A DNA stretch of 64,000 nt, taken from assembly GCA_029555385.1 (NCBI GenBank), contig JAKPSH010000288.1:26718-90717 (forward strand). The letters run 5' to 3'. The notes under the pieces are model-generated. The model saw nothing but the letters and a program-made list of their open reading frames with translations, was not told the origin of the DNA and ran no database searches. Positions 1 to 64,000 of the stretch are shown here, piece after piece (positions within the stretch are counted from its first letter, which is position 1; every line of letters starts with the position of its first letter). A program made the translations under genes and the position numbers. Origin of the DNA: Pseudomonadota bacterium. GTDB taxonomy: Bacteria; Bdellovibrionota_C; UBA2361; SZUA-149.

Positions 1-2
1 CT

Positions 3-1514
3 CTTCACGAGTGGGCTCAACCGATCCTCGAATTTCTTAGACGCACTTACACGGACACTATCTGCATCCGCGATGACCCCGGGCAGAGAATCACGCTGGC
101 CGCCTGCGAAAAAATCGCGGCCGCACTTAGCACCCTGCACGAACTAAACGCCGCCATTGACGAACCGCTCCATGCCGCTGAAGCTCTGCGTTTCGTCTTG
201 AACCATCTTTTTGACGAAGAGATACCGCCCGAGCCGGTCCATCCGGCGATAGAACTGCTGGGCTGGCTGGAACTGCTGCTTGACGACGCACCGCTGCTGA
301 TTGTTGCCGGTCTAAACGAAGAATATGTTCCGCTGAGTATAACTGCCGATCCATTTTTGCCCAACACACTCCGGCAAAAGCTCGGACTATTAGACAACGA
401 ACGCCGCCTCGCGCGTGATGCATACGCATTTACGGCAATGCTGCACAGCAAGCAGCATCTTTATGTTCTTGCCGCACGGCGGGACAACGCCGGCAATGCT
501 TTGCTGCCGAGCAGATTAGCAATGGCCGTAAAGGGCGAGCTTCTCGCCGAGCGGACTCTGCGTTTCCACCGGGTACAAGAAGAACAGCGTTTCGCATTCA
601 TTGGGCAGCGCACCGGAACAAACGGCAGCTTCGGCATCACCCCCCTCCCAGCGCATTTGACCGAGCCTATTTCGTCGATGTCTGTGTCTTCTTTTCGCGA
701 CTATCTTGTCTGTCCCTATCGTTTCTACCTAAAACATGTGCTTCACCTCCAGACAATTGACGATCGGGAGCGCGAGCTCAACGCTGCGCATTTCGGCACG
801 CTGGCGCACCGCGTTCTGGCCGTGTTTGGACGAAGCCAGCAGACCGCGGCGTTATTCAGCAAGGACGAAATCGCCGACCTGCTGGATACGCTGCTGCTTC
901 ACGAACAGCGACGTGTCTTTGGCAGCACTGCGCTGCCCAGCACAGCCATTCAAATCGAGCAGCTCCGCGGACGGCTGCGGCATTTTGCCGGCTGGCAAGC
1001 CGGTTGGGCCGCCCAAGGCTGGCAGATTAAATGGTGCGAACGAACCATCAAAGATTCGACAGCAGCGCTTGATCTCGGCAGGGGCCGCTTGATGCGCATA
1101 CGTGGAACGATTGACCGCGTTGACTACAACCCGCAGGAAAACACCTGGGCGATTTTTGATTACAAGACAAGCGATACAGCAAAGACTCCCGGCACCGCGC
1201 ATCGGAAAAAAGACGGCACGTGGCTCGATTTACAACTACCGCTATATGATTATCTGCTTGAACCAGCCATTGGGGGAGCCTCCGTCAAACTGGGCTATAT
1301 TAATCTCGGAAAAAGCGAAAAAAGCATCGGGGCATCTTGGCTTGATTTCAGCGATGAAACGCTCCTTGAAGCACTTGGAAAAGCACGAGAAGTGGCAGAG
1401 AATGTTTATGAACAGGTCTTCTGGCCTCCATCGCCCGAGAGTCCTCCGGGTGATGAGTTCGCTGACATCTGCGGCGTCGGACTCTTGTGCGAGGAGGAGG
1501 ATAGCGAGCAATGA
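3..1514 (+). CDS. addB: AddB-like helicase-nuclease subunit, C-terminal PD-(D/E)XK nuclease domain. 5' partial: the frame is open from the window edge and the ORF track's TTG start at 198 is not the real start.
   Basis: C-terminal 'FDYKTSD...LQLPLYDYLL' RecB-family nuclease motif; 'LVCPYRFYL' and terminal 'CGVGLLC' cysteines typical of the AddB/Cas4-like Fe-S nuclease domain; stop overlaps the addA start (ATGA). Confidence 0.7.
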   Translation, partial: LHEWAQPILEFLRRTYTDTICIRDDPGQRITLAACEKIAAALSTLHELNAAIDEPLHAAEALRFVLNHLFDEEIPPEPVHPAIELLGWLELLLDDAPLLIVAGLNEEYVPLSITADPFLPNTLRQKLGLLDNERRLARDAYAFTAMLHSKQHLYVLAARRDNAGNALLPSRLAMAVKGELLAERTLRFHRVQEEQRFAFIGQRTGTNGSFGITPLPAHLTEPISSMSVSSFRDYLVCPYRFYLKHVLHLQTIDDRERELNAAHFGTLAHRVLAVFGRSQQTAALFSKDEIADLLDTLLLHEQRRVFGSTALPSTAIQIEQLRGRLRHFAGWQAGWAAQGWQIKWCERTIKDSTAALDLGRGRLMRIRGTIDRVDYNPQENTWAIFDYKTSDTAKTPGTAHRKKDGTWLDLQLPLYDYLLEPAIGGASVKLGYINLGKSEKSIGASWLDFSDETLLEALGKAREVAENVYEQVFWPPSPESPPGDEFADICGVGLLCEEEDSEQ

Positions 1515-4500
1515 GCGGCGCGGAAGTTTTTTACAGCGTGGATATTGTCCGGGCAAGCGCCGGCACAGGCAAGACTTACAGCTTAACCCAGCGGCTGATC
1601 CAAATTCTGGCCAAAGGAGAAAAGCCAGAAAGACTGCTGGCCACGACATTCACGCGCAAAGCGGCCGGAGAAATCAAAAACAGGCTTTTCTCCCGTCTGG
1701 CGGAAGATTCCTTAAGCGGTGATCCCGCGGCTGCAAAGCAATCACTGGAACTCCTGCGGCAGCTCACGAACAGTCAGCACCAGCTTAAAATCAGCACACT
1801 GGACAGCTTTTTTCTCGCGGTTGTCCGTGCATTTGCGTTTGAACTGGGCCTGCCGCCAAACTGGAGGCTAATTGAAGACGAAGAAGAAGAGCGCATCCGC
1901 CAGGCAAGCATTGGGGCATTACTGGCAAAAAACTCAAGCAAGTATCTGTCGCTGCTGCTGCAGTTGTTGAGCAACGGCAATTATTCCCGCAGCGTTCACG
2001 AGCGTATGCTGTCCAGTATCGCGGCGCTGCATGATGTCTTCCGGAAAAGTGAGCCTGCCCCCTGGTATTGGTTTGAAGCTCCCGCACCGCTGGCCCCGGA
2101 AGCGCTGCAGGCGGCTATCAGCCAACTCGAGCGCGCAGAACTCCCGAAAAAGAAGAACGGCGAGCCGTTAGCTTCCTATACGAATGCCGTAAGCAAGGCC
2201 CTCGATGCAGCTCGCCATGGGTTGTGGGAGGATTTTATTGCTCAAGGAATCGCAAAGAGCCTGTTGAGCGGCAGTACGCGTTTTGACGGCAAGGAAATTC
2301 CGCCGGAGCTTACGCGAAGTGTCCGCGTGCTGATCAAACAGGCGCAGGCTGTACTCTTGCGTAAACTGGAAAATCGCACCCGCTCCACAGCGGCGCTGAT
2401 TGGTGCTTACACAGAAGTGTTTGACAAGCGAAAACTCACCCACCGCGTAATCAACTTTGCCGACTTAACTTACTTGCTTCGCTGCCGAATAGCCTCCAAC
2501 GACCAACAAGAGTTTTATTACCGGCTTGATGCCGAACTGCCCCACATTCTCCTTGACGAGTTTCAGGATACATCGGCCGAGCAATGGAATGTTCTAGAAC
2601 CATTAGTCGCTGAAATTGCGGCAAAAGCCGGCGCCGAACACTCGTTTTTCTGCGTCGGCGATGTGAAGCAGGCGATTTACGGCTGGCGCGGAGGGGTCTC
2701 GGAAATTTTCGATGGGCTGCTTGGACGTTTTCCGCAGTTTGAGTCAACTCTGCGCTCCTTGGATAAGAGCTACCGCAGTTCACAAACCGTAATTGACCTG
2801 GTCAATCTTGTTTTTGGCAGTCTAAGCGACAATCCGGCTCTCGAAGGAAGTGACGGGGCATACCGCGAGGCAGCACAGAGCTGGAGCAAAGACTTTTGCC
2901 TTCATCAAACACAGCGAACCGATCTTGCGGGCTTCGCTGCCCTGCGGGAAGTGAGCAGCGGCACCGACAATATGCGCGACAGCATACCGCAGCGCACGGC
3001 AGAGCTGATTAAGGACCTAGTGCATCGTGCTCCGGGCGCCGGGATTGGCGTGCTGGTGCGAACTAATAGGTCAATTCCGAATATCCTGTTGGCGCTCCGG
3101 CACCCGGACATCGGCATCTTCGCCAGCCAAGAGGGAGGAAATCCGCTTACTGACTCCCCGGCGGTGCGCACGGTACTCGCATTGTTCAGGCTGGCCGACC
3201 ACCCCGGAGACAGCGCAGCCGCCTTTCTTATCGAATCATCTCCCCTGCACAGTATTTTCGGCACAGACAGCACCGGCGGACTGCGCAGCAGAATAGCCGA
3301 TCAGGGCTTTGGCAAAACGGTTAACGAGATTGCCGCCTGCGCCGCGGCTCATGCTTCGCACATGGATGCTTTGCGCCTCAGACGCCTTGTCGAACTTGCT
3401 TACATGTATGACTCGCGGGCCACAGGCCGGATGGATGATTTTGTGCGCTTTGTCGAAACGAAAAAAGTCGAGGATCCGCGTGCCGCACAAGTCCGCGTGA
3501 TGACCATTCATAAAGCTAAAGGACTCGAGTTTGACATTGTGGTTTTGCCCGAGCTGGACGCGCCGCTTTGCGGTTCTTCCCGCCCGCCTCTTTTGGTGTC
3601 TGGCGACAATCCCTTAACATCACCCAATCGCGTTGTATGCTACCCAAAAAAAGAGCTGCGCCAGTTGTCGCCGCAGCTTCAAGAAATTTACCGGACCTGC
3701 CTCGTTGAAGAGATAAAAGAAGAGTTCAGCGTGCTTTACGTGGCGCTGACCCGGGCGCGGCATGCCGTTTACATGCTCAGCGCCGATACCAAAAAGAATG
3801 GTGTCTCGTTCAGCTCCATCTTGCGTGCCGCCGCGCCAAAACAACAAATGCCGCATGCGCAGGAAATAGTATTTGAAATAGGCGATCGCTTATGGCACCG
3901 GCAGCATCCAGAAATGGAAAAGAGGCCGGTCCCGGAAGATGAACAACTTGCACCGGCTGCACCAACAATCTCTTTGCCGCCAGCGCCGGAAAGGACACGG
4001 GCGCTGCTCAGGCAGACGCCGTCGGCTCTCGAGGGAGGCACAGAAGTAAGACTCGCCGATCGGCTGCAATTGGCAAGCTCTGCGGCCATGACGCGCGGCA
4101 TCGTGCTTCATGCTTTTTTCGAAACTATTCAGTGGCTGGAAGGAATCGTGCCCGATCCGGAAGCATTGCGTAAGATAGCCGCGCGTCATGGCGCAAGCGG
4201 TGCAGCCATTGCGCAATTGGTTGATTATTTTTGCGCATTACTTAAGCATCCTGTCGCAATCGAGCTGCTGGCCAAGACCTCTCCGGCAAGAGCAGGCAGG
4301 GAGCATGAAGTATTTTGCGAACTTCCGTTTGCGGTTCGTGAAGGAGACCGAGTGCTGACCGGAACGATCGACCGGCTGGTGATCGAACTGAAAGACGGCA
4401 AGCCTTGCGGCGCGGAAGTAATTGATTACAAGAGCGACCGGTTCAGCGGCCCGGTTGAGGAACTGCTGCAAAAAAAGACGGATTTTTACCGCCCGCAGCT

Positions 4501-4603
4501 TGCCGCCTATAAGCGCATTGCCGCGCGGCTTGCCGGACTGGACATTACTCGCGTTACGGGCAAACTGTTTTTCCTGGACGTCCACCGGATAGTAGAGGTG
4601 TAG
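1511..4603 (+). CDS. addA: ATP-dependent helicase/nuclease AddA (UvrD/Rep superfamily 1 helicase with C-terminal nuclease)
   Basis: Walker A 'SAGTGKTYSL', 'ATTFTRKAAGEIKNRL', motif II 'LLDEFQDTS', 'TIHKAKGLEFDIVVL', C-terminal 'VIDYKSDRF' nuclease motif; 1030 aa. Confidence 0.85.
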   Translation: MSGAEVFYSVDIVRASAGTGKTYSLTQRLIQILAKGEKPERLLATTFTRKAAGEIKNRLFSRLAEDSLSGDPAAAKQSLELLRQLTNSQHQLKISTLDSFFLAVVRAFAFELGLPPNWRLIEDEEEERIRQASIGALLAKNSSKYLSLLLQLLSNGNYSRSVHERMLSSIAALHDVFRKSEPAPWYWFEAPAPLAPEALQAAISQLERAELPKKKNGEPLASYTNAVSKALDAARHGLWEDFIAQGIAKSLLSGSTRFDGKEIPPELTRSVRVLIKQAQAVLLRKLENRTRSTAALIGAYTEVFDKRKLTHRVINFADLTYLLRCRIASNDQQEFYYRLDAELPHILLDEFQDTSAEQWNVLEPLVAEIAAKAGAEHSFFCVGDVKQAIYGWRGGVSEIFDGLLGRFPQFESTLRSLDKSYRSSQTVIDLVNLVFGSLSDNPALEGSDGAYREAAQSWSKDFCLHQTQRTDLAGFAALREVSSGTDNMRDSIPQRTAELIKDLVHRAPGAGIGVLVRTNRSIPNILLALRHPDIGIFASQEGGNPLTDSPAVRTVLALFRLADHPGDSAAAFLIESSPLHSIFGTDSTGGLRSRIADQGFGKTVNEIAACAAAHASHMDALRLRRLVELAYMYDSRATGRMDDFVRFVETKKVEDPRAAQVRVMTIHKAKGLEFDIVVLPELDAPLCGSSRPPLLVSGDNPLTSPNRVVCYPKKELRQLSPQLQEIYRTCLVEEIKEEFSVLYVALTRARHAVYMLSADTKKNGVSFSSILRAAAPKQQMPHAQEIVFEIGDRLWHRQHPEMEKRPVPEDEQLAPAAPTISLPPAPERTRALLRQTPSALEGGTEVRLADRLQLASSAAMTRGIVLHAFFETIQWLEGIVPDPEALRKIAARHGASGAAIAQLVDYFCALLKHPVAIELLAKTSPARAGREHEVFCELPFAVREGDRVLTGTIDRLVIELKDGKPCGAEVIDYKSDRFSGPVEELLQKKTDFYRPQLAAYKRIAARLAGLDITRVTGKLFFLDVHRIVEV

Positions 4604-4623
4604 CTGAGTTATTGACAAATGCG

Positions 4624-4642
4624 CCAGGAAAGCATTTCCTGG
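4624..4642. promoter_or_regulatory. 8-bp-stem palindrome/hairpin (CCAGGAAA-GCA-TTTCCTGG) directly after addA stop, preceded by TTGACA
   Basis: Perfect inverted repeat read directly; lies in the 85-bp addA/ArgA-like intergenic gap. Confidence 0.3.
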
Positions 4643-4687
4643 ACGACGCCGAATTAAGACAAACAGGACATACCCGATTACGCGGCT

Positions 4688-5803
4688 ATGAAATACATTC
4701 AAGCCAAACTACTCGATGCGCTGGAGATGTTCCAGTATTCCTACCGCTTCCGGGATTCCCTTTTTGTCCTCTTTCTTCATCCTGATGTTCCGCTCGAGAG
4801 CATCTTGACTGACTTGAAGCTGCTTCAGTCGTCGCACATTACCGCAATGCTCGTCTGCCGTGATCACAACGGACTTGACGTTAAGCTGAAAAAGTTGACG
4901 GAGCGCGGGCTGCGGTTCTGGCACATTCCGCTGAGCACCGCCCAAAGCGCACGCGGCGAAAAGGCGAGGAAAATTACCTCGGCGTGCACCAACAACATCA
5001 TCCCTGTCCTGGCACTGCCTGTAATTGAAAGCCAATCACCCGGCGAACTTTGCCAAGAGGCCCTTGCGCTTGCCGAAATGTACGATGCAGACAAATTCTT
5101 TTACATTTCTCCGGAACGTGGATTAAGCGTTAAGGGAGTGCTTCAATCCCATCTTTCTCCGAGCGAACTTGACAATATCTTGTCCGAAGCACAAGCACTG
5201 AATATTGATCGCACCTTGCTGGGACTCTTGCGCCAAACGAGTACAGAAAGCGACCTTGAAATCGTACTGCTGGAAGGAGCAAGCGGCAGTCTGTTTCAAG
5301 AAATCTTCACCCACCGTGGACGAGGCACGTTGCTGACTAACGAATATCCGAACATAATCCGCCGGGGACGACTGCGCGATGTGTTTGATATCTCCCGCCT
5401 GCTGCGTCCTTACATCGAAGACGGCACCATCCTGCCTGCATCTGAAGACGAAGTAGCTGAACAAATCAACAGCTATTTTGTCTACACGGTGAACAATGCA
5501 ATTGTTGCCGCAGCGCAGCTTGTCGACTACGGCACGGCGGCAGCGTTATCCAAGTTCTGCACTCTGCCGCGTTATCAGGGCAAGGGCCGGGCGCGGAAAC
5601 TGGCAAAAAAGATGATTGCCGCAGCCAAAGCCCAGGATAAGGAACGCGTGTTTGCCTTAAGTATCTCGCCCCGAATGTGGTCGTTTTTTGCGAGGTTAGG
5701 CATGCGGGAAGTGCCGCGCGAGACTCTTCCCGATGAATGGAAAAAAGATTACGATTTTTCCCGGCCATCAAGAGCATTTGCACTGGAGCTGCGCACTAAC
5801 TAG
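4688..5803 (+). CDS. ArgA-like amino-acid N-acetyltransferase (shortened amino-acid-kinase-like N-domain + C-terminal GNAT)
   Basis: 'LFQEIFTHRGRGTLLTNE' and 'YQGKGRARKLAKKMIAAAKAQ...VFALSIS' align with the E. coli ArgA linker/GNAT region; 371 aa. Confidence 0.6.
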   Translation: MKYIQAKLLDALEMFQYSYRFRDSLFVLFLHPDVPLESILTDLKLLQSSHITAMLVCRDHNGLDVKLKKLTERGLRFWHIPLSTAQSARGEKARKITSACTNNIIPVLALPVIESQSPGELCQEALALAEMYDADKFFYISPERGLSVKGVLQSHLSPSELDNILSEAQALNIDRTLLGLLRQTSTESDLEIVLLEGASGSLFQEIFTHRGRGTLLTNEYPNIIRRGRLRDVFDISRLLRPYIEDGTILPASEDEVAEQINSYFVYTVNNAIVAAAQLVDYGTAAALSKFCTLPRYQGKGRARKLAKKMIAAAKAQDKERVFALSISPRMWSFFARLGMREVPRETLPDEWKKDYDFSRPSRAFALELRTN

Positions 5804-5837
5804 CCGTAATATCACATTCACCGCCAGAAGCTGTGAG

Positions 5838-7790
5838 ATGTTGCGGTCAGGCAGCACTTTGACATTTGGAGCCTTTAGCGCAGGATTTCTGATGAATTAC
5901 AGCATAGCTGAATTTAGTAGTATTCCTCAGGCCTTCTTCGCGATTGCCTCTTCGCGTCCTAGCGATGTACTCTGCCGTCAGGCAATTTTCGATCAGCCCG
6001 GTGATGCCGCACAACGCCCCCGTAAGTGGCGCAGCACTACTTACCGTGAAGCAGCAGCGCGAATTACCTCGCTCGCAGCCTATTTGCGCTCAATCGGTGC
6101 CGGGCGGGATACTAAAGTTGCCATTCTCTCAGCAACCCGTCCGGAATGGCTGGAAGCCGACATCGCCGTGCTGTCCCTGGGATGCGTATCGGTATCGATT
6201 TATCAGACGCTGCCAACGGATACGATCGCTTACATCCTTTACGACTCGGGAGCCAAGATCGTATTTGCCGAGAACCAAGAACAGGTCGACAAACTGCTCA
6301 GCGTTGCGCAAACGGCAAACTTCATTCCTGGTCATGAAGATCGCGCAGAAACAGTGGCGCAAATCGAAATGTTGAAGATTATATCCTTCGAAGCTGTTGC
6401 CGCTCACCCGCTTGTTCAATCTTATCAAGAGATCGTTGAACAATATCCGGCTCCGGAACAGACGGCCATCGACTATTCTTTGACAAAGGACGATTTGGCC
6501 TGTCTGGTTTATACCTCGGGCACAACCGGTCCGCCAAAGGGAGTCATGCAGTCTCACGGTAATCATCTAGCCAACGTGCGCCAAATCAGTTCGCTGCCGT
6601 TCATTCGCGATGATTCCGTTATCTTTCTTTTTCTTCCGTTGGCGCATTCTTTCGCCAAACTTGCCGGATATGCAGGCTTTCTCACCCCGGCCAAGCTGTG
6701 CTTTCCGGCTGTTTTCAGCAAGACAGCATCAACAATCGACAAATCATCGCTCGCCGCAGATATGCGCGAGTCTGAAGCTACGATATTTCCCGTAGTGCCC
6801 CGCATACTGGAAAAAATGCAGGAAACGATCGAACACCAAGCGGACCGGAGCGGAGTAATGGGATGGCTGCTTCGTTGTTTCCTCTCCTGCGCACGCCAAA
6901 GGTTCTGCGCCAGACAAACAAAGTCACGAGCCTGGTTGGCGGAGATATGTTTTTTGCTGGCTTTGCCCCTCAGACAAAAAATCCAGCGCATGTTGTTCGG
7001 CCGCAAGTTCAGGATCTGCGTCTGCGGAGCCGCGAAGCTAATGACGGAGACTGCTGAATTCTTTGAAATGCTGGAGCTGGAAATTGTGGAAGGTTATGGC
7101 CTTACCGAAACATGCGTGGCTAACACCGCCACCCAGCCAAAGAAAAAAAAGCTGGGCAGTGTGGGCAAGCCGCTTGCGGCAGACATCGAAATCAGCCTGG
7201 CACAAGACAAAGAAATTTTGATTCGCGGGCCCCACGTGGCCAAAGGCTACTATCAGCGGCCTACGTCAACACGCAGCGCATGGGGCAGCGATGGCTGGTT
7301 TCACACCGGAGATTTGGGCGAAATCGACGTTGCGGGCAACCTAACAATTATCGGGCGGAAGAAGGAAATCCTCGTCTCCTCCAATGGCAAGAAGATCGCC
7401 GCGTTTACCGTTGAGAAGCGGCTCTGCTCCCTGCCCTTGATTGGCTACAGCGTCTTGGTGGGAGAAGGAAAACCTTACTGCGTTGCCTTGATTAGTCTGG
7501 AGGCGGCGCAAGTACAGCGATGGGCAGCAAAAAACAATATTACGCTCAATGCCAATCTGCATGAAGACGCCGCAGTAAAACAAGAAATCGCTGCCCATAT
7601 TGCAGAGTGCAACACACATTTCGGCAATTTCGAAGCTGTGCAAAAGTTTTATCTCGTTCCGCGCGCCTTCTCCATCGAAGGCGGCGAACTCACACCGACC
7701 TTGAAAGTAAAGCGCGATACGGTGCTGCGGCACTATAAAGACGAAATAGAAACAATGTATCACCACAGCCAGACAACCTTACAAAAGTGA
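5838..7790 (+). CDS. Long-chain acyl-CoA synthetase (AMP-binding, FadD-like)
   Basis: AMP-binding motif 'YTSGTTGPPKGV', 'GYGLTETC', C-terminal 'TPTLKVKR'; ORF track start 5733 overlaps the upstream gene, so the first internal ATG (5838) was chosen. Start uncertain (5892 also possible). Confidence 0.8.
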   Translation: MLRSGSTLTFGAFSAGFLMNYSIAEFSSIPQAFFAIASSRPSDVLCRQAIFDQPGDAAQRPRKWRSTTYREAAARITSLAAYLRSIGAGRDTKVAILSATRPEWLEADIAVLSLGCVSVSIYQTLPTDTIAYILYDSGAKIVFAENQEQVDKLLSVAQTANFIPGHEDRAETVAQIEMLKIISFEAVAAHPLVQSYQEIVEQYPAPEQTAIDYSLTKDDLACLVYTSGTTGPPKGVMQSHGNHLANVRQISSLPFIRDDSVIFLFLPLAHSFAKLAGYAGFLTPAKLCFPAVFSKTASTIDKSSLAADMRESEATIFPVVPRILEKMQETIEHQADRSGVMGWLLRCFLSCARQRFCARQTKSRAWLAEICFLLALPLRQKIQRMLFGRKFRICVCGAAKLMTETAEFFEMLELEIVEGYGLTETCVANTATQPKKKKLGSVGKPLAADIEISLAQDKEILIRGPHVAKGYYQRPTSTRSAWGSDGWFHTGDLGEIDVAGNLTIIGRKKEILVSSNGKKIAAFTVEKRLCSLPLIGYSVLVGEGKPYCVALISLEAAQVQRWAAKNNITLNANLHEDAAVKQEIAAHIAECNTHFGNFEAVQKFYLVPRAFSIEGGELTPTLKVKRDTVLRHYKDEIETMYHHSQTTLQK

Positions 7791-8320
7791 TAAAAATCAT
7801 TGAGCGTCCGCTTCCCTGCTTTAACGATCGCCCGGACACGGCCGAGATTAATGTCGTAATCGTTCATGCGATGCATGCGGATGAGTTCCCGGGAGCCGAA
7901 CTCGATCCGCAGGCCTGCTGGGAGCAGTTAAAATCGAAGCAGGTAGCCGCACATTATTTAATTGCGCAGAGCGGAGAGATCTGGCGGCTTGTTGGCGAAG
8001 AAAAACGTGCCTGGCATGCCGGTGAAAGCCAAATGCCGGCCCACCTTACCGGCGCCGCGGGAGTCAATGATTTCAGCATCGGGGTTGAGCTTGTCGGATA
8101 CGAAACACAGGAATATACGGCAGCCCAGTACCAATCCTTTGCCGAATTAACAGCCGATATCTTGAAGCGTCACCCCCTGCGGGCCATTCTCGGACACGAA
8201 CACATCGCAATACCCGCAGGCAGAAAGACAGATCCCGGTCCCTTTTTTTCTTGGCCGCGCTATCGCGAAGCACTGCACAGGCTCGGTGTTGACACAGAAG
8301 AGATTTGTTTCGGGGATTAA
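7787..8320 (+). CDS. ampD: N-acetylmuramoyl-L-alanine amidase, AmpD/Amidase_2 family
   Basis: 'AWHAGES', 'FSIGVELVG', 'GHEHIA...KTDPGP' motifs; GTG start overlapping the upstream stop (GTGA). Confidence 0.75.
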   Translation: MIKIIERPLPCFNDRPDTAEINVVIVHAMHADEFPGAELDPQACWEQLKSKQVAAHYLIAQSGEIWRLVGEEKRAWHAGESQMPAHLTGAAGVNDFSIGVELVGYETQEYTAAQYQSFAELTADILKRHPLRAILGHEHIAIPAGRKTDPGPFFSWPRYREALHRLGVDTEEICFGD

Positions 8321-8371
8321 GCCTTAAACAAAGCGTCGGGACGGGCGGGCTTTTGCACGAGCTAAGATTTT

Positions 8372-8803
8372 CTAAAACTCCAAATACTCCTGCCCCAAGA
8401 AGCCGCTCTTGATCAGCACGCGGTAGACAAACAGAAATGCCGCGACGAGCAGCATACCAACCCCCCAGATTGATACGTTTTTGCCGCCCTTTCCCTGACG
8501 CATCATAATCAGCGAGGCAAAGCCGCCCATACCGCAAACAACAATGACAAGCGCACCGAAGCCGCTGGTAATCATGAAATAGAGGTTGTCCGTTGCGGTC
8601 AATTCACCGTCGGTATACGCCGGGGCCTGGGCCCAGCAAAGGGAGCGCCAACACACGGTGCTGCACAGAGAAGCAAGGGTCAGCCAATAGGAGCGGATTT
8701 TTGTCCTCATATCAATCGCGTCAAATGCAGGGTTAAAAATCACACAAGGTATAATCCGCTGCAATAACAAAGAAAAGAACCAAATTAGAGCAGCCTGGAG
8801 CAT
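8372..8803 (-). CDS. Hypothetical small integral membrane protein (about 4 TM helices)
   Basis: Hydrophobic segments 'LQAALIWFFSLLL', 'GFGALVIVVCGMGGFASLIMM', 'GVGMLLVAAFLFVY'; start trimmed to the ATG at 8803 that shares a CATG with the divergent lipoprotein ORF. Confidence 0.4.
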   Translation of the reverse strand: MLQAALIWFFSLLLQRIIPCVIFNPAFDAIDMRTKIRSYWLTLASLCSTVCWRSLCWAQAPAYTDGELTATDNLYFMITSGFGALVIVVCGMGGFASLIMMRQGKGGKNVSIWGVGMLLVAAFLFVYRVLIKSGFLGQEYLEF

Positions 8804-8849
8804 GAACGGTTCCAAGGTGCTGACATTACGGCAACGCATTCGTAAGTCC

Positions 8850-9128
8850 ATGAATTGCTTAGGAAAAAACATTCTACTGTTTTCCCTGACCGCCCTTTTG
8901 TTGTGCTCCCTGTCCGGCTGCAAACGAAAGGATCCGATATACGAACTTAAACCGGAGGTCGGCGAGGCTGAGATCGCTCAGATTGACACAATGGAGGGCG
9001 AACCACGCTGGATGCGCGTGCGCAAAAGCGAACGCGAAAAAATAATGGCGGAAGAAATGCGCAAGAAGCGCCGCCAAAAAGACATGATGATGTACGACAA
9101 TGTTGTCGGCTGGGGCAAAAAGCGTTAA
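8850..9128 (+). CDS. Small lipoprotein (lipobox LSGC) with highly charged C-terminus
   Basis: 'MNCLGKNILLFSLTALLLCSLSGCKRKD' signal peptide plus lipobox; K/R/E/M-rich tail. Confidence 0.5.
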   Translation: MNCLGKNILLFSLTALLLCSLSGCKRKDPIYELKPEVGEAEIAQIDTMEGEPRWMRVRKSEREKIMAEEMRKKRRQKDMMMYDNVVGWGKKR

Positions 9129-9139
9129 GCCCGACTACC

Positions 9140-10942
9140 TTACTGCACTTGTTTCATTTCTGTAGAGAAATTCACATTCCACGAGAATTTTTCACCACCG
9201 CGGGCGTTCTGCGTGCCTTTGATATTCAGCTTAACTTTGCCGCCGTCCTTGAGGTCGCCTTCCAGGACCTTCAGCTCGCCTTCCCTAAGATTAGCAGTTT
9301 GCCGAGCAAAGCTAATCTGATCAAGACTGCCGGGGAAAAAGAAAGACCCGATTTTATCCCGCGTAAAATAAACCGTATAGCCATTCAAGTTTTCTGCGCT
9401 GAGCTGCGTCGCACCAAAACGAAAGTCAAAGAACAAAACTAGGTTAGGACGTTTGTTGTTCACATACTGCCAAAGCACTTTATTCTTACGCACCTGCTCC
9501 TTCTCTTCCGGTGAAAGCTCGCTTGTATAAAAGCCCACGGCCAAGTCGTTTTGCTGGGGGTAATAAAGAGCAATTGCCGTAGCGAAATCCGCTATCGTAC
9601 TGCCGGCGCTGGCCTGCATATAAGGTCCTTCCGGTTCTTTCGCCGTTTCTTTATCCTTATCGCCCGCCTTGGCGGCGCCAGCCGTCGTGTCTTGGGAATC
9701 CGCCGGACCGGGCTCCGGCTGCGCAAAAACATCCAGCAGCGGCGTATCGAACACTAAATCCCAGTTAAATTTAGTCGAAGTCTGATCGAGGACTTTGGTT
9801 CCTTCATGACGAAGCCGGCCTTGGATGAACTCGCCTTCAGCCAGGAATCCGCGAAGGGCGAATAATTGATCCGTCTTCTCCGGGCTTACCACATAGTAAA
9901 AGCCTTCTTTATCGTTTGGACCGCCGAATTCCAGTGCTGCTTCGGGATTGCGATAAAATACCACCCCGTAACGGACGATATTGTTCAACTCCAAAGACGT
10001 CGCCGCTCTGTTCAAATAGAGCGCGGCGGTAACAACCGGCTTTTTCTGCGGCACCGCCAGCAGCGACTTGTTTTTTCTCATCATCTCGCGATCGTCAGCT
10101 CCGAGCGTGCTGGGGAAGTAGCCAACTTCGATGGTGTTATCCATCTTGTTCCATAACGCAACGACTGCTGCCGCATTCGTCGAGTCATAAGCCACTTTGG
10201 CCGTAACCGGCACGACAACCGCAGGCGAACTAATGCGCAAATCCCAAAAAACACGAACCGCCGGACCTTGCTCGACTTGCTGCTGAGCATCCTGGCGCAA
10301 TGCGGCATAAACAACCGCCGGCTGGTCGAAACGGCAGCCGATGGTCACAATACCCGACGCATCCGGAAATTCCATGCTCAGATACTCGGGAGCACCCTCC
10401 GGATTGCGATTGATGAAAACTTGGTAACGCTCAATCTCTGCTTGCTCGCAGGCGGAGCCGCTTTTCTTTAAGGCAATAAGAAACATGATATCCGGAGAGA
10501 CTTGCGTCAGATCGGAGAAGCTCTGCGCCTTAGCGAGTTGTTCCAGAACTTCCCGCGCCAGCGGAGTGCGGAAAAAACCAATTTCAAGCCGCCGCTGTGC
10601 CGGGTTATACAACGCATAAGATGCTGCCGGGACAATAAGCGCTTGATCGACTTGCGCACTGCCCTGCGTAATAACCTTGATATCTGCCGGTGTCAGAACC
10701 GCAGCCAGATCAAATGTAAAGGTTTCCGCCGGAGCGCTCGCCTCGGGGCTGCCCCCCGGACCGGATGACAGCCGTCCAAACAGGACTATAAGCAAGATAA
10801 CAATCAGGAGGACGACAACGACGGAGAAAGTCACAAACCAGCGAGGGATTCGTGATTCTTTAGTCTTACCCTCTTGAGTCTTTGCCGCATCAGCAGTACT
10901 CGCTGCTGCTCCCTGTCCTTCTTCTGGATTGCTCTCTTCCAT
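9140..10942 (-). CDS. Single-pass membrane protein with five internal roughly 70-100 aa repeats, unknown function
   Basis: N-terminal TM 'WFVTFSVVVVLLIVILLIVLF'; repeated motif 'YALYNPAQRRLEIGFF', 'VVALWNKMDNTIEVGYF', 'VFYRNPEAALEFGG', 'IALYYPQQNDLAVGFY', 'GYTVYFTRDKIGSFFF'. Confidence 0.6.
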   Translation of the reverse strand: MEESNPEEGQGAAASTADAAKTQEGKTKESRIPRWFVTFSVVVVLLIVILLIVLFGRLSSGPGGSPEASAPAETFTFDLAAVLTPADIKVITQGSAQVDQALIVPAASYALYNPAQRRLEIGFFRTPLAREVLEQLAKAQSFSDLTQVSPDIMFLIALKKSGSACEQAEIERYQVFINRNPEGAPEYLSMEFPDASGIVTIGCRFDQPAVVYAALRQDAQQQVEQGPAVRVFWDLRISSPAVVVPVTAKVAYDSTNAAAVVALWNKMDNTIEVGYFPSTLGADDREMMRKNKSLLAVPQKKPVVTAALYLNRAATSLELNNIVRYGVVFYRNPEAALEFGGPNDKEGFYYVVSPEKTDQLFALRGFLAEGEFIQGRLRHEGTKVLDQTSTKFNWDLVFDTPLLDVFAQPEPGPADSQDTTAGAAKAGDKDKETAKEPEGPYMQASAGSTIADFATAIALYYPQQNDLAVGFYTSELSPEEKEQVRKNKVLWQYVNNKRPNLVLFFDFRFGATQLSAENLNGYTVYFTRDKIGSFFFPGSLDQISFARQTANLREGELKVLEGDLKDGGKVKLNIKGTQNARGGEKFSWNVNFSTEMKQVQ

Positions 10943-10965
10943 TTTTGCTCCGCTTTCTCAACAAT

Positions 10966-11622
10966 TCAGAAAAGTTTCAGCTCCTCGCTGACCGCCTCAT
11001 GCACCATGGCGAGAAACAACTCCCGCTCAACTTCCTCTGCTCCAAAGCTCGCCAACAGCGGCGTCATTTGCTGACAGTCTAGCCAATTCACACCTCTCTG
11101 CTGCAGGTAGTCAACCAAAAAACACAAACAGAGTTTTGAACCGTCAGTCTCCAAATAGTACATTGATTCACCAGCAAACATCTTACCAATAGCCACCCCA
11201 TAAAGACCACCCAGAGTTTTTGCCTCTAAGAGACACTCAATGCAGTGACAATACCCCGCCTCGTGCAAAGCCACGTAAGCGCTTATCATTTCCGGGGTAA
11301 TCCAGGTGCCTTTTTCGCCTTTTCTATTGTTGGCCTCAGCGCACCTGGAAATTACGCTCGCAAAAGATGCGTTAATCCTGAAGTCATATCGGCCGCTGCG
11401 CAGCTTTTTCTTTAGCCGCCGTGGAACATGAAAGCGGTCAAAAAAAAGCACTGCGCGCTTAGGCGGGCAAAACCATAACAGCGGGTAATCACCTGCGACC
11501 GGCCAAGGAAATATTCCGTTGCGGTAGGCAAGCAGCAACGACTCCACATCGAGGTCGCCGCCCGCCGCAAGCAGTCCGCTTTCGTCAGTCAACGAGACAT
11601 CAGGGAAGGCTCGGATAACCAT
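10966..11622 (-). CDS. aat: Leucyl/phenylalanyl-tRNA--protein transferase
   Basis: 'LLAYRNGIFPWP', 'DYPLLWFCPPKRAVL', 'ITPEMISAYVALHEAGYCHCIE', 'GGLYGVAIGKMFAGESM' match the L/F-transferase family. Confidence 0.85.
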   Translation of the reverse strand: MVIRAFPDVSLTDESGLLAAGGDLDVESLLLAYRNGIFPWPVAGDYPLLWFCPPKRAVLFFDRFHVPRRLKKKLRSGRYDFRINASFASVISRCAEANNRKGEKGTWITPEMISAYVALHEAGYCHCIECLLEAKTLGGLYGVAIGKMFAGESMYYLETDGSKLCLCFLVDYLQQRGVNWLDCQQMTPLLASFGAEEVERELFLAMVHEAVSEELKLF

Positions 11623-11650
11623 GGGTCGACAGTATCGCCCCGCACACCTG

Positions 11651-12757
11651 TTACTGCAACCCCGAAGCGTCTTTAGGCATTATTGTCACTTCCACACGGC
11701 TGCGCAGCGGACGAACGGCGGCAAGCGCCCATAAACGCTGAACAAGCTCATCGTTGAGAATTACGTTTGCTTCCAAAACAGTTTTGCCGTCACGCGCGAC
11801 GATCGGCTCAATGATCAGCATACCTTCACGCAGCTCACCAAGCTCAACCAAGAACCGGCGTGCTCCCCATTCCTCGGCGCGCCGGTGAGCCTCCAGCGTG
11901 CTGCCAGATGCTGGACGTCCGCCGGAAGCAGAAGTCTCCGTCTGCTGTGGCGGAACAGCCGACGCGAGCTGAGCATTCTGCAGCGTTACGTGCGCGGTTA
12001 CTGCTTCTGCAAGCATTTGCATCACAGCTTTGCGCACATTTTCACAGGCAATTGGATAATCATGTCTTTTGAAATAATGAATGGCCCGATGTGCGCCATT
12101 TGGATCCCAATACCGGTAGCGCCAACAGCTTCGCGATATCAGCTCAACCCCCAGGACGATTTGCCCGCCAATAGCCTCCGGCGAGGCAACGTCTTTAGCT
12201 GTGCGGCGGAGAAGCGCTGCGGCGGATGCAAGAATATCCTCAACTCTTGCGTCACCGATATTTTTCCCGACAAAAGATGCATTGGCCATGAATTCTTCGG
12301 CGAGGATCTCGGCTGCTTCATTGCTGAAATGGCTAACACAATCCTGCCGCAAAGCGGTCTGCTTACCCACGCGCTGTTCCCACTGCGCAAAAATCGCGGC
12401 AGTGCGAATAGCCCGGTGCTGCCCAGCATCAAGCGCAAGCATGTTAGCTATCGCTGATGAAACAAACACCGAACGCCGGAGATGAAGCCCGGCGTCTGTT
12501 CCGGCGGTGCTGCGCAAAAAGGCGGCGACCGCTTCCGGCAGCTCGCCGGGAGGCGCAAGAATATCGTCGACGAAATCATCGCTATGGTGCGCAATGGCAA
12601 ATACTTCACCGCCGCAGCTATTCTTTAATTTTGCCGGATCGGGATTAGCGCGGATTCTCTGCCGAATCTGCTCTGTACTGTCCTCAACAGGACCCCGGAC
12701 TCCCCGGCGAGCTGCAAGCCGTGAAGGATTCTCCTCCGGAAGCACAATGGCTCGCAC
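11651..12757 (-). CDS. Hypothetical cytoplasmic protein (no motif recognised)
   Basis: Long ORF with coding-like composition; no nameable family. Confidence 0.45.
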   Translation of the reverse strand: MRAIVLPEENPSRLAARRGVRGPVEDSTEQIRQRIRANPDPAKLKNSCGGEVFAIAHHSDDFVDDILAPPGELPEAVAAFLRSTAGTDAGLHLRRSVFVSSAIANMLALDAGQHRAIRTAAIFAQWEQRVGKQTALRQDCVSHFSNEAAEILAEEFMANASFVGKNIGDARVEDILASAAALLRRTAKDVASPEAIGGQIVLGVELISRSCWRYRYWDPNGAHRAIHYFKRHDYPIACENVRKAVMQMLAEAVTAHVTLQNAQLASAVPPQQTETSASGGRPASGSTLEAHRRAEEWGARRFLVELGELREGMLIIEPIVARDGKTVLEANVILNDELVQRLWALAAVRPLRSRVEVTIMPKDASGLQ

Positions 12758-13006
12758 GAAACTCGACTCCCTGCTCTTACTCTCTCGACGGCTAACTTCT
12801 CTTGTTTAATCGGCACCGGCCCGGGAAAGACTTATGATTCAGACATGTTCTACGACGAGCATCTCTCGCTAATTATTGTTTCTGTTCACTTACTTAATGA
12901 AATGCGGGTTTCTCCTAGCGGCAATCCGAGATATGTCGCAGCTCATAATCAGGGCGTACACGAATCGCGGTGCTAACGCATTATAGGCCTGAAGGAAAAA
13001 AGTGAG

Positions 13007-13080
13007 TCGGGGTGAGAGGATTTGAACCTCCGGCCCTCGGTTCCCAAAACCGATGCGCTACCAGGCTGCGCTACACCCCG
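13007..13080 (-). tRNA. tRNA-Pro (anticodon UGG)
   Basis: Reverse complement 'CGGGGTGTAGCGCAGCCTGGTAGCGCATCGGTTTTGGGAACCGAGGGCCGGAGGTTCAAATCCTCTCACCCCGA': 7-bp acceptor stem, D-arm GCGC/GCGC, anticodon loop TT-TGG-GA, T-loop GGTTCAAAT; CCA not encoded. Confidence 0.85.
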
Positions 13081-13110
13081 GGAAGGCTGCAAAAATACCG
13101 GGTAAAGACG

Positions 13111-13737
13111 TTAAAAGCAAGGCGCTCTGAGTGCAAGCAGTTTCCCGAATAATTCCCGCGCCGCGCGGGCGCGAAATCCATTCTCGCAGGTAATGCTGAA
13201 ATCAACTTCAGCAAGCGTCTGCCCCAGCTCATCAATGAGCACAATTGGATCATAGCCAAATCCTTTATCGCCGCGCGGCTCGTATAGAATCGTTCCTTTC
13301 AGCTCCCCTTCCGCCCAAAGCACGGCTCCATTCGGATACGCAAGAACAAGCGTACAGCGAAAACACGCGCGGCGATCTAAGCCAGGCGCAGCCAATTCCA
13401 GCTCCGCTAATTCCGCGAGCACCTTTGCCATACGGACCTTATCCGACGCGCCTTCCCCGGCGTATCGTGCCGAGAACACACCCGGACGCCCGCCTAACGC
13501 CGAAATCTCAAGTCCTGAATCATCACCGATAGCCGGCATGCCGGACCACTCAGCAAAAGCTCGCGCTTTTTTCAGCGCATTCTCGCGGTACGACGCACCG
13601 TCCTCCTCAACCACAGGCGGAGCAGCCAAACCATGTGCACGCTGTATTTCTGACGGAGCAGCAAGAACCAGTGAATACCCGTCTGCCACAGTCTGCAGTT
13701 CTAGAATCTTGTTCGCGTTGGCACTGGCCACGAGCAT
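13111..13737 (-). CDS. rdgB: dITP/XTP pyrophosphatase (RdgB/Ham1 family)
   Basis: 'GLEISALGGRPGVFSARYAGE', 'FGYDPIV' Ham1 signature; start trimmed to the internal ATG giving about 209 aa (ORF track's 271-aa version has a non-conserved extension). Confidence 0.75.
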   Translation of the reverse strand: MLVASANANKILELQTVADGYSLVLAAPSEIQRAHGLAAPPVVEEDGASYRENALKKARAFAEWSGMPAIGDDSGLEISALGGRPGVFSARYAGEGASDKVRMAKVLAELAELELAAPGLDRRACFRCTLVLAYPNGAVLWAEGELKGTILYEPRGDKGFGYDPIVLIDELGQTLAEVDFSITCENGFRARAARELFGKLLALRAPCF

Positions 13738-13969
13738 GCGTTGAACATAAACCGGGTTCACACCGCGCGATTGTCCAGGCAAAACCCTGTCGTTTGAACT
13801 ATCTGCAACAATACTGCTCATGAATTTACACCGCCCCTGGAATAGCTCTTCGTGAATTGCAGAACGGACTACTGCAATTAGTTGGCAAAAACAAGAGAGC
13901 TCACGCACCGGTTTTGTGGAAAGCACCGCAGGTCTTGCTTTTCGGGATATTTCCGATTAAATCACCGGT

Positions 13970-14563
13970 ATGAGAAATCAATTTAATTATGTTGTTCCGT
14001 CTATTCTCGTTTTGTGGGTAGTGCTCGCGCTCATAGCCAGACCCGCAGCAGCCGAAGATTCTTATCAATGGACAGATCGCCAAGGCCGCGTGTTCTACGG
14101 CAGCAATCCGCCGAAAAACGCGCTGTCCGTAACCAAACTTCCGCCCAAAGCATTGTCGCGCTATTCATCAGACAGAATGCTCAGCCGGTTGGGCTGGAAG
14201 GGCCAAAAAACAAACAGCAAGACGCAGCCCGCCGAAAAGAAACCTATCACGCCGGCACGCCCGGCGGCGTTAGAGGCCGAAGAAGCAAGGGTTGAGCTTG
14301 ATGAGCAAGGGCAAGTCAAATCCTGCGTAGCCGCTGTGCGCAACAACGGAGAAAGCAGCGCCGTCGAAATTAATATCGCTTTCGATTTTCCGGACGGCAC
14401 CCTTGTGCCCGGAGTAGGGCCGAATTCTATTTCGCCTAACTCGTCGGCAGACTACGCGGTGCCGAACGAACTGCTGCCACTCCAGGTAAAAGCCGAAGAG
14501 TCCGCTGACGGCGCCAAGACAGCGCCCAAGCCGCGGGTTATTGTTCACGGCATCGGCCAGTAG
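13970..14563 (+). CDS. Secreted DUF4124-domain protein
   Basis: Signal peptide then 'YQWTDRQGRVFYGSNPP' matching the DUF4124 'W.D..G..hYsd.PP' pattern; 3' end overlaps the convergent glycosyltransferase gene by 19 nt. Confidence 0.6.
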   Translation: MRNQFNYVVPSILVLWVVLALIARPAAAEDSYQWTDRQGRVFYGSNPPKNALSVTKLPPKALSRYSSDRMLSRLGWKGQKTNSKTQPAEKKPITPARPAALEAEEARVELDEQGQVKSCVAAVRNNGESSAVEINIAFDFPDGTLVPGVGPNSISPNSSADYAVPNELLPLQVKAEESADGAKTAPKPRVIVHGIGQ

Positions 14564-16320
14564 CGAATCAGCGCAAAGTATCGTTCAGGCAAATCTGTCA
14601 TTCTTCCGCCCGCAGTAATAATCTGCACCGCCGCGCTCCAAGGAGGCTCCGGTAAAGCTTCAACCCACGCCCGCCGCACAAGGTAATATCCGGGCTGCGC
14701 AAGGCCGGCCTCGGGTTCTTGAAAACGCAGCGGGCCCGGATAATAAAAGAAAAAGCCATCGAGAGTTTCGTCCTCCGCATCCCGCAGCACGTGAAGGGTT
14801 TCCGCGCCTCCCAGCACCGCGTAAACCTCTTCCGCAAACTTTTGATAACTATGCGTGAAATTCTTTGCGCCGACACCGGGCAAAAGCAGCAACTGATATA
14901 GACCGGCAAGAAAGCAAACGAACCCGCAAAGCAACGCAAAATAAGAACGCTTACTGAACGCTTTGCGCCAGGAAACGGTAAAACCAGCCGCAAAAAGAAA
15001 AAAACAAAACGAAAAGCAGCCGAAGTTGGACACAACCAGCGCCGCGAAACTGCGCAAAAAAACATTGAGCCGGTAATTGTCACTTAAATCCGGGAAATAT
15101 GCGCCGCAAAGAACCACCGCTGCAAAAATCAGCGCCAGCGCCGCTGCTGAAGCATAACCGGACGCACGCAAGAAACATGAAAACAAGATATGCTCCCCCT
15201 TCCCGCCGCCTGCCGCGTGCTGCGCCAAGCGCGGCAGAACCGCAGCACAGATCAGACCGAGTGCCGGGAGCACCGGAAGAAGGTAAACCGCTCTCTTCCC
15301 GGAAGCCATGCTCAAGAACACGATTACCGACACGATCCAGATTAAAGCACCATTAAAGACGAACTTTTCCCCAGGCGCCTGCGGCAAGAATCGAGCGAGC
15401 TTCTTCCGCCTGGCCGGACAAAGATGCGACAGCAAGAGCAGTCCGGCGCAAAGAGGCAAGAAGACAGACCACGGCGCAAACTGGTCCCAGAAGACCACAG
15501 CGTAGTGATAAAACGGCTTTGCCGGAATTCCCGCACCTCCCGTGAAGCGGCGAAGATTTTCGAAAACGATCTGCCGCGCGAGAAACTTCGTGCCGCCTTC
15601 GAACGCAGCCAGCACATACCACGGGAGACTGATGGCCAGCGGCCAGAACCACCCAATACGTAAAATGCTTTGCAGTCCGCTATATCCGCCGCCTAAAAAA
15701 TAGGACACGGAGCCAACCACAAGCAGCGGGAGCATTACACCCAGCGGACCCTTAGTCAGCATCGCCAAGCCGCACAGCACGCCCATTACATGGTAGACAG
15801 CATCCGGCAATTCCGCCAGGCTGGAACCGCGTGATTTAAGCTGCCCGGCAGCCACAAGCCAGATCAGCACAGGCAGGACGGTCAGCAGGCAAAAGAGCAT
15901 GTCGACCCGGCCCGCGGCAGCGAGGTTAAGGAAGCCGAAACTTAAAAGAACGGCAAGAGCAGCAGTCCCGCCAGCACATACACCGCCGGATGTGGCTGCC
16001 GCCCACGCGGTTGCGGCGACGGTTCCCGCCGCCGCCAGTGCGGACGGCAGGCGCAGCGTAAACTCATCAAAATGTTCAAACACTTGGGAAATTCCGGCAG
16101 CCAGCCAGTGAAAGAGTGGAGGTTTAGAGGGAATTACTTGGCCATTTCGCAAAGGCAGCACAAACTCGCCGGAGCGTAAAATCTCTTGCACGACCGACCC
16201 TTCACGCGCCTCGCACACGCTTGACACCGGAGACATGAAAAGGTGCGGCACAATAAACAAGATGGTGACAACCGCCGCCGCAAGCGAGATACCGTAAACT
16301 TTTAGCTGCGGCCGGGACAC
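14545..16320 (-). CDS. ArnT/PMT-family (GT83/GT39) undecaprenyl-phosphate-sugar glycosyltransferase
   Basis: More than 10 TM segments; N-terminal 'FVLPLRNGQVIPSKPPLFHWLAAG' loop typical of ArnT-like enzymes. Confidence 0.7.
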   Translation of the reverse strand: MSRPQLKVYGISLAAAVVTILFIVPHLFMSPVSSVCEAREGSVVQEILRSGEFVLPLRNGQVIPSKPPLFHWLAAGISQVFEHFDEFTLRLPSALAAAGTVAATAWAAATSGGVCAGGTAALAVLLSFGFLNLAAAGRVDMLFCLLTVLPVLIWLVAAGQLKSRGSSLAELPDAVYHVMGVLCGLAMLTKGPLGVMLPLLVVGSVSYFLGGGYSGLQSILRIGWFWPLAISLPWYVLAAFEGGTKFLARQIVFENLRRFTGGAGIPAKPFYHYAVVFWDQFAPWSVFLPLCAGLLLLSHLCPARRKKLARFLPQAPGEKFVFNGALIWIVSVIVFLSMASGKRAVYLLPVLPALGLICAAVLPRLAQHAAGGGKGEHILFSCFLRASGYASAAALALIFAAVVLCGAYFPDLSDNYRLNVFLRSFAALVVSNFGCFSFCFFLFAAGFTVSWRKAFSKRSYFALLCGFVCFLAGLYQLLLLPGVGAKNFTHSYQKFAEEVYAVLGGAETLHVLRDAEDETLDGFFFYYPGPLRFQEPEAGLAQPGYYLVRRAWVEALPEPPWSAAVQIITAGGRMTDLPERYFALIRYWPMP

Positions 16321-16705
16321 GAGATACCGGTAAGATGAAGGAAGCGATTCAGGCTTATGCAGTTATGCTTAAGAAAATAATTCAAGGGGTCCGTTAAGAC
16401 CAATCACCGAACACCATGGAAAGCACTAAGACGCTTACACACAAGAATGAAGTAACTTCGATCGCCGTCACTGTTGCTATTCTCCCCAGTCAGTATGAGT
16501 GCCAACACCTTCTCTTACGACTCAGAACGGCAGCACCTATACAGACAACCGCGAACATTTGCAATGCGCACAGCAAGACGTCCTGCCGCACGTGACTGTC
16601 TCAACTGTTTTTCCTTATCAATCAACACCAAGAATATGGCAAGCCCTAAACGAGCAAGTACTTGGAATGCTTTGTTCTTTAAGGGGAGGGCCTCAAACAG
16701 CCAGT

Positions 16706-16731
16706 CATCGCCGGGAGCGCTCCCGGCGATG
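16706..16731. terminator. Perfect 26-bp palindrome CATCGCCGGGAGC|GCTCCCGGCGATG immediately 3' of the minus-strand sigma factor gene
   Basis: Exact reverse-complement arms of 13 bp; on the minus strand it is followed by TGTTTGAGG. Confidence 0.4.
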
Positions 16732-16741
16732 GTAAAGAATT

Positions 16742-17590
16742 TTAGGCCGCCTTGGTTTTGGCCTTGATGACGGCTGCCGGCTTGCGCTCGCGGCCTGCCA
16801 CGGGCCGGCGGCGGCTGCGGCGGCGCGCACTGGCACTGCGCATATTCGCACTGCGCTCGACAAGGGCCGTTTCGGCTATTGTTTCTTCCTGCTGGTGTTC
16901 CTGCTCTACGGTTCCACCGAGCAGGTCACGCAGCCGGTCGAGAGCTGTCTTCTTTACTCGCGAAATATGGCAGCGGCTATAGCCCAAGGAGCGGGCAATA
17001 TCGACAAGCGGCTCTTCTTCGGAGAACGAACGTCCAACAATCTCTTTTTCCAGCGTATCAAGCTTTGTCACGGCAGCGCGGCATTGATTGATTCTTTCCT
17101 TGCGCAGCAGCTCATGCTCCGGCGTCATAATATCGCGCTGGGTGAAGAGAAAATGGTCCGGAACAAAAGGCGTGTAGCCGCTCGCCGCAAGATACTGCCA
17201 ATCCCCCGTCTCGATGCCGTTGTTTTGCGCATAAGCCATGAACATACTGCTGGCTTGAGCTGCCCTCGTGACGGCACGCACAAGATGTCCTCGCAGATGG
17301 TAAAAAAGGAAAGTCATGAAGGTGGCGCCGTGTTCATCACTGAAGCGCCTTGCCGCTTCACAAAGCGCAAGATCGACGATGCTGTCGATTTCATCTGCCG
17401 GCATCCGTACGCGCCATCTGCGCAGAATGCTTCGCGCAAGCTTGCGTCCGTTTTCGCGGTGACTAAGTATTAGCTGAGCGACCTGCCGCTCATTGGCTTC
17501 AGTGCTCTTCTTTTCGGCTTGTTTCTTTTTGGTCGACTGAGAAACTACTGTTTTCTTGAAAGCAACCGCCCGAACAACCCCCCGTTTCAT
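16742..17590 (-). CDS. Sigma-70-family sigma factor, group 3 (FliA/sigma-28-like), with Lys-rich N-terminus and Arg-rich C-tail
   Basis: Region 2 'IDSIVDLALCEAARRFSDEHGATFMTFLFYHLRGHLVRAV'; region 4 'EIVGRSFSEEEPLVDIARSLGYSRCHISRVKKTALDRLR'; start set at the ATG preceded by GGAGGA (track start 17650 also possible). Confidence 0.7.
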   Translation of the reverse strand: MKRGVVRAVAFKKTVVSQSTKKKQAEKKSTEANERQVAQLILSHRENGRKLARSILRRWRVRMPADEIDSIVDLALCEAARRFSDEHGATFMTFLFYHLRGHLVRAVTRAAQASSMFMAYAQNNGIETGDWQYLAASGYTPFVPDHFLFTQRDIMTPEHELLRKERINQCRAAVTKLDTLEKEIVGRSFSEEEPLVDIARSLGYSRCHISRVKKTALDRLRDLLGGTVEQEHQQEETIAETALVERSANMRSASARRRSRRRPVAGRERKPAAVIKAKTKAA

Positions 17591-17887
17591 GCTCCTCCAC
17601 CCCCTGGAAAACCCCCAAACGACGGGAAATAACCCGGCTTTGGGCCGCACACTGCATTAATAACCCCACGAAATGTGGTTTATTTGAATTCCACCAACAA
17701 CACTCTCTACTCGATAAAATGAGCAAAATCGCTTCGCTACCGGGATAAGGCCCTGATATTATTGGGCTATCGCCCTCAGTATCTAGATCAGGACAAGAAA
17801 ATAGCTCGAGAAGGATAATTGACGCGCCGACTAACCAGGTAGGACAATTCAACAAAGCGCCACTGTGTTCCGTAGAATGGGGAACTG

Positions 17888-18754
17888 ATGAGCACACCAA
17901 ACGAGTATGCAGCATTTCCAGCGGGAAGCGACGAACTAATCGAAAAGATAGTCGCCGAAAACTTAGGATGGGCTACGAGCATCGCGAAGGCCGTTGCGCG
18001 CGCGTGGAACATGGACTGGCAGCTTGATGGACTGGACGGCGGCGCCTACGAAGCATTGCTGTTTTGCGCCCGGCGCTACGATGCCACCAGAGGCGTGCCG
18101 TTTCGCGGCTACGCCCGCCGCCGTATTCATGAAGCGTGCACGGAAGAAGCTCGCAAGTCCAAGACCTGGCAAATGGGAACCGGCACAAACTCTGAAGTGG
18201 AACAGGAAGCCCGGGAAATTTCGGCCAAGTTATTTGATTTGTTTCCGGAATTACGCGACGGATACCTGCCAATCAGCGAAAGCGAAGACGATGCGGATAT
18301 TACGGTGCGCAGCTCCATTAGACAGATGCTGACGGGAGCGAGCTTAATTGCTGCTTTTCAAAGCTCGCCGAGCGAAAATCCGGAACTGGCCATTGAATAT
18401 AAACAGCTCCTGATTCATTTAGCGCAGCTTGAACCGGTCCACCAAGAAATTATCTGGGCTATTTACTACAAGGGACAGTCCATGCGGGCACTGGCCGAAG
18501 AGTGGCAGATTGATGATTTATCCGTGATTCGCGAGCACAAAGAAATCCTCGCTAATCTCTGCTCGCGCATCGAAGCGCCGAAATCAAGGGCAATCCGCCG
18601 GCTTAAGATCCGCCGCGGCCTGCGCACTATCGCACAGCAGCTTCGCCGGAACAAAGAAGACGGGCCGTTTTCGAAATTTCTCGCCGAAACTGCGGTGCTT
18701 ATTTTTGCACCCCTGGCGGCCCTTTTTGCCTGGCTGGCAAAGCTGATCGTTTAA
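17888..18754 (+). CDS. Sigma-70-family sigma factor, group 3, with C-terminal hydrophobic tail anchor
   Basis: Region 2 'AYEALLFCARRYDATRGVPFRGYARRRIHEA'; region 4 'QEIIWAIYYKGQSMRALAEEWQIDDLSVIREHKEIL'; last 25 aa 'FLAETAVLIFAPLAALFAWLAKLIV' form a predicted TM helix. Confidence 0.7.
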   Translation: MSTPNEYAAFPAGSDELIEKIVAENLGWATSIAKAVARAWNMDWQLDGLDGGAYEALLFCARRYDATRGVPFRGYARRRIHEACTEEARKSKTWQMGTGTNSEVEQEAREISAKLFDLFPELRDGYLPISESEDDADITVRSSIRQMLTGASLIAAFQSSPSENPELAIEYKQLLIHLAQLEPVHQEIIWAIYYKGQSMRALAEEWQIDDLSVIREHKEILANLCSRIEAPKSRAIRRLKIRRGLRTIAQQLRRNKEDGPFSKFLAETAVLIFAPLAALFAWLAKLIV

Positions 18755-18810
18755 ACCCGTAACCAAAACTATTGTGAACACTCAGAAATAGATTAGGACG
18801 GAGGAAGCAG

Positions 18811-19137
18811 ATGGTAAGAAAGATAGGTGACAAGCCGGGAGCTGCGGGCACTTCTTCCATTCAGTCGACGCGCAGCATAGAAAGCACCAAGATCGGCGAA
18901 GTCGAGCAGGTCAAAGCTGCTGATAGCCGAAGCGGTGTGGGCGCGGTGCGGCGGTCGACCCGTCAACTAACACCCGAACAACAGCAAGAACTGTTGGCGA
19001 TGATCAACGAAGAAGCTGATCGCATGTTCGACGAAGGGACGCTGCCTAGGTCCAAAAAAGACACCGTAAAAGGCGCCGTGCGCATGGCCATCGAAGCCAG
19101 CATGGTCGAGGAAGAAGAAACGAAAAAGAAAAAATAG
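18811..19137 (+). CDS. Small charged hypothetical protein (108 aa) downstream of the sigma factor gene
   Basis: Strong RBS GGAGGAAG 5 nt upstream of ATG; Ser/Thr-rich N-terminus, acidic helix 'LTPEQQQELLAMINEEADRMFDE', K/E tail. Confidence 0.55.
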   Translation: MVRKIGDKPGAAGTSSIQSTRSIESTKIGEVEQVKAADSRSGVGAVRRSTRQLTPEQQQELLAMINEEADRMFDEGTLPRSKKDTVKGAVRMAIEASMVEEEETKKKK

Positions 19138-19430
19138 CAGCTTGCGGGGCGTTAAAAAGATGTTCTTAGCACTCTGGTCCATTTGAAGTAAGCGAATAAA
19201 TAATATTGTGTATTCGCAACGGATCTCCCCGTTTCTTAAGATTTATCTCGAGCTTCCTCACTGCCGACGAAGCGGTGCACACCTTAAGATAAAGGCGAAT
19301 GTCTTTGACTTTAAGGAAGCTTACTCCAGCTTTAAGCAGTCACGCAGTGCCGTAGCGCGAAGCGCCATAGCACCTTCAGCTCGAACACGCGTGCACAAAG
19401 GCACGGTCACTGTTCCATGGTCACCTGCCT

Positions 19431-19465
19431 GAAGAAGAGCGGACTGAAAAATGCCCGCTCTTCTT
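19431..19465. terminator. Rho-independent-type hairpin (11-bp stem GAAGAAGAGCGG/CCGCTCTTCTT, 12-nt loop) followed by TTTATTC on the + strand
   Basis: Read directly; lies between the + strand small gene and the stop of the minus-strand HEAT gene, so it may act bidirectionally. Confidence 0.5.
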
Positions 19466-19488
19466 TATTCACCGTCAAAGTCGTCACT

Positions 19489-20595
19489 TTACGCTGCGGC
19501 TCTTAATAACCCCCCAGTCCTCGTCGTCCGTTCAACCAGCGCATAACTCGAGCGTATGACTTCGCGGATTGGTGTGCTGCTGCGCTGCGAGAGCGCGTTA
19601 TAGGCCACGTATGCCAAGACCGCTTCCTGCAGGTGCTCTTCAAGAGAAAGAGAAAGCGTATCATGAAGCCACTTCAGAGCCGACAACGCGGGATTACTCT
19701 CCTCCGGCGCAAACTGCAGGCCGCACAGCGCAAGGAGCAGGATCGCCTGTTCCCGAACGACTGTCCCGGTTTCACGCCGAAACCAAGCTTCGTTCAGCAG
19801 CTCCGCAGCCGCACGTATATCCTGCTGGGTTTCCATGCCCAGATGAAGCAGCCACGGCAGAGCAAAACGCGCCCCTGCTTTGCTGCCAAGAAGCGGGATC
19901 AGCTTACCGGCGTCAGTCGAATCGTCCGGAAACACCGCTCGCATTGCCTGATTAAGCCCCGGGCTCTGACCATGGGAATCTGCCTCGACCACGGATACAC
20001 TTAGCTCGTTCGCGAAACGCGGATTCATCATGCTAACTACGATTCCTGCGCGATTGCGGACCACCTCAACGGAGTGCTTACGTTCTCCCTGCCAATTCGC
20101 TTGCAACAGAATCTGGTCAGGCTGCTCTAACGCCATCTTTAATGCCTCCACGGCAGAGCCGCCAATCGCACAAAGCAAGCGCAAAGCAGGCCAAAACCAG
20201 GTTTCGTGAGGTGAGCTGTCAGTAAGCCAGGTCACAACCGTCCTCGCAGCATCGCCTGCCCCTTGACGGAAGTCATCTGTCGCAAGAAGCTCCGCAGCCA
20301 CGAGCCGCAACTCAGGCACGCAGGGGTGTCGCAGCGCACGCAAAATCAGCGCAATGTCCTCGGCTCCAACCACTTCGGAAGCCGCCTGGCCATGAAGTTG
20401 CACTATCGCTTGCCTAAGCCAGGAGATTGCTTCGTCTGTCGCCCCCCCGGCAATCACGTCAAGCCTTGCACGCGCTTCATCCAGACTACCGGCTTTCGCC
20501 AATCGGCCAAGTTCCTCCATCCCGGCCATGGCGATAAAACTGGCGTCATGACCAATCTGCTGAAAGGCTTTTCTTAGAGAACTCCCTTTGCACAT
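19489..20595 (-). CDS. HEAT/PBS-lyase-like repeat protein
   Basis: Repeated about 30-aa alpha-helical units with 'AA..LG.IG...A...L...L.D' periodicity (e.g. 'ALILRALRHPCVPELRLVAAELLATDD'). Confidence 0.5.
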   Translation of the reverse strand: MCKGSSLRKAFQQIGHDASFIAMAGMEELGRLAKAGSLDEARARLDVIAGGATDEAISWLRQAIVQLHGQAASEVVGAEDIALILRALRHPCVPELRLVAAELLATDDFRQGAGDAARTVVTWLTDSSPHETWFWPALRLLCAIGGSAVEALKMALEQPDQILLQANWQGERKHSVEVVRNRAGIVVSMMNPRFANELSVSVVEADSHGQSPGLNQAMRAVFPDDSTDAGKLIPLLGSKAGARFALPWLLHLGMETQQDIRAAAELLNEAWFRRETGTVVREQAILLLALCGLQFAPEESNPALSALKWLHDTLSLSLEEHLQEAVLAYVAYNALSQRSSTPIREVIRSSYALVERTTRTGGLLRAAA

Positions 20596-21256
20596 GATTC
20601 CTGCTCCTTCTTTAGCAATACTGTGATATTGGAAACAATGGCGACGGCCCTAAAAAGTGCGCGTCGTCCCCTTTATCACCAGCAGATAGTCACTGAGGAT
20701 GAAGGGAATGACGCGTTATTAGAGCAGAGAGAGGATAAGTAAAACCTTTCATGGAACAGCGTCCGCCTGTTCAAGATGATTGCTGGAGCAGACGCACGCG
20801 AAACTACCCAGATTTGCAGAGTATTGGTTCCAGGAAAAGAACGTTAAGATGCTTATACACAGCAATCCATGCTTCCGGCAAGACCAGCTCCCGGCCAATT
20901 ATTATCTGAGCTTCTCTAACCCCCGCGAGATTGCCTCCTATTTAATCGATTAAGTTTAGCGTTATTAAACGTGCGCAATAGCCCTGAGGGTTGGGCGCAG
21001 CGGGAATTCGCCCTGAGAGTCGTTGAATGGCACATATTTTCGGCATCACCTGGGTGAAAACTTAAGTCGCGCATTGGCAGTGCAGAGAATGACGCTGCCG
21101 TGCGCTGAGGGCGCGCAGCAGCAGGTCTTTCAGAACAGATCAAAAACCCGGCACAACCCTTTGCCAACCGTAGCGCGTCGCCCGCATTGATTCGTCGCCA
21201 TTGGTCTGGACTACTGGGCGGGCGACAGCGAAGGGAGGCAAAGGGTTGTGCCGGGT

Positions 21257-21282
21257 AAAAAAGGTCACGCCTTCAGCACCCG
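21257..21282. repeat. Copy A of 26-nt motif AAAAAGG(TCAC)GCCTTCAGCACCCGG, inside a hairpin context (CCGGGT...ACCCGG) and next to a 19-bp inverted repeat (21147-21170 / 21240-21258)
   Basis: Near-identical copy at 61062-61087; both are intergenic. Confidence 0.4.
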
Positions 21283-21347
21283 GAAGCATCGCTCTGGGCG
21301 AAGCCAATGGACTCTGCCGAGGCAAAAACTATTCGCTTATTTTCGGC

Positions 21348-21743
21348 CTAGCGCGCGCGGCGCATGAAGGCGGTCAACAGCTTTTGCACATCATGATCAA
21401 CAACGGCGCCGCTGTTAATGGCACGGGCGACTTCACCAAGCACGGACTGCGCCCGCTGGGCTTCGCCGCTGCCAAAGAACGCCGCACAAAGCGCAAGCTT
21501 GACCTGAATCTCCCAGTCAGCCAACTGCAAAGCAAGGCGAAGCTGCGTGATCGCGTCTTGATATAAACCACGTTCGATTTTGACCAAGGCTAAGCCGATG
21601 CGCGCCGCTGTCTGCCCGTTGTCCACCGCGGCGAGCCCCCCGAAAACACGCTCAGCCGGCGTCAGATAGCCCATTTCGTAGTACATCCGGCCCAGCTCAT
21701 AAATCGCGGTTAACTCTTCTTTTGCGTAATCAGCCATCGCCAC
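21348..21743 (-). CDS. Small TPR-repeat protein (131 aa)
   Basis: Three TPR-like helical pairs ('YELGRMYYEMGYLTPAERVF', 'AARIGLALVKIERGLYQDAITQLRLAL', 'VKLALCAAFFGSGEAQRAQSVL'); size and architecture resemble TPR-type secretion chaperones. Confidence 0.55.
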   Translation of the reverse strand: MAMADYAKEELTAIYELGRMYYEMGYLTPAERVFGGLAAVDNGQTAARIGLALVKIERGLYQDAITQLRLALQLADWEIQVKLALCAAFFGSGEAQRAQSVLGEVARAINSGAVVDHDVQKLLTAFMRRAR

Positions 21744-21755
21744 CGCATCACTGTG

Positions 21756-22052
21756 TCATTGATTATTCCTTGTGCCGATGGACAGCCATTGCACCACTTG
21801 ATTCAACATCGCCTGTTCGCTTGCGAGCTGGGTATTCTGCTCCGGATCGCTCTCTGTCGCCGCAACCAGTTCCTCATATTTGCGCTCGATTCCAGATGCC
21901 AGTTTCGGCAAGTCAGTCAACTCGCCGAGTTTAGGCAGAAGCACGGCAAGGGGCACAACGGAAAGGCGTTCTTTGCTCCTGAGCGGATCTGGCGCGGTGT
22001 CATCACCATCTTGATCAAGGCCGTCCGGCCTGCCTTTCCTATTCCACCACAT
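21756..22052 (-). CDS. Hypothetical acidic protein (98 aa) immediately downstream of truncated flhB
   Basis: ORF only; no FlhB C-domain motifs (no NPTH). Confidence 0.35.
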   Translation of the reverse strand: MWWNRKGRPDGLDQDGDDTAPDPLRSKERLSVVPLAVLLPKLGELTDLPKLASGIERKYEELVAATESDPEQNTQLASEQAMLNQVVQWLSIGTRNNQ

Positions 22053-22061
22053 GACCCATCC

Positions 22062-22940
22062 CTATCTTAGTTTCGATTTCGCCCCCGGCGGCGCTTCTCC
22101 GCGCTCCCGGTGCGCGCTTTTCATTTCCGGGGCTTGGTCGGTCTCCCGGTATTCGGCCTCCAGCTCGGCCCGGCTCATCCGGTGTTCCTGCCGGAAGGCA
22201 AGCCATACCGCAACATAACCGCACACACCGGCAAAGAGGGAGAAAAACAGCGCAGTCTGCCAAACTGACATGAATAAACCTTTCGCCCAATCAAGTCTCG
22301 CACTTAGACTTAAGGCTGTCAAAAACTCTGTATTATCGGACAGCGCCGTGGAGACGACACCATTTCCCGGAGCGTTTCCGCCATCCAGCATCACGGAGCG
22401 TCCCACACCGGCTGCCGGCATTTTCGCAGGAAGAACGGTATACAGCAAAACGCAAGACGCTGCGGCCCAGACAGCGACAACCACGGCACCCGCACCGGCA
22501 GCGAGCAGGCGTTTTCTTGCACCATCCCAGATCCAGCCGCCGGATTTGAAGAAACGCGCCATACCCGGCTGAAAAAGCGCAAAGGAAAACAAGAATTTCG
22601 TCTGTAATGCACCAAGCAACAGCACTATCGCAAAAAACGGCACGACAAACGATAAAACTGTTTTGGCCAAAGCCCGGCTAATTTGCGCAGCACTCAGCGC
22701 TAAAGCCTTTGAGGCTGGTTCGTTTCGCAACCATTCGCTGCCGGATGAAGCGCTCCAAGCATCCCGGGCTAAAGCGGCAATGCTGGCTGCCGCCACAGGC
22801 AAACTGACTATGGCTCCCACAAGCGCGCCCAGCACCACGGCAAAACACATCACCGCTTTGCTGTACGGAACAGTCCCCGAACTGCGCAGCCGCTCTAATT
22901 TAAGCGCCGTAGGCGGAAACCTTTTCATTTCCTCAGCCAT
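22062..22940 (-). CDS. flhB: FlhB/SctU-family export-gate protein, membrane domain only (C-terminal cytoplasmic NPTH domain absent)
   Basis: N-term 'MAEEMKRFPPTALKLERLRSSGTVPYSKAV' matches the FlhB 'EKTE.PT.KKL...R..G.V..SKE' start; 4 TM segments; ends at '...EMKSAHRERGEAPPGAKSKLR*' where the FlhB linker begins; no NPTH in any frame downstream. Confidence 0.65.
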   Translation of the reverse strand: MAEEMKRFPPTALKLERLRSSGTVPYSKAVMCFAVVLGALVGAIVSLPVAAASIAALARDAWSASSGSEWLRNEPASKALALSAAQISRALAKTVLSFVVPFFAIVLLLGALQTKFLFSFALFQPGMARFFKSGGWIWDGARKRLLAAGAGAVVVAVWAAASCVLLYTVLPAKMPAAGVGRSVMLDGGNAPGNGVVSTALSDNTEFLTALSLSARLDWAKGLFMSVWQTALFFSLFAGVCGYVAVWLAFRQEHRMSRAELEAEYRETDQAPEMKSAHRERGEAPPGAKSKLR

Positions 22941-22962
22941 AATCAATTCCCAAGCGAGATAA

Positions 22963-23856
22963 TCATTGCGGCTCCTCGCCCGTGGACGGATGCACATCCG
23001 CAGGCTTCGGCGCCGGAGCCGTCTGAACTTTCATTTGCGCAAGCACGCTGCCCGCGCGTTTCGGCATCAAGGACTCCGAAATGAGCTGTGACAAATCGCC
23101 AGCAATTGAATAAAGACAGAGAGCCAAAACAATCAGCACACACACTGAGCGCACCGCCGCCGCGATATCTGCCTGAAATGCCTGCGCCAAATATCTCTTC
23201 CATGGCAGGTGCACAAAATCAATAATCAGGGCCGCGGCAAACATGGGCAGCGCAAAAACGAAAGCAACGGCCAGAGCCGCTTTGGCGCCGTGCGCGATCA
23301 GCTCCGCCACCTGCGGCGTCACGGCAAATTGCACATAACCCGCCATGCTTTCCAGATACGGAAAAGCAAATAAAGATCGTCCAAAAAATGCCCATAAGAA
23401 AGGAAAATCCGGACTGGCGCAAAGCAGAGCCGCAACGAGCAAAAGCACAACCGTCTCCACCGGCGGCGCGCTTTGTTCCGGAAGTGCCCGGTTCGAGTGT
23501 TTTGCAAAGGTCACTGCGCTGAGCCAGCGGGCAAAAGTCTGGGCAGCATAGCCGGCAAAACCCGCGGCAACCGCGAGAACTAAACCAATTCCGGCCTCAA
23601 CAATCAGCACGCCAGCCCGCGGCATTACTGGCGCCGTTGCGGAGACACGTCCCGCCTCAATCGCCAGTAAAACATCGAACAGCGATAAATCCCGCAAAGC
23701 AGGCACATAGGGGATAAAGAAAACGGTAAAACCAACAGCCAGAACAAAACGCACACTGAGCGGCACTACCCGCCACGGAAGGATACTTAAAGCGCAGAAA
23801 AACACGGAGATGCGCACAGTTAAAGCGACCAGGCAGAGCACGGCAAACGAAGTCAC
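22963..23856 (-). CDS. fliR: Flagellar/T3SS export-gate protein FliR/SctT
   Basis: Six or more TM helices, position between fliQ and flhB, about 297 aa with extended C-tail. Confidence 0.7.
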   Translation of the reverse strand: MTSFAVLCLVALTVRISVFFCALSILPWRVVPLSVRFVLAVGFTVFFIPYVPALRDLSLFDVLLAIEAGRVSATAPVMPRAGVLIVEAGIGLVLAVAAGFAGYAAQTFARWLSAVTFAKHSNRALPEQSAPPVETVVLLLVAALLCASPDFPFLWAFFGRSLFAFPYLESMAGYVQFAVTPQVAELIAHGAKAALAVAFVFALPMFAAALIIDFVHLPWKRYLAQAFQADIAAAVRSVCVLIVLALCLYSIAGDLSQLISESLMPKRAGSVLAQMKVQTAPAPKPADVHPSTGEEPQ

Positions 23857-23877
23857 AAAACAGCTTCCCTCTCTCCC

Positions 23878-24132
23878 TTATTGATAGAGCGAAAGATTGC
23901 CCCACGCACTTGCTGTAAAAGCGAACAACTCTGAGAAAAAACGCCCGAGTGCAAAATACCCCACGAGAAACAGCCCGGCCAGTTTTCCCGTAAAACTAAT
24001 GACCTGGTCGTCGATTTGCGCAGTTACACGCAGCACCGCCGCAACAAGCGCACCGCAAATTACCGCTAAAAGCACCGGAACACTAAGGTGCACTGTGAAG
24101 AGCAGCGCGTTGATTATTTGCGTTGTATCCAT
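23878..24132 (-). CDS. fliQ: Flagellar/T3SS export-gate protein FliQ/SctS
   Basis: 84-aa two-helix hairpin membrane protein 'MDTTQIINALLFTVHLSVPVLLAVICGALVAAVLRVTAQIDDQ' typical of FliQ. Confidence 0.75.
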   Translation of the reverse strand: MDTTQIINALLFTVHLSVPVLLAVICGALVAAVLRVTAQIDDQVISFTGKLAGLFLVGYFALGRFFSELFAFTASAWGNLSLYQ

Positions 24133-24138
24133 CGCCGC

Positions 24139-24846
24139 CTAAAAGTAAGTCGAAACCAGATTGCCTGTGATTAATGTCCAGCCGTCAAGCACGACAAACA
24201 AAAGCAGTTTAAACGGAAACGCCACCATCGCCGGATTCATCCGCTCGAGACCTACCGCAGTAAGCGCCGTCGCCATGAATAAGTCGAGCACGAGGAACGG
24301 CAGGAAAAGAGTCAGCCCCGCAGCAAACGCCTCTTTCAGCTCAGAAACAATGAAGGCGGGACCGAGCACTCGCCACGAGCTGGTCAGCGGCTCAGCCTGA
24401 ACATCTCCCCGCGGCTGCTGAGCCGGCGCGGCTCCCGCGTTTGCCGCGTCAAAACGCCCCGCCAAATCAGCAAACCGCTCGACTGTTTCTTTGTGCGCTT
24501 GCGCGCGCAAAAACGTCTTCCACTTTTCGAGTCCGGCATCAAAGGCTTCCGCGCGGACTTTGTCGGTAACCGGAGTGCCGGCCGCCTTAAGCACGTCATC
24601 AATAGCCCCGGACGAAGCAGCCAGCGTGGGATACATCACAAAGAATGAAAGAGCCAGTGCCAGAGAACCGACCACAAAGGAAGAGGCAAGGCTGCACAAG
24701 CCCAAGCCAAGCCGCAGGATGCTCAGCACTGTGACAATTTTCACATAAGCACTAAAGGCCAAAGCAAGCAGCACCACAAGAAAGATGGTGAAGCCGGACA
24801 GACCTAAGCCTGCAAATACTGATGTTGAGTCCACGCTGCGCCGCAA
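24139..24846 (-). CDS. fliP: Flagellar/T3SS export-gate protein FliP/SctR
   Basis: 'LFLPFLVLDLFMATALTAVGLERMNPAMVAFPFKLLLFVVLDGWTLITGNLVSTY' matches the FliP signature 'IPFLIIDLVIASVLMALGMMMVPP...LPFKLMLFVLVDGWQLLVGSL'. Confidence 0.85.
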   Translation of the reverse strand: MRRSVDSTSVFAGLGLSGFTIFLVVLLALAFSAYVKIVTVLSILRLGLGLCSLASSFVVGSLALALSFFVMYPTLAASSGAIDDVLKAAGTPVTDKVRAEAFDAGLEKWKTFLRAQAHKETVERFADLAGRFDAANAGAAPAQQPRGDVQAEPLTSSWRVLGPAFIVSELKEAFAAGLTLFLPFLVLDLFMATALTAVGLERMNPAMVAFPFKLLLFVVLDGWTLITGNLVSTYF

Positions 24847-24983
24847 TATCCGTTCAAGATTCCCAGAGGGGCCTGTCGCAAAATGCAGCCCCTGCTGACA
24901 GCTTAAAGCCTTAGTCTGTGTTGGACAAGGTAAAGAATCTCCGGCATCAATATAGCAGCAAAATTATCCGGTAAAATGAGCGA

Positions 24984-26780
24984 TTAAACGGTCAGCTCTT
25001 CCAGCTCGTCAACAAGAGAGCCAAACAAAGTGACCGCAGCTTCGATGGGAGCCGGTTCGGTGATTCGCACGCCGGCATCAGCTAGCAGCTCGGCGGGATA
25101 TTTGCTTGCTCCGGCCTTAAGAAAATCCAGATAACGCCTGCGCGGCTCGGTGTCACCGCTCATCACTTGCGCCGCCAGACTAATTGCCGCAGCAAGGCCG
25201 GTCGCATATTTGTAAACGTAGAACGCAGAGTAGAAGTGCGGAATGCGCAGGCATTCCAAGTCGTCCCATTCGCCCAGCTCCACAGCGGGGCCGAAATACT
25301 TATATAAAAGTTCCCGGTACACCTCACGGAACACAGCAACCGTGAGCGGTTTATTATTCTCAGCCAGGTCATGAATAATTTTCTCAAATTCAGCAAACAT
25401 CACCTGGCGGTAAAAAGTCGCCTTGATATCATCAAGCTGTTCGTTAACGAGAAACGCCAGCATCTTACGATCGCCGGCATACTTCTCCTTCAGCCTGCGC
25501 ATCAATAGCTGCTCATTAAAAGTCGAAGCCACTTCCGCTACAAATATCGAATAACGGTAGTCTTGAAATTTCTGGCTGCGCTGCGAATACCAGCTATGCA
25601 TTGAGTGTCCCGCTTCATGGAGCAGGGTAAATACTGAACCAATGTCATCCTCTTTATAGTTGAGCAAGATATAGGGATAACTGTCGAAACAACCCGAGGA
25701 GTATGCACCGCTGCGTTTTCCCTTATTCTCGTAGCGATCGACCCATCGTTGATGCGTCAGCCCCTGGACAAGCACGTCCACATATTCGGGGCCTAGCGGC
25801 TGAAGCGCCTCTGCGGCCAGCAACACGGCTTCTTCGTAGGTGTGCCTGATCGACACTTCAGGAACAAGAGGCACGTAAGTGTCGTAAATCCGCAACTTGT
25901 TCAGTCCGAGGCGTTTACGGCGCAGTTCATAATAACGATGCAGCGGCTCAAGGTTGCGTGAGACAGCCGCAAGCAGATTATCATAAACCGCGGGGGCGAT
26001 ATTGTCGGCGAATAACGCCTGGGTCAACGCCGAATCGTAGCGCCGGGTCTGCGCCAGAAAAACATCTTTCTTAACTGAACCAGCGAGCGCAGCGGCAATC
26101 GTGTTTCTGTGCTGATCATATACCCGGTAATATTCGTTAAAAGCCCGTTCGCGCACCGAACGGTCATGGTTCTTGAGAAACAGAACGAAGCTCGCATGAC
26201 TGAGCGATTTTTTTTCACCGTCCACTTCAATCTCGGGAAATGCAAGATCAGCGTTGCTGAGCTGCGAAAAGATACGTCCGCTTGCACCAAAAATTTCAGT
26301 GGCTGACGCAATAAGCCTCTCCTCTTCTGCAGAAAGAGTATGCGGCTTATAGCGCATAATATCGGCCAGCATCCTCCGTAACGCGCTCAGCTCCGGCGCA
26401 CGGAGATAACGCGCCAGCGTCTCTTCATCCAAGGACAGCAGCTCTGGCACAAGGAAGCTGGAAAGCGTGGCAAACCGTGTGTAAACATTGGTGGCTTTTT
26501 CCAGGCAAGCCTGATGCTCCGGGTCAGACGTATCCGAATCGCTGAGCAAGTGTGCATAAGTGTAAAGACGTTCAGCAACCCGGCTCAGCTCGAGACAGCA
26601 GCGAAACGCCTCGCCGGTTTTCTGCGCCGATTCCTTAAGTGTTGACCGAAAAGCAGATACCTCGTGAGCCGCGTTCTCGAAGTGAGCAAACTCTTCGGTC
26701 CATTCGGACGCACTGGCATAAAGGGAAGTCAGGTCCCATTGGTGGGCCTCGGGAACGGCTTTTCGTTCTGGAAGCGACAC
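24984..26780 (-). CDS. pepF: Oligoendopeptidase F (M3B family)
   Basis: Zinc motif 'TLLHEAGHSMHSWYS' (HEXXH), about 598 aa, M3B-like layout. Confidence 0.9.
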   Translation of the reverse strand: MSLPERKAVPEAHQWDLTSLYASASEWTEEFAHFENAAHEVSAFRSTLKESAQKTGEAFRCCLELSRVAERLYTYAHLLSDSDTSDPEHQACLEKATNVYTRFATLSSFLVPELLSLDEETLARYLRAPELSALRRMLADIMRYKPHTLSAEEERLIASATEIFGASGRIFSQLSNADLAFPEIEVDGEKKSLSHASFVLFLKNHDRSVRERAFNEYYRVYDQHRNTIAAALAGSVKKDVFLAQTRRYDSALTQALFADNIAPAVYDNLLAAVSRNLEPLHRYYELRRKRLGLNKLRIYDTYVPLVPEVSIRHTYEEAVLLAAEALQPLGPEYVDVLVQGLTHQRWVDRYENKGKRSGAYSSGCFDSYPYILLNYKEDDIGSVFTLLHEAGHSMHSWYSQRSQKFQDYRYSIFVAEVASTFNEQLLMRRLKEKYAGDRKMLAFLVNEQLDDIKATFYRQVMFAEFEKIIHDLAENNKPLTVAVFREVYRELLYKYFGPAVELGEWDDLECLRIPHFYSAFYVYKYATGLAAAISLAAQVMSGDTEPRRRYLDFLKAGASKYPAELLADAGVRITEPAPIEAAVTLFGSLVDELEELTV

Positions 26781-26799
26781 TTTCCGGCTAATTCCGCAA

Positions 26800-27170
26800 G
26801 AAACAATCGTTTTAAATGAGAAAAGTCACATAATAGCTAGACTTCAGTCATAACAGTAGTGAATTGTCAAAAACAAGTTGCTTAAATCTTAGTGAAGATT
26901 TAAGCACCCGGAAGCTTAAATAATTAAAATTCCGGCATTTTTAGAAATAGTATTTTAATAGGAAATATTCCGAACCCTTAAGGACACTCTTTGCATATTA
27001 ATATTAATAATATATGATGGCTTTTCACGGATATTTTCGAGAAAAGTCACCATAACTTAGTAACTAACTAAGGGCGACCACTCCGCGCGTTGTTTATTCG
27101 GTTTGTGGCTTGCGGTTGTGCAGAAGGTGGTTCTTCAGGAAGTCGTTGCCTGAAAAGTTGAAGCAGATTC
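26800..27170. promoter_or_regulatory. AT-rich roughly 370-bp island (divergent pepF / small-ORF-tal promoter region) with hairpin and direct repeats
   Basis: Contains an 11-bp-stem hairpin GCTTAAATCTT-AGTG-AAGATTTAAGC (26880-26905), direct repeats GAGAAAAGTCAC(C)ATAA at 26818 and 27039, and the run ATATTAATATTAATAATATAT; GC is far below the flanking genes. Confidence 0.5.
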
Positions 27171-27183
27171 AACGGAGCCAATA

Positions 27184-27348
27184 ATGCTGACAACTAATAC
27201 ACGCCGCAAGCGCAGACGCAAACCAACGATGACCCCTCGTTTTGGCGCTTCGACGATTGCACTTGAGATTGGACTTGTCCGGCTTGCGCTTGAAGCTCAG
27301 CGCGAGTTCGAAAAGAAAGAGGAAGAGCAAAAGCGCGAGAACAAGTAA
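27184..27348 (+). CDS. Candidate 54-aa small protein (basic N-terminus, amphipathic middle, K/E tail)
   Basis: ATG preceded by GGAG 6 nt upstream; 'MLTTNTRRKRRRKPTMTPRFGASTIALEIGLVRLALEAQREFEKKEEEQKRENK'; below the ORF-track cutoff and overlapped by antisense ORFs. Confidence 0.25.
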   Translation: MLTTNTRRKRRRKPTMTPRFGASTIALEIGLVRLALEAQREFEKKEEEQKRENK

Positions 27349-27544
27349 GATCGCTGTTAACTGCGATTGGCGAGTACCCGCAAAAAAGCCTGAATTATTG
27401 TCAATCGGCCCGTCCGGCAAATCCAAGTCGCAGCGGCCATTCGACATGTCTTTTGCTTGGGCATTCTTGCTTTTCGCCAAGCCCCTGCTGTAATAGTAAA
27501 ATTCTAGTCTAATCTAGTTTAGTGCCGTACACAGGAGCATCCTT

Positions 27545-28666
27545 ATGACACTCAATGCAGCACAACGGCTTATCGAGTACGGACAGAGTGCGTGGTATGA
27601 CAATATCAGCCGCGACATTTTGTTCAGCGGGGAGTTGAAGCGACTAATTACTCATTGCGGCGTCCGGGGTCTTACTTCGAATCCGACAATCTTCGACAAT
27701 GCCTTAAAAAAGGGCTCGGCTTATGATGGTCAGATCGCATCTTTGCGCGCAAGAAAACCATCGGTTGATGAGCTTTTCGAGGAACTTGCGCTGCAAGACA
27801 TCGCCGCTGCGGCAGATTTACTGCTTGGCGTTTACAAGGAAAGCGAAGGCGTCGACGGGTTCGTCAGCATCGAGGTCTCACCGCTTCTCGCTCGTGATGC
27901 GAAAGCTACCGTAGACGCGGCGCGCAAACTTTTTGACCGCTTGGCGCGGCCCAACATCATGATCAAGATCCCGGGAACTCCAGAGGGACTGCCGGCAATC
28001 AAAAGCGCACTCGAACAGGGAATAAACGTCAACGTCACTTTGCTCTTTTCTGCCGGCAATTACACGCAAGTCGCCAAGACATACTGTGAAGCATTGCGCA
28101 CCCGCTTGAATAATGGCGAGCCCATCTCCGGTATCCGCTCGGTCGCCAGCTTCTTTGTGAGCCGGGTCGATTCGACTGTCGACAGCGAATTGGAAAAAAT
28201 CGTCAAAAAAAACGGAAACTCTGCGGAAAGCAAACTCGCACAATCGTTAATCGGCAAGTTCGGCATCGCCAACTGCAAGCTGGCCTATAAAGAATATCAG
28301 TCTATTTTTCTTGGCAGCCAGTTTGCTGACTTGAAAAAAGCCGGCGCAAAAGTCCAGCGGCCGCTCTGGGCCAGCACAAGCACAAAGAACCCCAATTACC
28401 GGGACGTTCTTTATGTCGAGGAGTTGATTGGCCCTGACACAGTAAACACCCTGCCGCAGAACACCTTGGAAGCTTTTATTGACCACGGGGTTCTCGCAGA
28501 GACACTCACGAAAAACACCGGCGAAGCCGAACTAACCGCCGCGCAATTGACAGAGCTTGGTCTAAATCTGGAGGAATTAATGAAACGCCTTCAGGATGAC
28601 GGCGTGGAAAAATTCGCTGATTCTTTCCGGGCTCTAACCAAGACCCTGGAAAGCAAGATTGCCTAG
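27545..28666 (+). CDS. tal: Transaldolase
   Basis: 'GVRGLTSNPTIFDNA' active-site region, 373 aa. Confidence 0.9.
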   Translation: MTLNAAQRLIEYGQSAWYDNISRDILFSGELKRLITHCGVRGLTSNPTIFDNALKKGSAYDGQIASLRARKPSVDELFEELALQDIAAAADLLLGVYKESEGVDGFVSIEVSPLLARDAKATVDAARKLFDRLARPNIMIKIPGTPEGLPAIKSALEQGINVNVTLLFSAGNYTQVAKTYCEALRTRLNNGEPISGIRSVASFFVSRVDSTVDSELEKIVKKNGNSAESKLAQSLIGKFGIANCKLAYKEYQSIFLGSQFADLKKAGAKVQRPLWASTSTKNPNYRDVLYVEELIGPDTVNTLPQNTLEAFIDHGVLAETLTKNTGEAELTAAQLTELGLNLEELMKRLQDDGVEKFADSFRALTKTLESKIA

Positions 28667-28672
28667 GAACAC

Positions 28673-30211
28673 GTGAAGAACCCCTTTCGCTCCGATTCCC
28701 CGGCTGCTGCGGAGAGCCGGCCCTGTGTGCTGGTAATATTCGGCGCAAGCGGGGATCTGACACATCGCAAACTTGTCCCGGCTTTGTACAACCTTGAGCT
28801 TGACGGGCTGCTCCCGGCTCAGTTTTCACTGATCGGCGCGGCCCGCCGGGATTTTCAAGATGATACCTTCCGCTCCGGTCTTGAAAAATCGGTCGCGGAG
28901 CACTCCCGGCGAAGTCCGCTGGATCGTGACGTGTGGCAAGAGTTTGCTGCTCATTCATATTACGTGAAGTGCCCCTTTGATGAACCCAGCGGTTACCAAG
29001 CACTAAAAGAAAAACTCGACGAAATAGACCGCAATGCCGGCACTTGCTGCATTAAAGTTTTTTATCTGGCTACCGCGCCGGAGTTCTTCGACAACATCGC
29101 CGGTCACCTTGCTGGGACGGGACTGCTCGATTCATCTTCAGATCCCCAGTGCAAGCCGCGCGTCATTGTGGAGAAGCCTTTCGGAAACGATCTTTCCTCA
29201 GCCAAGTCTTTAAACTACGCTTTACTCCGCCACATGACGGAAGACCAAATCTACCGCATCGATCATTACTTAGGGAAAGAAACAGTTCAGAACCTCTCAG
29301 TTTTCCGCTTTTCAAACGGCATTTTCGAGCCGCTTTGGAACCATCAGTATATTGATCATGTTGAGATTTCCGTCTGTGAATCAATCGGCGTAGGAAGCCG
29401 CGGCGGCTATTTTGACACTTCGGGAATTCTGCGCGATATCGTCCAGAATCATGCCCTGCAATTGCTCTGTCTTGTCGCTTTAGAACCCCCAGTTTCGCTT
29501 GATGCGGATGCCGTGCGGGATGAAAAGGTAAAAGTCCTGCGCAGCGTCCGGCGCATCCGTATGCAAAATGTCGCTGATCGCACGGTTCGTGCGCAGTATC
29601 TTGCCGGATCTGCCGCCGGCGAACCCGTGCGCGGCTACCTTGAAGAGACAGGAGTACCTGCCGCTTCAAAAACCGAAACCTATGTCGCTCTGGCGCTGGC
29701 CATTGACAACTGGCGCTGGGCGGGAGTTCCTTTTTTTCTCCGCGCCGGCAAACGCTTGGCGAAACGCGTAACGGAGATCTCGGTTCATTTCAAGAATGTT
29801 CCATACCTGCTGTTCAAAAAGGAAGACGTTCCTTCGCTCAACCCGAACATTCTTTCTTTTCAGATTCAGCCGGATGAGGGCATTTCAATCCGCATCAGCG
29901 CGAAACCGCCAGGCCCAAAAGTGCGCGTGCAGCCAGTAAACATGGATTTCCGTTACGGTACGTCCTTCGGTGCGGAGCCGCCCGAAGCCTACGAGCGGTT
30001 GCTGCTTGATTGTATGCGCGGCGATGCCACACTTTTTACGCGCAACGATGAAATTGAACAGGCCTGGGAAATCGTCGATCCGGTGCTCGAAGCCTGGCAG
30101 GACGCAAGCACCGGCGTGCCGGTTTACGGCTATGAAGCTGGAAGCTGGGGACCGGTCGAAGCCGATCAACTGCTGAGTAAGTATATTGGAAAAGGATGGC
30201 ACCGCCTGTAA
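28673..30211 (+). CDS. zwf: Glucose-6-phosphate 1-dehydrogenase
   Basis: 'FGASGDLTHRKLVPALY' NADP-binding motif, 'RIDHYLGKE' active-site motif; GTG start. Confidence 0.95.
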   Translation: MKNPFRSDSPAAAESRPCVLVIFGASGDLTHRKLVPALYNLELDGLLPAQFSLIGAARRDFQDDTFRSGLEKSVAEHSRRSPLDRDVWQEFAAHSYYVKCPFDEPSGYQALKEKLDEIDRNAGTCCIKVFYLATAPEFFDNIAGHLAGTGLLDSSSDPQCKPRVIVEKPFGNDLSSAKSLNYALLRHMTEDQIYRIDHYLGKETVQNLSVFRFSNGIFEPLWNHQYIDHVEISVCESIGVGSRGGYFDTSGILRDIVQNHALQLLCLVALEPPVSLDADAVRDEKVKVLRSVRRIRMQNVADRTVRAQYLAGSAAGEPVRGYLEETGVPAASKTETYVALALAIDNWRWAGVPFFLRAGKRLAKRVTEISVHFKNVPYLLFKKEDVPSLNPNILSFQIQPDEGISIRISAKPPGPKVRVQPVNMDFRYGTSFGAEPPEAYERLLLDCMRGDATLFTRNDEIEQAWEIVDPVLEAWQDASTGVPVYGYEAGSWGPVEADQLLSKYIGKGWHRL

Positions 30212-31527
30212 AATCGAGCCGCGAGCAGAATCCGGTCACGCCGGGAAAAATCAGCGTGCCGCCGGAAAAGTTGGCGGAAGAGGTCGAGCGCATCCGGCGT
30301 GAGGCTGCCCGTTTGGACGCGGAAAGCGAAGCGCAGGCGCATGGCGAGGCGGCCCCGCGCTTTCGCGCGACCCTCTGCAATCTGATCATCTTCGTCTCCC
30401 ATCACGGACGGGCAGTTATTGAACAAACCGTTGATAACTTAATTACCGAACTTTGCGTTTCCTACCCCTCACGGTTTTTTGTTGTCGATTACTCTTGTGA
30501 AGGCGCTGCCGTTCAATGCACTTGCGACAGCGCTGTGCGCTGTGCGGTTTCCTCGCGCTGCGTCTTGGCCAATTCCGGGCTTCACGTCTGTTCGGAAGAG
30601 GTATATTTGGGCGTACGTCCGAAATCCCTGCATGTGGTGTCGAATCTGCTCCTTTCGCTGCTCGTGCCGCGCGCAGATACCGTCTTGCTCATGCTGTGCG
30701 ATCCGGCACGCAAACTGCTTCATTGCTGGCACGAACATGCCGAGGAGCGCTTCATTTCTCTGGTGCAAAGCATCGCGCTTGAATGTGATTTGCTCGTTTA
30801 CGATTCGCAGCTCTTTGACAACTACGCGGAGAGCATTGAAGCCCTGCTTAATAAAAGCGAAAGCAGCCTGCTGCCGCAGCCAAGCCTGACACATCGCGAC
30901 TTGAACTGGCGGCGTATCGAACGTTGGCGCCAGCTAATTGCCGGACAGTTTGACTCTGAACAGTTGGCCGCCGCAGTCCGTAATATCAAGCGCATCAGAT
31001 TGTCATGCTTCACGACTGAAACAGAAGCCGCAGGCAGCAGCATACCAGCCGACGCGCTCTTACTGGCCGGGTGGCTTTTCTCGTGCCTCGGCTGGAAGCT
31101 CTCCCATGCCGCCCCCTTGCAGCTCGAACCCGGAGTTAACCTTTTGTGTCAACTGGACAGCAGCGAAACGGCGCTGCAATTTGTGTCCAGTAAATCCGAA
31201 TGCTCTCCCCGCGGCACACCCCATCTTACATCTGTTGAAATCGGCTTCCAGAGAGGGGATGAGACTATCGCGATCCAAATTTCTCTGCTTGCGGCCAATG
31301 ACGCCGCGGAACTGGCAATGTTTGTTTCTTCGCCCGCCAACAATAATGTTTCCACTGAACGCTCAGTCCGCCGCGTGCCGTTTGCCAGCGAACCTTTGGA
31401 AAGTCTTGTCACCGCTTCGGTGCAATCATTCGGCATCGACACTGATTACTTGCAAGCCCTTACTGCGGCATGCGAAATTTCGCGCCTGGCCAGCCAGGTG
31501 CAGCCGGCGCCAACCCAGGCAGCTTAA
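30196..31527 (+). CDS. opcA: OpcA-like G6PDH assembly protein (call by synteny and size)
   Basis: 443 aa, start overlaps zwf stop; the tal-zwf-opcA order is the classical arrangement in cyanobacteria and actinobacteria; no sharp motif visible. Confidence 0.5.
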   Translation: MAPPVKSSREQNPVTPGKISVPPEKLAEEVERIRREAARLDAESEAQAHGEAAPRFRATLCNLIIFVSHHGRAVIEQTVDNLITELCVSYPSRFFVVDYSCEGAAVQCTCDSAVRCAVSSRCVLANSGLHVCSEEVYLGVRPKSLHVVSNLLLSLLVPRADTVLLMLCDPARKLLHCWHEHAEERFISLVQSIALECDLLVYDSQLFDNYAESIEALLNKSESSLLPQPSLTHRDLNWRRIERWRQLIAGQFDSEQLAAAVRNIKRIRLSCFTTETEAAGSSIPADALLLAGWLFSCLGWKLSHAAPLQLEPGVNLLCQLDSSETALQFVSSKSECSPRGTPHLTSVEIGFQRGDETIAIQISLLAANDAAELAMFVSSPANNNVSTERSVRRVPFASEPLESLVTASVQSFGIDTDYLQALTAACEISRLASQVQPAPTQAA

Positions 31528-31668
31528 AACGCATAGAAAATGACGGCATTTACCGCAAACAATCGAAATCCTTCTCTCGCTTGCATTTCATCAAAACATT
31601 GGTCCTGAATAATACATCTTGATTTTAAAGTCTTACGGGATAGGACCTCGACTATAAGGAAACTTCTG

Positions 31669-33138
31669 ATGGAAATTGAGGAGGGTCTGAGCATCAAAAA
31701 TCCGGACATTCTCTTCGTCATTCCGCCAGTTCTTAGGTTTCTGGGAAAGAGCAGTGAATCGTTCCCGCTTGGACTCGGCTCTATGGTTTCGTGCCTAAAG
31801 GCGAACGGTATCAGCGCCTTGATTTATAACAGCGATATATGTAAAGCCACTCGCCGCAAGATGTGGTATTGGCCGGCAAGAAAACAGTTTGAAGGCATCC
31901 ACACCTCTTTTGCTAAAAGCTGGCCGCGCTACGATTCGGCAGTCAAGAACAAAAAGAATGACGGCTGGCGGGAAATACGCTCAGTTCTTGAAGTAACACA
32001 TCCCCGGATTGTCGGCATCTCATCACGGGTCGTGGATATTCCTTCTTCGTTTGCCCTGGCCCAATTAGCTAAAGAAATTCTGCCCGAAACCAGAGTAATT
32101 GTTGGCGGACCCTCTGCCATCACCTGCTCTGATTACTTAATGAAGTGCCGCGCCATAGATTGCTTAGTGCTGGGGGAAGGGGAGAACACCATTGTCGAAT
32201 TGGCCGGCTTTCTTCTGGGAAGAGCCAAGAATAAACGCTTGGGTGATATTGACGGAATCTGCTACCGGGATGCCGAAACCGGCCAGACAGTTCGCTCAAA
32301 TCCTCGTTCGCTGATCGCGAATATTGACCAAATTCCCTTCCCGGACAGAGAGTCCATGTTTTTTGTTGATGAACAGCAAAGAATCAAACGGATGAACGCT
32401 TTTGCCGATGTGTTAACATCGAGGGGATGTCCCTATCCTTGCATGTTTTGCTGCGCACATGCGGCCTGGGGCACAAAAAAGCCCAGACTGAGAAGCGTAG
32501 AAAATGTCATCGAAGAATTGAAGATCTTACACAGGCATTACCAGCAAAAGTTTTTCATCTTTTGGGATGATCTTTTTACTTACGATCGAAAACGCGCCAT
32601 ACATCTGTGCCGCAGAATAATCGAAGAAAATCTGAAGATTTCCTGGCTGTGTCTCGTGCGAATAAACACCCTCGATGCCGAGCTCTTGGAAATCATGAAA
32701 GAAGCAGGATGCATCGAGATACAAATAGGCATTGAATCAGGAAGCAACAGGATTCTTAAGCTGATCAAGAAATCTCTGACCATTGAGATGATCAAGAGCG
32801 CGGTTCCATTAATTAAGAATTCTGGAATTAAGTGGAGAATATTCTTGATGATCGGATTCCCAACAGAGACCGAAAAGGAGATTGCCGAAACAATCGGTCT
32901 CGTTGATGAGCTTAACCCAGATTTCGTCGATCTGGGCATTTTCGCACCCTACCCAGGGACACCGATCCACGAGGAGCTGAAAGCTCAAGGGCTTTTAGGC
33001 GACAGCTTCATGAAGAGCGACATGTATAACCCTGAAATTAATTTCACCGGCACGATTTCCAAGAAGGTGTTCAGGAAAATAGCAATGGATGGCTTCGCGC
33101 TTGTTGATCAGCATAATGAACGAGCTTACAGGTCATAA
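31669..33138 (+). CDS. B12-binding-domain radical SAM protein (class B)
   Basis: Radical SAM 'CPYPCMFC' (CX3CX2C); N-terminal Rossmann/B12-like 'RIVGISSRVVD...VIVGGPSAI'; composition visibly AT-richer than neighbours. Confidence 0.85.
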   Translation: MEIEEGLSIKNPDILFVIPPVLRFLGKSSESFPLGLGSMVSCLKANGISALIYNSDICKATRRKMWYWPARKQFEGIHTSFAKSWPRYDSAVKNKKNDGWREIRSVLEVTHPRIVGISSRVVDIPSSFALAQLAKEILPETRVIVGGPSAITCSDYLMKCRAIDCLVLGEGENTIVELAGFLLGRAKNKRLGDIDGICYRDAETGQTVRSNPRSLIANIDQIPFPDRESMFFVDEQQRIKRMNAFADVLTSRGCPYPCMFCCAHAAWGTKKPRLRSVENVIEELKILHRHYQQKFFIFWDDLFTYDRKRAIHLCRRIIEENLKISWLCLVRINTLDAELLEIMKEAGCIEIQIGIESGSNRILKLIKKSLTIEMIKSAVPLIKNSGIKWRIFLMIGFPTETEKEIAETIGLVDELNPDFVDLGIFAPYPGTPIHEELKAQGLLGDSFMKSDMYNPEINFTGTISKKVFRKIAMDGFALVDQHNERAYRS

Positions 33139-33236
33139 GAACCCCCCGTGCGCTGAAGGCGTGCCTGCCGCTAACTCTTAACGTAGTGCGCCAGTCCCTG
33201 CCTGTGCTAAACTGCCGGAGGTGGCAGAGAGGTCTC

Positions 33237-34394
33237 ATGTTCACACTGCGGCTTAACGAAAAATCAGAGGCGCTGCGCCGGGACTTCCAGAACTGGCTCA
33301 AGAGCAATCCGCCGCCGGAAATCACCGGACGGCTCGAGCTGGATGAATTCGTGGAACTTTCCCGCGCTTGGCAGAGAACCTTAGCCAAAGAACGCTGGGT
33401 TGCCGTGCATTGGCCCGAACAATACGGGGGACGCGGGCTGAGCAGCGTCGAAGAGGCCGTGGTGCAGGAATGCCTGGCCCAAGCGCGCGCGGTGCAGTTG
33501 GTCAACATGTTTGGTCTGAGCGTGGCCGGCCCGCTGCTGCTCAGCTTCGGCACAGCTTCCCAACGGGCACGTTTCCTGCCCAAAATTCTTAATGCCGACG
33601 AACTATGGTGCCAAGGATTCAGCGAACCTGATGCAGGGACTGATCTGGCATCGCTGAAAACGGCAGCGCACTGCGGCTCCGATGGCTGGCTTATTCATGG
33701 CGAAAAGACCTGGATCAGCTTTGCACAGTACGCAGCCTGGTGTTTGTGTCTTGCGCGAAGCGACCATTCTGCACCGAAGCATGACGGACTGACCTGTTTT
33801 GCCGTGCCGCTCAAGGCAAACGGGGTTTGCGTGGAACCAATGCCGCTGATGTCCGAAGATCAGGATTTCAGCAAGGTTCTTTTCGACCATGTACAAATTA
33901 ACGATGAATGCAGGATTGGCCATCCCGGCCAAGGATGGGAAATCGCCTTGCGGGCGATTGGATTCAGGCAAAGCGTGGAAATCTTTGCCCATTATCTTCA
34001 GTCGGAAACAGTACTGGTTGAAATCGGCGAGAGTCTGAGAGATTTTCCCAATAATTCGTCGGTGATGGAAGAATATGGCCGTCTTGCCGCGCGGCACATC
34101 GCGGCACGAACTTTGGCGCTTGCGCACTCACTCGGATGTGATGAGAATAAAGCGGGTTTCGAGGGCGCTCTAGATCGATTAGCGTGGAGCGGGACGTATC
34201 AAGATATTTGCAGATTTTCGCTTGAGCTGCACGGACTTGCGGGAGTTATTGATGGCGGACCATGTGCAAAAAGGGGGGGCATTGTGCCGCAGCGTTATCT
34301 GCAATCGCGAGGCGCATCTATTGCTTCGGGGACATCGGAGATTTACCGGAATATCGTGGCTGAAAAGATCCTCGGACTTCCCCGCGGCACGTAA
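33237..34394 (+). CDS. Acyl-CoA dehydrogenase family protein
   Basis: 'GFSEPDAGTDLASLKTAA', 'GEKTWIS', C-terminal 'GTSEIYRNIVAEKILGLPR'. Confidence 0.8.
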   Translation: MFTLRLNEKSEALRRDFQNWLKSNPPPEITGRLELDEFVELSRAWQRTLAKERWVAVHWPEQYGGRGLSSVEEAVVQECLAQARAVQLVNMFGLSVAGPLLLSFGTASQRARFLPKILNADELWCQGFSEPDAGTDLASLKTAAHCGSDGWLIHGEKTWISFAQYAAWCLCLARSDHSAPKHDGLTCFAVPLKANGVCVEPMPLMSEDQDFSKVLFDHVQINDECRIGHPGQGWEIALRAIGFRQSVEIFAHYLQSETVLVEIGESLRDFPNNSSVMEEYGRLAARHIAARTLALAHSLGCDENKAGFEGALDRLAWSGTYQDICRFSLELHGLAGVIDGGPCAKRGGIVPQRYLQSRGASIASGTSEIYRNIVAEKILGLPRGT

Positions 34395-34423
34395 AAACAG
34401 TATTTGTCTAGATAACGGTTGAT

Positions 34424-35170
34424 ATGAGCCACGACGAAACCCCTATTTTCTTGCAAGCAGAACCGCCCAAACTCAGCGCGGAAGAAAAAAAACGAATGAC
34501 GTTCCTGATCGTCGATCCCCAGGAAGGTTTCCGCTCGCAGTTGCGTTACGCGCTTAAACATTACGAATACGGTCCGGCAAGCGACGCTGCTGAGTTAACC
34601 AGCGCACTGCGCATGCTGCTGGAACGGCGTTTCACTCATATTATTTTCGCCACTGAGAGCAAAGACCTGTCCGGCGTCGATTTCATCGCTCAGGCACTTA
34701 AAAGCGATCCGGCAATGATTGCGATTGCTGTTTCGGCGAAACCTAATGCCGATGAATTGTTTGAATTGCTGCTCCGTGGTGCTCGCGGATATATGCCTAA
34801 ACCCTTTAAGCCGGATGACGTAAACGACGCCATTATTTCCGCCACCAAAGGCGAACGCATACCCGAAGAAGTGCTGCGTTCGCCTAAAAAACATGAACTT
34901 TTGGTGCAGCACATGCTCAACAATCTGGACCGTGCCGCTGTGTTGATGAAAGACATCAGTGCTCATCCGTCAGCACACCGCGAACTGCACTATTTAATTG
35001 GCTCGCTCGGCGCTTCCGTGCGGCAGATCATCATGCTCAGCCGCGGTGGACAAGCCGAGTATGCCGAAGCGCTGCAAAAGGTTTTAATCGATCGCGCCAC
35101 CGGACCGGCAACCCGGCTGGGACGCCTGCGTCAGCGCTTGGCCGAGCACCGCAAGCCGGACGAGAAATAG
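34424..35170 (+). CDS. Atypical receiver (CheY-like) domain protein with unknown C-terminal domain
   Basis: 'MTFLIVDPQEGFRSQL...HIIFATESKDLSGVDF...AIAVSAKPN' receiver-like topology, but the expected phospho-acceptor Asp position reads T/E. Confidence 0.45.
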   Translation: MSHDETPIFLQAEPPKLSAEEKKRMTFLIVDPQEGFRSQLRYALKHYEYGPASDAAELTSALRMLLERRFTHIIFATESKDLSGVDFIAQALKSDPAMIAIAVSAKPNADELFELLLRGARGYMPKPFKPDDVNDAIISATKGERIPEEVLRSPKKHELLVQHMLNNLDRAAVLMKDISAHPSAHRELHYLIGSLGASVRQIIMLSRGGQAEYAEALQKVLIDRATGPATRLGRLRQRLAEHRKPDEK

Positions 35171-35171
35171 T

Positions 35172-36449
35172 TTAACTCAGGCAAGCTTTAACTCCCGGGG
35201 GTACTCCCCGCCGGTACGGATTTACTTCGAAAGCCTCCTTCAATGCCGTACCAATTGCGGCAAAAATCCCACGCCAAGTAGTATCGGCCGGCTCGTAACT
35301 GCGCAAATAAATCATCAAACTGGCCGACAATCCGCCGCAAAGACCGTCGATGAAGTCGTCTAAGTCTTCTGAACGCAACCCCCCGATCGCGTCACGCCCA
35401 ACGATCAGCAGCTTTTGCATCTGCGCCCGGTCGCCAGTTTCTGGAATCACGCGCCAAAACTTTCTGCCTTCAACGCTTATCGCCGCATGCACATTGTAAG
35501 CCAACAAGTCTTCAGGCTGGCGTAAATTGCTTCCTGCCCCATTTATTCCATACTCAGTCATGCGCAGTTTAAGAATTTCCAATAGGGCCCTTCCCAAAAC
35601 AAGACCAATGTCCTCCAAAACAACATGACTGGAGCTGAGGAATTTGGCGTGAAATTCGACATTGACCATTGCGCCAAGATTTGCAGCGACAATTCGCATT
35701 AGTTCCGGAATACCGGCAACAGCAGCGGATATGCTTTTGCCTGCTTCGATTCGCGCGGCACTTTGCTCGTCCGAACGGAAGTCAACGCTCAGCACGACGC
35801 TGGTTTCAGCAGTACCGCGCTGCACGACTGCTCGATGCTGTCCACGTTCAAGCACGGCGATTTCATGTTTGGATTCCACTATCTCAAGCTTGTTGTCCGC
35901 CAGCAGTCGGCGCTGCGCTATCTCCTTGGCTTCAGGTGGCGTGAAGATCCGGCTCAAAGCAATGCCCACCCCCCGGAAAACCCCCTCCCATGTGTGATGC
36001 GGGTCTTCAAAACTTAGAATAAGCACGGTAATCCGCGCGGACATCCCTTCCGCCAGTCCCCGAAGGAGCATCAGCATAGGTTCTCCCGAGGACACTTGCT
36101 CACAGCGCGAAGCAATAAATTCATCGATATTAACCGCCCGCACGGCGGACAATTCCACGCCGCTCTCCCCGAGCATGATTTCAATTTCCGCGCCGCCATC
36201 ATCAATCATCCCCAACGCCGCTGATTTGCTGCCAAACCGCGCAAAACCGGCGATTTCCTTGCCAAGCAGCATCCCGAGCCGATCCCATTGCTGATGACCG
36301 CAAACAAGATCAATCTCCAGCCCCATCCGCCAAGCGATATGCTCGATCATGTGACTGACGAAGTCATTAGGCGTTTCAATCCTCTTCCGTGATACATCGC
36401 CGAAAGCTAAGCGAATGGTTGTTTCTGTAGACGTATCGGATGGCGGCAT
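35172..36449 (-). CDS. Tandem-duplicated imidazoleglycerol-phosphate dehydratase-like protein (HisB-type position, metal-ligand motifs partly degenerate)
   Basis: Two IGPD-like modules: module 1 'FVSHMIEHIAWRMGLEIDL...GHQQWDRLGMLLGKEIAG ... EDPHHTWEGVFRGVGIAL'; module 2 'ELMRIVAANLGAMVNVEFHAKFLSSSHVVLEDIGLVLGRAL ... ADTTWRGIFAAIGTAL'; last gene of the his operon. Confidence 0.6.
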   Translation of the reverse strand: MPPSDTSTETTIRLAFGDVSRKRIETPNDFVSHMIEHIAWRMGLEIDLVCGHQQWDRLGMLLGKEIAGFARFGSKSAALGMIDDGGAEIEIMLGESGVELSAVRAVNIDEFIASRCEQVSSGEPMLMLLRGLAEGMSARITVLILSFEDPHHTWEGVFRGVGIALSRIFTPPEAKEIAQRRLLADNKLEIVESKHEIAVLERGQHRAVVQRGTAETSVVLSVDFRSDEQSAARIEAGKSISAAVAGIPELMRIVAANLGAMVNVEFHAKFLSSSHVVLEDIGLVLGRALLEILKLRMTEYGINGAGSNLRQPEDLLAYNVHAAISVEGRKFWRVIPETGDRAQMQKLLIVGRDAIGGLRSEDLDDFIDGLCGGLSASLMIYLRSYEPADTTWRGIFAAIGTALKEAFEVNPYRRGVPPGVKACLS

Positions 36450-36460
36450 CGAAGCGTCTC

Positions 36461-37789
36461 CTATTCGAGGCGTATTTTTACCGAACGGCAGTGCGCATCC
36501 AGAGATTCCACACTGCTTATTGCACTAATCACTGGTTCCAGTGCACGCAGTCCTTCGCGAGTAAGACGCTGGATTTCAGATTTTTTAAGAAAAGTATCTA
36601 CCCCGATTGGCGAAACAGTCTTCGGCGCGATCCCGGTCGGCAAGCAATGGTTGGTTCCGCTGGCATAATCACCTACGGCAACAGGTGCATAAGGACCGAG
36701 AAAAATCGAACCAGCGTTCACAATCGTTGCACATATTTCGTCCGGCTCGGACGTGATAATCTCAAGATGTTCAGCGCTGTAATCATTAGCAAAAGCGACA
36801 ACTTCTTTCATATCACGGAAAACAATAATAGCGCTGTAGCGGCCAAGTGCGGTTTGGGCAACGTCCCGGCGACTGAGCAGCGGTAGCTGTCGGGCAATTT
36901 CCTTCCGCGTTTCTTCGGCTAAAATGCGGCTCGCTGTAGCCAAAACCGCGCATGCGTTCTGGTCATGTTCACAGCGAGCCAGAATATCGGCAGCACAATA
37001 ATCGGGACGTGCTGTTTCATCCGCAATAATCAATGCTTCTGATGGCCCCGACAGCATATCAATCGCCGTGCCGCGCAGGGAGACCTCCATCTTCGCCGCT
37101 TGTGTGTAAATACTTCCGGGACCAGCAATTTTCAAAACAGGCTGAATGGTTTCCGTACCCAAGCTCATAGCCGCGACACCGGCGATTCCGCCAACGCGAT
37201 AAAGCTCATCCACGCCCGCGAGATCGGCAGCTATCAGCATCTCGTAGTGTTTGCCAGTCGGCGGAAAACAGGCGATAACCCGTTTCACACCAGCCGTCTT
37301 TGCCGCAACAGCGAGAACTTGCATGACCGTCGGCAACGGCACCTGCCCTGCAGGGACAGTAAGTCCTGCACTTTCGATTGGAGTAATCTTCCATCCGGTG
37401 GCAACACCCGGAACGAATTCGCTCATTTCCTGCCACCGCTTTGGCAGCTGGCGCTCGTGAAATTCGCGAGATATCTCGATCTGGCGGCGGATCATCGCCA
37501 CCACATGAGGATCCACGGCAGAATATGCTTCGGCGATATCGTTGGGAACAACACGGAGGCGTTCAACGCTGAAGTGTGGGTCATCGTAAGTGCGAATGTA
37601 TTCAACCAGTGCGCGATCGCCATCCGTCCGAATTCTTTCAATCCACTGCTGCGCCGCACTGCGCGCGGCACCCATTTCCTGCTGGGAGCGCCCCATCACT
37701 CGCTGCTTTATCTCCGCCGGAGCCTGGGCCCATTCGACTATCGGAATCAAGTTCTTTACCGTTTCAGTTTGATTCGTTTCTGGCTGCAT
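36461..37789 (-). CDS. hisD: Histidinol dehydrogenase
   Basis: 442 aa; 'IIVFRDMKEVVAFANDYSAEHLEI', 'GDYASGTNHCLPT' conserved regions. Confidence 0.9.
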   Translation of the reverse strand: MQPETNQTETVKNLIPIVEWAQAPAEIKQRVMGRSQQEMGAARSAAQQWIERIRTDGDRALVEYIRTYDDPHFSVERLRVVPNDIAEAYSAVDPHVVAMIRRQIEISREFHERQLPKRWQEMSEFVPGVATGWKITPIESAGLTVPAGQVPLPTVMQVLAVAAKTAGVKRVIACFPPTGKHYEMLIAADLAGVDELYRVGGIAGVAAMSLGTETIQPVLKIAGPGSIYTQAAKMEVSLRGTAIDMLSGPSEALIIADETARPDYCAADILARCEHDQNACAVLATASRILAEETRKEIARQLPLLSRRDVAQTALGRYSAIIVFRDMKEVVAFANDYSAEHLEIITSEPDEICATIVNAGSIFLGPYAPVAVGDYASGTNHCLPTGIAPKTVSPIGVDTFLKKSEIQRLTREGLRALEPVISAISSVESLDAHCRSVKIRLE

Positions 37790-37798
37790 CTTTACTCC

Positions 37799-38998
37799 TC
37801 ACGTAAATCGCTTAGACATTCGGCTCCAATGTTCGATTCTATCGAAGGCCTTATTTATATCGTCTTCCGTCCCGCCGTATGACATACGTACATGAGTCTC
37901 TCCGCCCGGCCCAAAGGCAGCACCGGGTATCGTGATCACCTTTGCTTCAAAAAGAAGCCGGTGCGCAAACTCGGCTGAATTAATATCCCATTTCAGATAA
38001 CGCGGCAGCACGTAGTAGGCTCCGCCGGGTTGGACATATGAGAAAAACTCCGCAAGGCTGTCTAATCGCGCACAAATAAGCTCCCGCCGCCGCGCGAGCA
38101 CATCACGCACGGTCTCTTCTTTGCACTCTGCGCGATTTGTCAATGCGGCAAGCGCGGCATACTGCGAAACTGTCGGCGCACAGATGACCGCCGCGTCATG
38201 CACTTTAAGGGCTTGCTCGATCACCTCTGCCGGCGCCACCATGTAACCCACGCGCCAGCCGGTCATTGCGAATTCTTTAGAGAAGCTCCCGCACAAAATA
38301 ACCATGTCCTTTATATTCGAAAACGATGCCAAGCTCTTATGGCAGAACCCGTCGTAGACAAGAAAGTCGTAAGTTTCGTCAGCAATAATATAAAGACCGT
38401 GCTCACGGGCAATTTTCACGATGACACTTAGCTCAGCGACGGAAAACACTTTCCCCGTCGGGTTCCCGGGGTTGCAGACAATCACTGCTTTAGTCTTTGC
38501 ACTAACTGCACGGCGTAATAATTCTTCGTCCAGTGCCCAGCCATCGTTTTCAATCAGCGGAACGAAGACTGGCGTACCGCTTGCGAACTTTACTTGTTCG
38601 ATATGTGAGGCGTAACTAGGATCAAAAAGAATGACTTCGTCACCCTCATCAACCAGACTGACAACTGCGGCAAAAAGCGCTTCCATCGCCCCTGCACTAA
38701 TAAACACTTCTAATTCAGGATCAATGAAACGTCCCGCAGTTTGCGCTATTTTCTGCGCAACAGATTGCTTAAGCTCGGGTACTCCTGGCTGCAGCGAGTA
38801 CTTCCCAATATCGGCATCATGTTTAAGGAGTTCTATCACCTGGCGGCGAATGTACTCCGGTGTTCGCACTGACGGAATGCCTTGTCCGAGCGAAACCGCA
38901 TCAGGAACCGACCGGGCAAGAAGCGGCATCTGCTTGATTGCAGACACTTCGATTCTTTTCACTCGTCGTGCAAAACCTAATGCCTTACTCCTTTCCAC
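37799..38998 (-). CDS. hisC: Class-I aminotransferase (histidinol-phosphate aminotransferase role by operon context)
   Basis: PLP-lysine region 'SFSKEFAMTGWRVGY', 'NPGNPTG'; position between hisD and hisN. Confidence 0.7.
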   Translation of the reverse strand: MERSKALGFARRVKRIEVSAIKQMPLLARSVPDAVSLGQGIPSVRTPEYIRRQVIELLKHDADIGKYSLQPGVPELKQSVAQKIAQTAGRFIDPELEVFISAGAMEALFAAVVSLVDEGDEVILFDPSYASHIEQVKFASGTPVFVPLIENDGWALDEELLRRAVSAKTKAVIVCNPGNPTGKVFSVAELSVIVKIAREHGLYIIADETYDFLVYDGFCHKSLASFSNIKDMVILCGSFSKEFAMTGWRVGYMVAPAEVIEQALKVHDAAVICAPTVSQYAALAALTNRAECKEETVRDVLARRRELICARLDSLAEFFSYVQPGGAYYVLPRYLKWDINSAEFAHRLLFEAKVITIPGAAFGPGGETHVRMSYGGTEDDINKAFDRIEHWSRMSKRFT

Positions 38999-39926
38999 AG
39001 CAAAATGCTCCAGTTATACGCAAATCAGCATCAACAGTAATCCGGCGCGACCGATCCGGCGGGACAACGGCCAATCCCGCATTCCACAGCGAAGAAAGCT
39101 CATCGACACGAGGAGCACATGCTACCATATGCACATCTTCTTCGATCCTCCCAAGTCTCACCTTCCAGCCCTGTGCACGCAATGCACCTAAAAACACCAA
39201 GTCATAGTCCGGGTAACACTTCTTGCCTTTCAAACTCGGCAGCCATAATAACCCGTCGACTTTGCCTTGATACAAATTCCATCCCGCCCAAACAGCAGAG
39301 TCATATCCTACGAATTCAAAATCATCAGCACTCCATATGTCCTCCGATTTATCCAGCTCTTCAGCAAAAGATTCGATGCCACCTGCATTGTAGTCAAAAA
39401 TATCCAGCCGGAGCTTCACCCCCGTTCGCCGCTTAGTTGTCCAATCAACGACCGGAGGAGATGACGACATTGAGGAAAAAACCGCGCCATTTGAAACCAT
39501 GTTCCATGAATACTTAAGCTGTCCCGTTAGGCTGCATAGACCCGCCATCACACCCCACTCATCGCTGCCCCGGCAAAAAGCATTTGTTCCGTCCAATGGA
39601 TCAATGATCAGTTGCCAACGCAAGTCATTCGTTCGGAACATTTCTTGGTCAGACGCCAACCTCTCTTCTGACTTGATCAAGTAAGAACCGGCTAAAGAAG
39701 ACTGGCCAAAAAAAGCAAGCAGCAATTCTTGAATGGCATAATCCGCTTCCGTTACAAAATCGGCAGGCGCTTTTTCAGCAACAAAAGCGGCATTAATCCC
39801 GAGCTTACCCCGGGTAGCTGAAGCAATTTTCAGGATCTCGTCCACCGGAATCCGAGAGAACGCATCGGTTATATTAGAGTCCTCCACATCTTGCACACGG
39901 CGCTGGGTTTGGTCGTTCATCGGCAC
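38985..39926 (-). CDS. hisN: Inositol-monophosphatase-family phosphatase (HisN-type histidinol-phosphatase by context)
   Basis: 'WQLIIDPLDGTNAF' IMPase metal-binding motif; located within the his operon. Confidence 0.6.
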   Translation of the reverse strand: MPMNDQTQRRVQDVEDSNITDAFSRIPVDEILKIASATRGKLGINAAFVAEKAPADFVTEADYAIQELLLAFFGQSSLAGSYLIKSEERLASDQEMFRTNDLRWQLIIDPLDGTNAFCRGSDEWGVMAGLCSLTGQLKYSWNMVSNGAVFSSMSSSPPVVDWTTKRRTGVKLRLDIFDYNAGGIESFAEELDKSEDIWSADDFEFVGYDSAVWAGWNLYQGKVDGLLWLPSLKGKKCYPDYDLVFLGALRAQGWKVRLGRIEEDVHMVACAPRVDELSSLWNAGLAVVPPDRSRRITVDADLRITGAFCCGKE

Positions 39927-39930
39927 CGCC

Positions 39931-41196
39931 TTAAGAATGTCTGGATTTCGCCAAGCCCGGACGCCGGGTTACCTTGAGCATCCGCCGCCCAAGCTCCGCT
40001 TCCACATCACTCCAGGAGGCGCCATTTTTTATCAGCTTAACTAGGGTAAAATACAGCAAATCCGCAGCCTCACACACTGCTTCTTCGCTGTTCTCGGCTG
40101 CGACAACCTCTCCGGCCTCTTCCAGCAGCTTAGCCTCGAGCAATTCGCTATCATCAAGCAAACGCTTGGTATAGGATTCCGGCGGCGCATCTTTTACGCG
40201 TGATTGCACATGCCGGAACACATCGTCGATACCGCGCAGCGCACCCCAGCATGTGCGCGTTCCCAAATGACAGAACCCGGAACCGTGCTGGCGCACGGTA
40301 AAGCGCAGCGCATCTGAATCACAGTCCAGATCGATGCGCAGCAGCTCTTGCGCCGCACCGGATGTCTCACCTTTGCGCCAGATGCCGCGCTTTCGCGAAT
40401 GATAGACTCCCCGCCGCAGCGCTACGGCCTCATTGACGCTTTCCTGAGATGACCAGGCCAGGCCGAGGGCTATACCGTGCTCGTCGCAAACCACGGTCGG
40501 CCAAAGACCGTCGCTGCGCTCACTCTTCAGCGGCGCGGTAATTGCACGGGCCAGTGTCAGCCTGTTTGTGTATAGAGCCATCCCCACCTGCGCATCGATG
40601 CCCTGTGCGGCGAGTGCAGCGATTTCTTCCGCCGAAGTAATCCCCCCGGCCACAGTGATCCTCGCACCGCCGGCGGCGTTAAGCAGCTCACCGGTGCGCT
40701 CCAGTGCGCTGCCTTGCATCCGGCCTTCATGTTCGACAAATGTCACGAGAAACCCGCTGACGAAATCGCGAAGTTCGACCATCTTTTCCAGGATATTCCG
40801 TCCGGTTTTCGTCTGCCACCCTTCGACGACCACCTCACCGTGCACGGCGTCCAACGCGGCGATCAAACGTTCACGCGGAAGCTGTGCAAGTATTTCTGGA
40901 ACTGCTTTTGTCCCAAGGATTACCTTTTCCGCCCCAGCATCCAGCCATTTGAGCGCCGCTTCGACATCGCGAATACCTCCGCCAACGCGGCAAGGGCAGC
41001 GCCGGACAAGCGCGTTGACGACTTGCGCATTAGAGCCGCGGCCGAGCGCCGCATCAAGATCAATTACCGCAATTTCACCGGCCACGGAAAAACGCTCAGC
41101 TATGGGCAGCGGATCTCCGGCATCAAGTGCTTTCTCCTTGCCGCCGACCAATTGCACCGCCTGTCCATTCATCAAATCAATCGATGGAATAATCAT
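39931..41196 (-). CDS. hisA: Trifunctional fusion HisA (ProFAR isomerase) + HisI (PR-AMP cyclohydrolase) + HisE (PR-ATP pyrophosphatase)
   Basis: N-term '[19 protein letters not shown]...VGGGIR' (HisA); middle '[45 protein letters not shown]' (HisI); C-term '[10 protein letters not shown]...[10 protein letters not shown]...[11 protein letters not shown]' (HisE). Confidence 0.8.
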
Positions 41197-41972
41197 CGCC
41201 GGACCTCCACTCCATTTGCCGCAAGGAATTCTTTCAGCTCCTGCACAGTATAATTTCCTTCATGAAAAATAGAGGCAGCTAACACAGCATCCGCGCCGCT
41301 GCGAAGCGCATCCACCATATGTTCCGGAGAATCCGCGCCGCCTGAGGCAATTACCGGAACAGTCACCGCCTGAGATACAGCGTTGAGCAGTTCCAAATCA
41401 TAACCGCTACGCGTTCCATCACGATCCCAGCTCGTCAGCAGGATCTCACCGGCACCAAGCTGCACAGCCTGAACTGCCCATTGGACAGCGTCCAGACCCG
41501 TGCGGATGGTCCCCGAACGTATCACGACCTCCCAACGGCTCTGCGGCAGTTCATCTGCATCAAAAACCGGGCGCACAGCGGCATCAAGCGCAAGAATCGC
41601 GCATTGGCTGCCGAACTTTCCGGCGATTTCCTCGATCAACTGCGGGCGCGCCACCGCCGCGGTGTTGACTGAAACCTTGTCCGCCCCCGCTTCCAGCAGC
41701 GCACGCGCGTGTTCGCTGGTGCTTACGCCGCCGCCGGTGGTCAGCGGAATGGACAACTGCGCCCACACCCGCCGCACCGTGTCCAGATGCGTGGTCCGTC
41801 CTTCCGGCGTGGCCGAGACATCAAGAAACACGATTTCATCCGCGCCCTGCTGCTCATAAATCCCGGCCAGCTCCTCCGGACAACCGGCATCACGAAGTCC
41901 GGCAAAGCGCACTCCTTTTACAACCCGGCCGTCGCGGACATCAAGGCAGGGAATTATTCTTGCAGCAAGCAT
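41193..41972 (-). CDS. hisF: Imidazole glycerol phosphate synthase cyclase subunit
   Basis: '[19 protein letters not shown]', '[12 protein letters not shown]', 'PVIASGG'. Confidence 0.9.
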
Positions 41973-41992
41973 CTGCTCCTCTCACAAAACTT

Positions 41993-42610
41993 TCAAACAT
42001 CAAGCCAGCGTTTGATCAGACCTTCCCCCCAGACCCCCGACAACTCCGGATGAAACTGGCAGCATAGAACAGCACCCCGTTCGAAGCCGGCGACAAACCG
42101 CTCTCCATGCATTGCGTAAGCCGTTGACCACTGCGCAGGGATGCCGCTGGCGTAGTATGAATTCGCAAAATACGCATAACCCGGTTGAAGAAGCACGCAC
42201 CCCGCATCAGGCAAAACTTTGTTCCAGCCAAGCTGCGGAACTCGTACCGTGCCCGGGAAACGGCGGATTTTCCCGTCAAATACAGCGATGCCTTCTATTC
42301 CCGGCGTTTCCTCACTTCCGGCAAAAAGCAGTTGCAGTCCTAAGCAAACGGCAAATGTCGGCATCGACTGACTGATGCGGTCGCGCAGCACGTCAACTAT
42401 GCCGATACGCCGCAAGGTTTCCATGCCGGCGCCGAAGGCGCCGACCCCCGGGAGAACAAGCTTTTCCGCCGAAGCGATTTCATGCAAATCTTCGCTGAGC
42501 ACCGCCGCCGCGCCCGCGCGAGTCAGCGCTGCGATAATTGAAGCTGTATTGGCTATCCCGGTGCGCACGATGACTACTTTGGGAGCTCGGCTCATTCGAC
42601 ATACCCTCAT
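41993..42610 (-). CDS. hisH: Imidazole glycerol phosphate synthase glutamine amidotransferase subunit
   Basis: 'VLPGVGAFG', catalytic-Cys context 'AVCLGLQLLF', 'CCQFHPE'. Confidence 0.85.
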   Translation of the reverse strand: MRVCRMSRAPKVVIVRTGIANTASIIAALTRAGAAAVLSEDLHEIASAEKLVLPGVGAFGAGMETLRRIGIVDVLRDRISQSMPTFAVCLGLQLLFAGSEETPGIEGIAVFDGKIRRFPGTVRVPQLGWNKVLPDAGCVLLQPGYAYFANSYYASGIPAQWSTAYAMHGERFVAGFERGAVLCCQFHPELSGVWGEGLIKRWLDV

Positions 42611-43473
42611 GGCACAATTTGAGACGGGGAAGTAATCACGATATCAGACCCGCCGCGCTCTTTAATTTGCGGAATCAGCAGCGGCAGCGCTTCGCGCAGC
42701 ACCGCAGCTTTCACGGCATAACCGGCATCACCATGCAGCGGAGAGATCGTATGTTCTCTCATGCATGGAATTACCTCCAGCAGCCTCTCCAGGTCACTGC
42801 CCGATACATTGACTTCCAGCATGACACGCTTCCGGGCTTCCAGCACGGAGCGGACAACTAAAACAAAGCGGTCAATTACCGGCCGTTTCTGCGTGTCGCT
42901 CATTGCTTTTGGACTGGCATAAAGCCGGGTTGAAGACGGCATCAGCTCTTCGACAACATCCAGATTGTTCGCCTTCAGCGTCGAGCCGGATGCGGTATTG
43001 TCAACAATGCAGTCGGCATCTTCCGGCGGAAATACTTCAGTCGCACCATATGAACGCACAAACGTCGCCTGGAGTTTACGGCTTAAAATCCATTGTCTGG
43101 TCATTTGTTCGTATTCAGACGCGATAATCAATTGGCGATCGGGATTCGCGCCGCCGCTAAATAATCCGGCGGGCGCGGCCGCAACTACGGACACGGGGTC
43201 AAGCCCGGTATCGAGAAGCTCGATTACCTCCACACCGAGCTCCCGCACCCAGTCGGCACCGGCAAATCCCAAGTCCCGGGAGCCAATGGCCAGCATCTCG
43301 ACAATATTCTGCGGTTTCAGCATTTTTACGGAAAAACCCGGCAAAGAAACGAGCGGGCGATATGCACGGCTTCCCGCATGGATGCGTATTCCCGCTTCAT
43401 CGAGAAGTTTAAGCACGCCGGACTCCATTCTTCCTTTCGGAAGGGCTAGTTTAATCAATGCTTCTTTTTCCAA
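42607..43473 (-). CDS. hisG: ATP phosphoribosyltransferase (long form)
   Basis: 'LIKLALPKGRMESGVLKLL', 288 aa with C-terminal regulatory domain; first gene of the minus-strand his operon. Confidence 0.85.
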   Translation of the reverse strand: MEKEALIKLALPKGRMESGVLKLLDEAGIRIHAGSRAYRPLVSLPGFSVKMLKPQNIVEMLAIGSRDLGFAGADWVRELGVEVIELLDTGLDPVSVVAAAPAGLFSGGANPDRQLIIASEYEQMTRQWILSRKLQATFVRSYGATEVFPPEDADCIVDNTASGSTLKANNLDVVEELMPSSTRLYASPKAMSDTQKRPVIDRFVLVVRSVLEARKRVMLEVNVSGSDLERLLEVIPCMREHTISPLHGDAGYAVKAAVLREALPLLIPQIKERGGSDIVITSPSQIVP

Positions 43474-43838
43474 AAGTCACCTCACATCCGGATGGAATAT
43501 ATTATAGCCGGCTGCGGCCAGCCTCTGGCCGCGCAGGCTTTCTGTGGCGTAAAATTAGAGAATTTCGGCTGCGACCCGAATACTCTTACCAAATAACAAA
43601 AATTTAGAAACGGAAGTTAGTTAATTTTGGCGGTGCGGCCGCCGTGAGGATGACCGCCATGCTGAGAAACGGGAGAAGAAATATAGCAAGATTGCATGTT
43701 TTCCATGCGGGATCTATCACATAAGACACGTTTGCTGTCAATATTGCACAAAAGAGAAGCGCAATCTTTCACTGTTCCTGACGGTAAGTTTCGTTTATTC
43801 TGGCGCTGATATGATTAATTCTATTCAATGCATCGGCA

Positions 43839-45788
43839 ATGAATAATTCTCTCGATTCAGAATTGCCTTTTGCCGCCGGTACTTTAATTGATAATAGATA
43901 TGAGATCGTCGGCGAGTTGAGCAAAGGCGACCAAGGCACCGTATACGAGGTGCGCGATCAAGCGCTGAACAACGAAACTATCGCGCTCAAAGTGCTGTAT
44001 CCGCATTTAATTGCCGATGCAGCTTTGCTCGCCCGTCTCGGGCATGAGCTGCAATTCGCCCGCCGCCTCGGCCACCCAAATATTGTTTCCGTTTTTGATG
44101 CCGGCGTGGCGGACGATCGCTTCCCCTACGTTACGATGGAGCTTTTCCACGGGGAAAGTCTTGCCGAGCGCCTCCGGCAAGGCCCTCTGCCGCTTGAGGA
44201 TATCCTCCATATTCTTGTGCAGGTCTGTCACGGACTTTCCGCGGCGCACCAGATGGGCATCGTTCATCGCGATTTGCGCCCCGCGCACATCTTGCTGGAC
44301 AGTGAAGACAACGTAAAAATAGGAGGATTTTATCTTGCCCGGCGTTTCCCATTGGAGGCTGGCCTCGATGGCGAGGATTGGATAAAGCAAATACACGCGG
44401 AGTACTATAAGGCACCTGAACAATTTCAATCCGCAATAGTTGATCCGCGCGTAGATATTTATGCTCTAGGCATTATCGCGTTTGAGATGCTCTCCGGTGA
44501 AAAACCCTTTGTCTCTACAGATTCCGTCAGACTTGCGGAAATGCATTTCTCAGAACCGCTGCCTAAGCTTGCGCCGCTGCGCCATGATGTCCCGCCCTGG
44601 CTGGAGAAGCTGGTCCAAAAATGCGCCAACAAGAATCCCGATCAACGCTGCCCGGGCGCAGACGCAGTCTTATCCGTCCTCTATGAAAACGCGCCGGAGT
44701 TCTTTTCGGAAGCAACGCAGCTTAGTAATTTTGTGCTCGCCCGTTCTGTTTCGCCTCCGGTTCCTTTTTTATCACACTTTGCCTGGCTGAGCCGGTTTCT
44801 TGCTTTGGCCGTTCTTTGCGGCATCGTTTTCTTGGCGGTGCGCACCGCGTGGTACCAGTCGGTACCCATGGAAGAAAAACATGTGGCGGTCGAGGAAGAG
44901 CCTCCTCTTCTGGAACCAAAATCAGCCGGGTCCCCTTCACCGAACCTCGCAGATCAAGACGGCATTACGCCGCTGATGTGGGCAAGCGAAAAAGGGGACA
45001 TCGATATGCTCAGTGTCTTGCTGGTTCAAGGCGTCAAGCTTGATGAACAGGACAATAAAGGCTGGACTGCTTTAATCTATGCTGCCGGACAAGGACAGCT
45101 TACAACAGCAGAAAAACTCCTGGCCTCAGGCGCCGCGGTTGATGCACGCGATAAAAACGGCGCTGCCGCGCTGCATCATGCAGCAGCACGCGGCGCGTTA
45201 GATGTTGCTTCATTGCTCCTCAAACACGGAGCCGATATTAACGCTGTCGATAACGATGGGCAGACGGCGCTGATTTATGCCGTTAAGCGCCACAATCCGG
45301 CCCTAATTACCTTGCTGCTCGACAACAAAGCGAGGCTGGACATCTACGACAAGGACGCGCGCAGCGTGTTTTTCTACGCCGATAAAGACGAGCTGCGGCA
45401 GTTGAGCAACCGGGCAGTTGCCAAATCAGACCCTGAAAGCAAAGTCAAAAGAGTTGGACTCCCCACAACGCCAAATCAACCGCAGTTGAATTACCCAAAG
45501 CGAACGCGGCTGCGCGCTGGAGTTCCGCGAGGAGTCTGGGAAGAACGAGGTCCTGCCGGTGCGGTACTTCTCTCGTGCAAAGTCGAAGTGTTGAATGCCG
45601 GTGAAACAGATGCGCACGATGTCAAAGTCTCGGTTGTCACCCCGCTTGGACAAATCGTTGATTTACCGGGACCGGAAACATTGCCCAAGAATTCCCGGGC
45701 CGAATATTCAAACGAAAACATCGAAGTATTCGCACCAACCAAAGGCAGACTCTCTGTCCGATCCGATTGCGCCAACTGCCGCAAGTGA
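43839..45788 (+). CDS. Ser/Thr-kinase-like protein (probable pseudokinase) - TM helix - ankyrin-repeat domain
   Basis: Kinase fold with 'IALK', 'HRDLRPAHILLD' (Lys->Arg, Asn->His), 'IGGF' in place of DFG, 'YKAPEQF'; TM 'FAWLSRFLALAVLCGIVFLAV'; at least 4 ankyrin repeats ('DGITPLMWASEKGDIDMLSVLLVQGVKLD...'). Confidence 0.8.
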   Translation: MNNSLDSELPFAAGTLIDNRYEIVGELSKGDQGTVYEVRDQALNNETIALKVLYPHLIADAALLARLGHELQFARRLGHPNIVSVFDAGVADDRFPYVTMELFHGESLAERLRQGPLPLEDILHILVQVCHGLSAAHQMGIVHRDLRPAHILLDSEDNVKIGGFYLARRFPLEAGLDGEDWIKQIHAEYYKAPEQFQSAIVDPRVDIYALGIIAFEMLSGEKPFVSTDSVRLAEMHFSEPLPKLAPLRHDVPPWLEKLVQKCANKNPDQRCPGADAVLSVLYENAPEFFSEATQLSNFVLARSVSPPVPFLSHFAWLSRFLALAVLCGIVFLAVRTAWYQSVPMEEKHVAVEEEPPLLEPKSAGSPSPNLADQDGITPLMWASEKGDIDMLSVLLVQGVKLDEQDNKGWTALIYAAGQGQLTTAEKLLASGAAVDARDKNGAAALHHAAARGALDVASLLLKHGADINAVDNDGQTALIYAVKRHNPALITLLLDNKARLDIYDKDARSVFFYADKDELRQLSNRAVAKSDPESKVKRVGLPTTPNQPQLNYPKRTRLRAGVPRGVWEERGPAGAVLLSCKVEVLNAGETDAHDVKVSVVTPLGQIVDLPGPETLPKNSRAEYSNENIEVFAPTKGRLSVRSDCANCRK

Positions 45789-45935
45789 TCGCTTACTGCA
45801 CTCAGCGCGAAAACCAGCTGCAATTACAGCGGCTTAGCGCGCCAGCACACGACTGCTGTATTCTTTTCTGTCTCTGAGGTATTTAATGTATTTATAATAA
45901 TCCTCCGGCGAGCACAGCGTTCATGCGGAACAAGT

Positions 45936-46973
45936 ATGGGAAATAAATTTTCGGCCCTTCAAACACAAATCTTCTCAACACAGGCATTAAATGAAATCCA
46001 AGAAGCCCTGCATGAGCTGCATGAGGAATCAAAAGATTTAGGGTTCGGCCCGGATATCACACAGCACGTCAATCAGAGACTCTTGAACAAGGATGGCTCT
46101 TTTAATGTGCGCCGCGAAGGATACAACTTGTTTCGATCGCGCAGCATTTATCACGCACTGCTTAACTCAAAGTGGCAGCATTTTTTTGCTATTATCTTTT
46201 GCGCTTATATTGTGATCAACTTTTTTTTTGCTGCTTTGTTTTTTGCTCTTGGGCCAGAAGCTCTAGCCGGATCTGACGCGACGGGCTTGGCGCTTTTTTT
46301 TGATTGTTTCTTTTTCAGCGTCCAAACTTTTTCGACGGTCGGTTACGAAAAATTGCATCCGATAAGTTTGACGGCGAATTTCTTGGTTACACTCCAGTCA
46401 TTGGTCGGACTGCTTGGTTTTGCCCTGGCGACTGGATTGCTTTTTACCCGCTTTTCCCGGCCAAGCTCAAAAGTAATCTTCAGCAAGTTTGCGCTTATTG
46501 CACCGCAGCAAGACGGACTTGCCTTTGAATTCCGCGCAGTCAACGCAAGACCGAACATGCTGCTGCACTTGGAAGCTCGTGTAGTAATGAGCCGGCTGGA
46601 ACGGCAAGGCGGCTGCGTGCGGCGCAAGTTCTACGATTTAGAGCTCGAACGCCGGCAAATTATGTTCTTTCCGCTGCACTGGACGATCGTCCACCCGATT
46701 GATCAAGACAGTCCCCTGTGCGGAGCAACCAGGGAAGAACTTGCCCAATCCGATGCAGAATTCCTGGTCATGCTCAGCGGCATGGACGATACTTTTTGGC
46801 AGACAGTCTACACATGGACCTCTTATAAGCACAACGAGATCGTTTGGGGCGGCGCGTTTGACAACATTTTAGAGACATGTCCGGACGGCAGCGTTAAGAT
46901 AAACTTGGACCGTGTGCATGAATTCCACCGCGTAGAAATCGCTCCGGCGCTCAAAGCAGCCAATAGCTCATGA
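45936..46973 (+). CDS. Inward-rectifier-type (KirBac-like) potassium channel with atypical filter TVGYE
   Basis: N-term 'RLLNKDGSFNVRREGYNLFRSRSIYHALLNSKWQHFF', pore 'FFFSVQTFSTVGYEKLHP', cytoplasmic Ig-like C-domain; codon usage markedly AT-richer than neighbours. Confidence 0.8.
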   Translation: MGNKFSALQTQIFSTQALNEIQEALHELHEESKDLGFGPDITQHVNQRLLNKDGSFNVRREGYNLFRSRSIYHALLNSKWQHFFAIIFCAYIVINFFFAALFFALGPEALAGSDATGLALFFDCFFFSVQTFSTVGYEKLHPISLTANFLVTLQSLVGLLGFALATGLLFTRFSRPSSKVIFSKFALIAPQQDGLAFEFRAVNARPNMLLHLEARVVMSRLERQGGCVRRKFYDLELERRQIMFFPLHWTIVHPIDQDSPLCGATREELAQSDAEFLVMLSGMDDTFWQTVYTWTSYKHNEIVWGGAFDNILETCPDGSVKINLDRVHEFHRVEIAPALKAANSS

Positions 46974-47057
46974 GCAGCAAAAGGACTCTTGCCGCCGTAG
47001 AGTTTTTCGGGGAAAGGAGCGTGAAACGTGCAGAAGGACGCTTAATAGCCGGTAAAT

Positions 47058-48140
47058 ATGGCGCAGCAATCAATCGTTGATTTATTTTACGCCGCAAACA
47101 AGCTGCACGCGCAGTATGAGCAGAAATACGGCCGCAAAATGGTTGCGCCGGAACAGGAAAATTCCTCGCGCGTCCTTGAATTCGTCGATACACAGAATCG
47201 AAAAGTATCGGTTCTGCTGGAATTGCGGGGAGACCGCCATGCCTTGGTGCTGCTCGCGGAAATGGTACAAAAGCTGGATCGTGTGCCGCCCCGGCAAATA
47301 TTGTTTATCGTTGAAGGACTCGGGCGTCAGGGCATTGAACAGCCGCGCTACAGTCCGCAGTATCTAGCCGAGGAAATCGCCCAGCGCTATAAGATTGCGC
47401 TGACCGGCGGCATAAAGACCGTTGCCGATTGGGATGTCATCACTGAAGTAATAGCCGAGTGCGCGGTACAGCGTCCACCGGTACCGCGCAAACGGGTAAT
47501 CGGTGCGCTCTTGCTTTCGGAATCGCTGAAGAGCTGGCGGCGCAGCAAGCAGAACATTCTTGAAGCAATCGAAACCCTTGCCTCTTGTTGGAATACACCG
47601 GAGCAGCGCGTCGTAAGCATCAGCGAACTTTATGCGGCAAGCGAAAGGTTCACACAGCTCGAAGCTGAACAAAAAAAACAAATCAACGCGCTGATGGCGG
47701 CGGCCGCGAAAAAGAATGCTGGTAGACTGGACCTGGAAAACTGGCTGGTGGTGACAGAAATCATTGATGACGCTGTGCGTAAAGGGCTTGCACGGGATCT
47801 GGTCTTAGGCTCGGCCGTGAACACAATGGCTCCAGTTGATGCAGGAGGATATCCGGACTTCGTTCATGCGATGAACACGGCTATGCAAACTTGGGGCGAA
47901 GGCGTAGGCCGCGAAGAACTACATAAGTGCCTGATTTCCGCGCAAGCAGATCGCCGTAAATCTCCGGACAGCTTTATGGCGACAACGCAAAAGATCGGTC
48001 AAATTTTTACAGTTGTCCAAACCGAACTCACGGCAATCAATATTCAGCGAGCTCTTCAGGAAAACAATCGCGCACGCAACGTGCTCGTTGTGGCCAGTCT
48101 GATACATGAAAAGGTAATTCGTTCCGCTTTCGGGTATTGA
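47058..48140 (+). CDS. Hypothetical soluble protein (360 aa)
   Basis: Clean ORF downstream of the channel gene; no recognisable motif. Confidence 0.5.
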   Translation: MAQQSIVDLFYAANKLHAQYEQKYGRKMVAPEQENSSRVLEFVDTQNRKVSVLLELRGDRHALVLLAEMVQKLDRVPPRQILFIVEGLGRQGIEQPRYSPQYLAEEIAQRYKIALTGGIKTVADWDVITEVIAECAVQRPPVPRKRVIGALLLSESLKSWRRSKQNILEAIETLASCWNTPEQRVVSISELYAASERFTQLEAEQKKQINALMAAAAKKNAGRLDLENWLVVTEIIDDAVRKGLARDLVLGSAVNTMAPVDAGGYPDFVHAMNTAMQTWGEGVGREELHKCLISAQADRRKSPDSFMATTQKIGQIFTVVQTELTAINIQRALQENNRARNVLVVASLIHEKVIRSAFGY

Positions 48141-48409
48141 TTGCGCCTGCCGGAATGCCTTTCGGAAAAAATCCGCAATTACCCTTTGGTGTTGCAAATA
48201 TTTGGGCGGGAACCGTGCACGGTATAGAAATACGATCCGAACAGCCCCACTTTTTCTTGAGGCATAGCCGCAATGGGGCTATGCGGCACTCTCATGAGTT
48301 TATGGGTTCAATGACAAGCCATTGATTCATTCCCGCAAAGCTGTTTGAATGGGCATGCCTCTGGCACCGTTTCCGACTTATTTCGTCTCTAAATTTAGGT
48401 AATTCTGAA

Positions 48410-49252
48410 GTGGCTTGGTTTTCAAGGAAAAAAGCGCCTAAACCTTCGGCGGATGACAGCGCTAAGCTCGAAATCCCCGGTGGGTTGTGGACCAAATGCA
48501 CTGGCTGCAGCGAGATTGTTTATACGCGGGAGCTGGCGAGAAATTTGATGGTATGCCCGAAATGCAGCTATCACTTTTATCTGCCGGTTGATCAGCGCAT
48601 TGAGTTGCTCTGCGATCGCCATTCTTTCGAAGAATTCGACGCCGCTCTAAAAACCGCTGACCCGCTTAAGTTCAAGCGCTACTGGGATAAGCTTAAAGAA
48701 TACGAGAAGCGGACAGGAAGACCGGACGCCGTCCGTACAGGACGTGCACGAATTGATGGAAAAGTAATAATGCTGGGCCTGCTCAATTTTGCCTTTATGG
48801 GCGGCAGTATGGGCATTGTTGTCGGCGATAAGCTCGCGCGCCTGATCGAAGCAGCGGCCCAGGAAAGAGTCCCCGTGATCATCGTCTCTTCTTCAGGTGG
48901 AGCCCGCATGCAGGAGGGGCTGTACTCCCTGATGCAAATGGCGAAAGTGGTCGCCGCACTGCAAAAGTTGTCTGAGCTTAAGCTGCCCTACATCTCAGTC
49001 ATGACCCATCCGACAACGGGCGGTGTTGCGGCGTCGTTTGCCATGCTCGGTGACATCAATGTTGCGGAGCCCGGCGCATTGATTGGGTTTGCCGGGCCGC
49101 GCGTGATTGAACAAACAATCCGCAGCAAACTCCCGGAAGGCTTTCAACGCGCTGAGTTTTTGCTCGAGCACGGAATGGTGGACCTGATCGTTGAACGGAA
49201 AAATATGAAGACCTGTCTGTCGCAAATGGTCGACCTCTTGGTCCGCCACTGA
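48410..49252 (+). CDS. accD: Acetyl-CoA carboxylase carboxyltransferase beta subunit
   Basis: Zn-ribbon 'CTGCSEIVYTRELARNLMVCPKCSYH', 'FMGGSMGIVVGDKLARLIE'. Confidence 0.9.
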   Translation: MAWFSRKKAPKPSADDSAKLEIPGGLWTKCTGCSEIVYTRELARNLMVCPKCSYHFYLPVDQRIELLCDRHSFEEFDAALKTADPLKFKRYWDKLKEYEKRTGRPDAVRTGRARIDGKVIMLGLLNFAFMGGSMGIVVGDKLARLIEAAAQERVPVIIVSSSGGARMQEGLYSLMQMAKVVAALQKLSELKLPYISVMTHPTTGGVAASFAMLGDINVAEPGALIGFAGPRVIEQTIRSKLPEGFQRAEFLLEHGMVDLIVERKNMKTCLSQMVDLLVRH

Positions 49253-49278
49253 TAGGCCGGAAGCGGACTAGCTGAGTC

Positions 49279-51918
49279 ATGCCGTATTCCTGTCATGTTA
49301 TCGCCGGCAATTCCAACTCAAGGAACGGCTTATCTGCCCGCACTCGAGCGCCAGCACACAGAACAGCAGAGCGGCAGCCGCGTGCGGCTCTCTTTAAATT
49401 TTCAGCAATTTTCTGCTTGTTGGTCAGCGTGCCCACAGCAGCGTTTGCTCAAACCCAAGTTCAGGTGGAAAAGCCGGATCGCCGCTATCTTTTCCTCGAA
49501 GACAAGTACAAGAAGCAAACAGACAAAGCAAAACGCCAGGAACTCAAACGCAAGCAGAAAGCTGCCGCGGCCAAACAGTCATTGGGTGAGATTCTGCCTT
49601 TTGACATTAATGCGGCAACGCTCAACTACGATTCAACAGGCAGCGTAGCCACCGCAGAAGGCGGGGTGATTATCACCTATTCTTCGCTCGTCGCTGAAGC
49701 AGACAGAGCCAGAGTTGATATCCAAAAGAACGAAGCCGATATGTCGGGAGATGTCCGCATCAGCGACATAACGTCGAACCTTCTTGCTGATTGGGCGCAT
49801 TTGAATTTCGAGTCCGGACATGCGCAGATGAATAACGTGGAGGTTTTTTTTGCGGACGGCGACTACCGCCTCTTTGCGGCACAGGCCGACAGGCAGCCCG
49901 GAGATTCCTACACCCTAAAAGATGCCGTGTTGTCCACGTGCCAGTGCCCGGACGACGACCGCTGCCTGCCTTGGAGTTTGCGCGCAAAAGAGGCCGAAAT
50001 TACCCGCAATGGCTATGGCGAAACATGGGATACCACTCTTGCCGTAAATGATGTGCCCGTCTTTTATTTTCCTTATTTAATCTTTCCGGCAAAAACAGAA
50101 CGGCAGTCCGGATTGCTGCCGGCGTCCTTCGGCGGGGGAAGGAAAAGCGGCTTAGATTTCCAGCTCCCGCTTTTTCTTGCGCTTAACGAAAGCTCCGATA
50201 TGACCTTGACCATGGATTACGAAAGTAATGTTCATATCGGCGGGGAAGTTGAATACCGCCGCATATTCTCCCGGCGCAATGAATTAGAAACCGGACACAT
50301 TTATCTCAACGAGTCGGCCCGAGATGGCGACTTGCTGGGAACCAACACAGACGGCCTGTATGACGACAGCATTGACGCTAATCGTTATGGCGGCTACCTC
50401 AACCACTCCTGGAGCGGCAGCAGCGTGCAATACCTGATGCGCGGACGCTACGTATCGGACGACCTGTTTGTTCGTGAATATGAGTCAGATAATATCGCCC
50501 CCTACAATGCGCGCTTTGTTACTTCGCAAGCCGCGCTCCGCGCGCCGCTTGCCGGCTCGTTTTCGGCAGATCTTTCGGCAGAATACAACCAATCTCTAAT
50601 TACGAACGATGACTTGGAATTGCAGCGGCTGCCGGAGCTGAATATCGCCGGCACGAATACCTTTCGTCCGTTTGGAGAAAACCCGCTGGGCATGTCCCTC
50701 GTCTCAACAACGAATTTGTCTTCTGTTTATTTCACGCGCACCTCCAGTTATACTGGCAACCGCTCCGAAGCTTACGAAAGGCTAAAGTTTCCATTTCATG
50801 TGCGTAATTATTTTGATGGCTCGTTTGAGGCCAATGTCCGGGCCACTAGTTATAGTTTAACGGACAATGTCATCGATCCCGCGGATCCGGTTTACGACAG
50901 TTCCGCTGCCGACAACACTTTCCCCGATTCGTCCACCCGCCTGCTGCCGAGCTTCATCTGGACTTTAAACAGCGTCGTGGAAAAGGTTTTCCCGGTTTCC
51001 GATGAAAATTTGATCAAGAAGCTCGCCGATCTCGGCGCATCCAGCAGAACGCAGGAATTAGTACGCCTGAAACATACGATTGAGCCGGGAATCAAATACC
51101 GCGTTACACCTTTTGTTGATCAGTCCGATAACCCGCTTTTCGATGATTACGACCACCTCGCCCAGCGCAATGTCCTGACTTACGGCCTCACGCAGCGCCT
51201 GTACGGGCGCTACGATCCGCGCAATGAGTACGTCTATGGCATCGAAGAAACAGCTCCTGAAATTGAAGATATCGGCGGCACACGTTCACCAAGCTTGCTG
51301 GACCCAGCCTTCGCCTTTGGTTTGGACGATAGCACTGCGGAAAGCGGGGACTACCGCCCTCTGCGTCAGGGTTCGATCGCAGAATTAGCGAATCTCAAGT
51401 TGTTTCAGAGCTACGATGTGCTTGAGGCCGAACGCAATGCCGATCCGGCGAGAGAACCCTTGTCGGATTTGGGCGGAGCTGTCACGCTTTTTCCCAACGA
51501 ACACGTGATCCTGCGCAGCGATACCAATTACAGCATCGAAGACAACACCTTCAGCTCGTATTCAATTCAAGGAATGCTCAAGAGCAAACGCGGGGATACT
51601 CTGCGCAGCGGCTTGCGGTTTGTCGAAGAGAACATCCGTCAGTTGGAAAGCGGTCTCGAGCTTCAGCTAACCGAGCATTCGAAGCTGGGATACTACAGCC
51701 GGTACGACGATTTGAGCGGCGAATTCATTGAGCAGAAAGGCGGACTGCGTTTTTTCAGTTCCTGCCGCTGCTGGATCTTTGATGTAATTGTCACCGATAA
51801 GATCAATCCGGACGAAACCAAGATTGGATTCAATGTTACGCTCGTCGGGCTTGGCGAGGTTGGAAATTCGTTTTTTGCCCCGACAAGCAAGACCCGGGAC
51901 GAGCAGAATGGAAATTAA
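49279..51918 (+). CDS. lptD: LPS-assembly outer membrane protein LptD (OstA)
   Basis: Signal peptide 'FKFSAIFCLLVSVPTAAFAQ', N-terminal OstA/LptA-like jellyroll ('ATLNYDSTGSVATAEGGVIITY...ADRARVDIQKNEADMSGDVRI'), 879-aa beta-barrel-rich protein; a 40-aa N-terminal extension precedes the signal peptide, so the start is uncertain. Confidence 0.8.
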   Translation: MPYSCHVIAGNSNSRNGLSARTRAPAHRTAERQPRAALFKFSAIFCLLVSVPTAAFAQTQVQVEKPDRRYLFLEDKYKKQTDKAKRQELKRKQKAAAAKQSLGEILPFDINAATLNYDSTGSVATAEGGVIITYSSLVAEADRARVDIQKNEADMSGDVRISDITSNLLADWAHLNFESGHAQMNNVEVFFADGDYRLFAAQADRQPGDSYTLKDAVLSTCQCPDDDRCLPWSLRAKEAEITRNGYGETWDTTLAVNDVPVFYFPYLIFPAKTERQSGLLPASFGGGRKSGLDFQLPLFLALNESSDMTLTMDYESNVHIGGEVEYRRIFSRRNELETGHIYLNESARDGDLLGTNTDGLYDDSIDANRYGGYLNHSWSGSSVQYLMRGRYVSDDLFVREYESDNIAPYNARFVTSQAALRAPLAGSFSADLSAEYNQSLITNDDLELQRLPELNIAGTNTFRPFGENPLGMSLVSTTNLSSVYFTRTSSYTGNRSEAYERLKFPFHVRNYFDGSFEANVRATSYSLTDNVIDPADPVYDSSAADNTFPDSSTRLLPSFIWTLNSVVEKVFPVSDENLIKKLADLGASSRTQELVRLKHTIEPGIKYRVTPFVDQSDNPLFDDYDHLAQRNVLTYGLTQRLYGRYDPRNEYVYGIEETAPEIEDIGGTRSPSLLDPAFAFGLDDSTAESGDYRPLRQGSIAELANLKLFQSYDVLEAERNADPAREPLSDLGGAVTLFPNEHVILRSDTNYSIEDNTFSSYSIQGMLKSKRGDTLRSGLRFVEENIRQLESGLELQLTEHSKLGYYSRYDDLSGEFIEQKGGLRFFSSCRCWIFDVIVTDKINPDETKIGFNVTLVGLGEVGNSFFAPTSKTRDEQNGN

Positions 51919-51942
51919 CCGACACAGCAAGAGGAGCCGGAT

Positions 51943-52677
51943 ATGAAAGGAGTAATTCTCGCAGGCGGACTTGGCACAAGATTAGCCCCGTGCACGCTGG
52001 TAACCAACAAGCATTTGCTCCCGGTCTACGACAAGCCAATGATCTATTATCCGCTCACAACGCTGATTCAGGCGGGCATCACCGATATTCTGATTGTCAC
52101 CGGCGGGCAGTATGCGGGGGATTTTCTTAAACTGCTCGGCAACGGCGCATCTTTCGGGCTTAAACATCTCAATTACACTTATCAAGAGGGGGAAGGCGGA
52201 ATTGCTGACGCGCTGTCTTTGGCCGAGTACTTCGCCGCCGGCAGCCCGATTTGCGTGATACTTGGCGATAATCTTATCCAGTACAACATTAAATCAGCCG
52301 TAAACGAGTTTGAGCGCCAAGGAAAAGGGGCGCGAATCTTGTTAAAAGAAGTGGAAGACGCTCATCGTTTCGGTGTCGCCGAGATTGTCGGCGACAAGGT
52401 TATACGAATTGTTGAAAAGCCCAAGAATCCTCCCAGTCGTTTTGCCGTGACGGGAATTTATTTTTATGACGGGCATGTTTTTTCGATGATTTCGCGTCTC
52501 TCGCCATCTGACAGGGGCGAACTGGAAATCACCGATGTAAACAATATGTATATTGAACGCGACGAGCTTCAGTATTCGATGCTTAATGGCTGGTGGACCG
52601 ATGCCGGGACATTTGAGTCGCTGCGCCGCGCGACTAATCTTGTGGCGCAGACCGGCGCGAACCTGGAAAACGCTTAG
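51943..52677 (+). CDS. Sugar-1-phosphate nucleotidylyltransferase (RmlA-like, short form)
   Basis: 'MKGVILAGGLGTRLAPCTLVTNKHLLPVYDKPMIYYPL' signature; 244 aa; RBS GAGGAG. Confidence 0.75.
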   Translation: MKGVILAGGLGTRLAPCTLVTNKHLLPVYDKPMIYYPLTTLIQAGITDILIVTGGQYAGDFLKLLGNGASFGLKHLNYTYQEGEGGIADALSLAEYFAAGSPICVILGDNLIQYNIKSAVNEFERQGKGARILLKEVEDAHRFGVAEIVGDKVIRIVEKPKNPPSRFAVTGIYFYDGHVFSMISRLSPSDRGELEITDVNNMYIERDELQYSMLNGWWTDAGTFESLRRATNLVAQTGANLENA

Positions 52678-52710
52678 GGGTAATAATTTGAGTATTCCGG
52701 CAGAACCGCA

Positions 52711-53640
52711 ATGACTTTGCGAGGAAAAACAATCCTGGTTACCGGTGCCGCAGGCATGCTGGGGCGCGATCTCGCGCCGCTGCTGGAGGACGCCGGAACG
52801 AGACCCCTACTGACCGACAACCGGACACCGGGCGATGCCGGACCAAGCATTTCACGCTTGGACATTACCGATCAGGAAGCGGTGAAAGACATCGTCCAGC
52901 ACGAACGTCCGGATTGGATTGTAAACTGTGCTGCTTATACTAATGTTGATCAAGCCGAAACCGACTACCAGACTGCCTTTCAAGTCAATGCCTTCGGTCC
53001 GGCAAGACTCGCCGCCGCCCTGCGCGAATCCGGGGGCAAACTGCTGCACATTTCCTCAGACTATGTTTTCGGCGGCGGGCGCCAGCCAGACGCTGCCTCA
53101 AGGAACCCCTGGTGCGAGGATTCGCCTCTTTTGCCTTGCGGAATATATGGGCACAGCAAGTGTTTCGGCGATCAGCTTGCGCTCGGCACCCTTGCCCCGC
53201 ATGCTGCGCTCATTGTCCGCACGAGCTGGCTTCATGGACGCTATGGGCCGAATTTTTTGGATACAATGCTCCGCCTCGCCAAGGAACAAAAGGAAATTCG
53301 CGTCGTTGACGACCAAATAGGCTCCCCGACTTGGACCAGATGGCTGGCAGAAACTTTGATCAAGCTTATGCAGCATGACGCTTCAGGCGTATATCATGCT
53401 GCTTCACGAGGCGATGTAAGCTGGTTTATGTATGCCGGAGAAATATTCCGGCAGGCAGGACTAGCCGCCGAGCTTAAACCCTGGTCAAGCGCCGAACTTA
53501 ACCGTCCGGCGCCGCGGCCGCCATACTCGACACTTGCGGTAAAAAAGCTGGAAAGGCTGTTGGGCACTCCGTGTCCGGACTGGAAGGATGACATCCGCGG
53601 GCATCTGGAAGAACTGGGAATTTTAAAGGAGAAGCAATGA
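52711..53640 (+). CDS. rmlD: dTDP-4-dehydrorhamnose reductase
   Basis: 'KTILVTGAAGMLGRDL', 'HISSDYVFGG', 'YGHSK'. Confidence 0.8.
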   Translation: MTLRGKTILVTGAAGMLGRDLAPLLEDAGTRPLLTDNRTPGDAGPSISRLDITDQEAVKDIVQHERPDWIVNCAAYTNVDQAETDYQTAFQVNAFGPARLAAALRESGGKLLHISSDYVFGGGRQPDAASRNPWCEDSPLLPCGIYGHSKCFGDQLALGTLAPHAALIVRTSWLHGRYGPNFLDTMLRLAKEQKEIRVVDDQIGSPTWTRWLAETLIKLMQHDASGVYHAASRGDVSWFMYAGEIFRQAGLAAELKPWSSAELNRPAPRPPYSTLAVKKLERLLGTPCPDWKDDIRGHLEELGILKEKQ

Positions 53641-54761
53641 AAGAAGTTGTTGCTGGGCGTTTGGGGCAAGACCTGCCCGCAGTCGCTGTGATTATGGCAG
53701 GTGGAAGCGGAACAAGATTTTGGCCGCTCAGCCGGACGCAGCGCCCCAAGCAGTTTCTGCCGCTTGCCGGAACCGAACAGAGCTTGATTCGCATAACCGC
53801 AGACCGCGTGGAGCCTTTAGTCGGCAAAGCCGGCATCCTGGTTGTTACGGCAGAAAACCAGAAAGGTCTCGTCCTGGAACATATTCCACACGCCTGTATC
53901 TTAGCTGAGCCGCTCGCGCGCAATACCGCGCCCTGTATCGGTTTTGCTGCCAAGTATATTCTTCAGACAGTGGGCGATGTGCCGATGCTTTGCTTGCCAG
54001 CCGATCATGTGGTGTACGGCACGCCAGGCATTCTTGCCGTCTACCGCGAGGCGCTCGCCCTGGCCCGCACCGAGGACGCGCTCGTTACTATCGGCATTAA
54101 GCCCGACAGAGCCGAAACAGGTTACGGTTATATCCAGCGGGGGGAGGCATTCGCGGGCAGTCATCAGCCTGCTGTGCCGGCATATGCCGTAGCACAATTT
54201 GTGGAAAAACCCGACATGCAGACGGCGCAGCGTTATTTGGATTCAGGCGAATTCTTCTGGAACAGCGGCATGTTCGCCTGGCGTCCTTCGGTTATCCTGC
54301 GCGAGATCGCGCGGCTTCTGCCCGGCATCGCGGCCCAGCTTGATATCTTGGAATCATCTCTTTCTCAGCATGACAGCTATTCCAAAGCAGCGGCCGCTTA
54401 TGCCGCGATGGAAGGGGTTTCGATTGATACGGGCGTTTTGGAAAAGGCTGAAAAAGTAATCATGCTCTCTGGATCGTCTTTTTCTTGGAGCGATGTCGGT
54501 TCTTGGAGTTCTTGGTCGGACTCAGTTTTGGCGCAGAACCCGAACGCAGAAGACAATGTAGTGCAGGGCGAAGTCCTGCTGCTTGACTCAAGCGGCTGCA
54601 CCGTAGTAGGCGGAAAGAAATTGATCGCCGGAGTGGGATTATCAGACTTGATTATTATTGATACCGAAGACGCGCTGCTCGTATGCCGCCGCAGCCAATC
54701 ACAGGATGTTAAGAAGGTAGTGGATAAACTGAAAGCTGCTCAGCGCTCCGATCTGCTCTGA
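53637..54761 (+). CDS. manC: Mannose-1-phosphate guanylyltransferase (no PMI domain)
   Basis: 'AVIMAGGSGTRFWPLSRTQRPKQFLPL'; 374 aa; RBS AAGGAGAAG. Confidence 0.8.
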   Translation: MKEVVAGRLGQDLPAVAVIMAGGSGTRFWPLSRTQRPKQFLPLAGTEQSLIRITADRVEPLVGKAGILVVTAENQKGLVLEHIPHACILAEPLARNTAPCIGFAAKYILQTVGDVPMLCLPADHVVYGTPGILAVYREALALARTEDALVTIGIKPDRAETGYGYIQRGEAFAGSHQPAVPAYAVAQFVEKPDMQTAQRYLDSGEFFWNSGMFAWRPSVILREIARLLPGIAAQLDILESSLSQHDSYSKAAAAYAAMEGVSIDTGVLEKAEKVIMLSGSSFSWSDVGSWSSWSDSVLAQNPNAEDNVVQGEVLLLDSSGCTVVGGKKLIAGVGLSDLIIIDTEDALLVCRRSQSQDVKKVVDKLKAAQRSDLL

Positions 54762-54829
54762 ACATGCAACAGGAATGGGAGCAAAAGCAGCGGCTTGAGA
54801 TTGTGGGAAACAGAAAATAAGGCAAATAA

Positions 54830-55801
<972 letters not shown>

Positions 55802-55818
55802 CACTGGTTAGTTAAATA

Positions 55819-56778
55819 ATGAGAGCGTTAGTAACGGGCGGGCACGGTTTTGTCGGGCGGCATTTAGCAGCCCATCTTCTGAGTTGCGGGGATGATGTCG
55901 CTTTAACGTATTATCCCGGAGATCCCGGATACGGCAATGCGGTTGAGATACCAAGAGCTGTGCAAAGTCTGGCTCTTGATATTACCAACAGTGAAATGGT
56001 CAACGAAGTGGTGTCGTTGCTTAAACCGGACGCAATTTATCATCTCGCGGGCATTTCCTTCGTGCCGCAGGGAGAAAAAGACACCAACCAGATCTTCGCC
56101 GTCAATCTGTTTGGCACGACGAATCTTCTTGATGCTGTCTTAAATTATTCGCGCAGTTCCCGGGTGCTGTTTGTCAGCTCGGCTGAAGTTTACGGCAGTC
56201 CGCGTCCAGGCGGGCTGCCATTCACTGAAAACTCGGAGCTGCGCCCGATCAGCGCTTATGGCGTAACAAAAGCGGCGGCGGACCTCAGCGCGTTTCGCTG
56301 CTGGTTTCGCGAACAGATGCATATTGTGCGTGTCCGCCCTTTCCCGCATATCGGCCCCGGACAAAGCGACAGCTTTGCCCTCTCGGGCTTCGCCAAGCAG
56401 ATTGCCGCGATTAAGCTGGGGCAGCAGTCACCGGTGATTCAGGTCGGAAGTTTGGATCCGAAGCGCGATTACAGCGACGTCTCGGATATTGTGCGCGGCT
56501 ATCGGGAGGCATTGCTTAATGGCAAACCGGGAGAAGCCTATAATCTTTGTTTTGGGGAAAGCCTAAGTATTGGCGAGTGGCTGCAGATGCTGATAAAGCT
56601 TGCCGGCATTGAGGTAGAACTGGCGCAGGATGCTTCGCGTGTGCGTAAAGTAGATATCGCCGACCTCTACGGCAGCTTCCGCAAAGCAAACAAGGACTTT
56701 GGCTGGAAGCCGCGGGTTGAACGCGAGGCAATGCTGGACAGCTTGCTCGCTTACTGGCTCGATACGTTAAGTAAGTAG
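55819..56778 (+). CDS. NAD-dependent epimerase/dehydratase; GDP-4-keto-6-deoxymannose reductase/epimerase-reductase (Rmd/Fcl-like)
   Basis: 'MRALVTGGHGFVGRHL', 'YGVTKAAAD' YxxxK; position directly after gmd. Confidence 0.65.
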   Translation: MRALVTGGHGFVGRHLAAHLLSCGDDVALTYYPGDPGYGNAVEIPRAVQSLALDITNSEMVNEVVSLLKPDAIYHLAGISFVPQGEKDTNQIFAVNLFGTTNLLDAVLNYSRSSRVLFVSSAEVYGSPRPGGLPFTENSELRPISAYGVTKAAADLSAFRCWFREQMHIVRVRPFPHIGPGQSDSFALSGFAKQIAAIKLGQQSPVIQVGSLDPKRDYSDVSDIVRGYREALLNGKPGEAYNLCFGESLSIGEWLQMLIKLAGIEVELAQDASRVRKVDIADLYGSFRKANKDFGWKPRVEREAMLDSLLAYWLDTLSK

Positions 56779-57159
56779 CCAATGCTCCGTGTTACCACGC
56801 CGCCACAGAGGAAGTATTCCGCTGTCATATTCGACATGAATGGACTTGTTCTGGATACGTAGCATACCGCTGGCCGCTGATGCAGCCGCTTCTCTTTGTG
56901 AGCTAAAGCATCTAAACTTAGAAATGCGTCCCTGGCTGTTCGCGATGTCCCAGACTGGCTTCTCTGCGGGAAGCAGAAATCACTTCGTTGAAAAGCTGTC
57001 CAGCCTGCGCGACAGGAGCTGGCAGGCGTCTCTCGGAAGCAGACCTGGACTGCACCGGTCCAAAAGGCTATAAAAAGCTACGCTTCGAGGCGACCCGCGC
57101 AAAAGCTGGGGAAATCGCTAGATATTATTGGTTAATTGCTCTTAAAGGATTCTTTGATA

Positions 57160-57351
57160 ATGAAAGTTAAAATCGATGAAGAATTGTGCATGGGCTGCGG
57201 CGTTTGTCCTTCGATTTGCCCCGAGGTGTTCGAAATGGCGGACGACGGAAAAGCTAAAGTTATCGCTGATCCAGTGCCGCCGGGCAGTGAAGACTCCTGC
57301 CGGGAGGCAGTCGAGGGTTGTCCGGAACTTGCGATAAAGATAGTCGATTGA
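57160..57351 (+). CDS. Small single-cluster ferredoxin
   Basis: 'CMGCGVCPSICPEVF...CREAVEGCPELAI' (CxxCxxC...CP); RBS AAAGGA. Confidence 0.75.
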   Translation: MKVKIDEELCMGCGVCPSICPEVFEMADDGKAKVIADPVPPGSEDSCREAVEGCPELAIKIVD

Positions 57352-57388
57352 GTTTCGATTTCTCAGCTCTTATACTGCATTTCGCATA

Positions 57389-59047
57389 ATGCAGCGGATC
57401 TGTGCGGTAACCGGCGGACCTTTTGAGACATCCGCAGCGGAAGTTGAATACTGCCGCGCAAACGACGTCCCTTTGCCGGTGCTTTCTTTTCCTGAGCGGC
57501 TGCGGCAGATGCTTGTCTTCCGCAACCGCCCTTATCTTTATCACAGCACCTGCGCCTATTCCGGAAAACCAATTTTGAGCTGCGTCCCGCCGGAGAGGGG
57601 TCTCAGTGTTTACGACGTCGAGCTTTGGCAGTCAGATGTCTGGGATGCACGCAATTATGCGCAAAACTATAATTTCCAGCAGCCTTTTTTTCAGCAGTTC
57701 GGACGTTTATTCTCGCGTGTGCCCTACCCCAACCTCGCCGTCGTTCTGCCAACAATGGAAAACAGCTTCTATACCAACGGCATTACCAGCGCCAAAAACT
57801 GCTACCTCGTTTTTTCCTCCTCCTTCACGGAGGACTGCATGTTTTCTTACGCCCTTTGGCACTCCCGGTGTCTTGTTGACTGCGTTTTCGCAAAGCAGTG
57901 CGAACTTTGCTTTGATTGCGTAAACATCACCGACTGCTATAACCTTCGCTTCTCAGAACACTGCCAGAACTGCACTGATTCTGCTTTTCTTTTCCAATGC
58001 TACGGATGCGCTAACTGCTGGCTCTGCACTAATCTCAGTCACCGCAGTTATTGTTTCGAAAACGAGCAGTTGTCGAAAACTCAATACGAGAAAAAAATCC
58101 AGGAAATCGATCTGGGCAGCCGCATTGCGGTCAATGCACAGAAACGCCGTTTTCGCAAGATTTCTGCCGCCGCACCAATTAAGGTCTATTATGGCGCAGA
58201 GAACCTGAATTCCAGCGGCAACCACATTCGCAATACGCGTAATTGCCGCAACTGCTTCTTTGTCACCAATTCAGAGGATCTGACTGACTGCATTTATCTT
58301 GACCGCGCAAAAAGCTCCATTGCCCATGCTCATTTCGGCACTGATACTGAACTGATATACAACTCGGTGACCGCCGGTGACAGCGTTTATAATTTGCGAT
58401 TCTGCGCTGAGTGCTGGCAAGGTTCCCGCGATCTCGAATACTGCATTCTGTGCTGCTATGGATGCTCGCATTGCTTCGGCTGCACCGGATTGCGCAAGGC
58501 AAGTTATTGCATCCTCAACCGGCAGTACACCAAGGATGAATATTTCGCTCTCCTGCCCCGGGTCAAAGCTCATATGCGCAGCACCGGGGAATATGGGTCC
58601 TTCTTCCCTGCGGAACTGAGCCCGTTTTATTACAACAACAGCGAGGTTAACGCGTTTTTCCCGCTGCCGCCCGATGAAGCCGCAAAACGCGGCTTGCGCT
58701 GGAACAAGCAAGAGGAACTTCAAGCAGACCCAGCGCAAGTCACCGCTTTACCCGATCACATCTGCGATGTTGATGATGCAATCTGCACTAAGACACTACT
58801 CTCCGCACAATCCCGCAAAGCATTTCGAATTATCAAAGCCGAGTTGGATTTCTACCGGACACACCGGCTTGCGCCGCCCGGTCAAACACCTCTAGAGCGA
58901 ATTCACGAAAAGCTCAGCTTTTTCAGGATTCCTCCGCTCAGCGCAGGCCGCTGCGCAAAATGCGGTACCGCGTTTCAGACAGCGTATGAAACCGGACCCC
59001 ATCCTGTATTTTGCGAAACGTGCTTTCGCGATGCCGTATTCGCTTAA
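57389..59047 (+). CDS. Cysteine-rich cytoplasmic repeat protein (about 50 Cys in CxxC-x7-10-C modules), unknown function
   Basis: Tandem modules 'CQNCTDSAFLFQC', 'CANCWLCTNLSHRSYC', 'CRNCFFVTNSEDLTDC', 'CAECWQGSRDLEYC', 'CYGCSHCFGC'; duplicated block starting 'YNLRF'; C-terminal Zn-ribbon-like 'CAKCG...CETC'; no signal peptide. Confidence 0.6.
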   Translation: MQRICAVTGGPFETSAAEVEYCRANDVPLPVLSFPERLRQMLVFRNRPYLYHSTCAYSGKPILSCVPPERGLSVYDVELWQSDVWDARNYAQNYNFQQPFFQQFGRLFSRVPYPNLAVVLPTMENSFYTNGITSAKNCYLVFSSSFTEDCMFSYALWHSRCLVDCVFAKQCELCFDCVNITDCYNLRFSEHCQNCTDSAFLFQCYGCANCWLCTNLSHRSYCFENEQLSKTQYEKKIQEIDLGSRIAVNAQKRRFRKISAAAPIKVYYGAENLNSSGNHIRNTRNCRNCFFVTNSEDLTDCIYLDRAKSSIAHAHFGTDTELIYNSVTAGDSVYNLRFCAECWQGSRDLEYCILCCYGCSHCFGCTGLRKASYCILNRQYTKDEYFALLPRVKAHMRSTGEYGSFFPAELSPFYYNNSEVNAFFPLPPDEAAKRGLRWNKQEELQADPAQVTALPDHICDVDDAICTKTLLSAQSRKAFRIIKAELDFYRTHRLAPPGQTPLERIHEKLSFFRIPPLSAGRCAKCGTAFQTAYETGPHPVFCETCFRDAVFA

Positions 59048-59229
59048 ACCTGTGCTCCTTGCATGCTCCCGCGGCACGTCCGAGAATTACGCTGAGAATT
59101 TGCGGGTTGCCTAGGCTTGTGTCAATCAGGCACTATAGACATTGACTAAGATCGCGGCGAACGACGAATTTGCAAGTACCAAGATGCGCAAAATCAACCG
59201 GCAATCGATATTGACCACTGGAGACTGCG

Positions 59230-60921
59230 GTGCATGATTTAAGTGTGCTCATGACGTTCTCCAGCGGTCTCGCCGGGGCTTTAATCTTTGGCTATCTCGC
59301 GCACCGTTTGAAGGTGTCTCCGATCGTGGGATACTTGCTGGCGGGCATTGTGGTGGGTCCATTTACTCCCGGCTATGTCGCCGATCACTCCGTGGCTGAG
59401 AAATTTGCCGAGATCGGTGTGATTCTCCTCCTCTTTGGCATTGGGCTGCGCTTTCACTTGCAGGAGATGCTTGCGGTATGGCGCGTGGCCGTGCCGGGTG
59501 CGCTCATTCAAAGCACGATGTCTACCCTAGGTCTCGCGCTCTTGCTGCGCTTGCTCGGCTGGGATTGGATTCCGGGAATAATTCTGGGAATGGCCATTTC
59601 CGTGGCTAGCACGGTAGTCATGGCCCGGGTGCTCGACGAATGGCATGATCTGCATGCGCAGATCGGTTACATCGCAATCGGCTGGACGGTAGTGGAGGAC
59701 ATCCTCACGGTGGCAATGCTGCTGCTTCTGCCCATACTATTTGGCTCACAGGAAAGCGCTTCACAAAGCATCAGCTCCGTGCTGGGTTTGGCTGCGCTCA
59801 AGATTTCAGGATTGGTCGCCGTCGTCGTCGTGCTAGGACGTTGGGGGATCCCGTGGGCATTAGAGCAGATTGCCAAAACCCGCTCACGCGAGCTTTTCAC
59901 CCTTGCGGTACTCGTGCTTGCCGTGGGAATTGCCGTCGGTTCGGCCGAACTTTTCGGCGTATCCATGGAACTCGGCGCATTTCTTGCCGGCTTAGCGGTT
60001 GGCCGTTCAGAATTTGCGGCACGAGCCGCCGGCGATGCGGTCCCGATGCGCGATGCTTTCGCCGTGCTGTTCTTCGTTTCGGTTGGAATGCTATTTGATC
60101 CCAGCAGCTTGATTAAGACACCGCAGGTAATATCCCTTGTGCTGCTTGTGGTGGTGATCGGCAAACCCTTGGCCGCCGCGCTCACGGTGCGTGTTTTGGG
60201 CCTTCCGCTGGCCACTGCCGTCCCGGTAGGAGCAGCATTCTCTCAGGTGGGCGAGTTCAGCTTTATTCTCGGTACGGTTGCGCGTGAACTGGGCCTGATT
60301 AATGACAGCGGCTGGAATGCTTTGGTTGCCGCATCGATCATCTCCATCGCCTTTAATCCCACCATTTATCGCTGGGCACGCCAGATGTCGTCCCAGACGC
60401 CCAATCTTATTGTAAGCGGCACACGGCAGCCGCAAGAGATCCATCCCAACCGCTGCATTTTGATCGGCTATGGACCCATCGGTAAAATCGTACACCGGCT
60501 GCTCCGCAGCCGCGGCGCCGACGTCACCGTAATTGACCTGAACTTAGAAACCGTACGCCGGCTCCAGGCAAAGGGCCGCAAGGCGCTCTATGCCGACGTT
60601 TTGCGGCCCGGAACACTGGAAGAAGCGGGCATCGCAGCGGCCGGCAGTTTGATTTTGAGCGCCGATGTCGAAGATGCGGCTGAAATAATCCGGCAAGCGC
60701 GGGCGCTTAACCCGGCGCTCCGCATCCTCGTGCGCTGTGCTCATCTGCGCGCCGCGCGCGTATTGCGCCGCGCGGGCGCCACGTTTGTCGCAGCCGGTGA
60801 AGCCGAGGTCGGTGTCGCGCTGGCCGAAGCAGTCTCGATTGCCAGCGGAACTAGTCATGATGCTGCGGCAGAACAACGCACAGAAATTCGGCGTCATCTC
60901 TACGGCCCGCCAAAAGACTGA
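59230..60921 (+). CDS. CPA2-family cation/proton antiporter with C-terminal RCK (TrkA-N) domain (KefB/KefC-like)
   Basis: 12 or more TM helices; Rossmann motif 'ILIGYGPIGKIVHRLLRSRGADVTVID'. Confidence 0.85.
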   Translation: MHDLSVLMTFSSGLAGALIFGYLAHRLKVSPIVGYLLAGIVVGPFTPGYVADHSVAEKFAEIGVILLLFGIGLRFHLQEMLAVWRVAVPGALIQSTMSTLGLALLLRLLGWDWIPGIILGMAISVASTVVMARVLDEWHDLHAQIGYIAIGWTVVEDILTVAMLLLLPILFGSQESASQSISSVLGLAALKISGLVAVVVVLGRWGIPWALEQIAKTRSRELFTLAVLVLAVGIAVGSAELFGVSMELGAFLAGLAVGRSEFAARAAGDAVPMRDAFAVLFFVSVGMLFDPSSLIKTPQVISLVLLVVVIGKPLAAALTVRVLGLPLATAVPVGAAFSQVGEFSFILGTVARELGLINDSGWNALVAASIISIAFNPTIYRWARQMSSQTPNLIVSGTRQPQEIHPNRCILIGYGPIGKIVHRLLRSRGADVTVIDLNLETVRRLQAKGRKALYADVLRPGTLEEAGIAAAGSLILSADVEDAAEIIRQARALNPALRILVRCAHLRAARVLRRAGATFVAAGEAEVGVALAEAVSIASGTSHDAAAEQRTEIRRHLYGPPKD

Positions 60922-61061
60922 CCAACAAGCCGGAGCCCGCAGGGTGCTGACGGCGCGCCGCCGCCGGCTTGCAGAACTGCGCTTGCAGCGTATACTGCCG
61001 GGCTAAACAACCTACGGCCAGGCAAGCGCATTTCCACCAGCCGGTCCCGCCCCACCGGTGC

Positions 61062-61087
61062 AAAAAGGGCATGCCTTCAGCACCCGG
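61062..61087. repeat. Copy B of 26-nt motif AAAAAGG(GCAT)GCCTTCAGCACCCGG in the convergent antiporter/lptG intergenic region
   Basis: Matches 21257-21282 at 22 of 26 positions; preceded by CCGGTG about 20 nt upstream, giving the same hairpin context; followed by the small hairpin GCGAAT-TT-ATTCGC. Confidence 0.4.
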
Positions 61088-61116
61088 CTGCGGCGAATTT
61101 ATTCGCGTATTTGAGA

Positions 61117-62283
61117 CTAGCGATATTCAGCACGCGCGATTAAATAGCCGCCGATAGTTCCAAGCAGGATATTTGCCGACCAGGCAGATAATGTTACCGG
61201 CAGCAGTTCCGCACTGCCCAGAGAAGTGCTGATCGCGTGCACTACGTAATAACCGAACCCCGTGCTCACGCCGGCGACGAAACTGAGGCTCATATTTCCA
61301 GAGCGCGCGGGAATCAGCGCGAAAGAAAATGCCACAAGCACAACGATAAGATTTACCAACGGGAAAGAAACCTTTGCCGCCAAATCTACCAGGTAACGCG
61401 TCACGGGCACTCCGTCGCCGGAAAGTTTGGCGATATACTGCCTTAGTTCAGTGTAACTAAGCGTTTCTGGACTTCGCTCTAAATTGTAAAAATCGCGCGG
61501 TTTCTCCTTGATCACCAGCGGCAGTTCGCGGAAGGTCGTTACACTAAAATCGCTCTTACCAGAAGGCACGGCCTCCGCAACATCCTTCATCGACCAGCCA
61601 ATAAGCGGACTCCCGCCCCATGATGCCGAGCTGGCCACAATGCGTTTCTGCAGACGGAAATGATCATCTATTTTAAACAGAGAAATACCCTCGAGCGTCG
61701 AGGTGCGTGAATTATAAAAGCCGATGCTGTAGAACTTATTTTTGTCACGGTACCAAAAGTTGGCCTTGCTGAATCTTCCTTTTATGTCCTTTTTCTTGAT
61801 ATCAAGATGATAGATTTCCTCGACGCGCTGTGTGGCCCAAGGGACAAGCGTTTCACCCATCACGAACATGAGCACGGATACCACAAAGCCCGCTATCAGC
61901 AAGGGACGGACCAAGGAAAAGACGCTCGCACCGCAGGCGCGCATCGCCGTAATCTCTGAAAGCTGAGACAGGCGTCCGATGCTGATCAACACAGCGACAA
62001 GCACACTCACCGGAGTCATTAGCTGGATAATCAACGGAATCTTTAATCCAAGATACTCAACGGCCTGCCATAATGTCGATTGATTCTCGACAAAGACACG
62101 CATTCGTTCAAAAAGCTCAAAAACAAGAAACAGCGAAACGGCGGCAAAAAGACAAAGCATAAGCACGCTGAAGAACTGACGCAGGATGTAGCGGTCGATA
62201 ACCGTCGGGGACAGCCGGAGGGCGAACCGGCGCAGGGATCGCGTAAAAACCTTAAGCATCACCGATAGTCTAAGCTCTCTCAT
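61117..62283 (-). CDS. lptG: LPS export ABC permease LptG (YjgP/YjgQ family)
   Basis: 'VIDRYILRQFFSVLMLCLFAAVSLFLVFELFE' family start, 6 TM helices plus periplasmic beta-jellyroll; start set 11 nt after lptF stop instead of the track's extended ORF. Confidence 0.75.
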   Translation of the reverse strand: MRELRLSVMLKVFTRSLRRFALRLSPTVIDRYILRQFFSVLMLCLFAAVSLFLVFELFERMRVFVENQSTLWQAVEYLGLKIPLIIQLMTPVSVLVAVLISIGRLSQLSEITAMRACGASVFSLVRPLLIAGFVVSVLMFVMGETLVPWATQRVEEIYHLDIKKKDIKGRFSKANFWYRDKNKFYSIGFYNSRTSTLEGISLFKIDDHFRLQKRIVASSASWGGSPLIGWSMKDVAEAVPSGKSDFSVTTFRELPLVIKEKPRDFYNLERSPETLSYTELRQYIAKLSGDGVPVTRYLVDLAAKVSFPLVNLIVVLVAFSFALIPARSGNMSLSFVAGVSTGFGYYVVHAISTSLGSAELLPVTLSAWSANILLGTIGGYLIARAEYR

Positions 62284-62293
62284 GATACTGCTC

Positions 62294-63523
62294 TCATTGT
62301 GCTGCGGGAATGATACGCAGTTTTGCCGCAAGCCAGCGCAGCTTGTCGCCAATGGCTTCCGATACGGCAAGCCATTGTTCGCTCCCGGTCTTTTCTGCGA
62401 GATAAAGGCCAAGCACGGCAAACAGCAAGTTCGGCATCCAAACGACGGCAGCATGCGCCCGTCCTTGCTCGCCCAGCGTACTGGCCAGAGCAAACAGCAC
62501 ATAGTAAAAAAGAATCAACGAAATGCCCATGGCAACGTTCGCCGCAGCACCCCAGGTGTGCCCCCCGCGGCTGGGCTGAATGCCCAACGCCAGCGCAATC
62601 AGCGCGATGCAAAGGCAGGAAAACGGCAGCGCGATCCTTTTTTGAAGCTCTACCTGGAAACGTGCGAGATTGCGCCGTTGGTTTTTCTCATCAACAGGAG
62701 CTTCGCGCCGCAGCGCGGCAATCGCGTTGTTCAGCTCCGCGATGTACATTTCATTCGATTTCTTTCCGCCGCGTGTCGGCGCTTCTTCCAGCAGTTCCCG
62801 GTGCGGCAGCCGCACACTGGTAATTTCGAAATAAGTCATGCTGAAATCCTGTCCAGCGCCTTCCTGAATACTTCCATCAAAAAGTTTTAAGTTAAGAGTC
62901 CGGGATTTCTCGTCAGAAACGATTTGACCATGCTTTGCAAAAAAAATCCGCATTAATTCGGGATTGCGCAGATCGCTGATAATAACATTCTCCAGCTTGT
63001 TTCCGTTTTGTCCGATCCTCTCGGCATAGATTGTAAGCTGCCCCAGATTATTGAAGGCCCCAGGAACCAGCGCGGAGGTTGTCTGCCTTCGCGCAATTTC
63101 AAACATTCCCACGCCCAGACGGTGGTTCGCCCAAGGACGGATCCAGAAAGCAATGATGGTTGTGAAAAGCATTGCCGCGGCAGCAAAAAGGAGCACCGGA
63201 TAAGCGAGAGAACGAATGCTTAATCCCGTTGCGCGGATAACTATTATCTCGCTGTCTGAACTTAGCCGTCCGAATGCAAGAATCACGGCGAGGAGCAGAG
63301 ACATTGGAACAGCAATTTCGAGGAACCGGGGAATGATATACGAAAACAAAAGCAGAATGTCGCCGACAGGAACGTCCTTGTTAATCACCAAATCAACAAG
63401 TTTGAGACTTCGCGCAAGAAAGAGAATTCCGGTAAAAACAAACAAACTCAGCAGAAACGGCCAAAGGATCTCCGCCGTCACATAGCGGTAAATAATTGGT
63501 GGAATGATTCTAAAGCGGCGCAT
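62294..63523 (-). CDS. lptF: LPS export ABC permease LptF (YjgP/YjgQ family)
   Basis: 'IIYRYVTAEILWPFLLSLFVFTGILFLARSLKLVD' start; same family and tandem with lptG. Confidence 0.75.
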   Translation of the reverse strand: MRRFRIIPPIIYRYVTAEILWPFLLSLFVFTGILFLARSLKLVDLVINKDVPVGDILLLFSYIIPRFLEIAVPMSLLLAVILAFGRLSSDSEIIVIRATGLSIRSLAYPVLLFAAAAMLFTTIIAFWIRPWANHRLGVGMFEIARRQTTSALVPGAFNNLGQLTIYAERIGQNGNKLENVIISDLRNPELMRIFFAKHGQIVSDEKSRTLNLKLFDGSIQEGAGQDFSMTYFEITSVRLPHRELLEEAPTRGGKKSNEMYIAELNNAIAALRREAPVDEKNQRRNLARFQVELQKRIALPFSCLCIALIALALGIQPSRGGHTWGAAANVAMGISLILFYYVLFALASTLGEQGRAHAAVVWMPNLLFAVLGLYLAEKTGSEQWLAVSEAIGDKLRWLAAKLRIIPAAQ

Positions 63524-63656
63524 AGAGAATGCATTCTACATTTTCGCCCCGCCAAAGAAAGCCCCGGAATTGCGATGACTTTCCCGCAGTAAGAACGCTT
63601 GGCTCTACCCCTGCATCCGCCTTCTGGCCCGGCTTTCCTATTCACAGGAGGGTGTT

Positions 63657-63783
63657 CCTGAAAGTGGCTTTTGAACCGAGATCGTGCGAACGGGGAATTA
63701 CGGCGAAGGAGCCCTATTACCGGAGGGCGGCACTGAGTCGTAATTTCCCGTTCGCACGAGATCGGCCAAAAGCCGCATTCAGG
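63657..63783. repeat. Long imperfect inverted repeat (about 45-bp arms, about 36-bp spacer) immediately 3' of rpsU and 5' of lptF
   Basis: Arms CCTGAAAGTGGCTTTTGAACCGAGATCGTGCGAACGGGGAATTACG and CGTAATTTCCCGTTCGCACGAGATCGGCCAAAAGCCGCATTCAGG are reverse complements with a few mismatches. Confidence 0.5.
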
Positions 63784-63792
63784 GACGCCTTC

Positions 63793-63993
63793 CTATGGGG
63801 CGAAGCGTTTCTGGCGATCCAGGTCCTTGCGCCGTTTCTTTTTCGCTTCTTTCTCTTTGCGTTTTCGCCGTTCTGATGGCTTTTCATAAAACCGGCGAGA
63901 CTTTAATTCCTTGAACACTCCTTCGCGGATGAGCTTGCGCTTGAGAACGCGCATAGCCTTTTCAAGATTTTGATTAACGATGATCTCAATCAT
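63793..63993 (-). CDS. rpsU: 30S ribosomal protein S21
   Basis: 'MIEIIVNQNLEKAMRVLKRKLIREGVFKELKSRRFYEKPSERRKRK' matches the S21 family (RxFYEKPSE.RKR). Confidence 0.85.
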   Translation of the reverse strand: MIEIIVNQNLEKAMRVLKRKLIREGVFKELKSRRFYEKPSERRKRKEKEAKKKRRKDLDRQKRFAP

Positions 63994-64000
63994 TGCAGAA

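Follow-up and report, generated by a model that had tools for sequence, protein, structure and literature searches.

Imidazoleglycerol-phosphate dehydratase (IGPD; HisB, plant HISN5, yeast His3; PF00475; EC 4.2.1.19) belongs to a universally conserved pathway and is considered one of its most uniform enzymes. The canonical enzyme is a chain of ~200 aa with two (D/N)xHHxxE motifs that assembles into a homo-24-mer with 24 identical sites. It folds as two copies of a beta3-alpha-beta-alpha half-domain, whose two sheets sandwich a four-helix bundle. HHxxE was present in both halves of all 535 IGPD sequences in a 2020 survey (PMC7284861). Mn1 is bound by H47, H169, E173 and H74, and Mn2 by H73, E77, H145 and H170 (PMC4509728, Table 2); H73, E77 and H145 are supplied by one chain and H170 by a neighbouring chain (PMC10978614). 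The metal motifs are located on the two-fold axes, chain A gives K177, H55 and D108, and chain C gives R99, R121, S199 and K201, with the phosphate-binding Arg121 being a contribution of the third subunit (PMC6029752). Glu21, the proposed acid/base catalyst, is labelled chain A in the legend of Bisson et al.; none of the other IGPD papers that we consulted states its chain of origin. In the bifunctional HisB of E. coli and other gamma-proteobacteria, an HAD-IIIA histidinol-phosphatase is joined to IGPD.

The last gene of the his operon

We analyzed a 64-kb stretch of DNA, here called the window, that carries a his operon on the minus strand in the order hisG-H-F-A/I/E-N-C-D, followed by a gene of twice the usual IGPD length. 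The genes upstream of it were identified with Pfam. The operon consists of the following features:

42607..43473, minus strand: hisG, long form with a C-terminal regulatory domain (PF01634 and PF08029)
41993..42610, minus strand: hisH, glutamine amidotransferase (PF00117)
41193..41972, minus strand: hisF (PF00977, 255 bits)
39931..41196, minus strand: hisA-hisI-hisE triple fusion, 421 aa (PF00977, PF01502 and PF01503)
38985..39926, minus strand: IMPase-family gene, presumed hisN (histidinol-phosphate phosphatase; PF00459, 38.5 bits)
37799..38998, minus strand: hisC-like class I/II aminotransferase (PF00155, 208 bits)
36461..37789, minus strand: hisD, histidinol dehydrogenase (PF00815, 433 bits)
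36458..36461, minus strand: ribosome-binding site GGAG, 8 nt before the ATG of the next gene (sequence reading)
35172..36449, minus strand: tandem IGPD gene, 425 aa plus stop, ATG start, closing the operon

The tandem gene begins 11 nt after hisD, and its GGAG Shine-Dalgarno sequence overlaps the hisD stop codon (TAG, 36461-36463), as read from the sequence. It is the translationally coupled, final gene of the operon. The presumed hisN is very divergent, scoring 26.5 bits with TIGR02067 (HisN) against a cutoff of 275. A tblastn search with four canonical IGPDs as queries identified no further IGPD in the 64-kb window, and the original prediction that no canonical hisB would be found there therefore held.

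Two IGPD modules and partitioned active-site residues

The Pfam IGPD model PF00475 matched the protein twice along the chain and met its gathering threshold (48.5 bits, cutoff 27). The NCBIfam HisB equivalogs aligned to residues 8-173 and 205-417, with a best score of 53.9 bits that did not reach their cutoffs of 189-443. When the two modules were compared to canonical IGPD with hhalign, the probabilities were 97.2% for module 1 and 99.3% for module 2. The AlphaFold2 (AF2) model had a pLDDT of 94.9 and a pTM of 0.93 and was confident throughout the linker. Foldseek against the PDB returned IGPD chains only, each spanning one module (TM to target 0.7-0.83, TM to query <=0.39). Taken together, hhalign, AF2 and Foldseek show that both modules have the IGPD fold, with module 1 lacking strand beta1, and with the open reading frame and Pfam they bear out the predicted 425-aa last gene with two IGPD-like modules. 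The modules are only ~17% identical (hhalign) and a recent duplication was rejected on this ground. Their parts are as follows:

35937..36449, minus strand: module 1, aa 1-171, keeping the "chain A" face (hhalign, AF2 secondary structure, conservation)
36327..36353, minus strand: module 1 helix alpha1, H33-M-I-E36-H37-I-A-W40-R41 (alignment to canonical IGPD)
36279..36299, minus strand: module 1 degenerate first motif, G51-H-Q-Q-W-D-R57, at the His73/His74/Glu77 positions
35973..36005, minus strand: module 1 intact second motif, D149-P-H151-H152-T-W-E155-G-V-F-R159
35838..35936, minus strand: linker, aa 172-204, one helix and short strands
35175..35837, minus strand: module 2, aa 205-425, complete IGPD fold (hhalign, AF2, conservation)
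35802..35819, minus strand: module 2 turn, R211-G-T213-A-E215-T, the canonical R-x-T-x-E-T
35610..35636, minus strand: module 2 first motif, S272-S-S-H275-V276-V-L-E279-D280
35460..35474, minus strand: module 2 V-E-G-R329-K330 (alignment; role from PMC6029752)
35352..35369, minus strand: module 2 E361-D-L-D-D365-F
35271..35291, minus strand: module 2 degenerate second motif, P387-A-D-T-T-W392-R393, at the His169/His170/Glu173 positions
35178..35222, minus strand: module 2 C-loop, N410-P-Y-R-R-G-V-P-P-G419-V-K421-A-C-L

Conservation was counted in 190 unique sequences of the tandem family, drawn from several phyla. Module 1 retains the chain-A set, namely H47, Q51>H, H55>R, D108, H169, H170, E173 and K177>R. 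In helix alpha1, H33 aligned with the Mn1 ligand His47, and H37 and R41 stood in place of the phosphate-binding Gln51 and His55; together with E36, these residues were invariant in 189-190 of the 190 sequences. D83 is the equivalent of Asp108. The second motif supplies His169, His170, Glu173 and an arginine for Lys177, and its D, H, H, E and R were present in 190/190. The first motif is fully degenerate across the family, W55 being the sole kept residue, and module 1 is without the Glu21 turn as well as beta1 (AF2 secondary structure, conservation). Many relatives begin with Met exactly where this part is lost. The linker was moderately conserved with no invariant residue.

Module 2 keeps the "chain A-prime" ligands H73, E77 and H145>D and the "chain C" residues R121 and the C-loop lysine. 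E215 of its turn is Glu21, and the R, T and E of the turn were found in all 190 sequences. The first motif has kept His73 and Glu77 with an invariant Val where His74 belongs, and R329, also invariant, is Arg121. D365 occupied the position of the Mn2 ligand His145 in 189/190. Since the IGPD of P. furiosus, reported to be active (PMC4509728), has Glu at this position, an Asp or Glu here appears to be tolerated. In the C-loop, K421 (Lys201) was conserved in 187/190 and G419 in 190/190 (role: PMC4509728, PMC6029752). The second motif has lost its His pair and was unconstrained apart from W392.

The two modules are complementary across the 190 sequences: module 1 is invariant at all chain-A positions, where module 2 varies freely, and module 2 is invariant at all A'/C positions, which module 1 either leaves free or has deleted. 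Between them the modules fill seven of eight metal-ligand positions (H145 as Asp); the eighth, His74, is the invariant Val. Glu173, Glu21, Arg121 and the C-loop lysine are all represented (E155 in module 1; E215, R329 and K421 in module 2), invariant or nearly so, with E215 sitting in the module that has no substrate pocket. Neither module has the two (D/N)xHHxxE motifs of a ~200-aa unit; module 1 holds motif 2 only and module 2 only the H..E of motif 1, the rest being degenerate family-wide. Arg99 is absent from both (R99>G). The original motif readings held for both modules, with the refinement that His52 in the first motif of module 1 is a peculiarity of the window protein (His in only 5 of the 190). 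What failed was the claim that the ligands are "partly missing", for they are partitioned along the chain-A, chain-A' and chain-C roles of a three-subunit site. Since the retained ligands were 100% invariant in the 190 sequences, we ascribe the pattern to purifying selection on one composite site and not to decay. That the gene is not decaying is shown by the conserved family and its invariant retained residues.

Relatives, gene context and rival readings

The tandem family occurs in at least 123 GTDB species and forms ~25 full-length clusters at 50% identity. Its members either stand alone (~415 aa) or carry a fused N-terminal HAD-IA phosphatase (~640 aa), and NCBI records call them "hypothetical protein" or "HAD-IA family hydrolase". 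The possibility that adjacent hisB paralogues were joined by a frameshift or a missed stop, in assembly or annotation, has nothing besides the unusual length in its favour. The same unbroken architecture is found in >500 database proteins and in 123 GTDB species, some of them represented by complete genomes of cultured strains, and the AF2 model is confident across the linker. Complete carrier genomes include those of Actinoplanes (CP195646), D. ovata (AP021879), Ca. Electronema halotolerans (OW818675) and Thiohalocapsa (CP050890), and Desulfogranum marinum DSM 2058 is also a carrier. We consider such an artefact all but excluded, and rejected it because the architecture recurs in these 123 species.

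We scanned 82 loci with 10-kb flanks for gene context. In nine complete his operons the tandem gene occupied the hisB slot without a canonical hisB there. These were found in Bdellovibrionota (L003, L012), a proteobacterial MAG (L018), MAGs labelled Patescibacteria, Parcubacteria, Saccharibacteria, Peribacteria and Woesearchaeota (L004, L006, L008, L010, L031), and Actinoplanes sp. HUAS TT8 (L078), where the cluster lies downstream of dnaE. hisC/hisD were adjacent on the same strand in 51/82 loci, and an N-terminal HAD fusion was present in 61/82. An IMPase-type hisN was found near none of the 61 HAD-fused loci, and it adjoined the tandem gene in 7 of the 21 unfused ones; the window protein itself has no HAD domain, and its operon has the IMPase-like gene instead. 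On this pattern, the cassette of HAD-tandem, hisC and hisD would encode four consecutive steps; in one locus (L005) hisS follows this cassette. The arrangement resembles bifunctional HisB in that most tandem relatives are likewise HAD-fused and beside hisC/hisD, but the IGPD part is tandem and the HAD is subfamily IA, beta-phosphoglucomutase/phosphoglycolate-phosphatase-like (TIGR01509 above cutoff, TIGR02009 below), not the IIIA HisB-N type. An HAD-IIIA assignment of the fused relatives was not supported by TIGR01656 (30 bits against 84) or TIGR01662 (31 against 44.6).

A pseudoenzyme, that is, a catalytically dead scaffold or regulator kept in the operon with the real hisB elsewhere, was the second alternative of the original prediction. 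In its favour, three of the four HHxxE-type motifs are damaged, the curated HisB models score far under their cutoffs, and the absence of a canonical hisB rests on the window alone. Against it, one composite site has seven of its eight metal-ligand positions invariant in 190 sequences from several phyla, and Arg121, the C-loop lysine and the base Glu173 are invariant too, while the other site is unconstrained; a dead scaffold would not be expected to preserve exactly one complete catalytic set. Together with the hisB-slot position and the phosphatase fusion, this makes a pseudoenzyme very unlikely. The first alternative, a working intramolecularly complemented IGPD, is favoured over it because unrelated lineages have the gene in the hisB slot of complete his operons and because the phosphatase fusion mirrors E. 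coli HisB; enzyme activity remains an inference.

Two uncharacterised metagenomic proteins of ~220 aa, P0206 and P0222, unite the derived features of both modules in a single one: NHM[IV][DE]H, H-V/T at the HH of motif 1, GxNGxG, EGR, DPHHxWExxFR and a GxKGT C-loop. Unlike the tandem form they are unduplicated and keep Glu21 together with all the other residues. In hhalign they scored 130.6 and 174.5 against the modules (canonical IGPD, 58 and 103), falling between canonical IGPD and each module, and one of them adjoins hisD. These proteins likely represent the ancestral homomeric state. As the Val at His74 is already present in them, this substitution predates the duplication. Permuted relatives have the four half-domains in the orders c-b-a-d and c-d-a-b, and one permuted family, P0177, lies in a non-his context. 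The contexts of the single-module and permuted relatives were mostly uninformative, the contigs being short or unrelated.

A further rival is that the protein is an IGPD-fold dehydratase or metal enzyme with an altered substrate that acts in histidine-related metabolism or in some other pathway, and that imidazole-acetol phosphate is made by a canonical HisB encoded elsewhere in the genome. Several observations support it. Four changes (Q51>H, H55>R, K177>R, R99>G) have altered the phosphate pocket, Mn1 has lost a ligand, and the module with the substrate pocket lacks Glu21. At one locus (L054), a fusion of HisC and canonical IGPD is located 3 nt upstream of the tandem gene, so that the canonical and tandem forms do not strictly exclude each other. 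The tandem gene of Desulfosarcina ovata and several other Desulfobacterales follows an ABC transporter and not his genes, with an SDR also linked to it, and the related P0177 is outside a his context. Against this reading, the tandem gene is the sole IGPD-like gene in nine complete his operons and in the window. The mutual exclusion of HAD fusion and hisN adjacency fits a pair of histidinol-phosphate phosphatase and IGPD, the derived pocket residues already occur in single-module relatives, one beside hisD, and every imidazole- and metal-contacting residue is kept. We therefore regard an altered substrate as unlikely.

A predicted split-site IGPD

Our main reading is that the tandem protein is a working IGPD with a single composite site split between its modules, to which we give a probability of about 0.75; catalysis is inferred and there is no biochemical evidence for it. 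The fold, residue mapping, invariance and gene context are shown, while the reaction is inferred. The gene product would be the organism's IGPD, catalyzing step 6 of histidine synthesis after duplication, fusion and subfunctionalisation. In the canonical enzyme, two-fold-related chains A and A' together form two identical di-manganese sites, and a third subunit, C, closes each site via Arg99, Arg121 and the C-terminal loop. Here the two-fold pair would be replaced by two unlike modules within one chain. Module 1 would contribute chain-A residues only, with H33, H151 and E155 binding Mn1, H152 binding Mn2, and H37, R41 and R159 binding phosphate. Module 2 would contribute only A' and chain-C residues: H275, E279 and D365 would bind Mn2 as the A' ligands, with R329 and K421 in the chain-C role. 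Each chain would thus have one live composite site, and the symmetry-related second site would be stripped of all ligands. Because His74 is an invariant Val, Mn1 would have three protein ligands and not four. With Arg99 lost from both modules and Q51>H, H55>R and K177>R, substrate binding would differ in detail.

We infer that the pseudo-two-fold pair is made up of modules 1 and 2 from the same chain, and that their ligands converge in three dimensions. We dropped a four-fold relation between A and A', which had been argued from Mn-dependent trimer assembly, since PMC6029752 puts the metal motifs on two-fold axes; by inference the fused pair is best read as a two-fold dimer. If the cage is kept, 12 chains would assemble with tetrahedral symmetry into a pseudo-24-mer that has 12 active sites and in which each module forms trimers with its own kind. 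Several observations speak against the split-site IGPD. Glu21 is labelled chain A yet survives, invariant, only in module 2 (E215). The loss of Arg99 and the changed phosphate-site residues also count against it, as do the canonical IGPD beside the tandem gene in L054 and the ABC-transporter context in Desulfobacterales.

The tandem protein shares with canonical IGPD the fold of both modules, the di-metal ligand positions, the Glu173 base, Arg121, the C-loop lysine and the place in the his operon, and the same reaction is presumed. It differs in that the modules are fused and hold non-overlapping subsets of site residues, with one possible site per two modules, and in that His74 and Arg99 are missing altogether. 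Homo-oligomers are known to become obligate hetero-oligomers by duplication and complementary loss, among them enzyme/dead-paralogue pairs such as the trypanosomatid AdoMetDC prozyme. In such pairs, too, a symmetric two-site interface has turned asymmetric, with one live and one dead site and both partners required. The tandem IGPD differs in that the partners are covalently fused and the parent is a 24-subunit cage; moreover, since neither module alone has the full ligand set, it is not a pair of "active" and "dead" paralogues.

The literature that we searched contained no paper on a tandem, double or duplicated IGPD or on hisB gaps in the carrier taxa. On that search, the tandem, putatively split-site IGPD is an undescribed form of a known enzyme. 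It most likely accounts for the "missing hisB" of 123 or more bacterial species, although the absence of a canonical hisB was seen in the window and in nine his operons and not genome-wide. A bolder reading, which taken as a whole we consider as apt to fail as to hold, is that this is a natural covalently fused hetero-pair IGPD forming a 12-chain, 24-module cage that is tetrahedral, not octahedral, with only 12 sites. Under the same joint judgement it would be the true HisB, so far missed by annotation, in Bdellovibrionota, cable bacteria, giant sulfur bacteria (Thiomargarita, Beggiatoa, Marithrix), Magnetococcales, many Desulfobacterales and some actinomycetes, the HAD-IA partner would add another, independently arisen type to the histidinol-phosphate phosphatases, and the permuted forms would show half-domain reshuffling with a single split site.

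IGPD is a herbicide and antibacterial target, and its inhibitors have been designed against the symmetric 24-site cage. For mechanism, the family would be a natural mutagenesis experiment on which residue acts from which subunit, including a testable prediction for Glu21, and the fused HAD-IA domain is a candidate for a new histidinol-phosphate phosphatase. For evolution, an asymmetric half-of-sites IGPD would show clearly how tandem duplication within a cage of high symmetry can be followed by complementary degeneration, with an apparent single-module intermediate still extant. Because NCBI names the members "hypothetical protein" or "HAD family hydrolase", carriers may seem to have no hisB and may be counted as histidine auxotrophs, and the genomes possibly misjudged in this way include those of cable bacteria, giant sulfur bacteria, magnetotactic cocci, predatory Bdellovibrionota and some actinomycetes.

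The tandem gene and its his operon

The 425-aa ORF with two fused IGPD-like modules proved to be a real gene that closes the his operon. Pfam analysis identified hisH, hisF, hisC and hisD upstream of it, together with the first three genes listed below.

42607-43473, minus strand: hisG (Pfam)
39931-41196, minus strand: hisA-hisI-hisE fusion, one 421-aa protein (PF00977 + PF01502 + PF01503)
38985-39926, minus strand: IMPase-family gene, presumed hisN (Pfam)
35172-36449, minus strand: tandem IGPD gene, ATG start

The tandem gene starts 11 nt downstream of hisD, whose stop codon is overlapped by a GGAG sequence. It must be the final operon gene, since a convergent response-regulator gene lies one base beyond its end. 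Pfam recognized IGPD in two stretches of the protein (48.5 bits against a cutoff of 27), and the NCBIfam HisB equivalogs matched residues 8-173 and 205-417 at ~54 bits against cutoffs of 189-443. When we searched the 64-kb window by tblastn with four canonical IGPDs as queries, no second IGPD was found; the original prediction that no canonical hisB is visible there held within those limits.

The hisA-hisI-hisE fusion was also present in two Bdellovibrionota loci (L003 and L012) and, to our knowledge, such a HisA-IE fusion has not been described. The IMPase gene occupying the hisN position is highly divergent: Pfam Inositol_P covers only residues 49-131, and TIGR02067 HisN, whose cutoff is 275 bits, scored 26.5. 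Nothing but operon position supports its putative function as histidinol-phosphate phosphatase. At 90% identity, the window protein clusters (P0122) with HisD fragments and with an 858-aa JGI protein about as long as hisD (442 aa) and the tandem gene (425 aa) together, which could reflect a read-through fusion or a gene-calling artefact. The only named member of the cluster, a partial HisD fragment, is from an Oligoflexia MAG, pointing to an origin in Bdellovibrionota. AT skew peaked in the window at 14001-16000 (0.32) and 22001-24000 (0.26) over a background of ~0.05, and these peaks coincide with minus-strand ORFs at 14545-16320 and 22062-23856.

Partition of the active-site residues between the two modules

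AlphaFold2, run with an 83-sequence alignment, predicted both modules and their packing against each other with confidence (pLDDT 94.9, pTM 0.93). In this model, module 1 (residues 1-171) starts at canonical strand beta2, and strand beta1 and the Glu21 turn are missing. A Foldseek search of the PDB hit IGPD chains exclusively, 29 of them at E < 1e-3 and each spanning a single module; no solved structure with a tandem arrangement was found there.

In canonical IGPD (Arabidopsis numbering), the ligands of Mn1 are H47, H169, E173 and H74, and those of Mn2 are H73, E77, H145 and H170 (PMC4509728). One chain supplies H73, E77 and H145 and the neighbouring chain supplies H170 (PMC10978614), while chain A provides K177, H55 and D108, and a third chain, C, provides R99, R121 and the C-loop residues S199/K201 (PMC6029752). 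A 2020 survey reported HHxxE in both halves of all 535 IGPDs (PMC7284861). We mapped each module by profile-profile alignment to four canonical sequences and counted conservation over 190 unique family sequences. Module 1 retained H33 (=H47), H151, H152 and E155 (=H169, H170 and E173), as well as H37, R41, D83 (=D108) and R159, which occupy the Q51, H55, D108 and K177 positions, all of them in 189-190 of the 190, while its H73, H74, E77 and R121 positions were variable or deleted. In module 2 (residues 205-425), E215 (=E21), H275 (=H73), E279 (=E77) and R329 (=R121) were each present in 190/190, D365 at the H145 position in 189 and K421 (=K201) in 187; the positions of H47, Q51, H55, H169, H170, E173 and K177 were unconstrained. 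This partition matches exactly the roles of chain A on the one hand and of its two-fold partner A' plus chain C on the other. The counts imply absolute purifying selection on one site of the two-fold pair, with the other left free to drift.

The motif readings of the original prediction (first metal motif altered and second intact in module 1; a single His in the first and the His pair lost from the second in module 2) were correct, and its proposal that the ligands are distributed across a fused pseudo-dimer is supported, since non-overlapping sets are invariant in each module. The case that would have refuted it, conservation of all ligands on alignment, did not arise: family-wide, His74 is replaced by an invariant Val (V276) and Arg99 by Gly, and H145 has become Asp (D365). 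Substitution of H145 is tolerated elsewhere: the P. furiosus enzyme, which is reported to be active (PMC4509728), aligned with a Glu at this position.

We consider it likely (probability ~0.75) that the protein is a working IGPD with one composite site split between its modules; the activity is inferred, without biochemical data. Module 1 would act as chain A and module 2 as chain A' of the same pseudo-dimer, with the chain C role taken by module 2 of a neighbouring polypeptide. Mn1 would then be held by a 2-His-1-carboxylate set and Mn2 by His, His, Glu and Asp. If the cage is kept, an asymmetric fused pair in place of each two-fold dimer would lower the symmetry from 432 to 23, giving 12 chains, homotypic trimers of module 1 and of module 2, and 12 live and 12 dead sites. 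The alternative that this is a pseudoenzyme with the real hisB elsewhere is very unlikely, as it would hardly explain why exactly one complete set of catalytic residues is invariant, although canonical hisB was searched for at the loci only.

One residue does not fit simply. Glu21 is assigned to chain A in the legend of Bisson et al., yet it is missing from module 1, where many relatives begin with Met exactly at its position, whereas module 2 has it without exception. In every architecture observed it accompanies the H73/E77 half-domain. Its equivalent may work from either the A' or the C module, its role may have passed to the invariant E36 or another residue, or the conservation of E215 may have a different cause.

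Distribution and genomic context of the family

A search of 5.8 billion proteins identified >500 full-length relatives with 45-54% identity, in two architectures of ~415 aa or, with an N-terminal HAD domain, ~640 aa. Exhaustive HMMER analysis of 1.84 billion 50%-identity representatives yielded just 48 clusters at E <= 1e-30, ~25 being full length: a real but small family. When one genome per GTDB species was scanned, the gene turned up in 123 species, a recurrence that rules out an assembly artefact. Carriers include Bdellovibrionota, Desulfobacterales (among them the cable bacterium Electronema), Thiotrichaceae (Thiomargarita, Marithrix, Thioploca and Beggiatoa relatives), Magnetococcales, Chromatiaceae, some Alphaproteobacteria, actinomycetes (Actinoplanes, Plantactinospora, Pseudonocardiales), and MAGs labelled Patescibacteria, Parcubacteria, Saccharibacteria, Peribacteria or Woesearchaeota. 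Public records name the proteins 'hypothetical', 'HAD-IA family hydrolase' or, by JGI automatic annotation, 'HisB', and no paper on a tandem or split-site IGPD was found in the full-text literature searched.

The tandem gene is present at six MAG loci labelled Parcubacteria, Patescibacteria, Saccharibacteria, Peribacteria, 'archaeon' and Woesearchaeota (L004, L006, L008, L010, L011, L031). In five of these it is accompanied by a near-complete his operon similar to those of Bdellovibrionota, the exception being the 'archaeon' contig L011, with no his gene in the locus. Because such groups normally lack amino-acid synthesis, mis-binning, mislabelling or transfer has to be considered. The Parcubacteria-labelled L004 also encodes a 704-aa protein (8500-10614) with a glutamine amidotransferase and two His_biosynth barrels, possibly a HisH-HisF-HisA triple fusion.

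Blastp searches with his proteins and canonical IGPDs as queries covered 82 non-redundant loci. Same-strand hisC or hisD adjoined the tandem gene in 51 loci, and nine contained near-complete his operons. The order was hisG-hisN-hisC-hisD-TANDEM-hisH-hisF-hisA/IE on a 1.87-Mb Bdellovibrionota contig and hisG-hisC-hisD-TANDEM-hisN-hisHFA-PRT-hisIE in a MAG labelled Parcubacteria, while one HAD-fused member leads HAD-TANDEM-hisC-hisD-hisS-serA. The main actinobacterial his operon lies downstream of dnaE, as in M. tuberculosis and S. coelicolor. In the complete genome of the cultured Actinoplanes sp. HUAS TT8, the tandem gene sits in a cluster downstream of dnaE, ordered hisD, HAD-TANDEM, hisC, hisD2, then hisH, hisA and hisF, and canonical hisB was absent from that locus. 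HAD-TANDEM-hisC is flanked there by two hisD copies (L078, 7813-13639), and the arrangement resembles a transferred cassette (HAD-tandem, hisC, hisD) put into the native operon in place of hisC-hisB. In Desulfosarcina ovata (L002, 5936-11257) and Desulfogranum marinum (L071, 3696-11239; hisD-SDR-ABC-TANDEM, SDR being a short-chain dehydrogenase), the tandem gene comes last, after a PotABCD-like ABC transporter comprising an ATPase with TOBE_2, a TAT-signal binding protein and two permeases, a setting that fits less well with a role in place of hisB.

Only one of the 82 loci had a canonical IGPD. In L054, from an uncultured proteobacterium, a 576-aa HisC-canonical-IGPD fusion with both HHxxE motifs intact (1479-3209) is followed 3 nt downstream by the tandem gene (3213-4454), indicating that the two forms can co-exist. 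This locus, the remodelled pocket and the non-his context of a permuted relative (P0177) leave room for an enzyme of the IGPD fold with altered specificity, which we consider unlikely.

In keeping with a working IGPD, hisN was found near none of the 61 HAD-fused loci and near 7 of the 21 unfused ones. HAD fusion and IMPase-type hisN are thus mutually exclusive in the scanned loci, which fits inferred functions of the HAD domain as histidinol-phosphate phosphatase and of the tandem part as IGPD. The fusion is analogous to E. coli HisB, but the HAD of the tandem relatives belongs to subfamily IA.

Origin and implications

In two single-module proteins, P0206 (232 aa) and P0222 (216 aa, adjoining hisD), the derived residues of the two modules occur together in a single chain. 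Both proteins have NHM[IV][DE]H, H-V/T in motif 1, GxNGxG, EGR, DPHHxWExxFR and a GxKGT C-loop. By hhalign they scored 130.6 against module 1, 174.5 against module 2 and 198.6 against canonical IGPD, which itself scored 58 and 103 against modules 1 and 2, respectively, placing them between canonical IGPD and the tandem modules. Since they carry the derived residues, loss of His74 and Arg99 and remodelling of the phosphate pocket predate the duplication. Further derived features are common to modules 1 and 2: a Trp preceding the position of Glu173, and a GL..GL pattern following that of His145. The tandem form most likely arose by duplication and fusion of a single-module variant, followed by complementary loss.

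Related two-module IGPD-like proteins (P0171, P0173, P0177 at L087/L088 8001-9266, and P0191 at L091 4662-5900) have reordered half-domains, c-b-a-d or c-d-a-b in place of the a-b-c-d of the window family. We infer that the c-b-a-d order would give a complete site only if inner and outer halves pair nested. P0177 neighbours an amidinotransferase/ADI-like gene, IclR, LarA and a Liv-type ABC transporter, with no his genes, so IGPD-like proteins may possibly function outside histidine synthesis.

Cultured carriers of the tandem gene exist for experiments, and the finding matters in practice for reconstructing pathways in several well-studied uncultured groups.

Follow-up and report, generated by a model that had tools for sequence, protein, structure and literature searches.

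A kinase-like membrane protein with degenerate catalytic motifs and an ankyrin/Ig-like ectodomain, a candidate pseudokinase receptor of an Oligoflexia lineage

Introduction

A gene in a 64-kb stretch of DNA from an Oligoflexia (Bdellovibrionota) metagenome-assembled genome, hereafter the window, encodes a Hanks-type kinase-like domain on a membrane-spanning protein in which several catalytic residues are substituted. The locus raises the question whether such a protein has ceased to be an enzyme and signals by other means, retains an atypical activity, or is simply in the course of being lost. To our knowledge, there has been barely any experimental study of bacterial pseudokinases, and the answer proposed here is built from comparison of the protein with solved kinase structures, with a small family of homologs of the same architecture, and with the genomic surroundings of the gene.

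Results

Domain organization and topology

The features of the locus are collected in Table 1. A preliminary description of the gene had assigned a Hanks-type kinase fold to the N-terminal domain, followed by a single transmembrane helix and four or more ankyrin repeats, and all three assignments are upheld. First, the Pfam profile PF00069 matches residues 21-272 with an E-value of 2.5e-39 and a score of 135.7 bits (cutoff 31.7) over positions 1-253 of its 263, the structures of PknB, StkP and PknA match the domain at E ~1e-38 in a search of solved structures, and the domain is modelled at a pLDDT of ~85-94. Next, residues 314-338 form the only hydrophobic segment of the 649-residue protein (KD maximum 2.26), which agrees with the modelled helix and is directly followed by an acidic linker at residues 339-368. 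Finally, several Ank models of Pfam match residues ~370-503, with E-values of the Ank families over the region from 1e-28 to 1e-16, and the 33-residue register of the sequence and the helix pairs of the model delimit four full repeats with capping helices. The single transmembrane helix and the ankyrin region fit the earlier reading of the protein as a transmembrane scaffold or signalling protein.

Table 1 Features of the kinase-ankyrin gene and related loci in the window.
Feature	Residues	Coordinates	Strand	Basis or remark
Whole ORF, 649 aa: kinase-like domain, TM helix, four ankyrin repeats, Ig-like domain	1-649	43839..45788	+	ATG to TGA
Hanks-type (ePK) kinase-like domain, predicted cytoplasmic	14-285	43878..44693	+	Pfam PF00069, PDB matches, model
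Gly-rich loop L-S-K-G-D-Q-G-T-V, degenerate, first Gly to Ser28		43917..43943	+	Alignment
IALK, β3 Lys51 retained		43980..43991	+	Invariant column in homolog alignment
αC Glu70 retained	70	44046-44048	+	Invariant column in homolog alignment
Catalytic loop HRDLRPAH: Asp145 kept, Lys to Arg147, metal-binding Asn to His150		44265..44288	+	Alignment
G162-G163-F164-Y165, equivalent to x-D-F-G: metal-binding Asp to Gly163, DFG Gly to Tyr165	162-165	44322..44333	+	Alignment
Activation segment GFYLARRFPLEAGLDGEDWIKQIHAEYYKAPE	163-194	44325..44420	+	Alignment with homologs
Single TM helix	314-338	44778..44852	+	Hydropathy; modelled helix 310-339
Four ankyrin repeats (369-500) and capping helices (to ~529), predicted periplasmic	369-~529	44943..45425	+	Pfam, 33-residue register, model
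C-terminal Ig-like (CARDB-like) β-sandwich, ~95 aa	555-649	45501..45785	+
CxNC, end of Ig-like domain		45768-45779	+
KirBac-like channel gene, selectivity filter TVGYE		45936..46973	+	Adjoins the kinase-ankyrin gene, 147-nt gap
197-aa protein with paralogous copy of the Ig-like domain	115-166	13970..14563	+	tblastn; hhalign

The C-terminal all-beta domain does not appear in the preliminary description. In the family described below, it carries the motif TRLR...N.G...A...GP...CxNC, with the C-terminus of the query reading C-A-N-C-R-K, and ten of its columns, the C, N and C among them, are invariant across the family (alignments A2 and A3). None of the CARDB or DUF11-type Ig-like profiles of Pfam matched the domain above threshold, and a search for homologous proteins with the domain alignment A2 returned 596 candidates, none at E <= 1e-3. 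Within the window, a paralogous copy was identified in a 197-residue protein, to which the query domain aligns with an hhalign probability of 95% and an E-value of 4.1e-8. Since the N-terminus of the latter protein reads as a signal peptide, this type of domain can be argued to be extracytoplasmic. The query lacks an N-terminal signal sequence and has one transmembrane helix with an acidic C-terminal flank, from which we infer a bitopic inner-membrane protein with a cytoplasmic kinase-like domain and a periplasmic ankyrin/Ig-like ectodomain.

Retained and lost kinase motifs

For comparison of the kinase motifs, the solved S. aureus PknB (4eqm), other solved chains and the family homologs served as references; alignment A1 contained what we take to be the M. 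tuberculosis PknB sequence, and the comparison was repeated against the solved chains. Alignment to PknB kinases, which the preliminary description had proposed as a check, confirms the substitutions that it listed. Both the solved PknB and the homologs show that the VAIK lysine in the form of IALK, the HRD and the APE are present as claimed, and HRDLRPAH, reported in place of HRDLKPxN, aligns with HRDIKPQNIL, which places Arg147 at the Lys and His150 at the Asn. The stretch VKIGGFYLAR aligns with LKIFDFGIAK, so the DFG equivalent is G163-F164-Y165; the reported replacement of DFG by GGF was accurate as to the loss of the Asp and one residue out of register.

Several further substitutions were absent from that description. 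The Gly-rich loop, LSKGDQG in the query and L-G-x-G-G-M-G-x-V in the family, differs at Ser28, Asp31 and Gln32, the DFG Gly is a Tyr, and the P+1 "GT" is replaced by "AE". The activation segment retains the APE, has not a single Ser or Thr, and carries acidic residues where the homologs have TxTG...GTP. The query has thus lost both Mg2+ ligands (His150, Gly163) and kept Lys51, Glu70, the HRD Asp145 and the APE. In a background of 89 bacterial kinase catalytic loops, gathered from a metagenome-contig scan by generic kinase motifs with a pattern that permitted R/H at both positions, none has R/H at the positions of Arg147 and His150 or lacks the DFG Asp.

The substitutions are found in three assemblies. 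The window, the Logan assembly SRR29761469 (L004) and HQH28484.1, a partial protein of another Oligoflexia MAG, agree at every one of residues 1-274. Over 5382 nt, the Logan assembly and the window differ by 3 SNPs, of which that at 44979 results in W381R in the first ankyrin repeat; across samples, the 649 codons remain uninterrupted and nearly identical, with no frameshifts.

A family of homologs with canonical motifs

The kinase-TM-ANK layout recurs in six full-length homologs (P0003, P0004, P0259, P0270, P0280, P0232) and in the partial P0005. They are ~32-35% identical to the query, the full-length matches being collinear over 99-100% of it, and the C-terminal domain ending in CxNC is present in 6/6 full-length homologs. 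The query belongs with this family by architecture and by the C-terminal domain (alignments A2 and A3), and it alone departs from the canonical motifs and from a conserved post-TM segment, LLKTE..TG. All seven homologs have GxGGMG, ALK, HRD[LI]KP[DE]NIL, DFGLAR and GTPxYM[AS]PEQ, and they carry 5-7 ankyrin repeats, 1-3 of which are missing in the shorter query. One further candidate, L026, the sole long match among 80 ordinary kinases from the metagenome-contig scan (alignment A3), was rejected as a family member.

Relatives at ~38-100% identity were not found among the matches listed from databases of 5.8 billion and 1.84 billion entries, and the degenerate form therefore appears to be a singleton. 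A phmmer search with the full-length query against a representative library gave mostly giant ankyrin proteins among the best 150 matches, together with four more family members, and a scan of genome contigs of GTDB representatives with the query gave one match, a Patescibacteria kinase of no relevance here.

The excess divergence of the query is confined to the kinase domain, and the ectodomain behaves normally. The query differs at 24 of the 87 kinase positions that are invariant in all seven homologs and retains 63/87, including the structural anchors; the changes are unevenly spread, with clusters in the αC helix, the catalytic elements and the activation elements. In a leave-one-out comparison, the query deviates at 28-34% of the invariant kinase positions and the homologs at 3-17%, whereas in the ankyrin and C-terminal region the query deviates at 12-18% and the homologs at 11-21%. 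Mean identities follow the same pattern, with 40.4% between query and homologs against 53.8% among homologs for the kinase domain, 34.5% against 32.4% for the ankyrin region and 34.2% against 31.4% for the C-terminal domain. Tajima's relative-rate test with PknB as the outgroup gave counts of 31 vs 21 (p = 0.17) and 35 vs 22 (p = 0.085), a trend short of significance. The query could also simply have branched off first within the family, which possible saturation of the ankyrin identities near 30% could mask.

Genomic context

A Kir-type gene does lie directly downstream on the same strand, as originally described, but the link suggested on that basis finds no comparative support. Co-occurrence of the two genes in related genomes, proposed as a check, was not observed: a Kir gene is found near none of the family homologs (0/5 loci), and a kinase-ankyrin gene near neither of the closest Kir homologs (0/2 loci). 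The adjacency is kept in every junction-spanning assembly of the population (L004, L009). The selectivity filter of the channel is non-canonical, its signature motif being broken and variable between strains, and a mosaic Kir allele occurs in an otherwise identical background, which suggests that the two genes evolve independently.

At two of the family homolog loci, a TadE-like gene is located downstream. A tblastn search of the 64-kb window found no other Hanks kinase, a promoter and terminator scan of positions 43300-48500 gave counts at or below shuffle expectation, and an Rfam scan of the whole window had a tRNA at 13007-13080 as its sole match.

Discussion

Relation to known kinases and pseudokinases

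Among solved structures, the best sequence matches of the query are the receptor kinases PknB, Stk1 and StkP (4eqm, 1mru, 9ruj), which likewise have a cytoplasmic N-terminal ePK domain, a single transmembrane helix and an extracytoplasmic sensor region. The differences lie on both sides of the membrane, as the predicted ectodomain of the query consists of four ankyrin repeats and the Ig-like domain with no PASTA hit, and its kinase domain is devoid of the Mg2+ ligands, the catalytic-loop Lys and the activation-loop Thr. The PknB_PASTA model (NF033483) scores 226 bits, below its cutoff of 450, with the match limited to the kinase domain. The similarity to anti-phage kinases is also one of the kinase domain only (MADS6, 162 against a cutoff of 460; BREX PglW, 65 against 990).

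Ankyrin repeats and a degenerate kinase domain are likewise combined in ILK and in Arabidopsis ILK1. The repeats of ILK are, however, N-terminal and cytosolic, on the kinase side of the membrane, and the motifs lost differ from those of the query.

By sequence, a bacterial Ser/Thr pseudokinase has been defined by loss of any of the VAIK-Lys, HRD-Asp and DFG-Asp (bioRxiv 10.1101/2025.01.12.632604), and the query falls within this definition because its DFG-Asp is replaced by Gly163. The described bacterial pseudokinase families ActPs1-3, GLW, CP1, DYD and DLHK similarly have degraded motifs on a Hanks-type fold. The VAIK-Lys is substituted in all seven of them, in all members of five families, in 60% of DYD and in 34% of CP1, and CP1 is fused to COG3899 with no TM region, whereas the query has a TM helix and no COG3899 domain. 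With VAIK-Lys and HRD-Asp kept, the TM helix and the ankyrin/Ig-like ectodomain, the query is set apart from all of these families by their described motif patterns.

A probable lineage-specific pseudokinase receptor

The earlier framing of the protein as a pseudokinase or as one of atypical mechanism was well chosen, as the DFG-Asp and the catalytic-loop Asn and Lys are lost and CASK is active without Mg2+. With moderate confidence, we regard a lineage-specific pseudokinase receptor as the best explanation, its presumed inactivity being read from the motifs. The ancestor would have belonged to a family of receptor Ser/Thr kinases, small and so far uncharacterised, of the same architecture with canonical catalytic motifs. 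In the Oligoflexia (Bdellovibrionota) lineage of the query alone, the kinase would then have lost the Mg2+ ligands and the Ser/Thr residues of the activation segment and acquired the changes at Arg147, Ser28 and Tyr165, while retaining Lys51, Glu70, Asp145 and the APE, which define the fold and anchor ATP. The ectodomain would still bind a periplasmic ligand, and the cytoplasmic domain would signal without catalysis, probably as a docking or allosteric module, for example by pairing with or sequestering a Hanks kinase that is active, or the substrates of such a kinase, with the acidic activation loop possibly standing in for phosphorylation. Several points count against the pseudokinase reading. 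A pure scaffold would have no need of the retained Lys51, Glu70 and Asp145, CASK, by analogy, is active without the same two metal ligands, and any maintenance of the degenerate state by selection is, for want of closer relatives, conjectural.

Alternative explanations

The second of these points leads to the possibility of an atypical active kinase, in which Lys51, Glu70 and Asp145 would support slow cation-free phosphotransfer and the lack of metal ligands might be made good by His150 or Arg147. The CaM-kinase-like domain of human CASK (3c0g) has lost the same two positions, with HRDVKPHC and LGGFG corresponding to HRDLRPAH and IGGFY of the query and the DFG-Asp likewise replaced by Gly, both proteins keep the VAIK-Lys, the αC-Glu and the HRD-Asp, the query also keeps its APE, and CASK phosphorylates neurexin in the absence of Mg2+ (PMC4718504). 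Residual activity is, however, best predicted by VAIK and an intact Gly-rich loop in combination (PMC4718504), and the loop of the query is degraded at Ser28, Asp31 and Gln32. CASK, a eukaryotic cytosolic MAGUK scaffold, has its G-loop, catalytic-loop Lys, DFG Gly and P+1 GT intact, unlike the query, in which the activation segment also offers no Ser or Thr for autophosphorylation. The resemblance between the two is convergent, with homology only of the ePK fold, and an active kinase of this type is considered unlikely.

Rather less probable still is a gene in decay, with its function lost, the kinase domain drifting and the substitutions devoid of functional meaning. Such a state would suit the singleton lineage, the missing LLKTE..TG segment and ankyrin repeats, and the broken, strain-variable signature motif of the adjoining Kir gene, but not the intact and near-identical reading frame, nor the ectodomain, in which residues invariant in the family are kept no worse than in any homolog. 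Within the kinase domain, the 63 retained invariant positions with the structural anchors, the confident model and the clustered placement of the changes also speak against drift.

A regulatory partnership with the adjacent Kir-like channel, in which the channel's cytoplasmic domain would serve as the docking site for the pseudokinase domain in a manner loosely like ILK1, is very improbable. The two genes share a strand and lie 147 nt apart, they stay adjacent in the population, both products have non-canonical signature motifs, and ILK1 is described as a pseudokinase regulator linked to cation fluxes (PMC9403797). The pairing is nonetheless missing at 5/5 homolog and 2/2 Kir-homolog loci, and the ankyrin repeats and the channel's regulatory domain are predicted to face opposite sides of the membrane.

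Finally, an error of sequencing or assembly in the motif codons, named beforehand as what could refute the description, is practically excluded, since three assemblies agree throughout the kinase domain without frameshifts and the substitutions at family-invariant positions are 24 separate ones rather than one or two codons; no points in its favour were found.

Significance

The finding concerns one MAG lineage, with no conserved genomic context around the gene. Within this scope, the protein differs from the described bacterial pseudokinase families in keeping the ATP-anchoring lysine, which those families lose in some or all members. In the literature searched, no description was found of a periplasmic ankyrin and Ig-like ectodomain as the sensor module of a Hanks kinase. 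A bacterial CASK-like, cation-independent receptor kinase, or a pseudokinase receptor recruited as the regulatory subunit of a Kir-like channel, is a distant prospect, yet either, if true, would represent an undescribed mode of bacterial membrane signalling. The recent loss, in a single lineage and restricted to the elements for metal binding and activation, with canonical relatives available, provides a natural comparison set, which could reveal what role a receptor kinase takes on after the loss of catalysis and whether cation-free chemistry of the CASK type occurs in bacteria.

Architecture and membrane topology

The product of the kinase-ankyrin gene carries a protein kinase domain at residues 21-272 (Pfam PF00069, E 2.5e-39, score well over the gathering value), a region at residues ~370-503 matched by several Pfam ankyrin models and only one strongly hydrophobic segment, at residues 314-338. 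In an AlphaFold2 model of the full-length protein, with the family alignment as input, the kinase fold is predicted with confidence and residues 310-339 form a long helix. A disordered, acidic stretch links this helix to residues 378-529, which fold into four ankyrin repeats, each a helix pair, plus capping helices; beyond a second linker lies an all-beta domain (555-649). These results confirm the kinase domain, single transmembrane (TM) helix and ankyrin repeats (four or more) named in a preliminary description, which had overlooked the C-terminal, Ig-like domain.

The protein has no N-terminal signal sequence and a single TM segment, and a kinase fold requires ATP; a cytoplasmic kinase-like domain and a periplasmic ankyrin and Ig-like region are therefore expected. 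On its C-terminal side the TM helix has an acidic flank, with three acidic residues against one basic in the first 15. A 197-aa protein encoded in the window matches the C-terminal domain of the family at its residues 115-166 (hhalign probability 95%, E 4.1e-8), and its N-terminus looks by inspection like a signal peptide; the presence of the Ig-like domain in a predicted secreted protein argues for an extracytoplasmic domain type, of which the genome thus encodes two or more copies.

Features of the kinase-ankyrin protein and of the surrounding and homologous loci
Feature	Location	Strand	Canonical or family form	Form in the protein, or remark
Kinase-ankyrin gene	43839..45788	+		intact ORF, 649 aa, ATG to TGA
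Gly-rich loop	first Gly at Ser28		L-G-x-G-G-M-G	L-S-K-G-D-Q-G
VAIK	Lys51		Lys	IALK, Lys retained
alphaC	Glu70		Glu	Glu retained
Catalytic loop	Asp145, Arg147, His150		HRD[LI]KPxNIL	HRDLRPAHIL; Asp145 retained, Arg147 and His150 substituted
x-DFG	162-165		x-D-F-G	G162-G163-F164-Y165
P+1 loop			G-T	A-E
APE				retained
Kir gene	45936..46973	+		next gene; KirBac3.1-like channel (E 2.8e-60)
360-aa ORF	47058-48140	+		directly downstream of Kir
197-aa protein	13970..14563	+		Ig-like domain
591-aa ORF	14545..16320	-		polytopic membrane protein
TadE-like gene, locus L003	2947-3495			PF07811
TadE-like gene, locus L007	8124-8633			PF07811

A canonical family and its degenerate member

A search across 5.8 billion clusters yielded relatives at ~30-35% identity, two full-length (P0003, P0004) and one partial (P0005), and a 1.84-billion representative library added P0259, P0270, P0280 and P0232. 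All six full-length relatives share the order of kinase, TM helix, conserved post-TM segment, 5-7 ankyrin repeats and C-terminal domain, the last with an invariant T, N, G, A, P, G-P and C-x-N-C; the CxNC lies near the C-terminus, where periplasmic exposure would allow its cysteines to form a disulfide. The protein studied here has no post-TM segment and is short of 1-3 of the ankyrin repeats. Neither collection holds a relative between ~38% and 100% identity, and the degenerate form is therefore a singleton lineage.

The catalytic motifs are canonical in all homologs. Alignment to these, to the solved structure of S. aureus PknB (4eqm) and to a second PknB sequence confirmed the IALK lysine, HRD and APE described previously, as well as HRDLRPAH in place of HRDLKPxN. 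The reported loss of the Mg2+-binding Asp likewise holds, although the register given for it (GGF) was off by one residue: DFG aligns to G163-F164-Y165, so that the Asp is replaced by Gly163 and the DFG Gly by Tyr165. Ser and Thr are entirely absent from the activation segment (G163-E194), and acidic residues occur in the stretch that holds T-x-T-G in the homologs. Among 89 catalytic loops from 80 metagenomic kinase loci, collected with a pattern that admitted [KR] and [NH], all have K...N and all keep the DFG Asp.

Sequencing error, raised earlier as a possible source of these motifs, is contradicted by other assemblies and by the number of separate substitutions at family-invariant positions (24). 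A Logan contig (SRR29761469) matches the window over 5382 nt with three SNPs, one of them within the gene; this sole in-gene difference, a T/C polymorphism at 44979, gives W381R in the first ankyrin repeat. HQH28484.1, a partial protein from another Oligoflexia MAG, is identical across residues 1-274, and the last 555 nt of the gene are identical in a fourth assembly (NCBI contig L009).

The best-supported interpretation is that of a lineage-specific pseudokinase receptor. Neither the metal ligands nor any of the requirements for phosphorylation of the activation loop survive in its cytoplasmic domain, while the fold and the Lys-Glu pair are retained, as in many nucleotide-binding pseudokinases (PMC4718504). 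The serious rival is catalysis of the CASK type: CASK is active without cations (PMC4718504), and its PDB chains, with HRDVKPHC and LGGFG, lack the very two residues missing here, the Asp again being replaced by Gly. However, the review PMC4718504 gives an intact Gly-rich loop plus VAIK as the best predictor of residual activity, and in the present protein the Gly-rich loop is altered too, as are the catalytic-loop Lys, the DFG Gly and the 'GT' of the P+1 loop.

Excess divergence in the kinase domain

In a leave-one-out comparison, scored at positions invariant in four other family members, the protein deviates at 28-34% of the kinase positions against 3-17% for the homologs, whereas in the ankyrin and C-terminal region the values are 12-18% and 11-21%. 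Mean pairwise identity to the homologs is 40.4% in the kinase domain (53.8% among the homologs), 34.5% in the ankyrin region (32.4%) and 34.2% in the C-terminal domain (31.4%). The altered invariant residues cluster in the G-loop, alphaC helix (FARFRNEV in the family, LARLGHEL here), hinge, catalytic loop, DFG and activation/P+1 segment. The protein may instead be a deep-branching family member, a position that could be masked by possible saturation of ankyrin identities near 30%; Tajima's relative-rate test with the distant outgroup PknB gave only a trend (p = 0.17 and 0.085). Simple decay of the gene is less likely given the intact frame, the conserved ectodomain and the retention of 63 of 87 invariant kinase residues. 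For a pseudokinase receptor, the ectodomain, being under the normal constraint of the family, presumably still binds a putative periplasmic ligand, and the cytoplasmic domain would signal via docking or allostery and not phosphotransfer.

Genomic context

The names carried by cluster members assign the contig to an Oligoflexia bacterium of the phylum Bdellovibrionota. The flanking genes are ordinary for the chromosome of a diderm bacterium, with hisG/H/F and hisA-IE upstream on the other strand and accD, lptD and dTDP-sugar genes downstream, and GC content is uniform in the window. AT skew reaches 0.318 at 14001-16000, overlapping the 591-aa membrane ORF, and 0.261 at 22001-24000, against ≤0.13 in most other 2-kb bins.

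The gene does lie just upstream of a Kir-type channel gene, as first described, and this adjacency is kept within the population (L009 and the Logan contig). The suggested co-occurrence in relatives was not found, as no Kir gene is nearby in any of five homolog loci and no kinase-ankyrin gene in either of two loci holding the nearest Kir homologs; a functional link is therefore unsupported. If the predicted topology holds, the membrane would separate the ankyrin repeats from the Kir regulatory domain. The Kir selectivity filter (codons ~46335-46349) reads T-V-G-Y-E and not T-[IV]-G-Y-G; among 119 homologs scanned, 114 have GYG and 2 GFG, with 5 outside the search pattern. Near-identical alleles differ exactly at the filter, with TVGSQ in a JGI contig (L010, 99.8% nt identity) and TVGYG in L009. 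Compared over window 45234-47164, L009 has no mismatches at 45234-46126 (3′ end of the kinase gene, intergenic gap and 5′ end of Kir), 82 (7.9%) in the rest of Kir, with 49 synonymous and 24 non-synonymous codons, and 8 in the next spacer, before becoming near-identical again, a pattern suggesting that the Kir allele is recombinant or the assembly chimeric. The 360-aa ORF has the same position in L010, L009 and the Logan contig and gives no match in Pfam or NCBIfam.

Two of the five homolog loci have a TadE-like gene (Flp-pilus pseudopilin-type) directly after the canonical kinase-ankyrin gene, a possible hint to the function of the family.

Relation to known systems

The protein is not a PASTA kinase and fits none of the seven described bacterial pseudokinase families. 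Bacterial Ser/Thr kinases have been noted to occur with ankyrin repeats, among other domains (PMC11032199). No published description of the kinase-TM-ankyrin-Ig architecture was found, and ankyrin goes unmentioned in the main text of the bacterial kinase atlas. The protein represents a clean natural experiment, but one restricted to a single MAG lineage and lacking conserved genomic context.

Follow-up and report, generated by a model that had tools for sequence, protein, structure and literature searches.

A KirBac-family channel gene with glutamate at the second glycine of its selectivity filter, a candidate young allele with impaired K+-selective conduction

Our analysis describes a KirBac-family gene and its surroundings in the window, the 64-kb stretch of DNA that was analysed as a whole. 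The predicted product matches the Pfam profiles for the inward-rectifier family (PF01007, IRK; 33.4 bits, 4.7e-08, cut-off 22.7), for the generic ion-channel pore (PF07885; 29.1 bits, 9.3e-07) and for the Kir cytoplasmic domain (PF17655, IRK_C; 89.3 bits, E = 3.1e-25, aa 180-339). A phmmer search of PDB chains gives KirBac3.1 as the best match (E = 2.8e-60; aa 47-330 against residues 12-293), followed by KirBac1.1 (E ~4e-49) and then by the eukaryotic Kir2, Kir3 and Kir6 channels; the homology to solved KirBac structures is full-length. An AF2 model built from 58 homologs has a mean pLDDT of 84.3, and in a Foldseek search of the PDB its top 25 matches are KirBac3.1 (E ~1e-30, 39% identity). 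Pfam and the model agree on two transmembrane helices enclosing a pore helix and P-loop; these are preceded by an amphipathic slide helix in the segment aligned to the N-terminal region of KirBac3.1 (residues 12-47). A further helix, at aa 15-28 of the N-terminal extension, is of low confidence, with a pLDDT of 40-56 over aa 1-40. The product is a genuine KirBac-family (IRK-C) protein of an Oligoflexia/Bdellovibrionota bacterium, a putative two-TM subunit of a tetrameric channel, with every structural hallmark of the Kir/KirBac family. The first-pass annotation had assigned it to this family on its architecture and had proposed an HMM and sequence comparison with the KirBac proteins, and all four methods confirm the assignment.

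Table 1. Features of the KirBac locus (coordinates are those of the window).
Feature	Coordinates	Strand	Description	Basis
Upstream neighbour	43839..45788	+	649-aa protein-kinase-fold and ankyrin-repeat protein, predicted pseudokinase	Pfam; lacks the DFG Asp
KirBac-family ORF	45936..46973	+	345 aa, ATG start, intact, stop codon included	
N-terminal extension	45936..46073	+	aa 1-46, before the region alignable with KirBac3.1	phmmer alignment, AF2
Divergent tract	46127..47066		91 positions differing between the window and the canonical-filter contig L002	Fisher p ~8e-28
Slide helix	46146..46166	+	aa 71-77	AF2 secondary structure; aligns with the KirBac3.1 slide-helix region
TM1	46173..46247	+	aa 80-104	AF2
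Pore helix	46287..46334	+	aa 118-133, with the family motif FFFSVQT	AF2, homolog alignment
Selectivity filter	46335..46349	+	ACG GTC GGT TAC GAA, T134-V135-G136-Y137-E138	Codons; aligned with KirBac3.1 TIGYG
Codon 138	46347..46349	+	GAA (Glu); GGA (Gly) in the sister allele L002; CAA (Gln) in contig L001, with TCC (Ser) at codon 137	
TM2	46368..46457	+	aa 145-174; F170 at the bundle-crossing position, derived T171	AF2, alignments
Cytoplasmic Ig-like Kir C-terminal domain	46473..46952	+	aa 180-339	Pfam IRK_C; β-rich in AF2 (180-332)
Downstream neighbour	47058..48140	+	360-aa ORF	No Pfam or NCBIfam match

The protein shares its fold and domain order with KirBac3.1 of Magnetospirillum magnetotacticum (PDB 1XL4 and 6O9U, among others) and with KirBac1.1, and has in common with them the pore-helix motif and the KL(H/I)P sequence that follows the filter. 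It differs from both in the 46-residue N-terminal extension, in the residues Y191Q, A171T, I180V and R120L at positions conserved in the family, and in reading TVGYE where they read TIGYG or TVGYG. The two flanking genes are as the first-pass annotation had described them. In homologs at 53-59% identity, which sit in unrelated contexts, neither of these neighbours is found beside the Kir gene; they thus provide no functional clue, and both are lineage-specific. The window holds no second Kir or K+-channel-like ORF, and a heteromer with a canonical paralog was rejected for want of a candidate within these 64 kb.

The canonical K+ signature, T-x-G-[Y/F/L]-G, is absent from the protein. In the alignment with KirBac3.1, E138 falls on the second glycine of TIGYG, and the TVGYE filter and its GAA codon stand exactly as they were first read. 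The same protein, glutamate codon included, is encoded on an 8,007-bp contig of JGI 3300010345, which differs from the window at 1 nt, and on a 5,382-bp Logan contig of SRR29761469, which differs at 3 nt; a contig of ENA ERZ773283 is identical to the window and starts at 46357, just beyond the filter. The finding of the same codon in three assemblies (NCBI, JGI and Logan) that differ from one another elsewhere makes a sequencing error very unlikely. The proposal that GAA is an artefact of sequencing or assembly and the true codon GGA has nothing in its favour, although only one base separates GAA from the codon of the sister allele, and we regard it as highly improbable. The reading frame is intact in every assembly that carries it. 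A possible assembly bubble at the filter, raised by a contig (L018) that starts 10 nt past the variable site, was set aside because its coverage is only 2.5x. Monomer AF2 models of the GYE and GYG alleles made from the same alignment have the same secondary structure and nearly equal pLDDT over residues 131-140 (79 and 78, respectively), so that they do not tell the two alleles apart.

Comparison with relatives highlights how seldom this position varies. Among the best 120 homologs drawn from 5.8 billion clustered proteins, glycine occupies the filter column in all 119 of the other close homologs, and a residue other than glycine is seen only in the query and its 99%-identical twin. A pattern scan of metagenomes, whose result does not include the JGI samples carrying the window allele, found glycine at 10/10 loci of the nearest clade, and a contig scan of representative genomes recovered only relatives at 41-46% identity (Acidobacteriota, Sporocytophaga). 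Altogether the column is invariantly glycine in more than 230 canonical relatives examined. Across 150 representatives of 50%-identity clusters, 146 read x-x-G-[Y/F]-G, and the other four depart from this pattern (TLGSS, PLGGG, TVGTG and ALGYD). The last of these, P0264, is the sole other case found of the second glycine giving way to an acidic residue; it is an isolated sequence with a degraded pore helix, and its own relatives have glycine in 104/104. No diversified GYE clade was found among the best 120 homologs, the 150 representatives or the relatives of P0264, and TVGYE occurs in no other sequence examined save copies of the same allele, nor in the literature searched for 'GYE'. A deviant filter conserved among orthologs, such as would mark a maintained NirBac-type channel, is thus not seen here, GYE being confined to one near-clonal allele.

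At 90% identity the window protein falls in a cluster of four members only among ~15 billion sequences: the window protein itself, two variants of the filter and one partial sequence. The first variant (P0123) comes from GCA_020047475.1, where it lies on a contig of 1,931 bp (L002); it shares 93% identity with the window protein, its codon 138 is GGA and its filter region reads TVGYGNL. Since this sister carries a glycine codon a single transition away, and the cluster is so small, the glutamate is both derived and young; the comparisons with relatives and assemblies indicate that it is also real and exceptional within its family. The second variant (P0001) is encoded on contig L001 (1,561 bp, JGI 3300009676) and departs from the window protein only in the filter, at two residues: TAC GAA is replaced by TCC CAA to give TVGSQ, a variant known from this one short contig alone. 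Its three nucleotide differences from the window (46310, 46345 and 46347) lie within 38 nt, and two of the three fall within the 15-nt filter, in codons 137-138 (P ~3e-4 if the differences are independent, ~0.02-0.03 if they arose as a single event). This clustering fits a real clustered mutation, a short conversion tract or a cluster of low-coverage errors alike. Templated hypermutation of the DGR type was rejected: nowhere in the window is there a repeat of the gene or of its filter region that could serve as template, and the changes are not restricted to adenines.

Alignment of the window with the canonical sister contig reveals a sharp boundary. The 893 bp upstream (45234-46126) contain zero differences, and the divergent tract begins immediately afterwards. 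The synonymous divergence between the two is 0.62 in the TM/pore region, 0.23 in the C-terminal domain and 0.025 at the N-terminus. On this evidence the boundary indicates one of two things: a divergent allele has replaced the TM/pore and C-terminal domains by homologous recombination, or the short contig is a chimera of strains. On either reading, a very close relative carries this gene with a canonical filter. The dN/dS ratio of 0.107 over the whole comparison indicates purifying selection on the gene overall, although this ratio averages the entire divergence, most of which may predate the change from glycine to glutamate.

The first-pass annotation had also placed the GC content of the gene in the mid-40s and that of its flanks at 57-60%, and had seen in this contrast a sign of horizontal acquisition. 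Those figures are too extreme: the gene has a GC content of 48.5% (44-45% in its N-terminal and TM halves, 52.6% in the C-terminal half), the immediate flanking genes 52-54% and the window about 53.4-54%. The comparison of GC and GC3 that had been suggested bears out a low overall GC, the second lowest of 45 long ORFs (z = -2.1), whereas GC3, at 53.8%, is unremarkable (z = -1.2, rank 7 of 45). The deficit lies mostly at codon positions 1 and 2 because the protein is rich in phenylalanine (9.9%) and leucine (11.9%). Recent gain of the gene from a low-GC donor would accord with the low overall GC, with the GC3 of 46% in the TM segment, with the loss of neighbour synteny in relatives at 53-59% identity and with the recombination-like boundary at 46127. 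The ordinary GC3 of the whole gene speaks against it, as does the canonical sister allele, which has the same low overall GC (49.0%); the few named near homologs, moreover, belong to Oligoflexia, Bdellovibrionota or Bdellovibrionales, in the same phylum as the host. The differences between the two alleles show no significant bias towards AT, which also led us to reject AT-biased decay. The boundary divides two alleles at one locus and so is a sign of homologous exchange between alleles, or of a contig assembled from more than one strain, and not of the gain of a foreign gene. The claim of horizontal acquisition is thus unsupported, and we consider a low-GC donor decidedly unlikely.

Our preferred reading is that the gene is a young allele in which K+-selective conduction has been lost or strongly impaired, to which we assign a probability of roughly 0.48, drawing on sequence comparison and on published work with other channels. 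One G-to-A transition, of recent date, turned GGA into GAA and so swapped the second glycine of TxGYG for glutamate. Residue 138 lies where the filter ends on its outer side and is expected to contribute ligands to site S1. The corresponding glycine of KcsA, G79, contributes ligands to this site (PMC7337057). Given this role, and given that nearly every relative has glycine here, we predict that a homotetramer bearing four glutamate side chains would fail to form the canonical K+ filter with its four sites; most likely the resulting pore would be either non-conducting or weakly conducting and poorly selective. [quoted passage not shown] In Kir6.2, G134 of TIGFG134 occupies exactly the position of residue 138, and G134A, reported in congenital hyperinsulinism as the genotype G134A/P266L, causes complete loss of function (PMC12658365); the same review lists Kir2.1 G144 and GIRK2 G156S as further filter-glycine disease mutations. 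These human Kir alleles are pathogenic, with measured loss of function or selectivity, whereas the window variant is a natural bacterial allele in which the new residue is charged. The earlier suggestion that glutamate at this position should perturb K+ selectivity agrees with these published effects, and the gene probably no longer encodes a normal K+-selective channel.

The remainder of the protein offers a hint in the same direction. The window allele has derived residues at four columns conserved in the family, namely Y191Q (Tyr in 94%), A171T (Ala in 87%), I180V (Ile in 91%) and R120L, and these columns are also conserved in a clade of Kir-fold proteins with the non-canonical filter TLG[S/T/A]S. 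The changes hint at relaxed constraint, although 4 such changes against 1 do not amount to a significant excess (p = 0.19). P0264, the other acidic variant, is a parallel case in being isolated among canonical relatives and in its degraded pore helix. The window allele, already spread through several sampled populations, still lacks frameshifts and stop codons. Against this reading stand the intact frame in every assembly and the dN/dS of 0.11 relative to the sister allele, and both the NirBac proteins and the TLG[S/T/A]S clade show that Kir folds without GYG can be functional and maintained. A second hit to the filter in an otherwise identical gene, if the TVGSQ variant is real, would look more like selection on the filter than random decay.

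These last points lead to the main alternative, that the protein is a neofunctionalised, NirBac-like non-selective channel, which has kept T-V-G and with it the inner sites S3 and S4 and has lost the outer ones. In such a channel four carboxylates encircling the mouth could possibly bind divalent ions or protons, and the lineage may be moving stepwise from GYG through GYE to GSQ, towards a filter with a single glycine. There are precedents: NirBac1.1 and NirBac1.2 are functional non-selective channels with a Kir fold, NirBac2.1 carries TTGTD in a conserved P-loop, and the authors of the NirBac study, noting that close strains differ specifically in the P-loop, proposed it as a possible hotspot of evolution (PMC4607889). 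TbIRK, moreover, retains a preference for K+ over Na+ of more than 7-fold with a GGYVG filter and no K+ signature (PMC5429665). In the clade represented by P0189 (TLGSS), 116 of the 120 best matches lack [Y/F]-G at filter positions 4 and 5, and these proteins, at pairwise identities of 42-89%, mostly conserve T-L-G-[S/T/A]-S-P-L-H-P, a motif that the TVGSQKLHP of contig L001 closely resembles. The window ORF is intact and its allele is present in several samples, and the filter codons 137-138 hold two of the three differences of L001. Set against these points, however, no GYE clade was found, and TVGSQ comes from one 1.5-kb contig, where differences confined to 38 nt fit low-coverage errors or a short conversion tract. 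The Glu-to-Gln change of that contig, otherwise nearly identical, would also remove the carboxylate on which the hypothesis relies; a specific ring of glutamates sensing divalent ions or protons, along the lines of the divalent- or proton-sensitive pore that the first-pass annotation had envisaged, is speculation. The window allele has lost Y191, A171, I180 and R120, which the functional non-canonical clade keeps, and K+ channels that have been characterised are reported to lose function when the second glycine alone is substituted. We regard a NirBac-like channel as possible, if on the whole unlikely.

A bolder form of this idea would make the lineage a K+ channel in mid-conversion to a single-glycine NirBac-like cation channel, with selection driving GYG through GYE to GSQ, recombination exchanging the TM/pore module between strains, and the filter converging on the T-x-G-S-[S/Q]-x-L-H-P pattern conserved by the Candidatus Doudnabacteria-type clade; this we hold to be doubtful. 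It is somewhat more doubtful still that the protein remains an essentially K+-selective KirBac in which the glutamate side chain points off the pore axis and tunes conductance, block or pH sensitivity. Residue 138 is the outermost position of the filter, T-V-G-Y is intact, TbIRK is moderately K+-selective with a non-classical filter, and selection over the whole gene is purifying, all of which would accord with this reading. The invariance of glycine at this column in the canonical relatives argues against it, as do the general statement on the second glycine (PMC3283738) and the report that even a change to alanine, in the Kir6.2 genotype described above, abolishes function. Impaired K+-selective conduction in a young allele therefore remains the reading that we favour.

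Known channels with deviant filters provide a frame for this allele. The NirBac proteins tetramerise without TxGYG and are defined functionally by non-selective flux of monovalent cations (PMC4607889). The window protein has their combination of a full Kir/KirBac architecture and a non-canonical filter, and the differences between its GYG, GYE and GSQ forms recall the filter differences reported between close NirBac strains. It is closest in kind to NirBac2.1, in which the P-loop is likewise otherwise conserved, a likeness of architecture and filter; NirBac1.1 and NirBac1.2, by contrast, have wholly unrelated P-loops and have been shown to be non-selective, and NirBac2.1 was never characterised. 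A further difference from the NirBac proteins is that in the window protein a single residue has changed, and very recently. [quoted passage not shown] As an old, diversified and conserved clade they imply a function. They are ~39% identical to the window protein, which differs from them in that its tyrosine is still present and in having glutamate and not serine.

More distant analogies are mechanistic. The filters of NaK (TVGDG) and of CNG channels (TIGET) keep T-[VI]-G and have an acidic residue in the outer half; they retain the inner sites only, are non-selective and bind Ca2+ at the mouth. Their acidic residue stands at position 4 and that of the window protein at position 5, and the scaffolds differ, so that the analogy extends to mechanism only. 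Human KCNK7 has the filter GLE, which we do not count as evidence. The non-selective filters of NaK and CNG channels are mentioned in PMC4607889 and PMC9822992. The 'GYX' K+-channel homologs that Prole and Marrion (2012, PMC3283738) described from kinetoplastids and from certain prokaryotes are six-TM proteins of the KCa or cyclic-nucleotide type, whereas the window protein is a two-TM Kir; those of Leishmania and T. cruzi adjoin channel genes with canonical filters, of which they are suggested to be paralogs, an arrangement without a counterpart in the 64 kb of the window.

Kir homologs with deviant filters were therefore already known, and the gene described here adds a very recent natural mutant to them without founding a new kind of channel. 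Few residues in biology are as strongly conserved as the second glycine of GYG, and exceptions seldom occur in nature, as the four deviant filters among our 150 representatives illustrate. Should the allele prove to be no more than a young loss of function, its interest would hardly go further than the demonstration that the bacterium can do without the channel. The allele comes, however, with near-isogenic controls, in the form of the 93%-identical GYG sister and possibly the GSQ variant, and this natural series would be useful for distinguishing among the outcomes of losing the outer glycine, whether a dead pore, a non-selective pore or a pore gated by divalent ions or pH. In this way the allele bears on how filters of the NirBac type arise.

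Comparison of the window with L002, a 1,931-bp contig of GCA_020047475.1 that carries a sister allele with the canonical TVGYG filter, revealed a sharp mosaic boundary within the Kir gene. The two sequences show no differences across 893 bp upstream and then 91 across 940 bp, with dS reaching its peak of 0.62 in the TM/pore segment. This mosaic represents either the inter-strain recombinational exchange of a module comprising the pore and CTD, or a chimeric metagenome contig.

Features in and around the Kir gene, and the low-GC open reading frame elsewhere in the window
Feature	Window position	Strand	Domains
B12-binding radical SAM protein	31669-33138	+	PF04055, PF02310
Kinase-fold and ankyrin-repeat protein, 649 aa	43839-45788	+	
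Weak terminator-like hairpin	45843-45858		
AT-rich stretch	45870-45935		
Tract divergent from L002	46127-47066		
360-aa ORF, downstream of Kir gene	47058-48140	+	

The AT-rich stretch contains a TATAAT-like element (tatttataataatcc) approximately 35-45 nt 5' of the Kir start codon and is preceded by the terminator-like hairpin; together these features suggest that the Kir gene has its own, putative, promoter. A consensus promoter scan called none in this stretch. The kinase-fold neighbour retains HRD and has a degenerate Gly-rich loop; its catalytic-loop Asn is replaced by His (HRDLRPAH), and G-F-Y stands in place of DFG (KIGGFYLAR). It is a predicted pseudokinase, in agreement with the first-pass annotation. 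The 360-aa ORF gave no match in Pfam or NCBIfam searches, and its adjacency to the Kir gene is conserved only within this lineage. When the ORFs of the window were ranked by GC content, only the radical SAM gene (46.9%) fell below the Kir gene.

Outside the window, a large and diversified clade of Kir-fold proteins (P0189, P0227 and P0378-P0490, with 42-89% pairwise identity, among the matches listed) displays a conserved single-glycine filter, T-L-G-[S/T/A]-S-P-L-H-P. Among these matches the filter reads TLGSS in 53, TLGTS in 17, TLGAS in 9 and TIGES in 9; those members that carry a name belong to Candidatus Doudnabacteria. In these proteins, IRK_C is the sole domain with a precomputed Pfam hit. 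A description of the clade was sought in papers mentioning NirBac, the non-selective Kir-domain channels with non-canonical filters, and none was found. P0264, a KirBac homolog from Thermoanaerobaculia, has an ALGYD filter, with Asp for the second Gly, and a degraded pore helix (RLAFSAQT). It is isolated among its listed relatives, all 104 of which have canonical TIGYG or TIGFG, and judged by its sequence is a further sporadic second-Gly-to-acidic variant.
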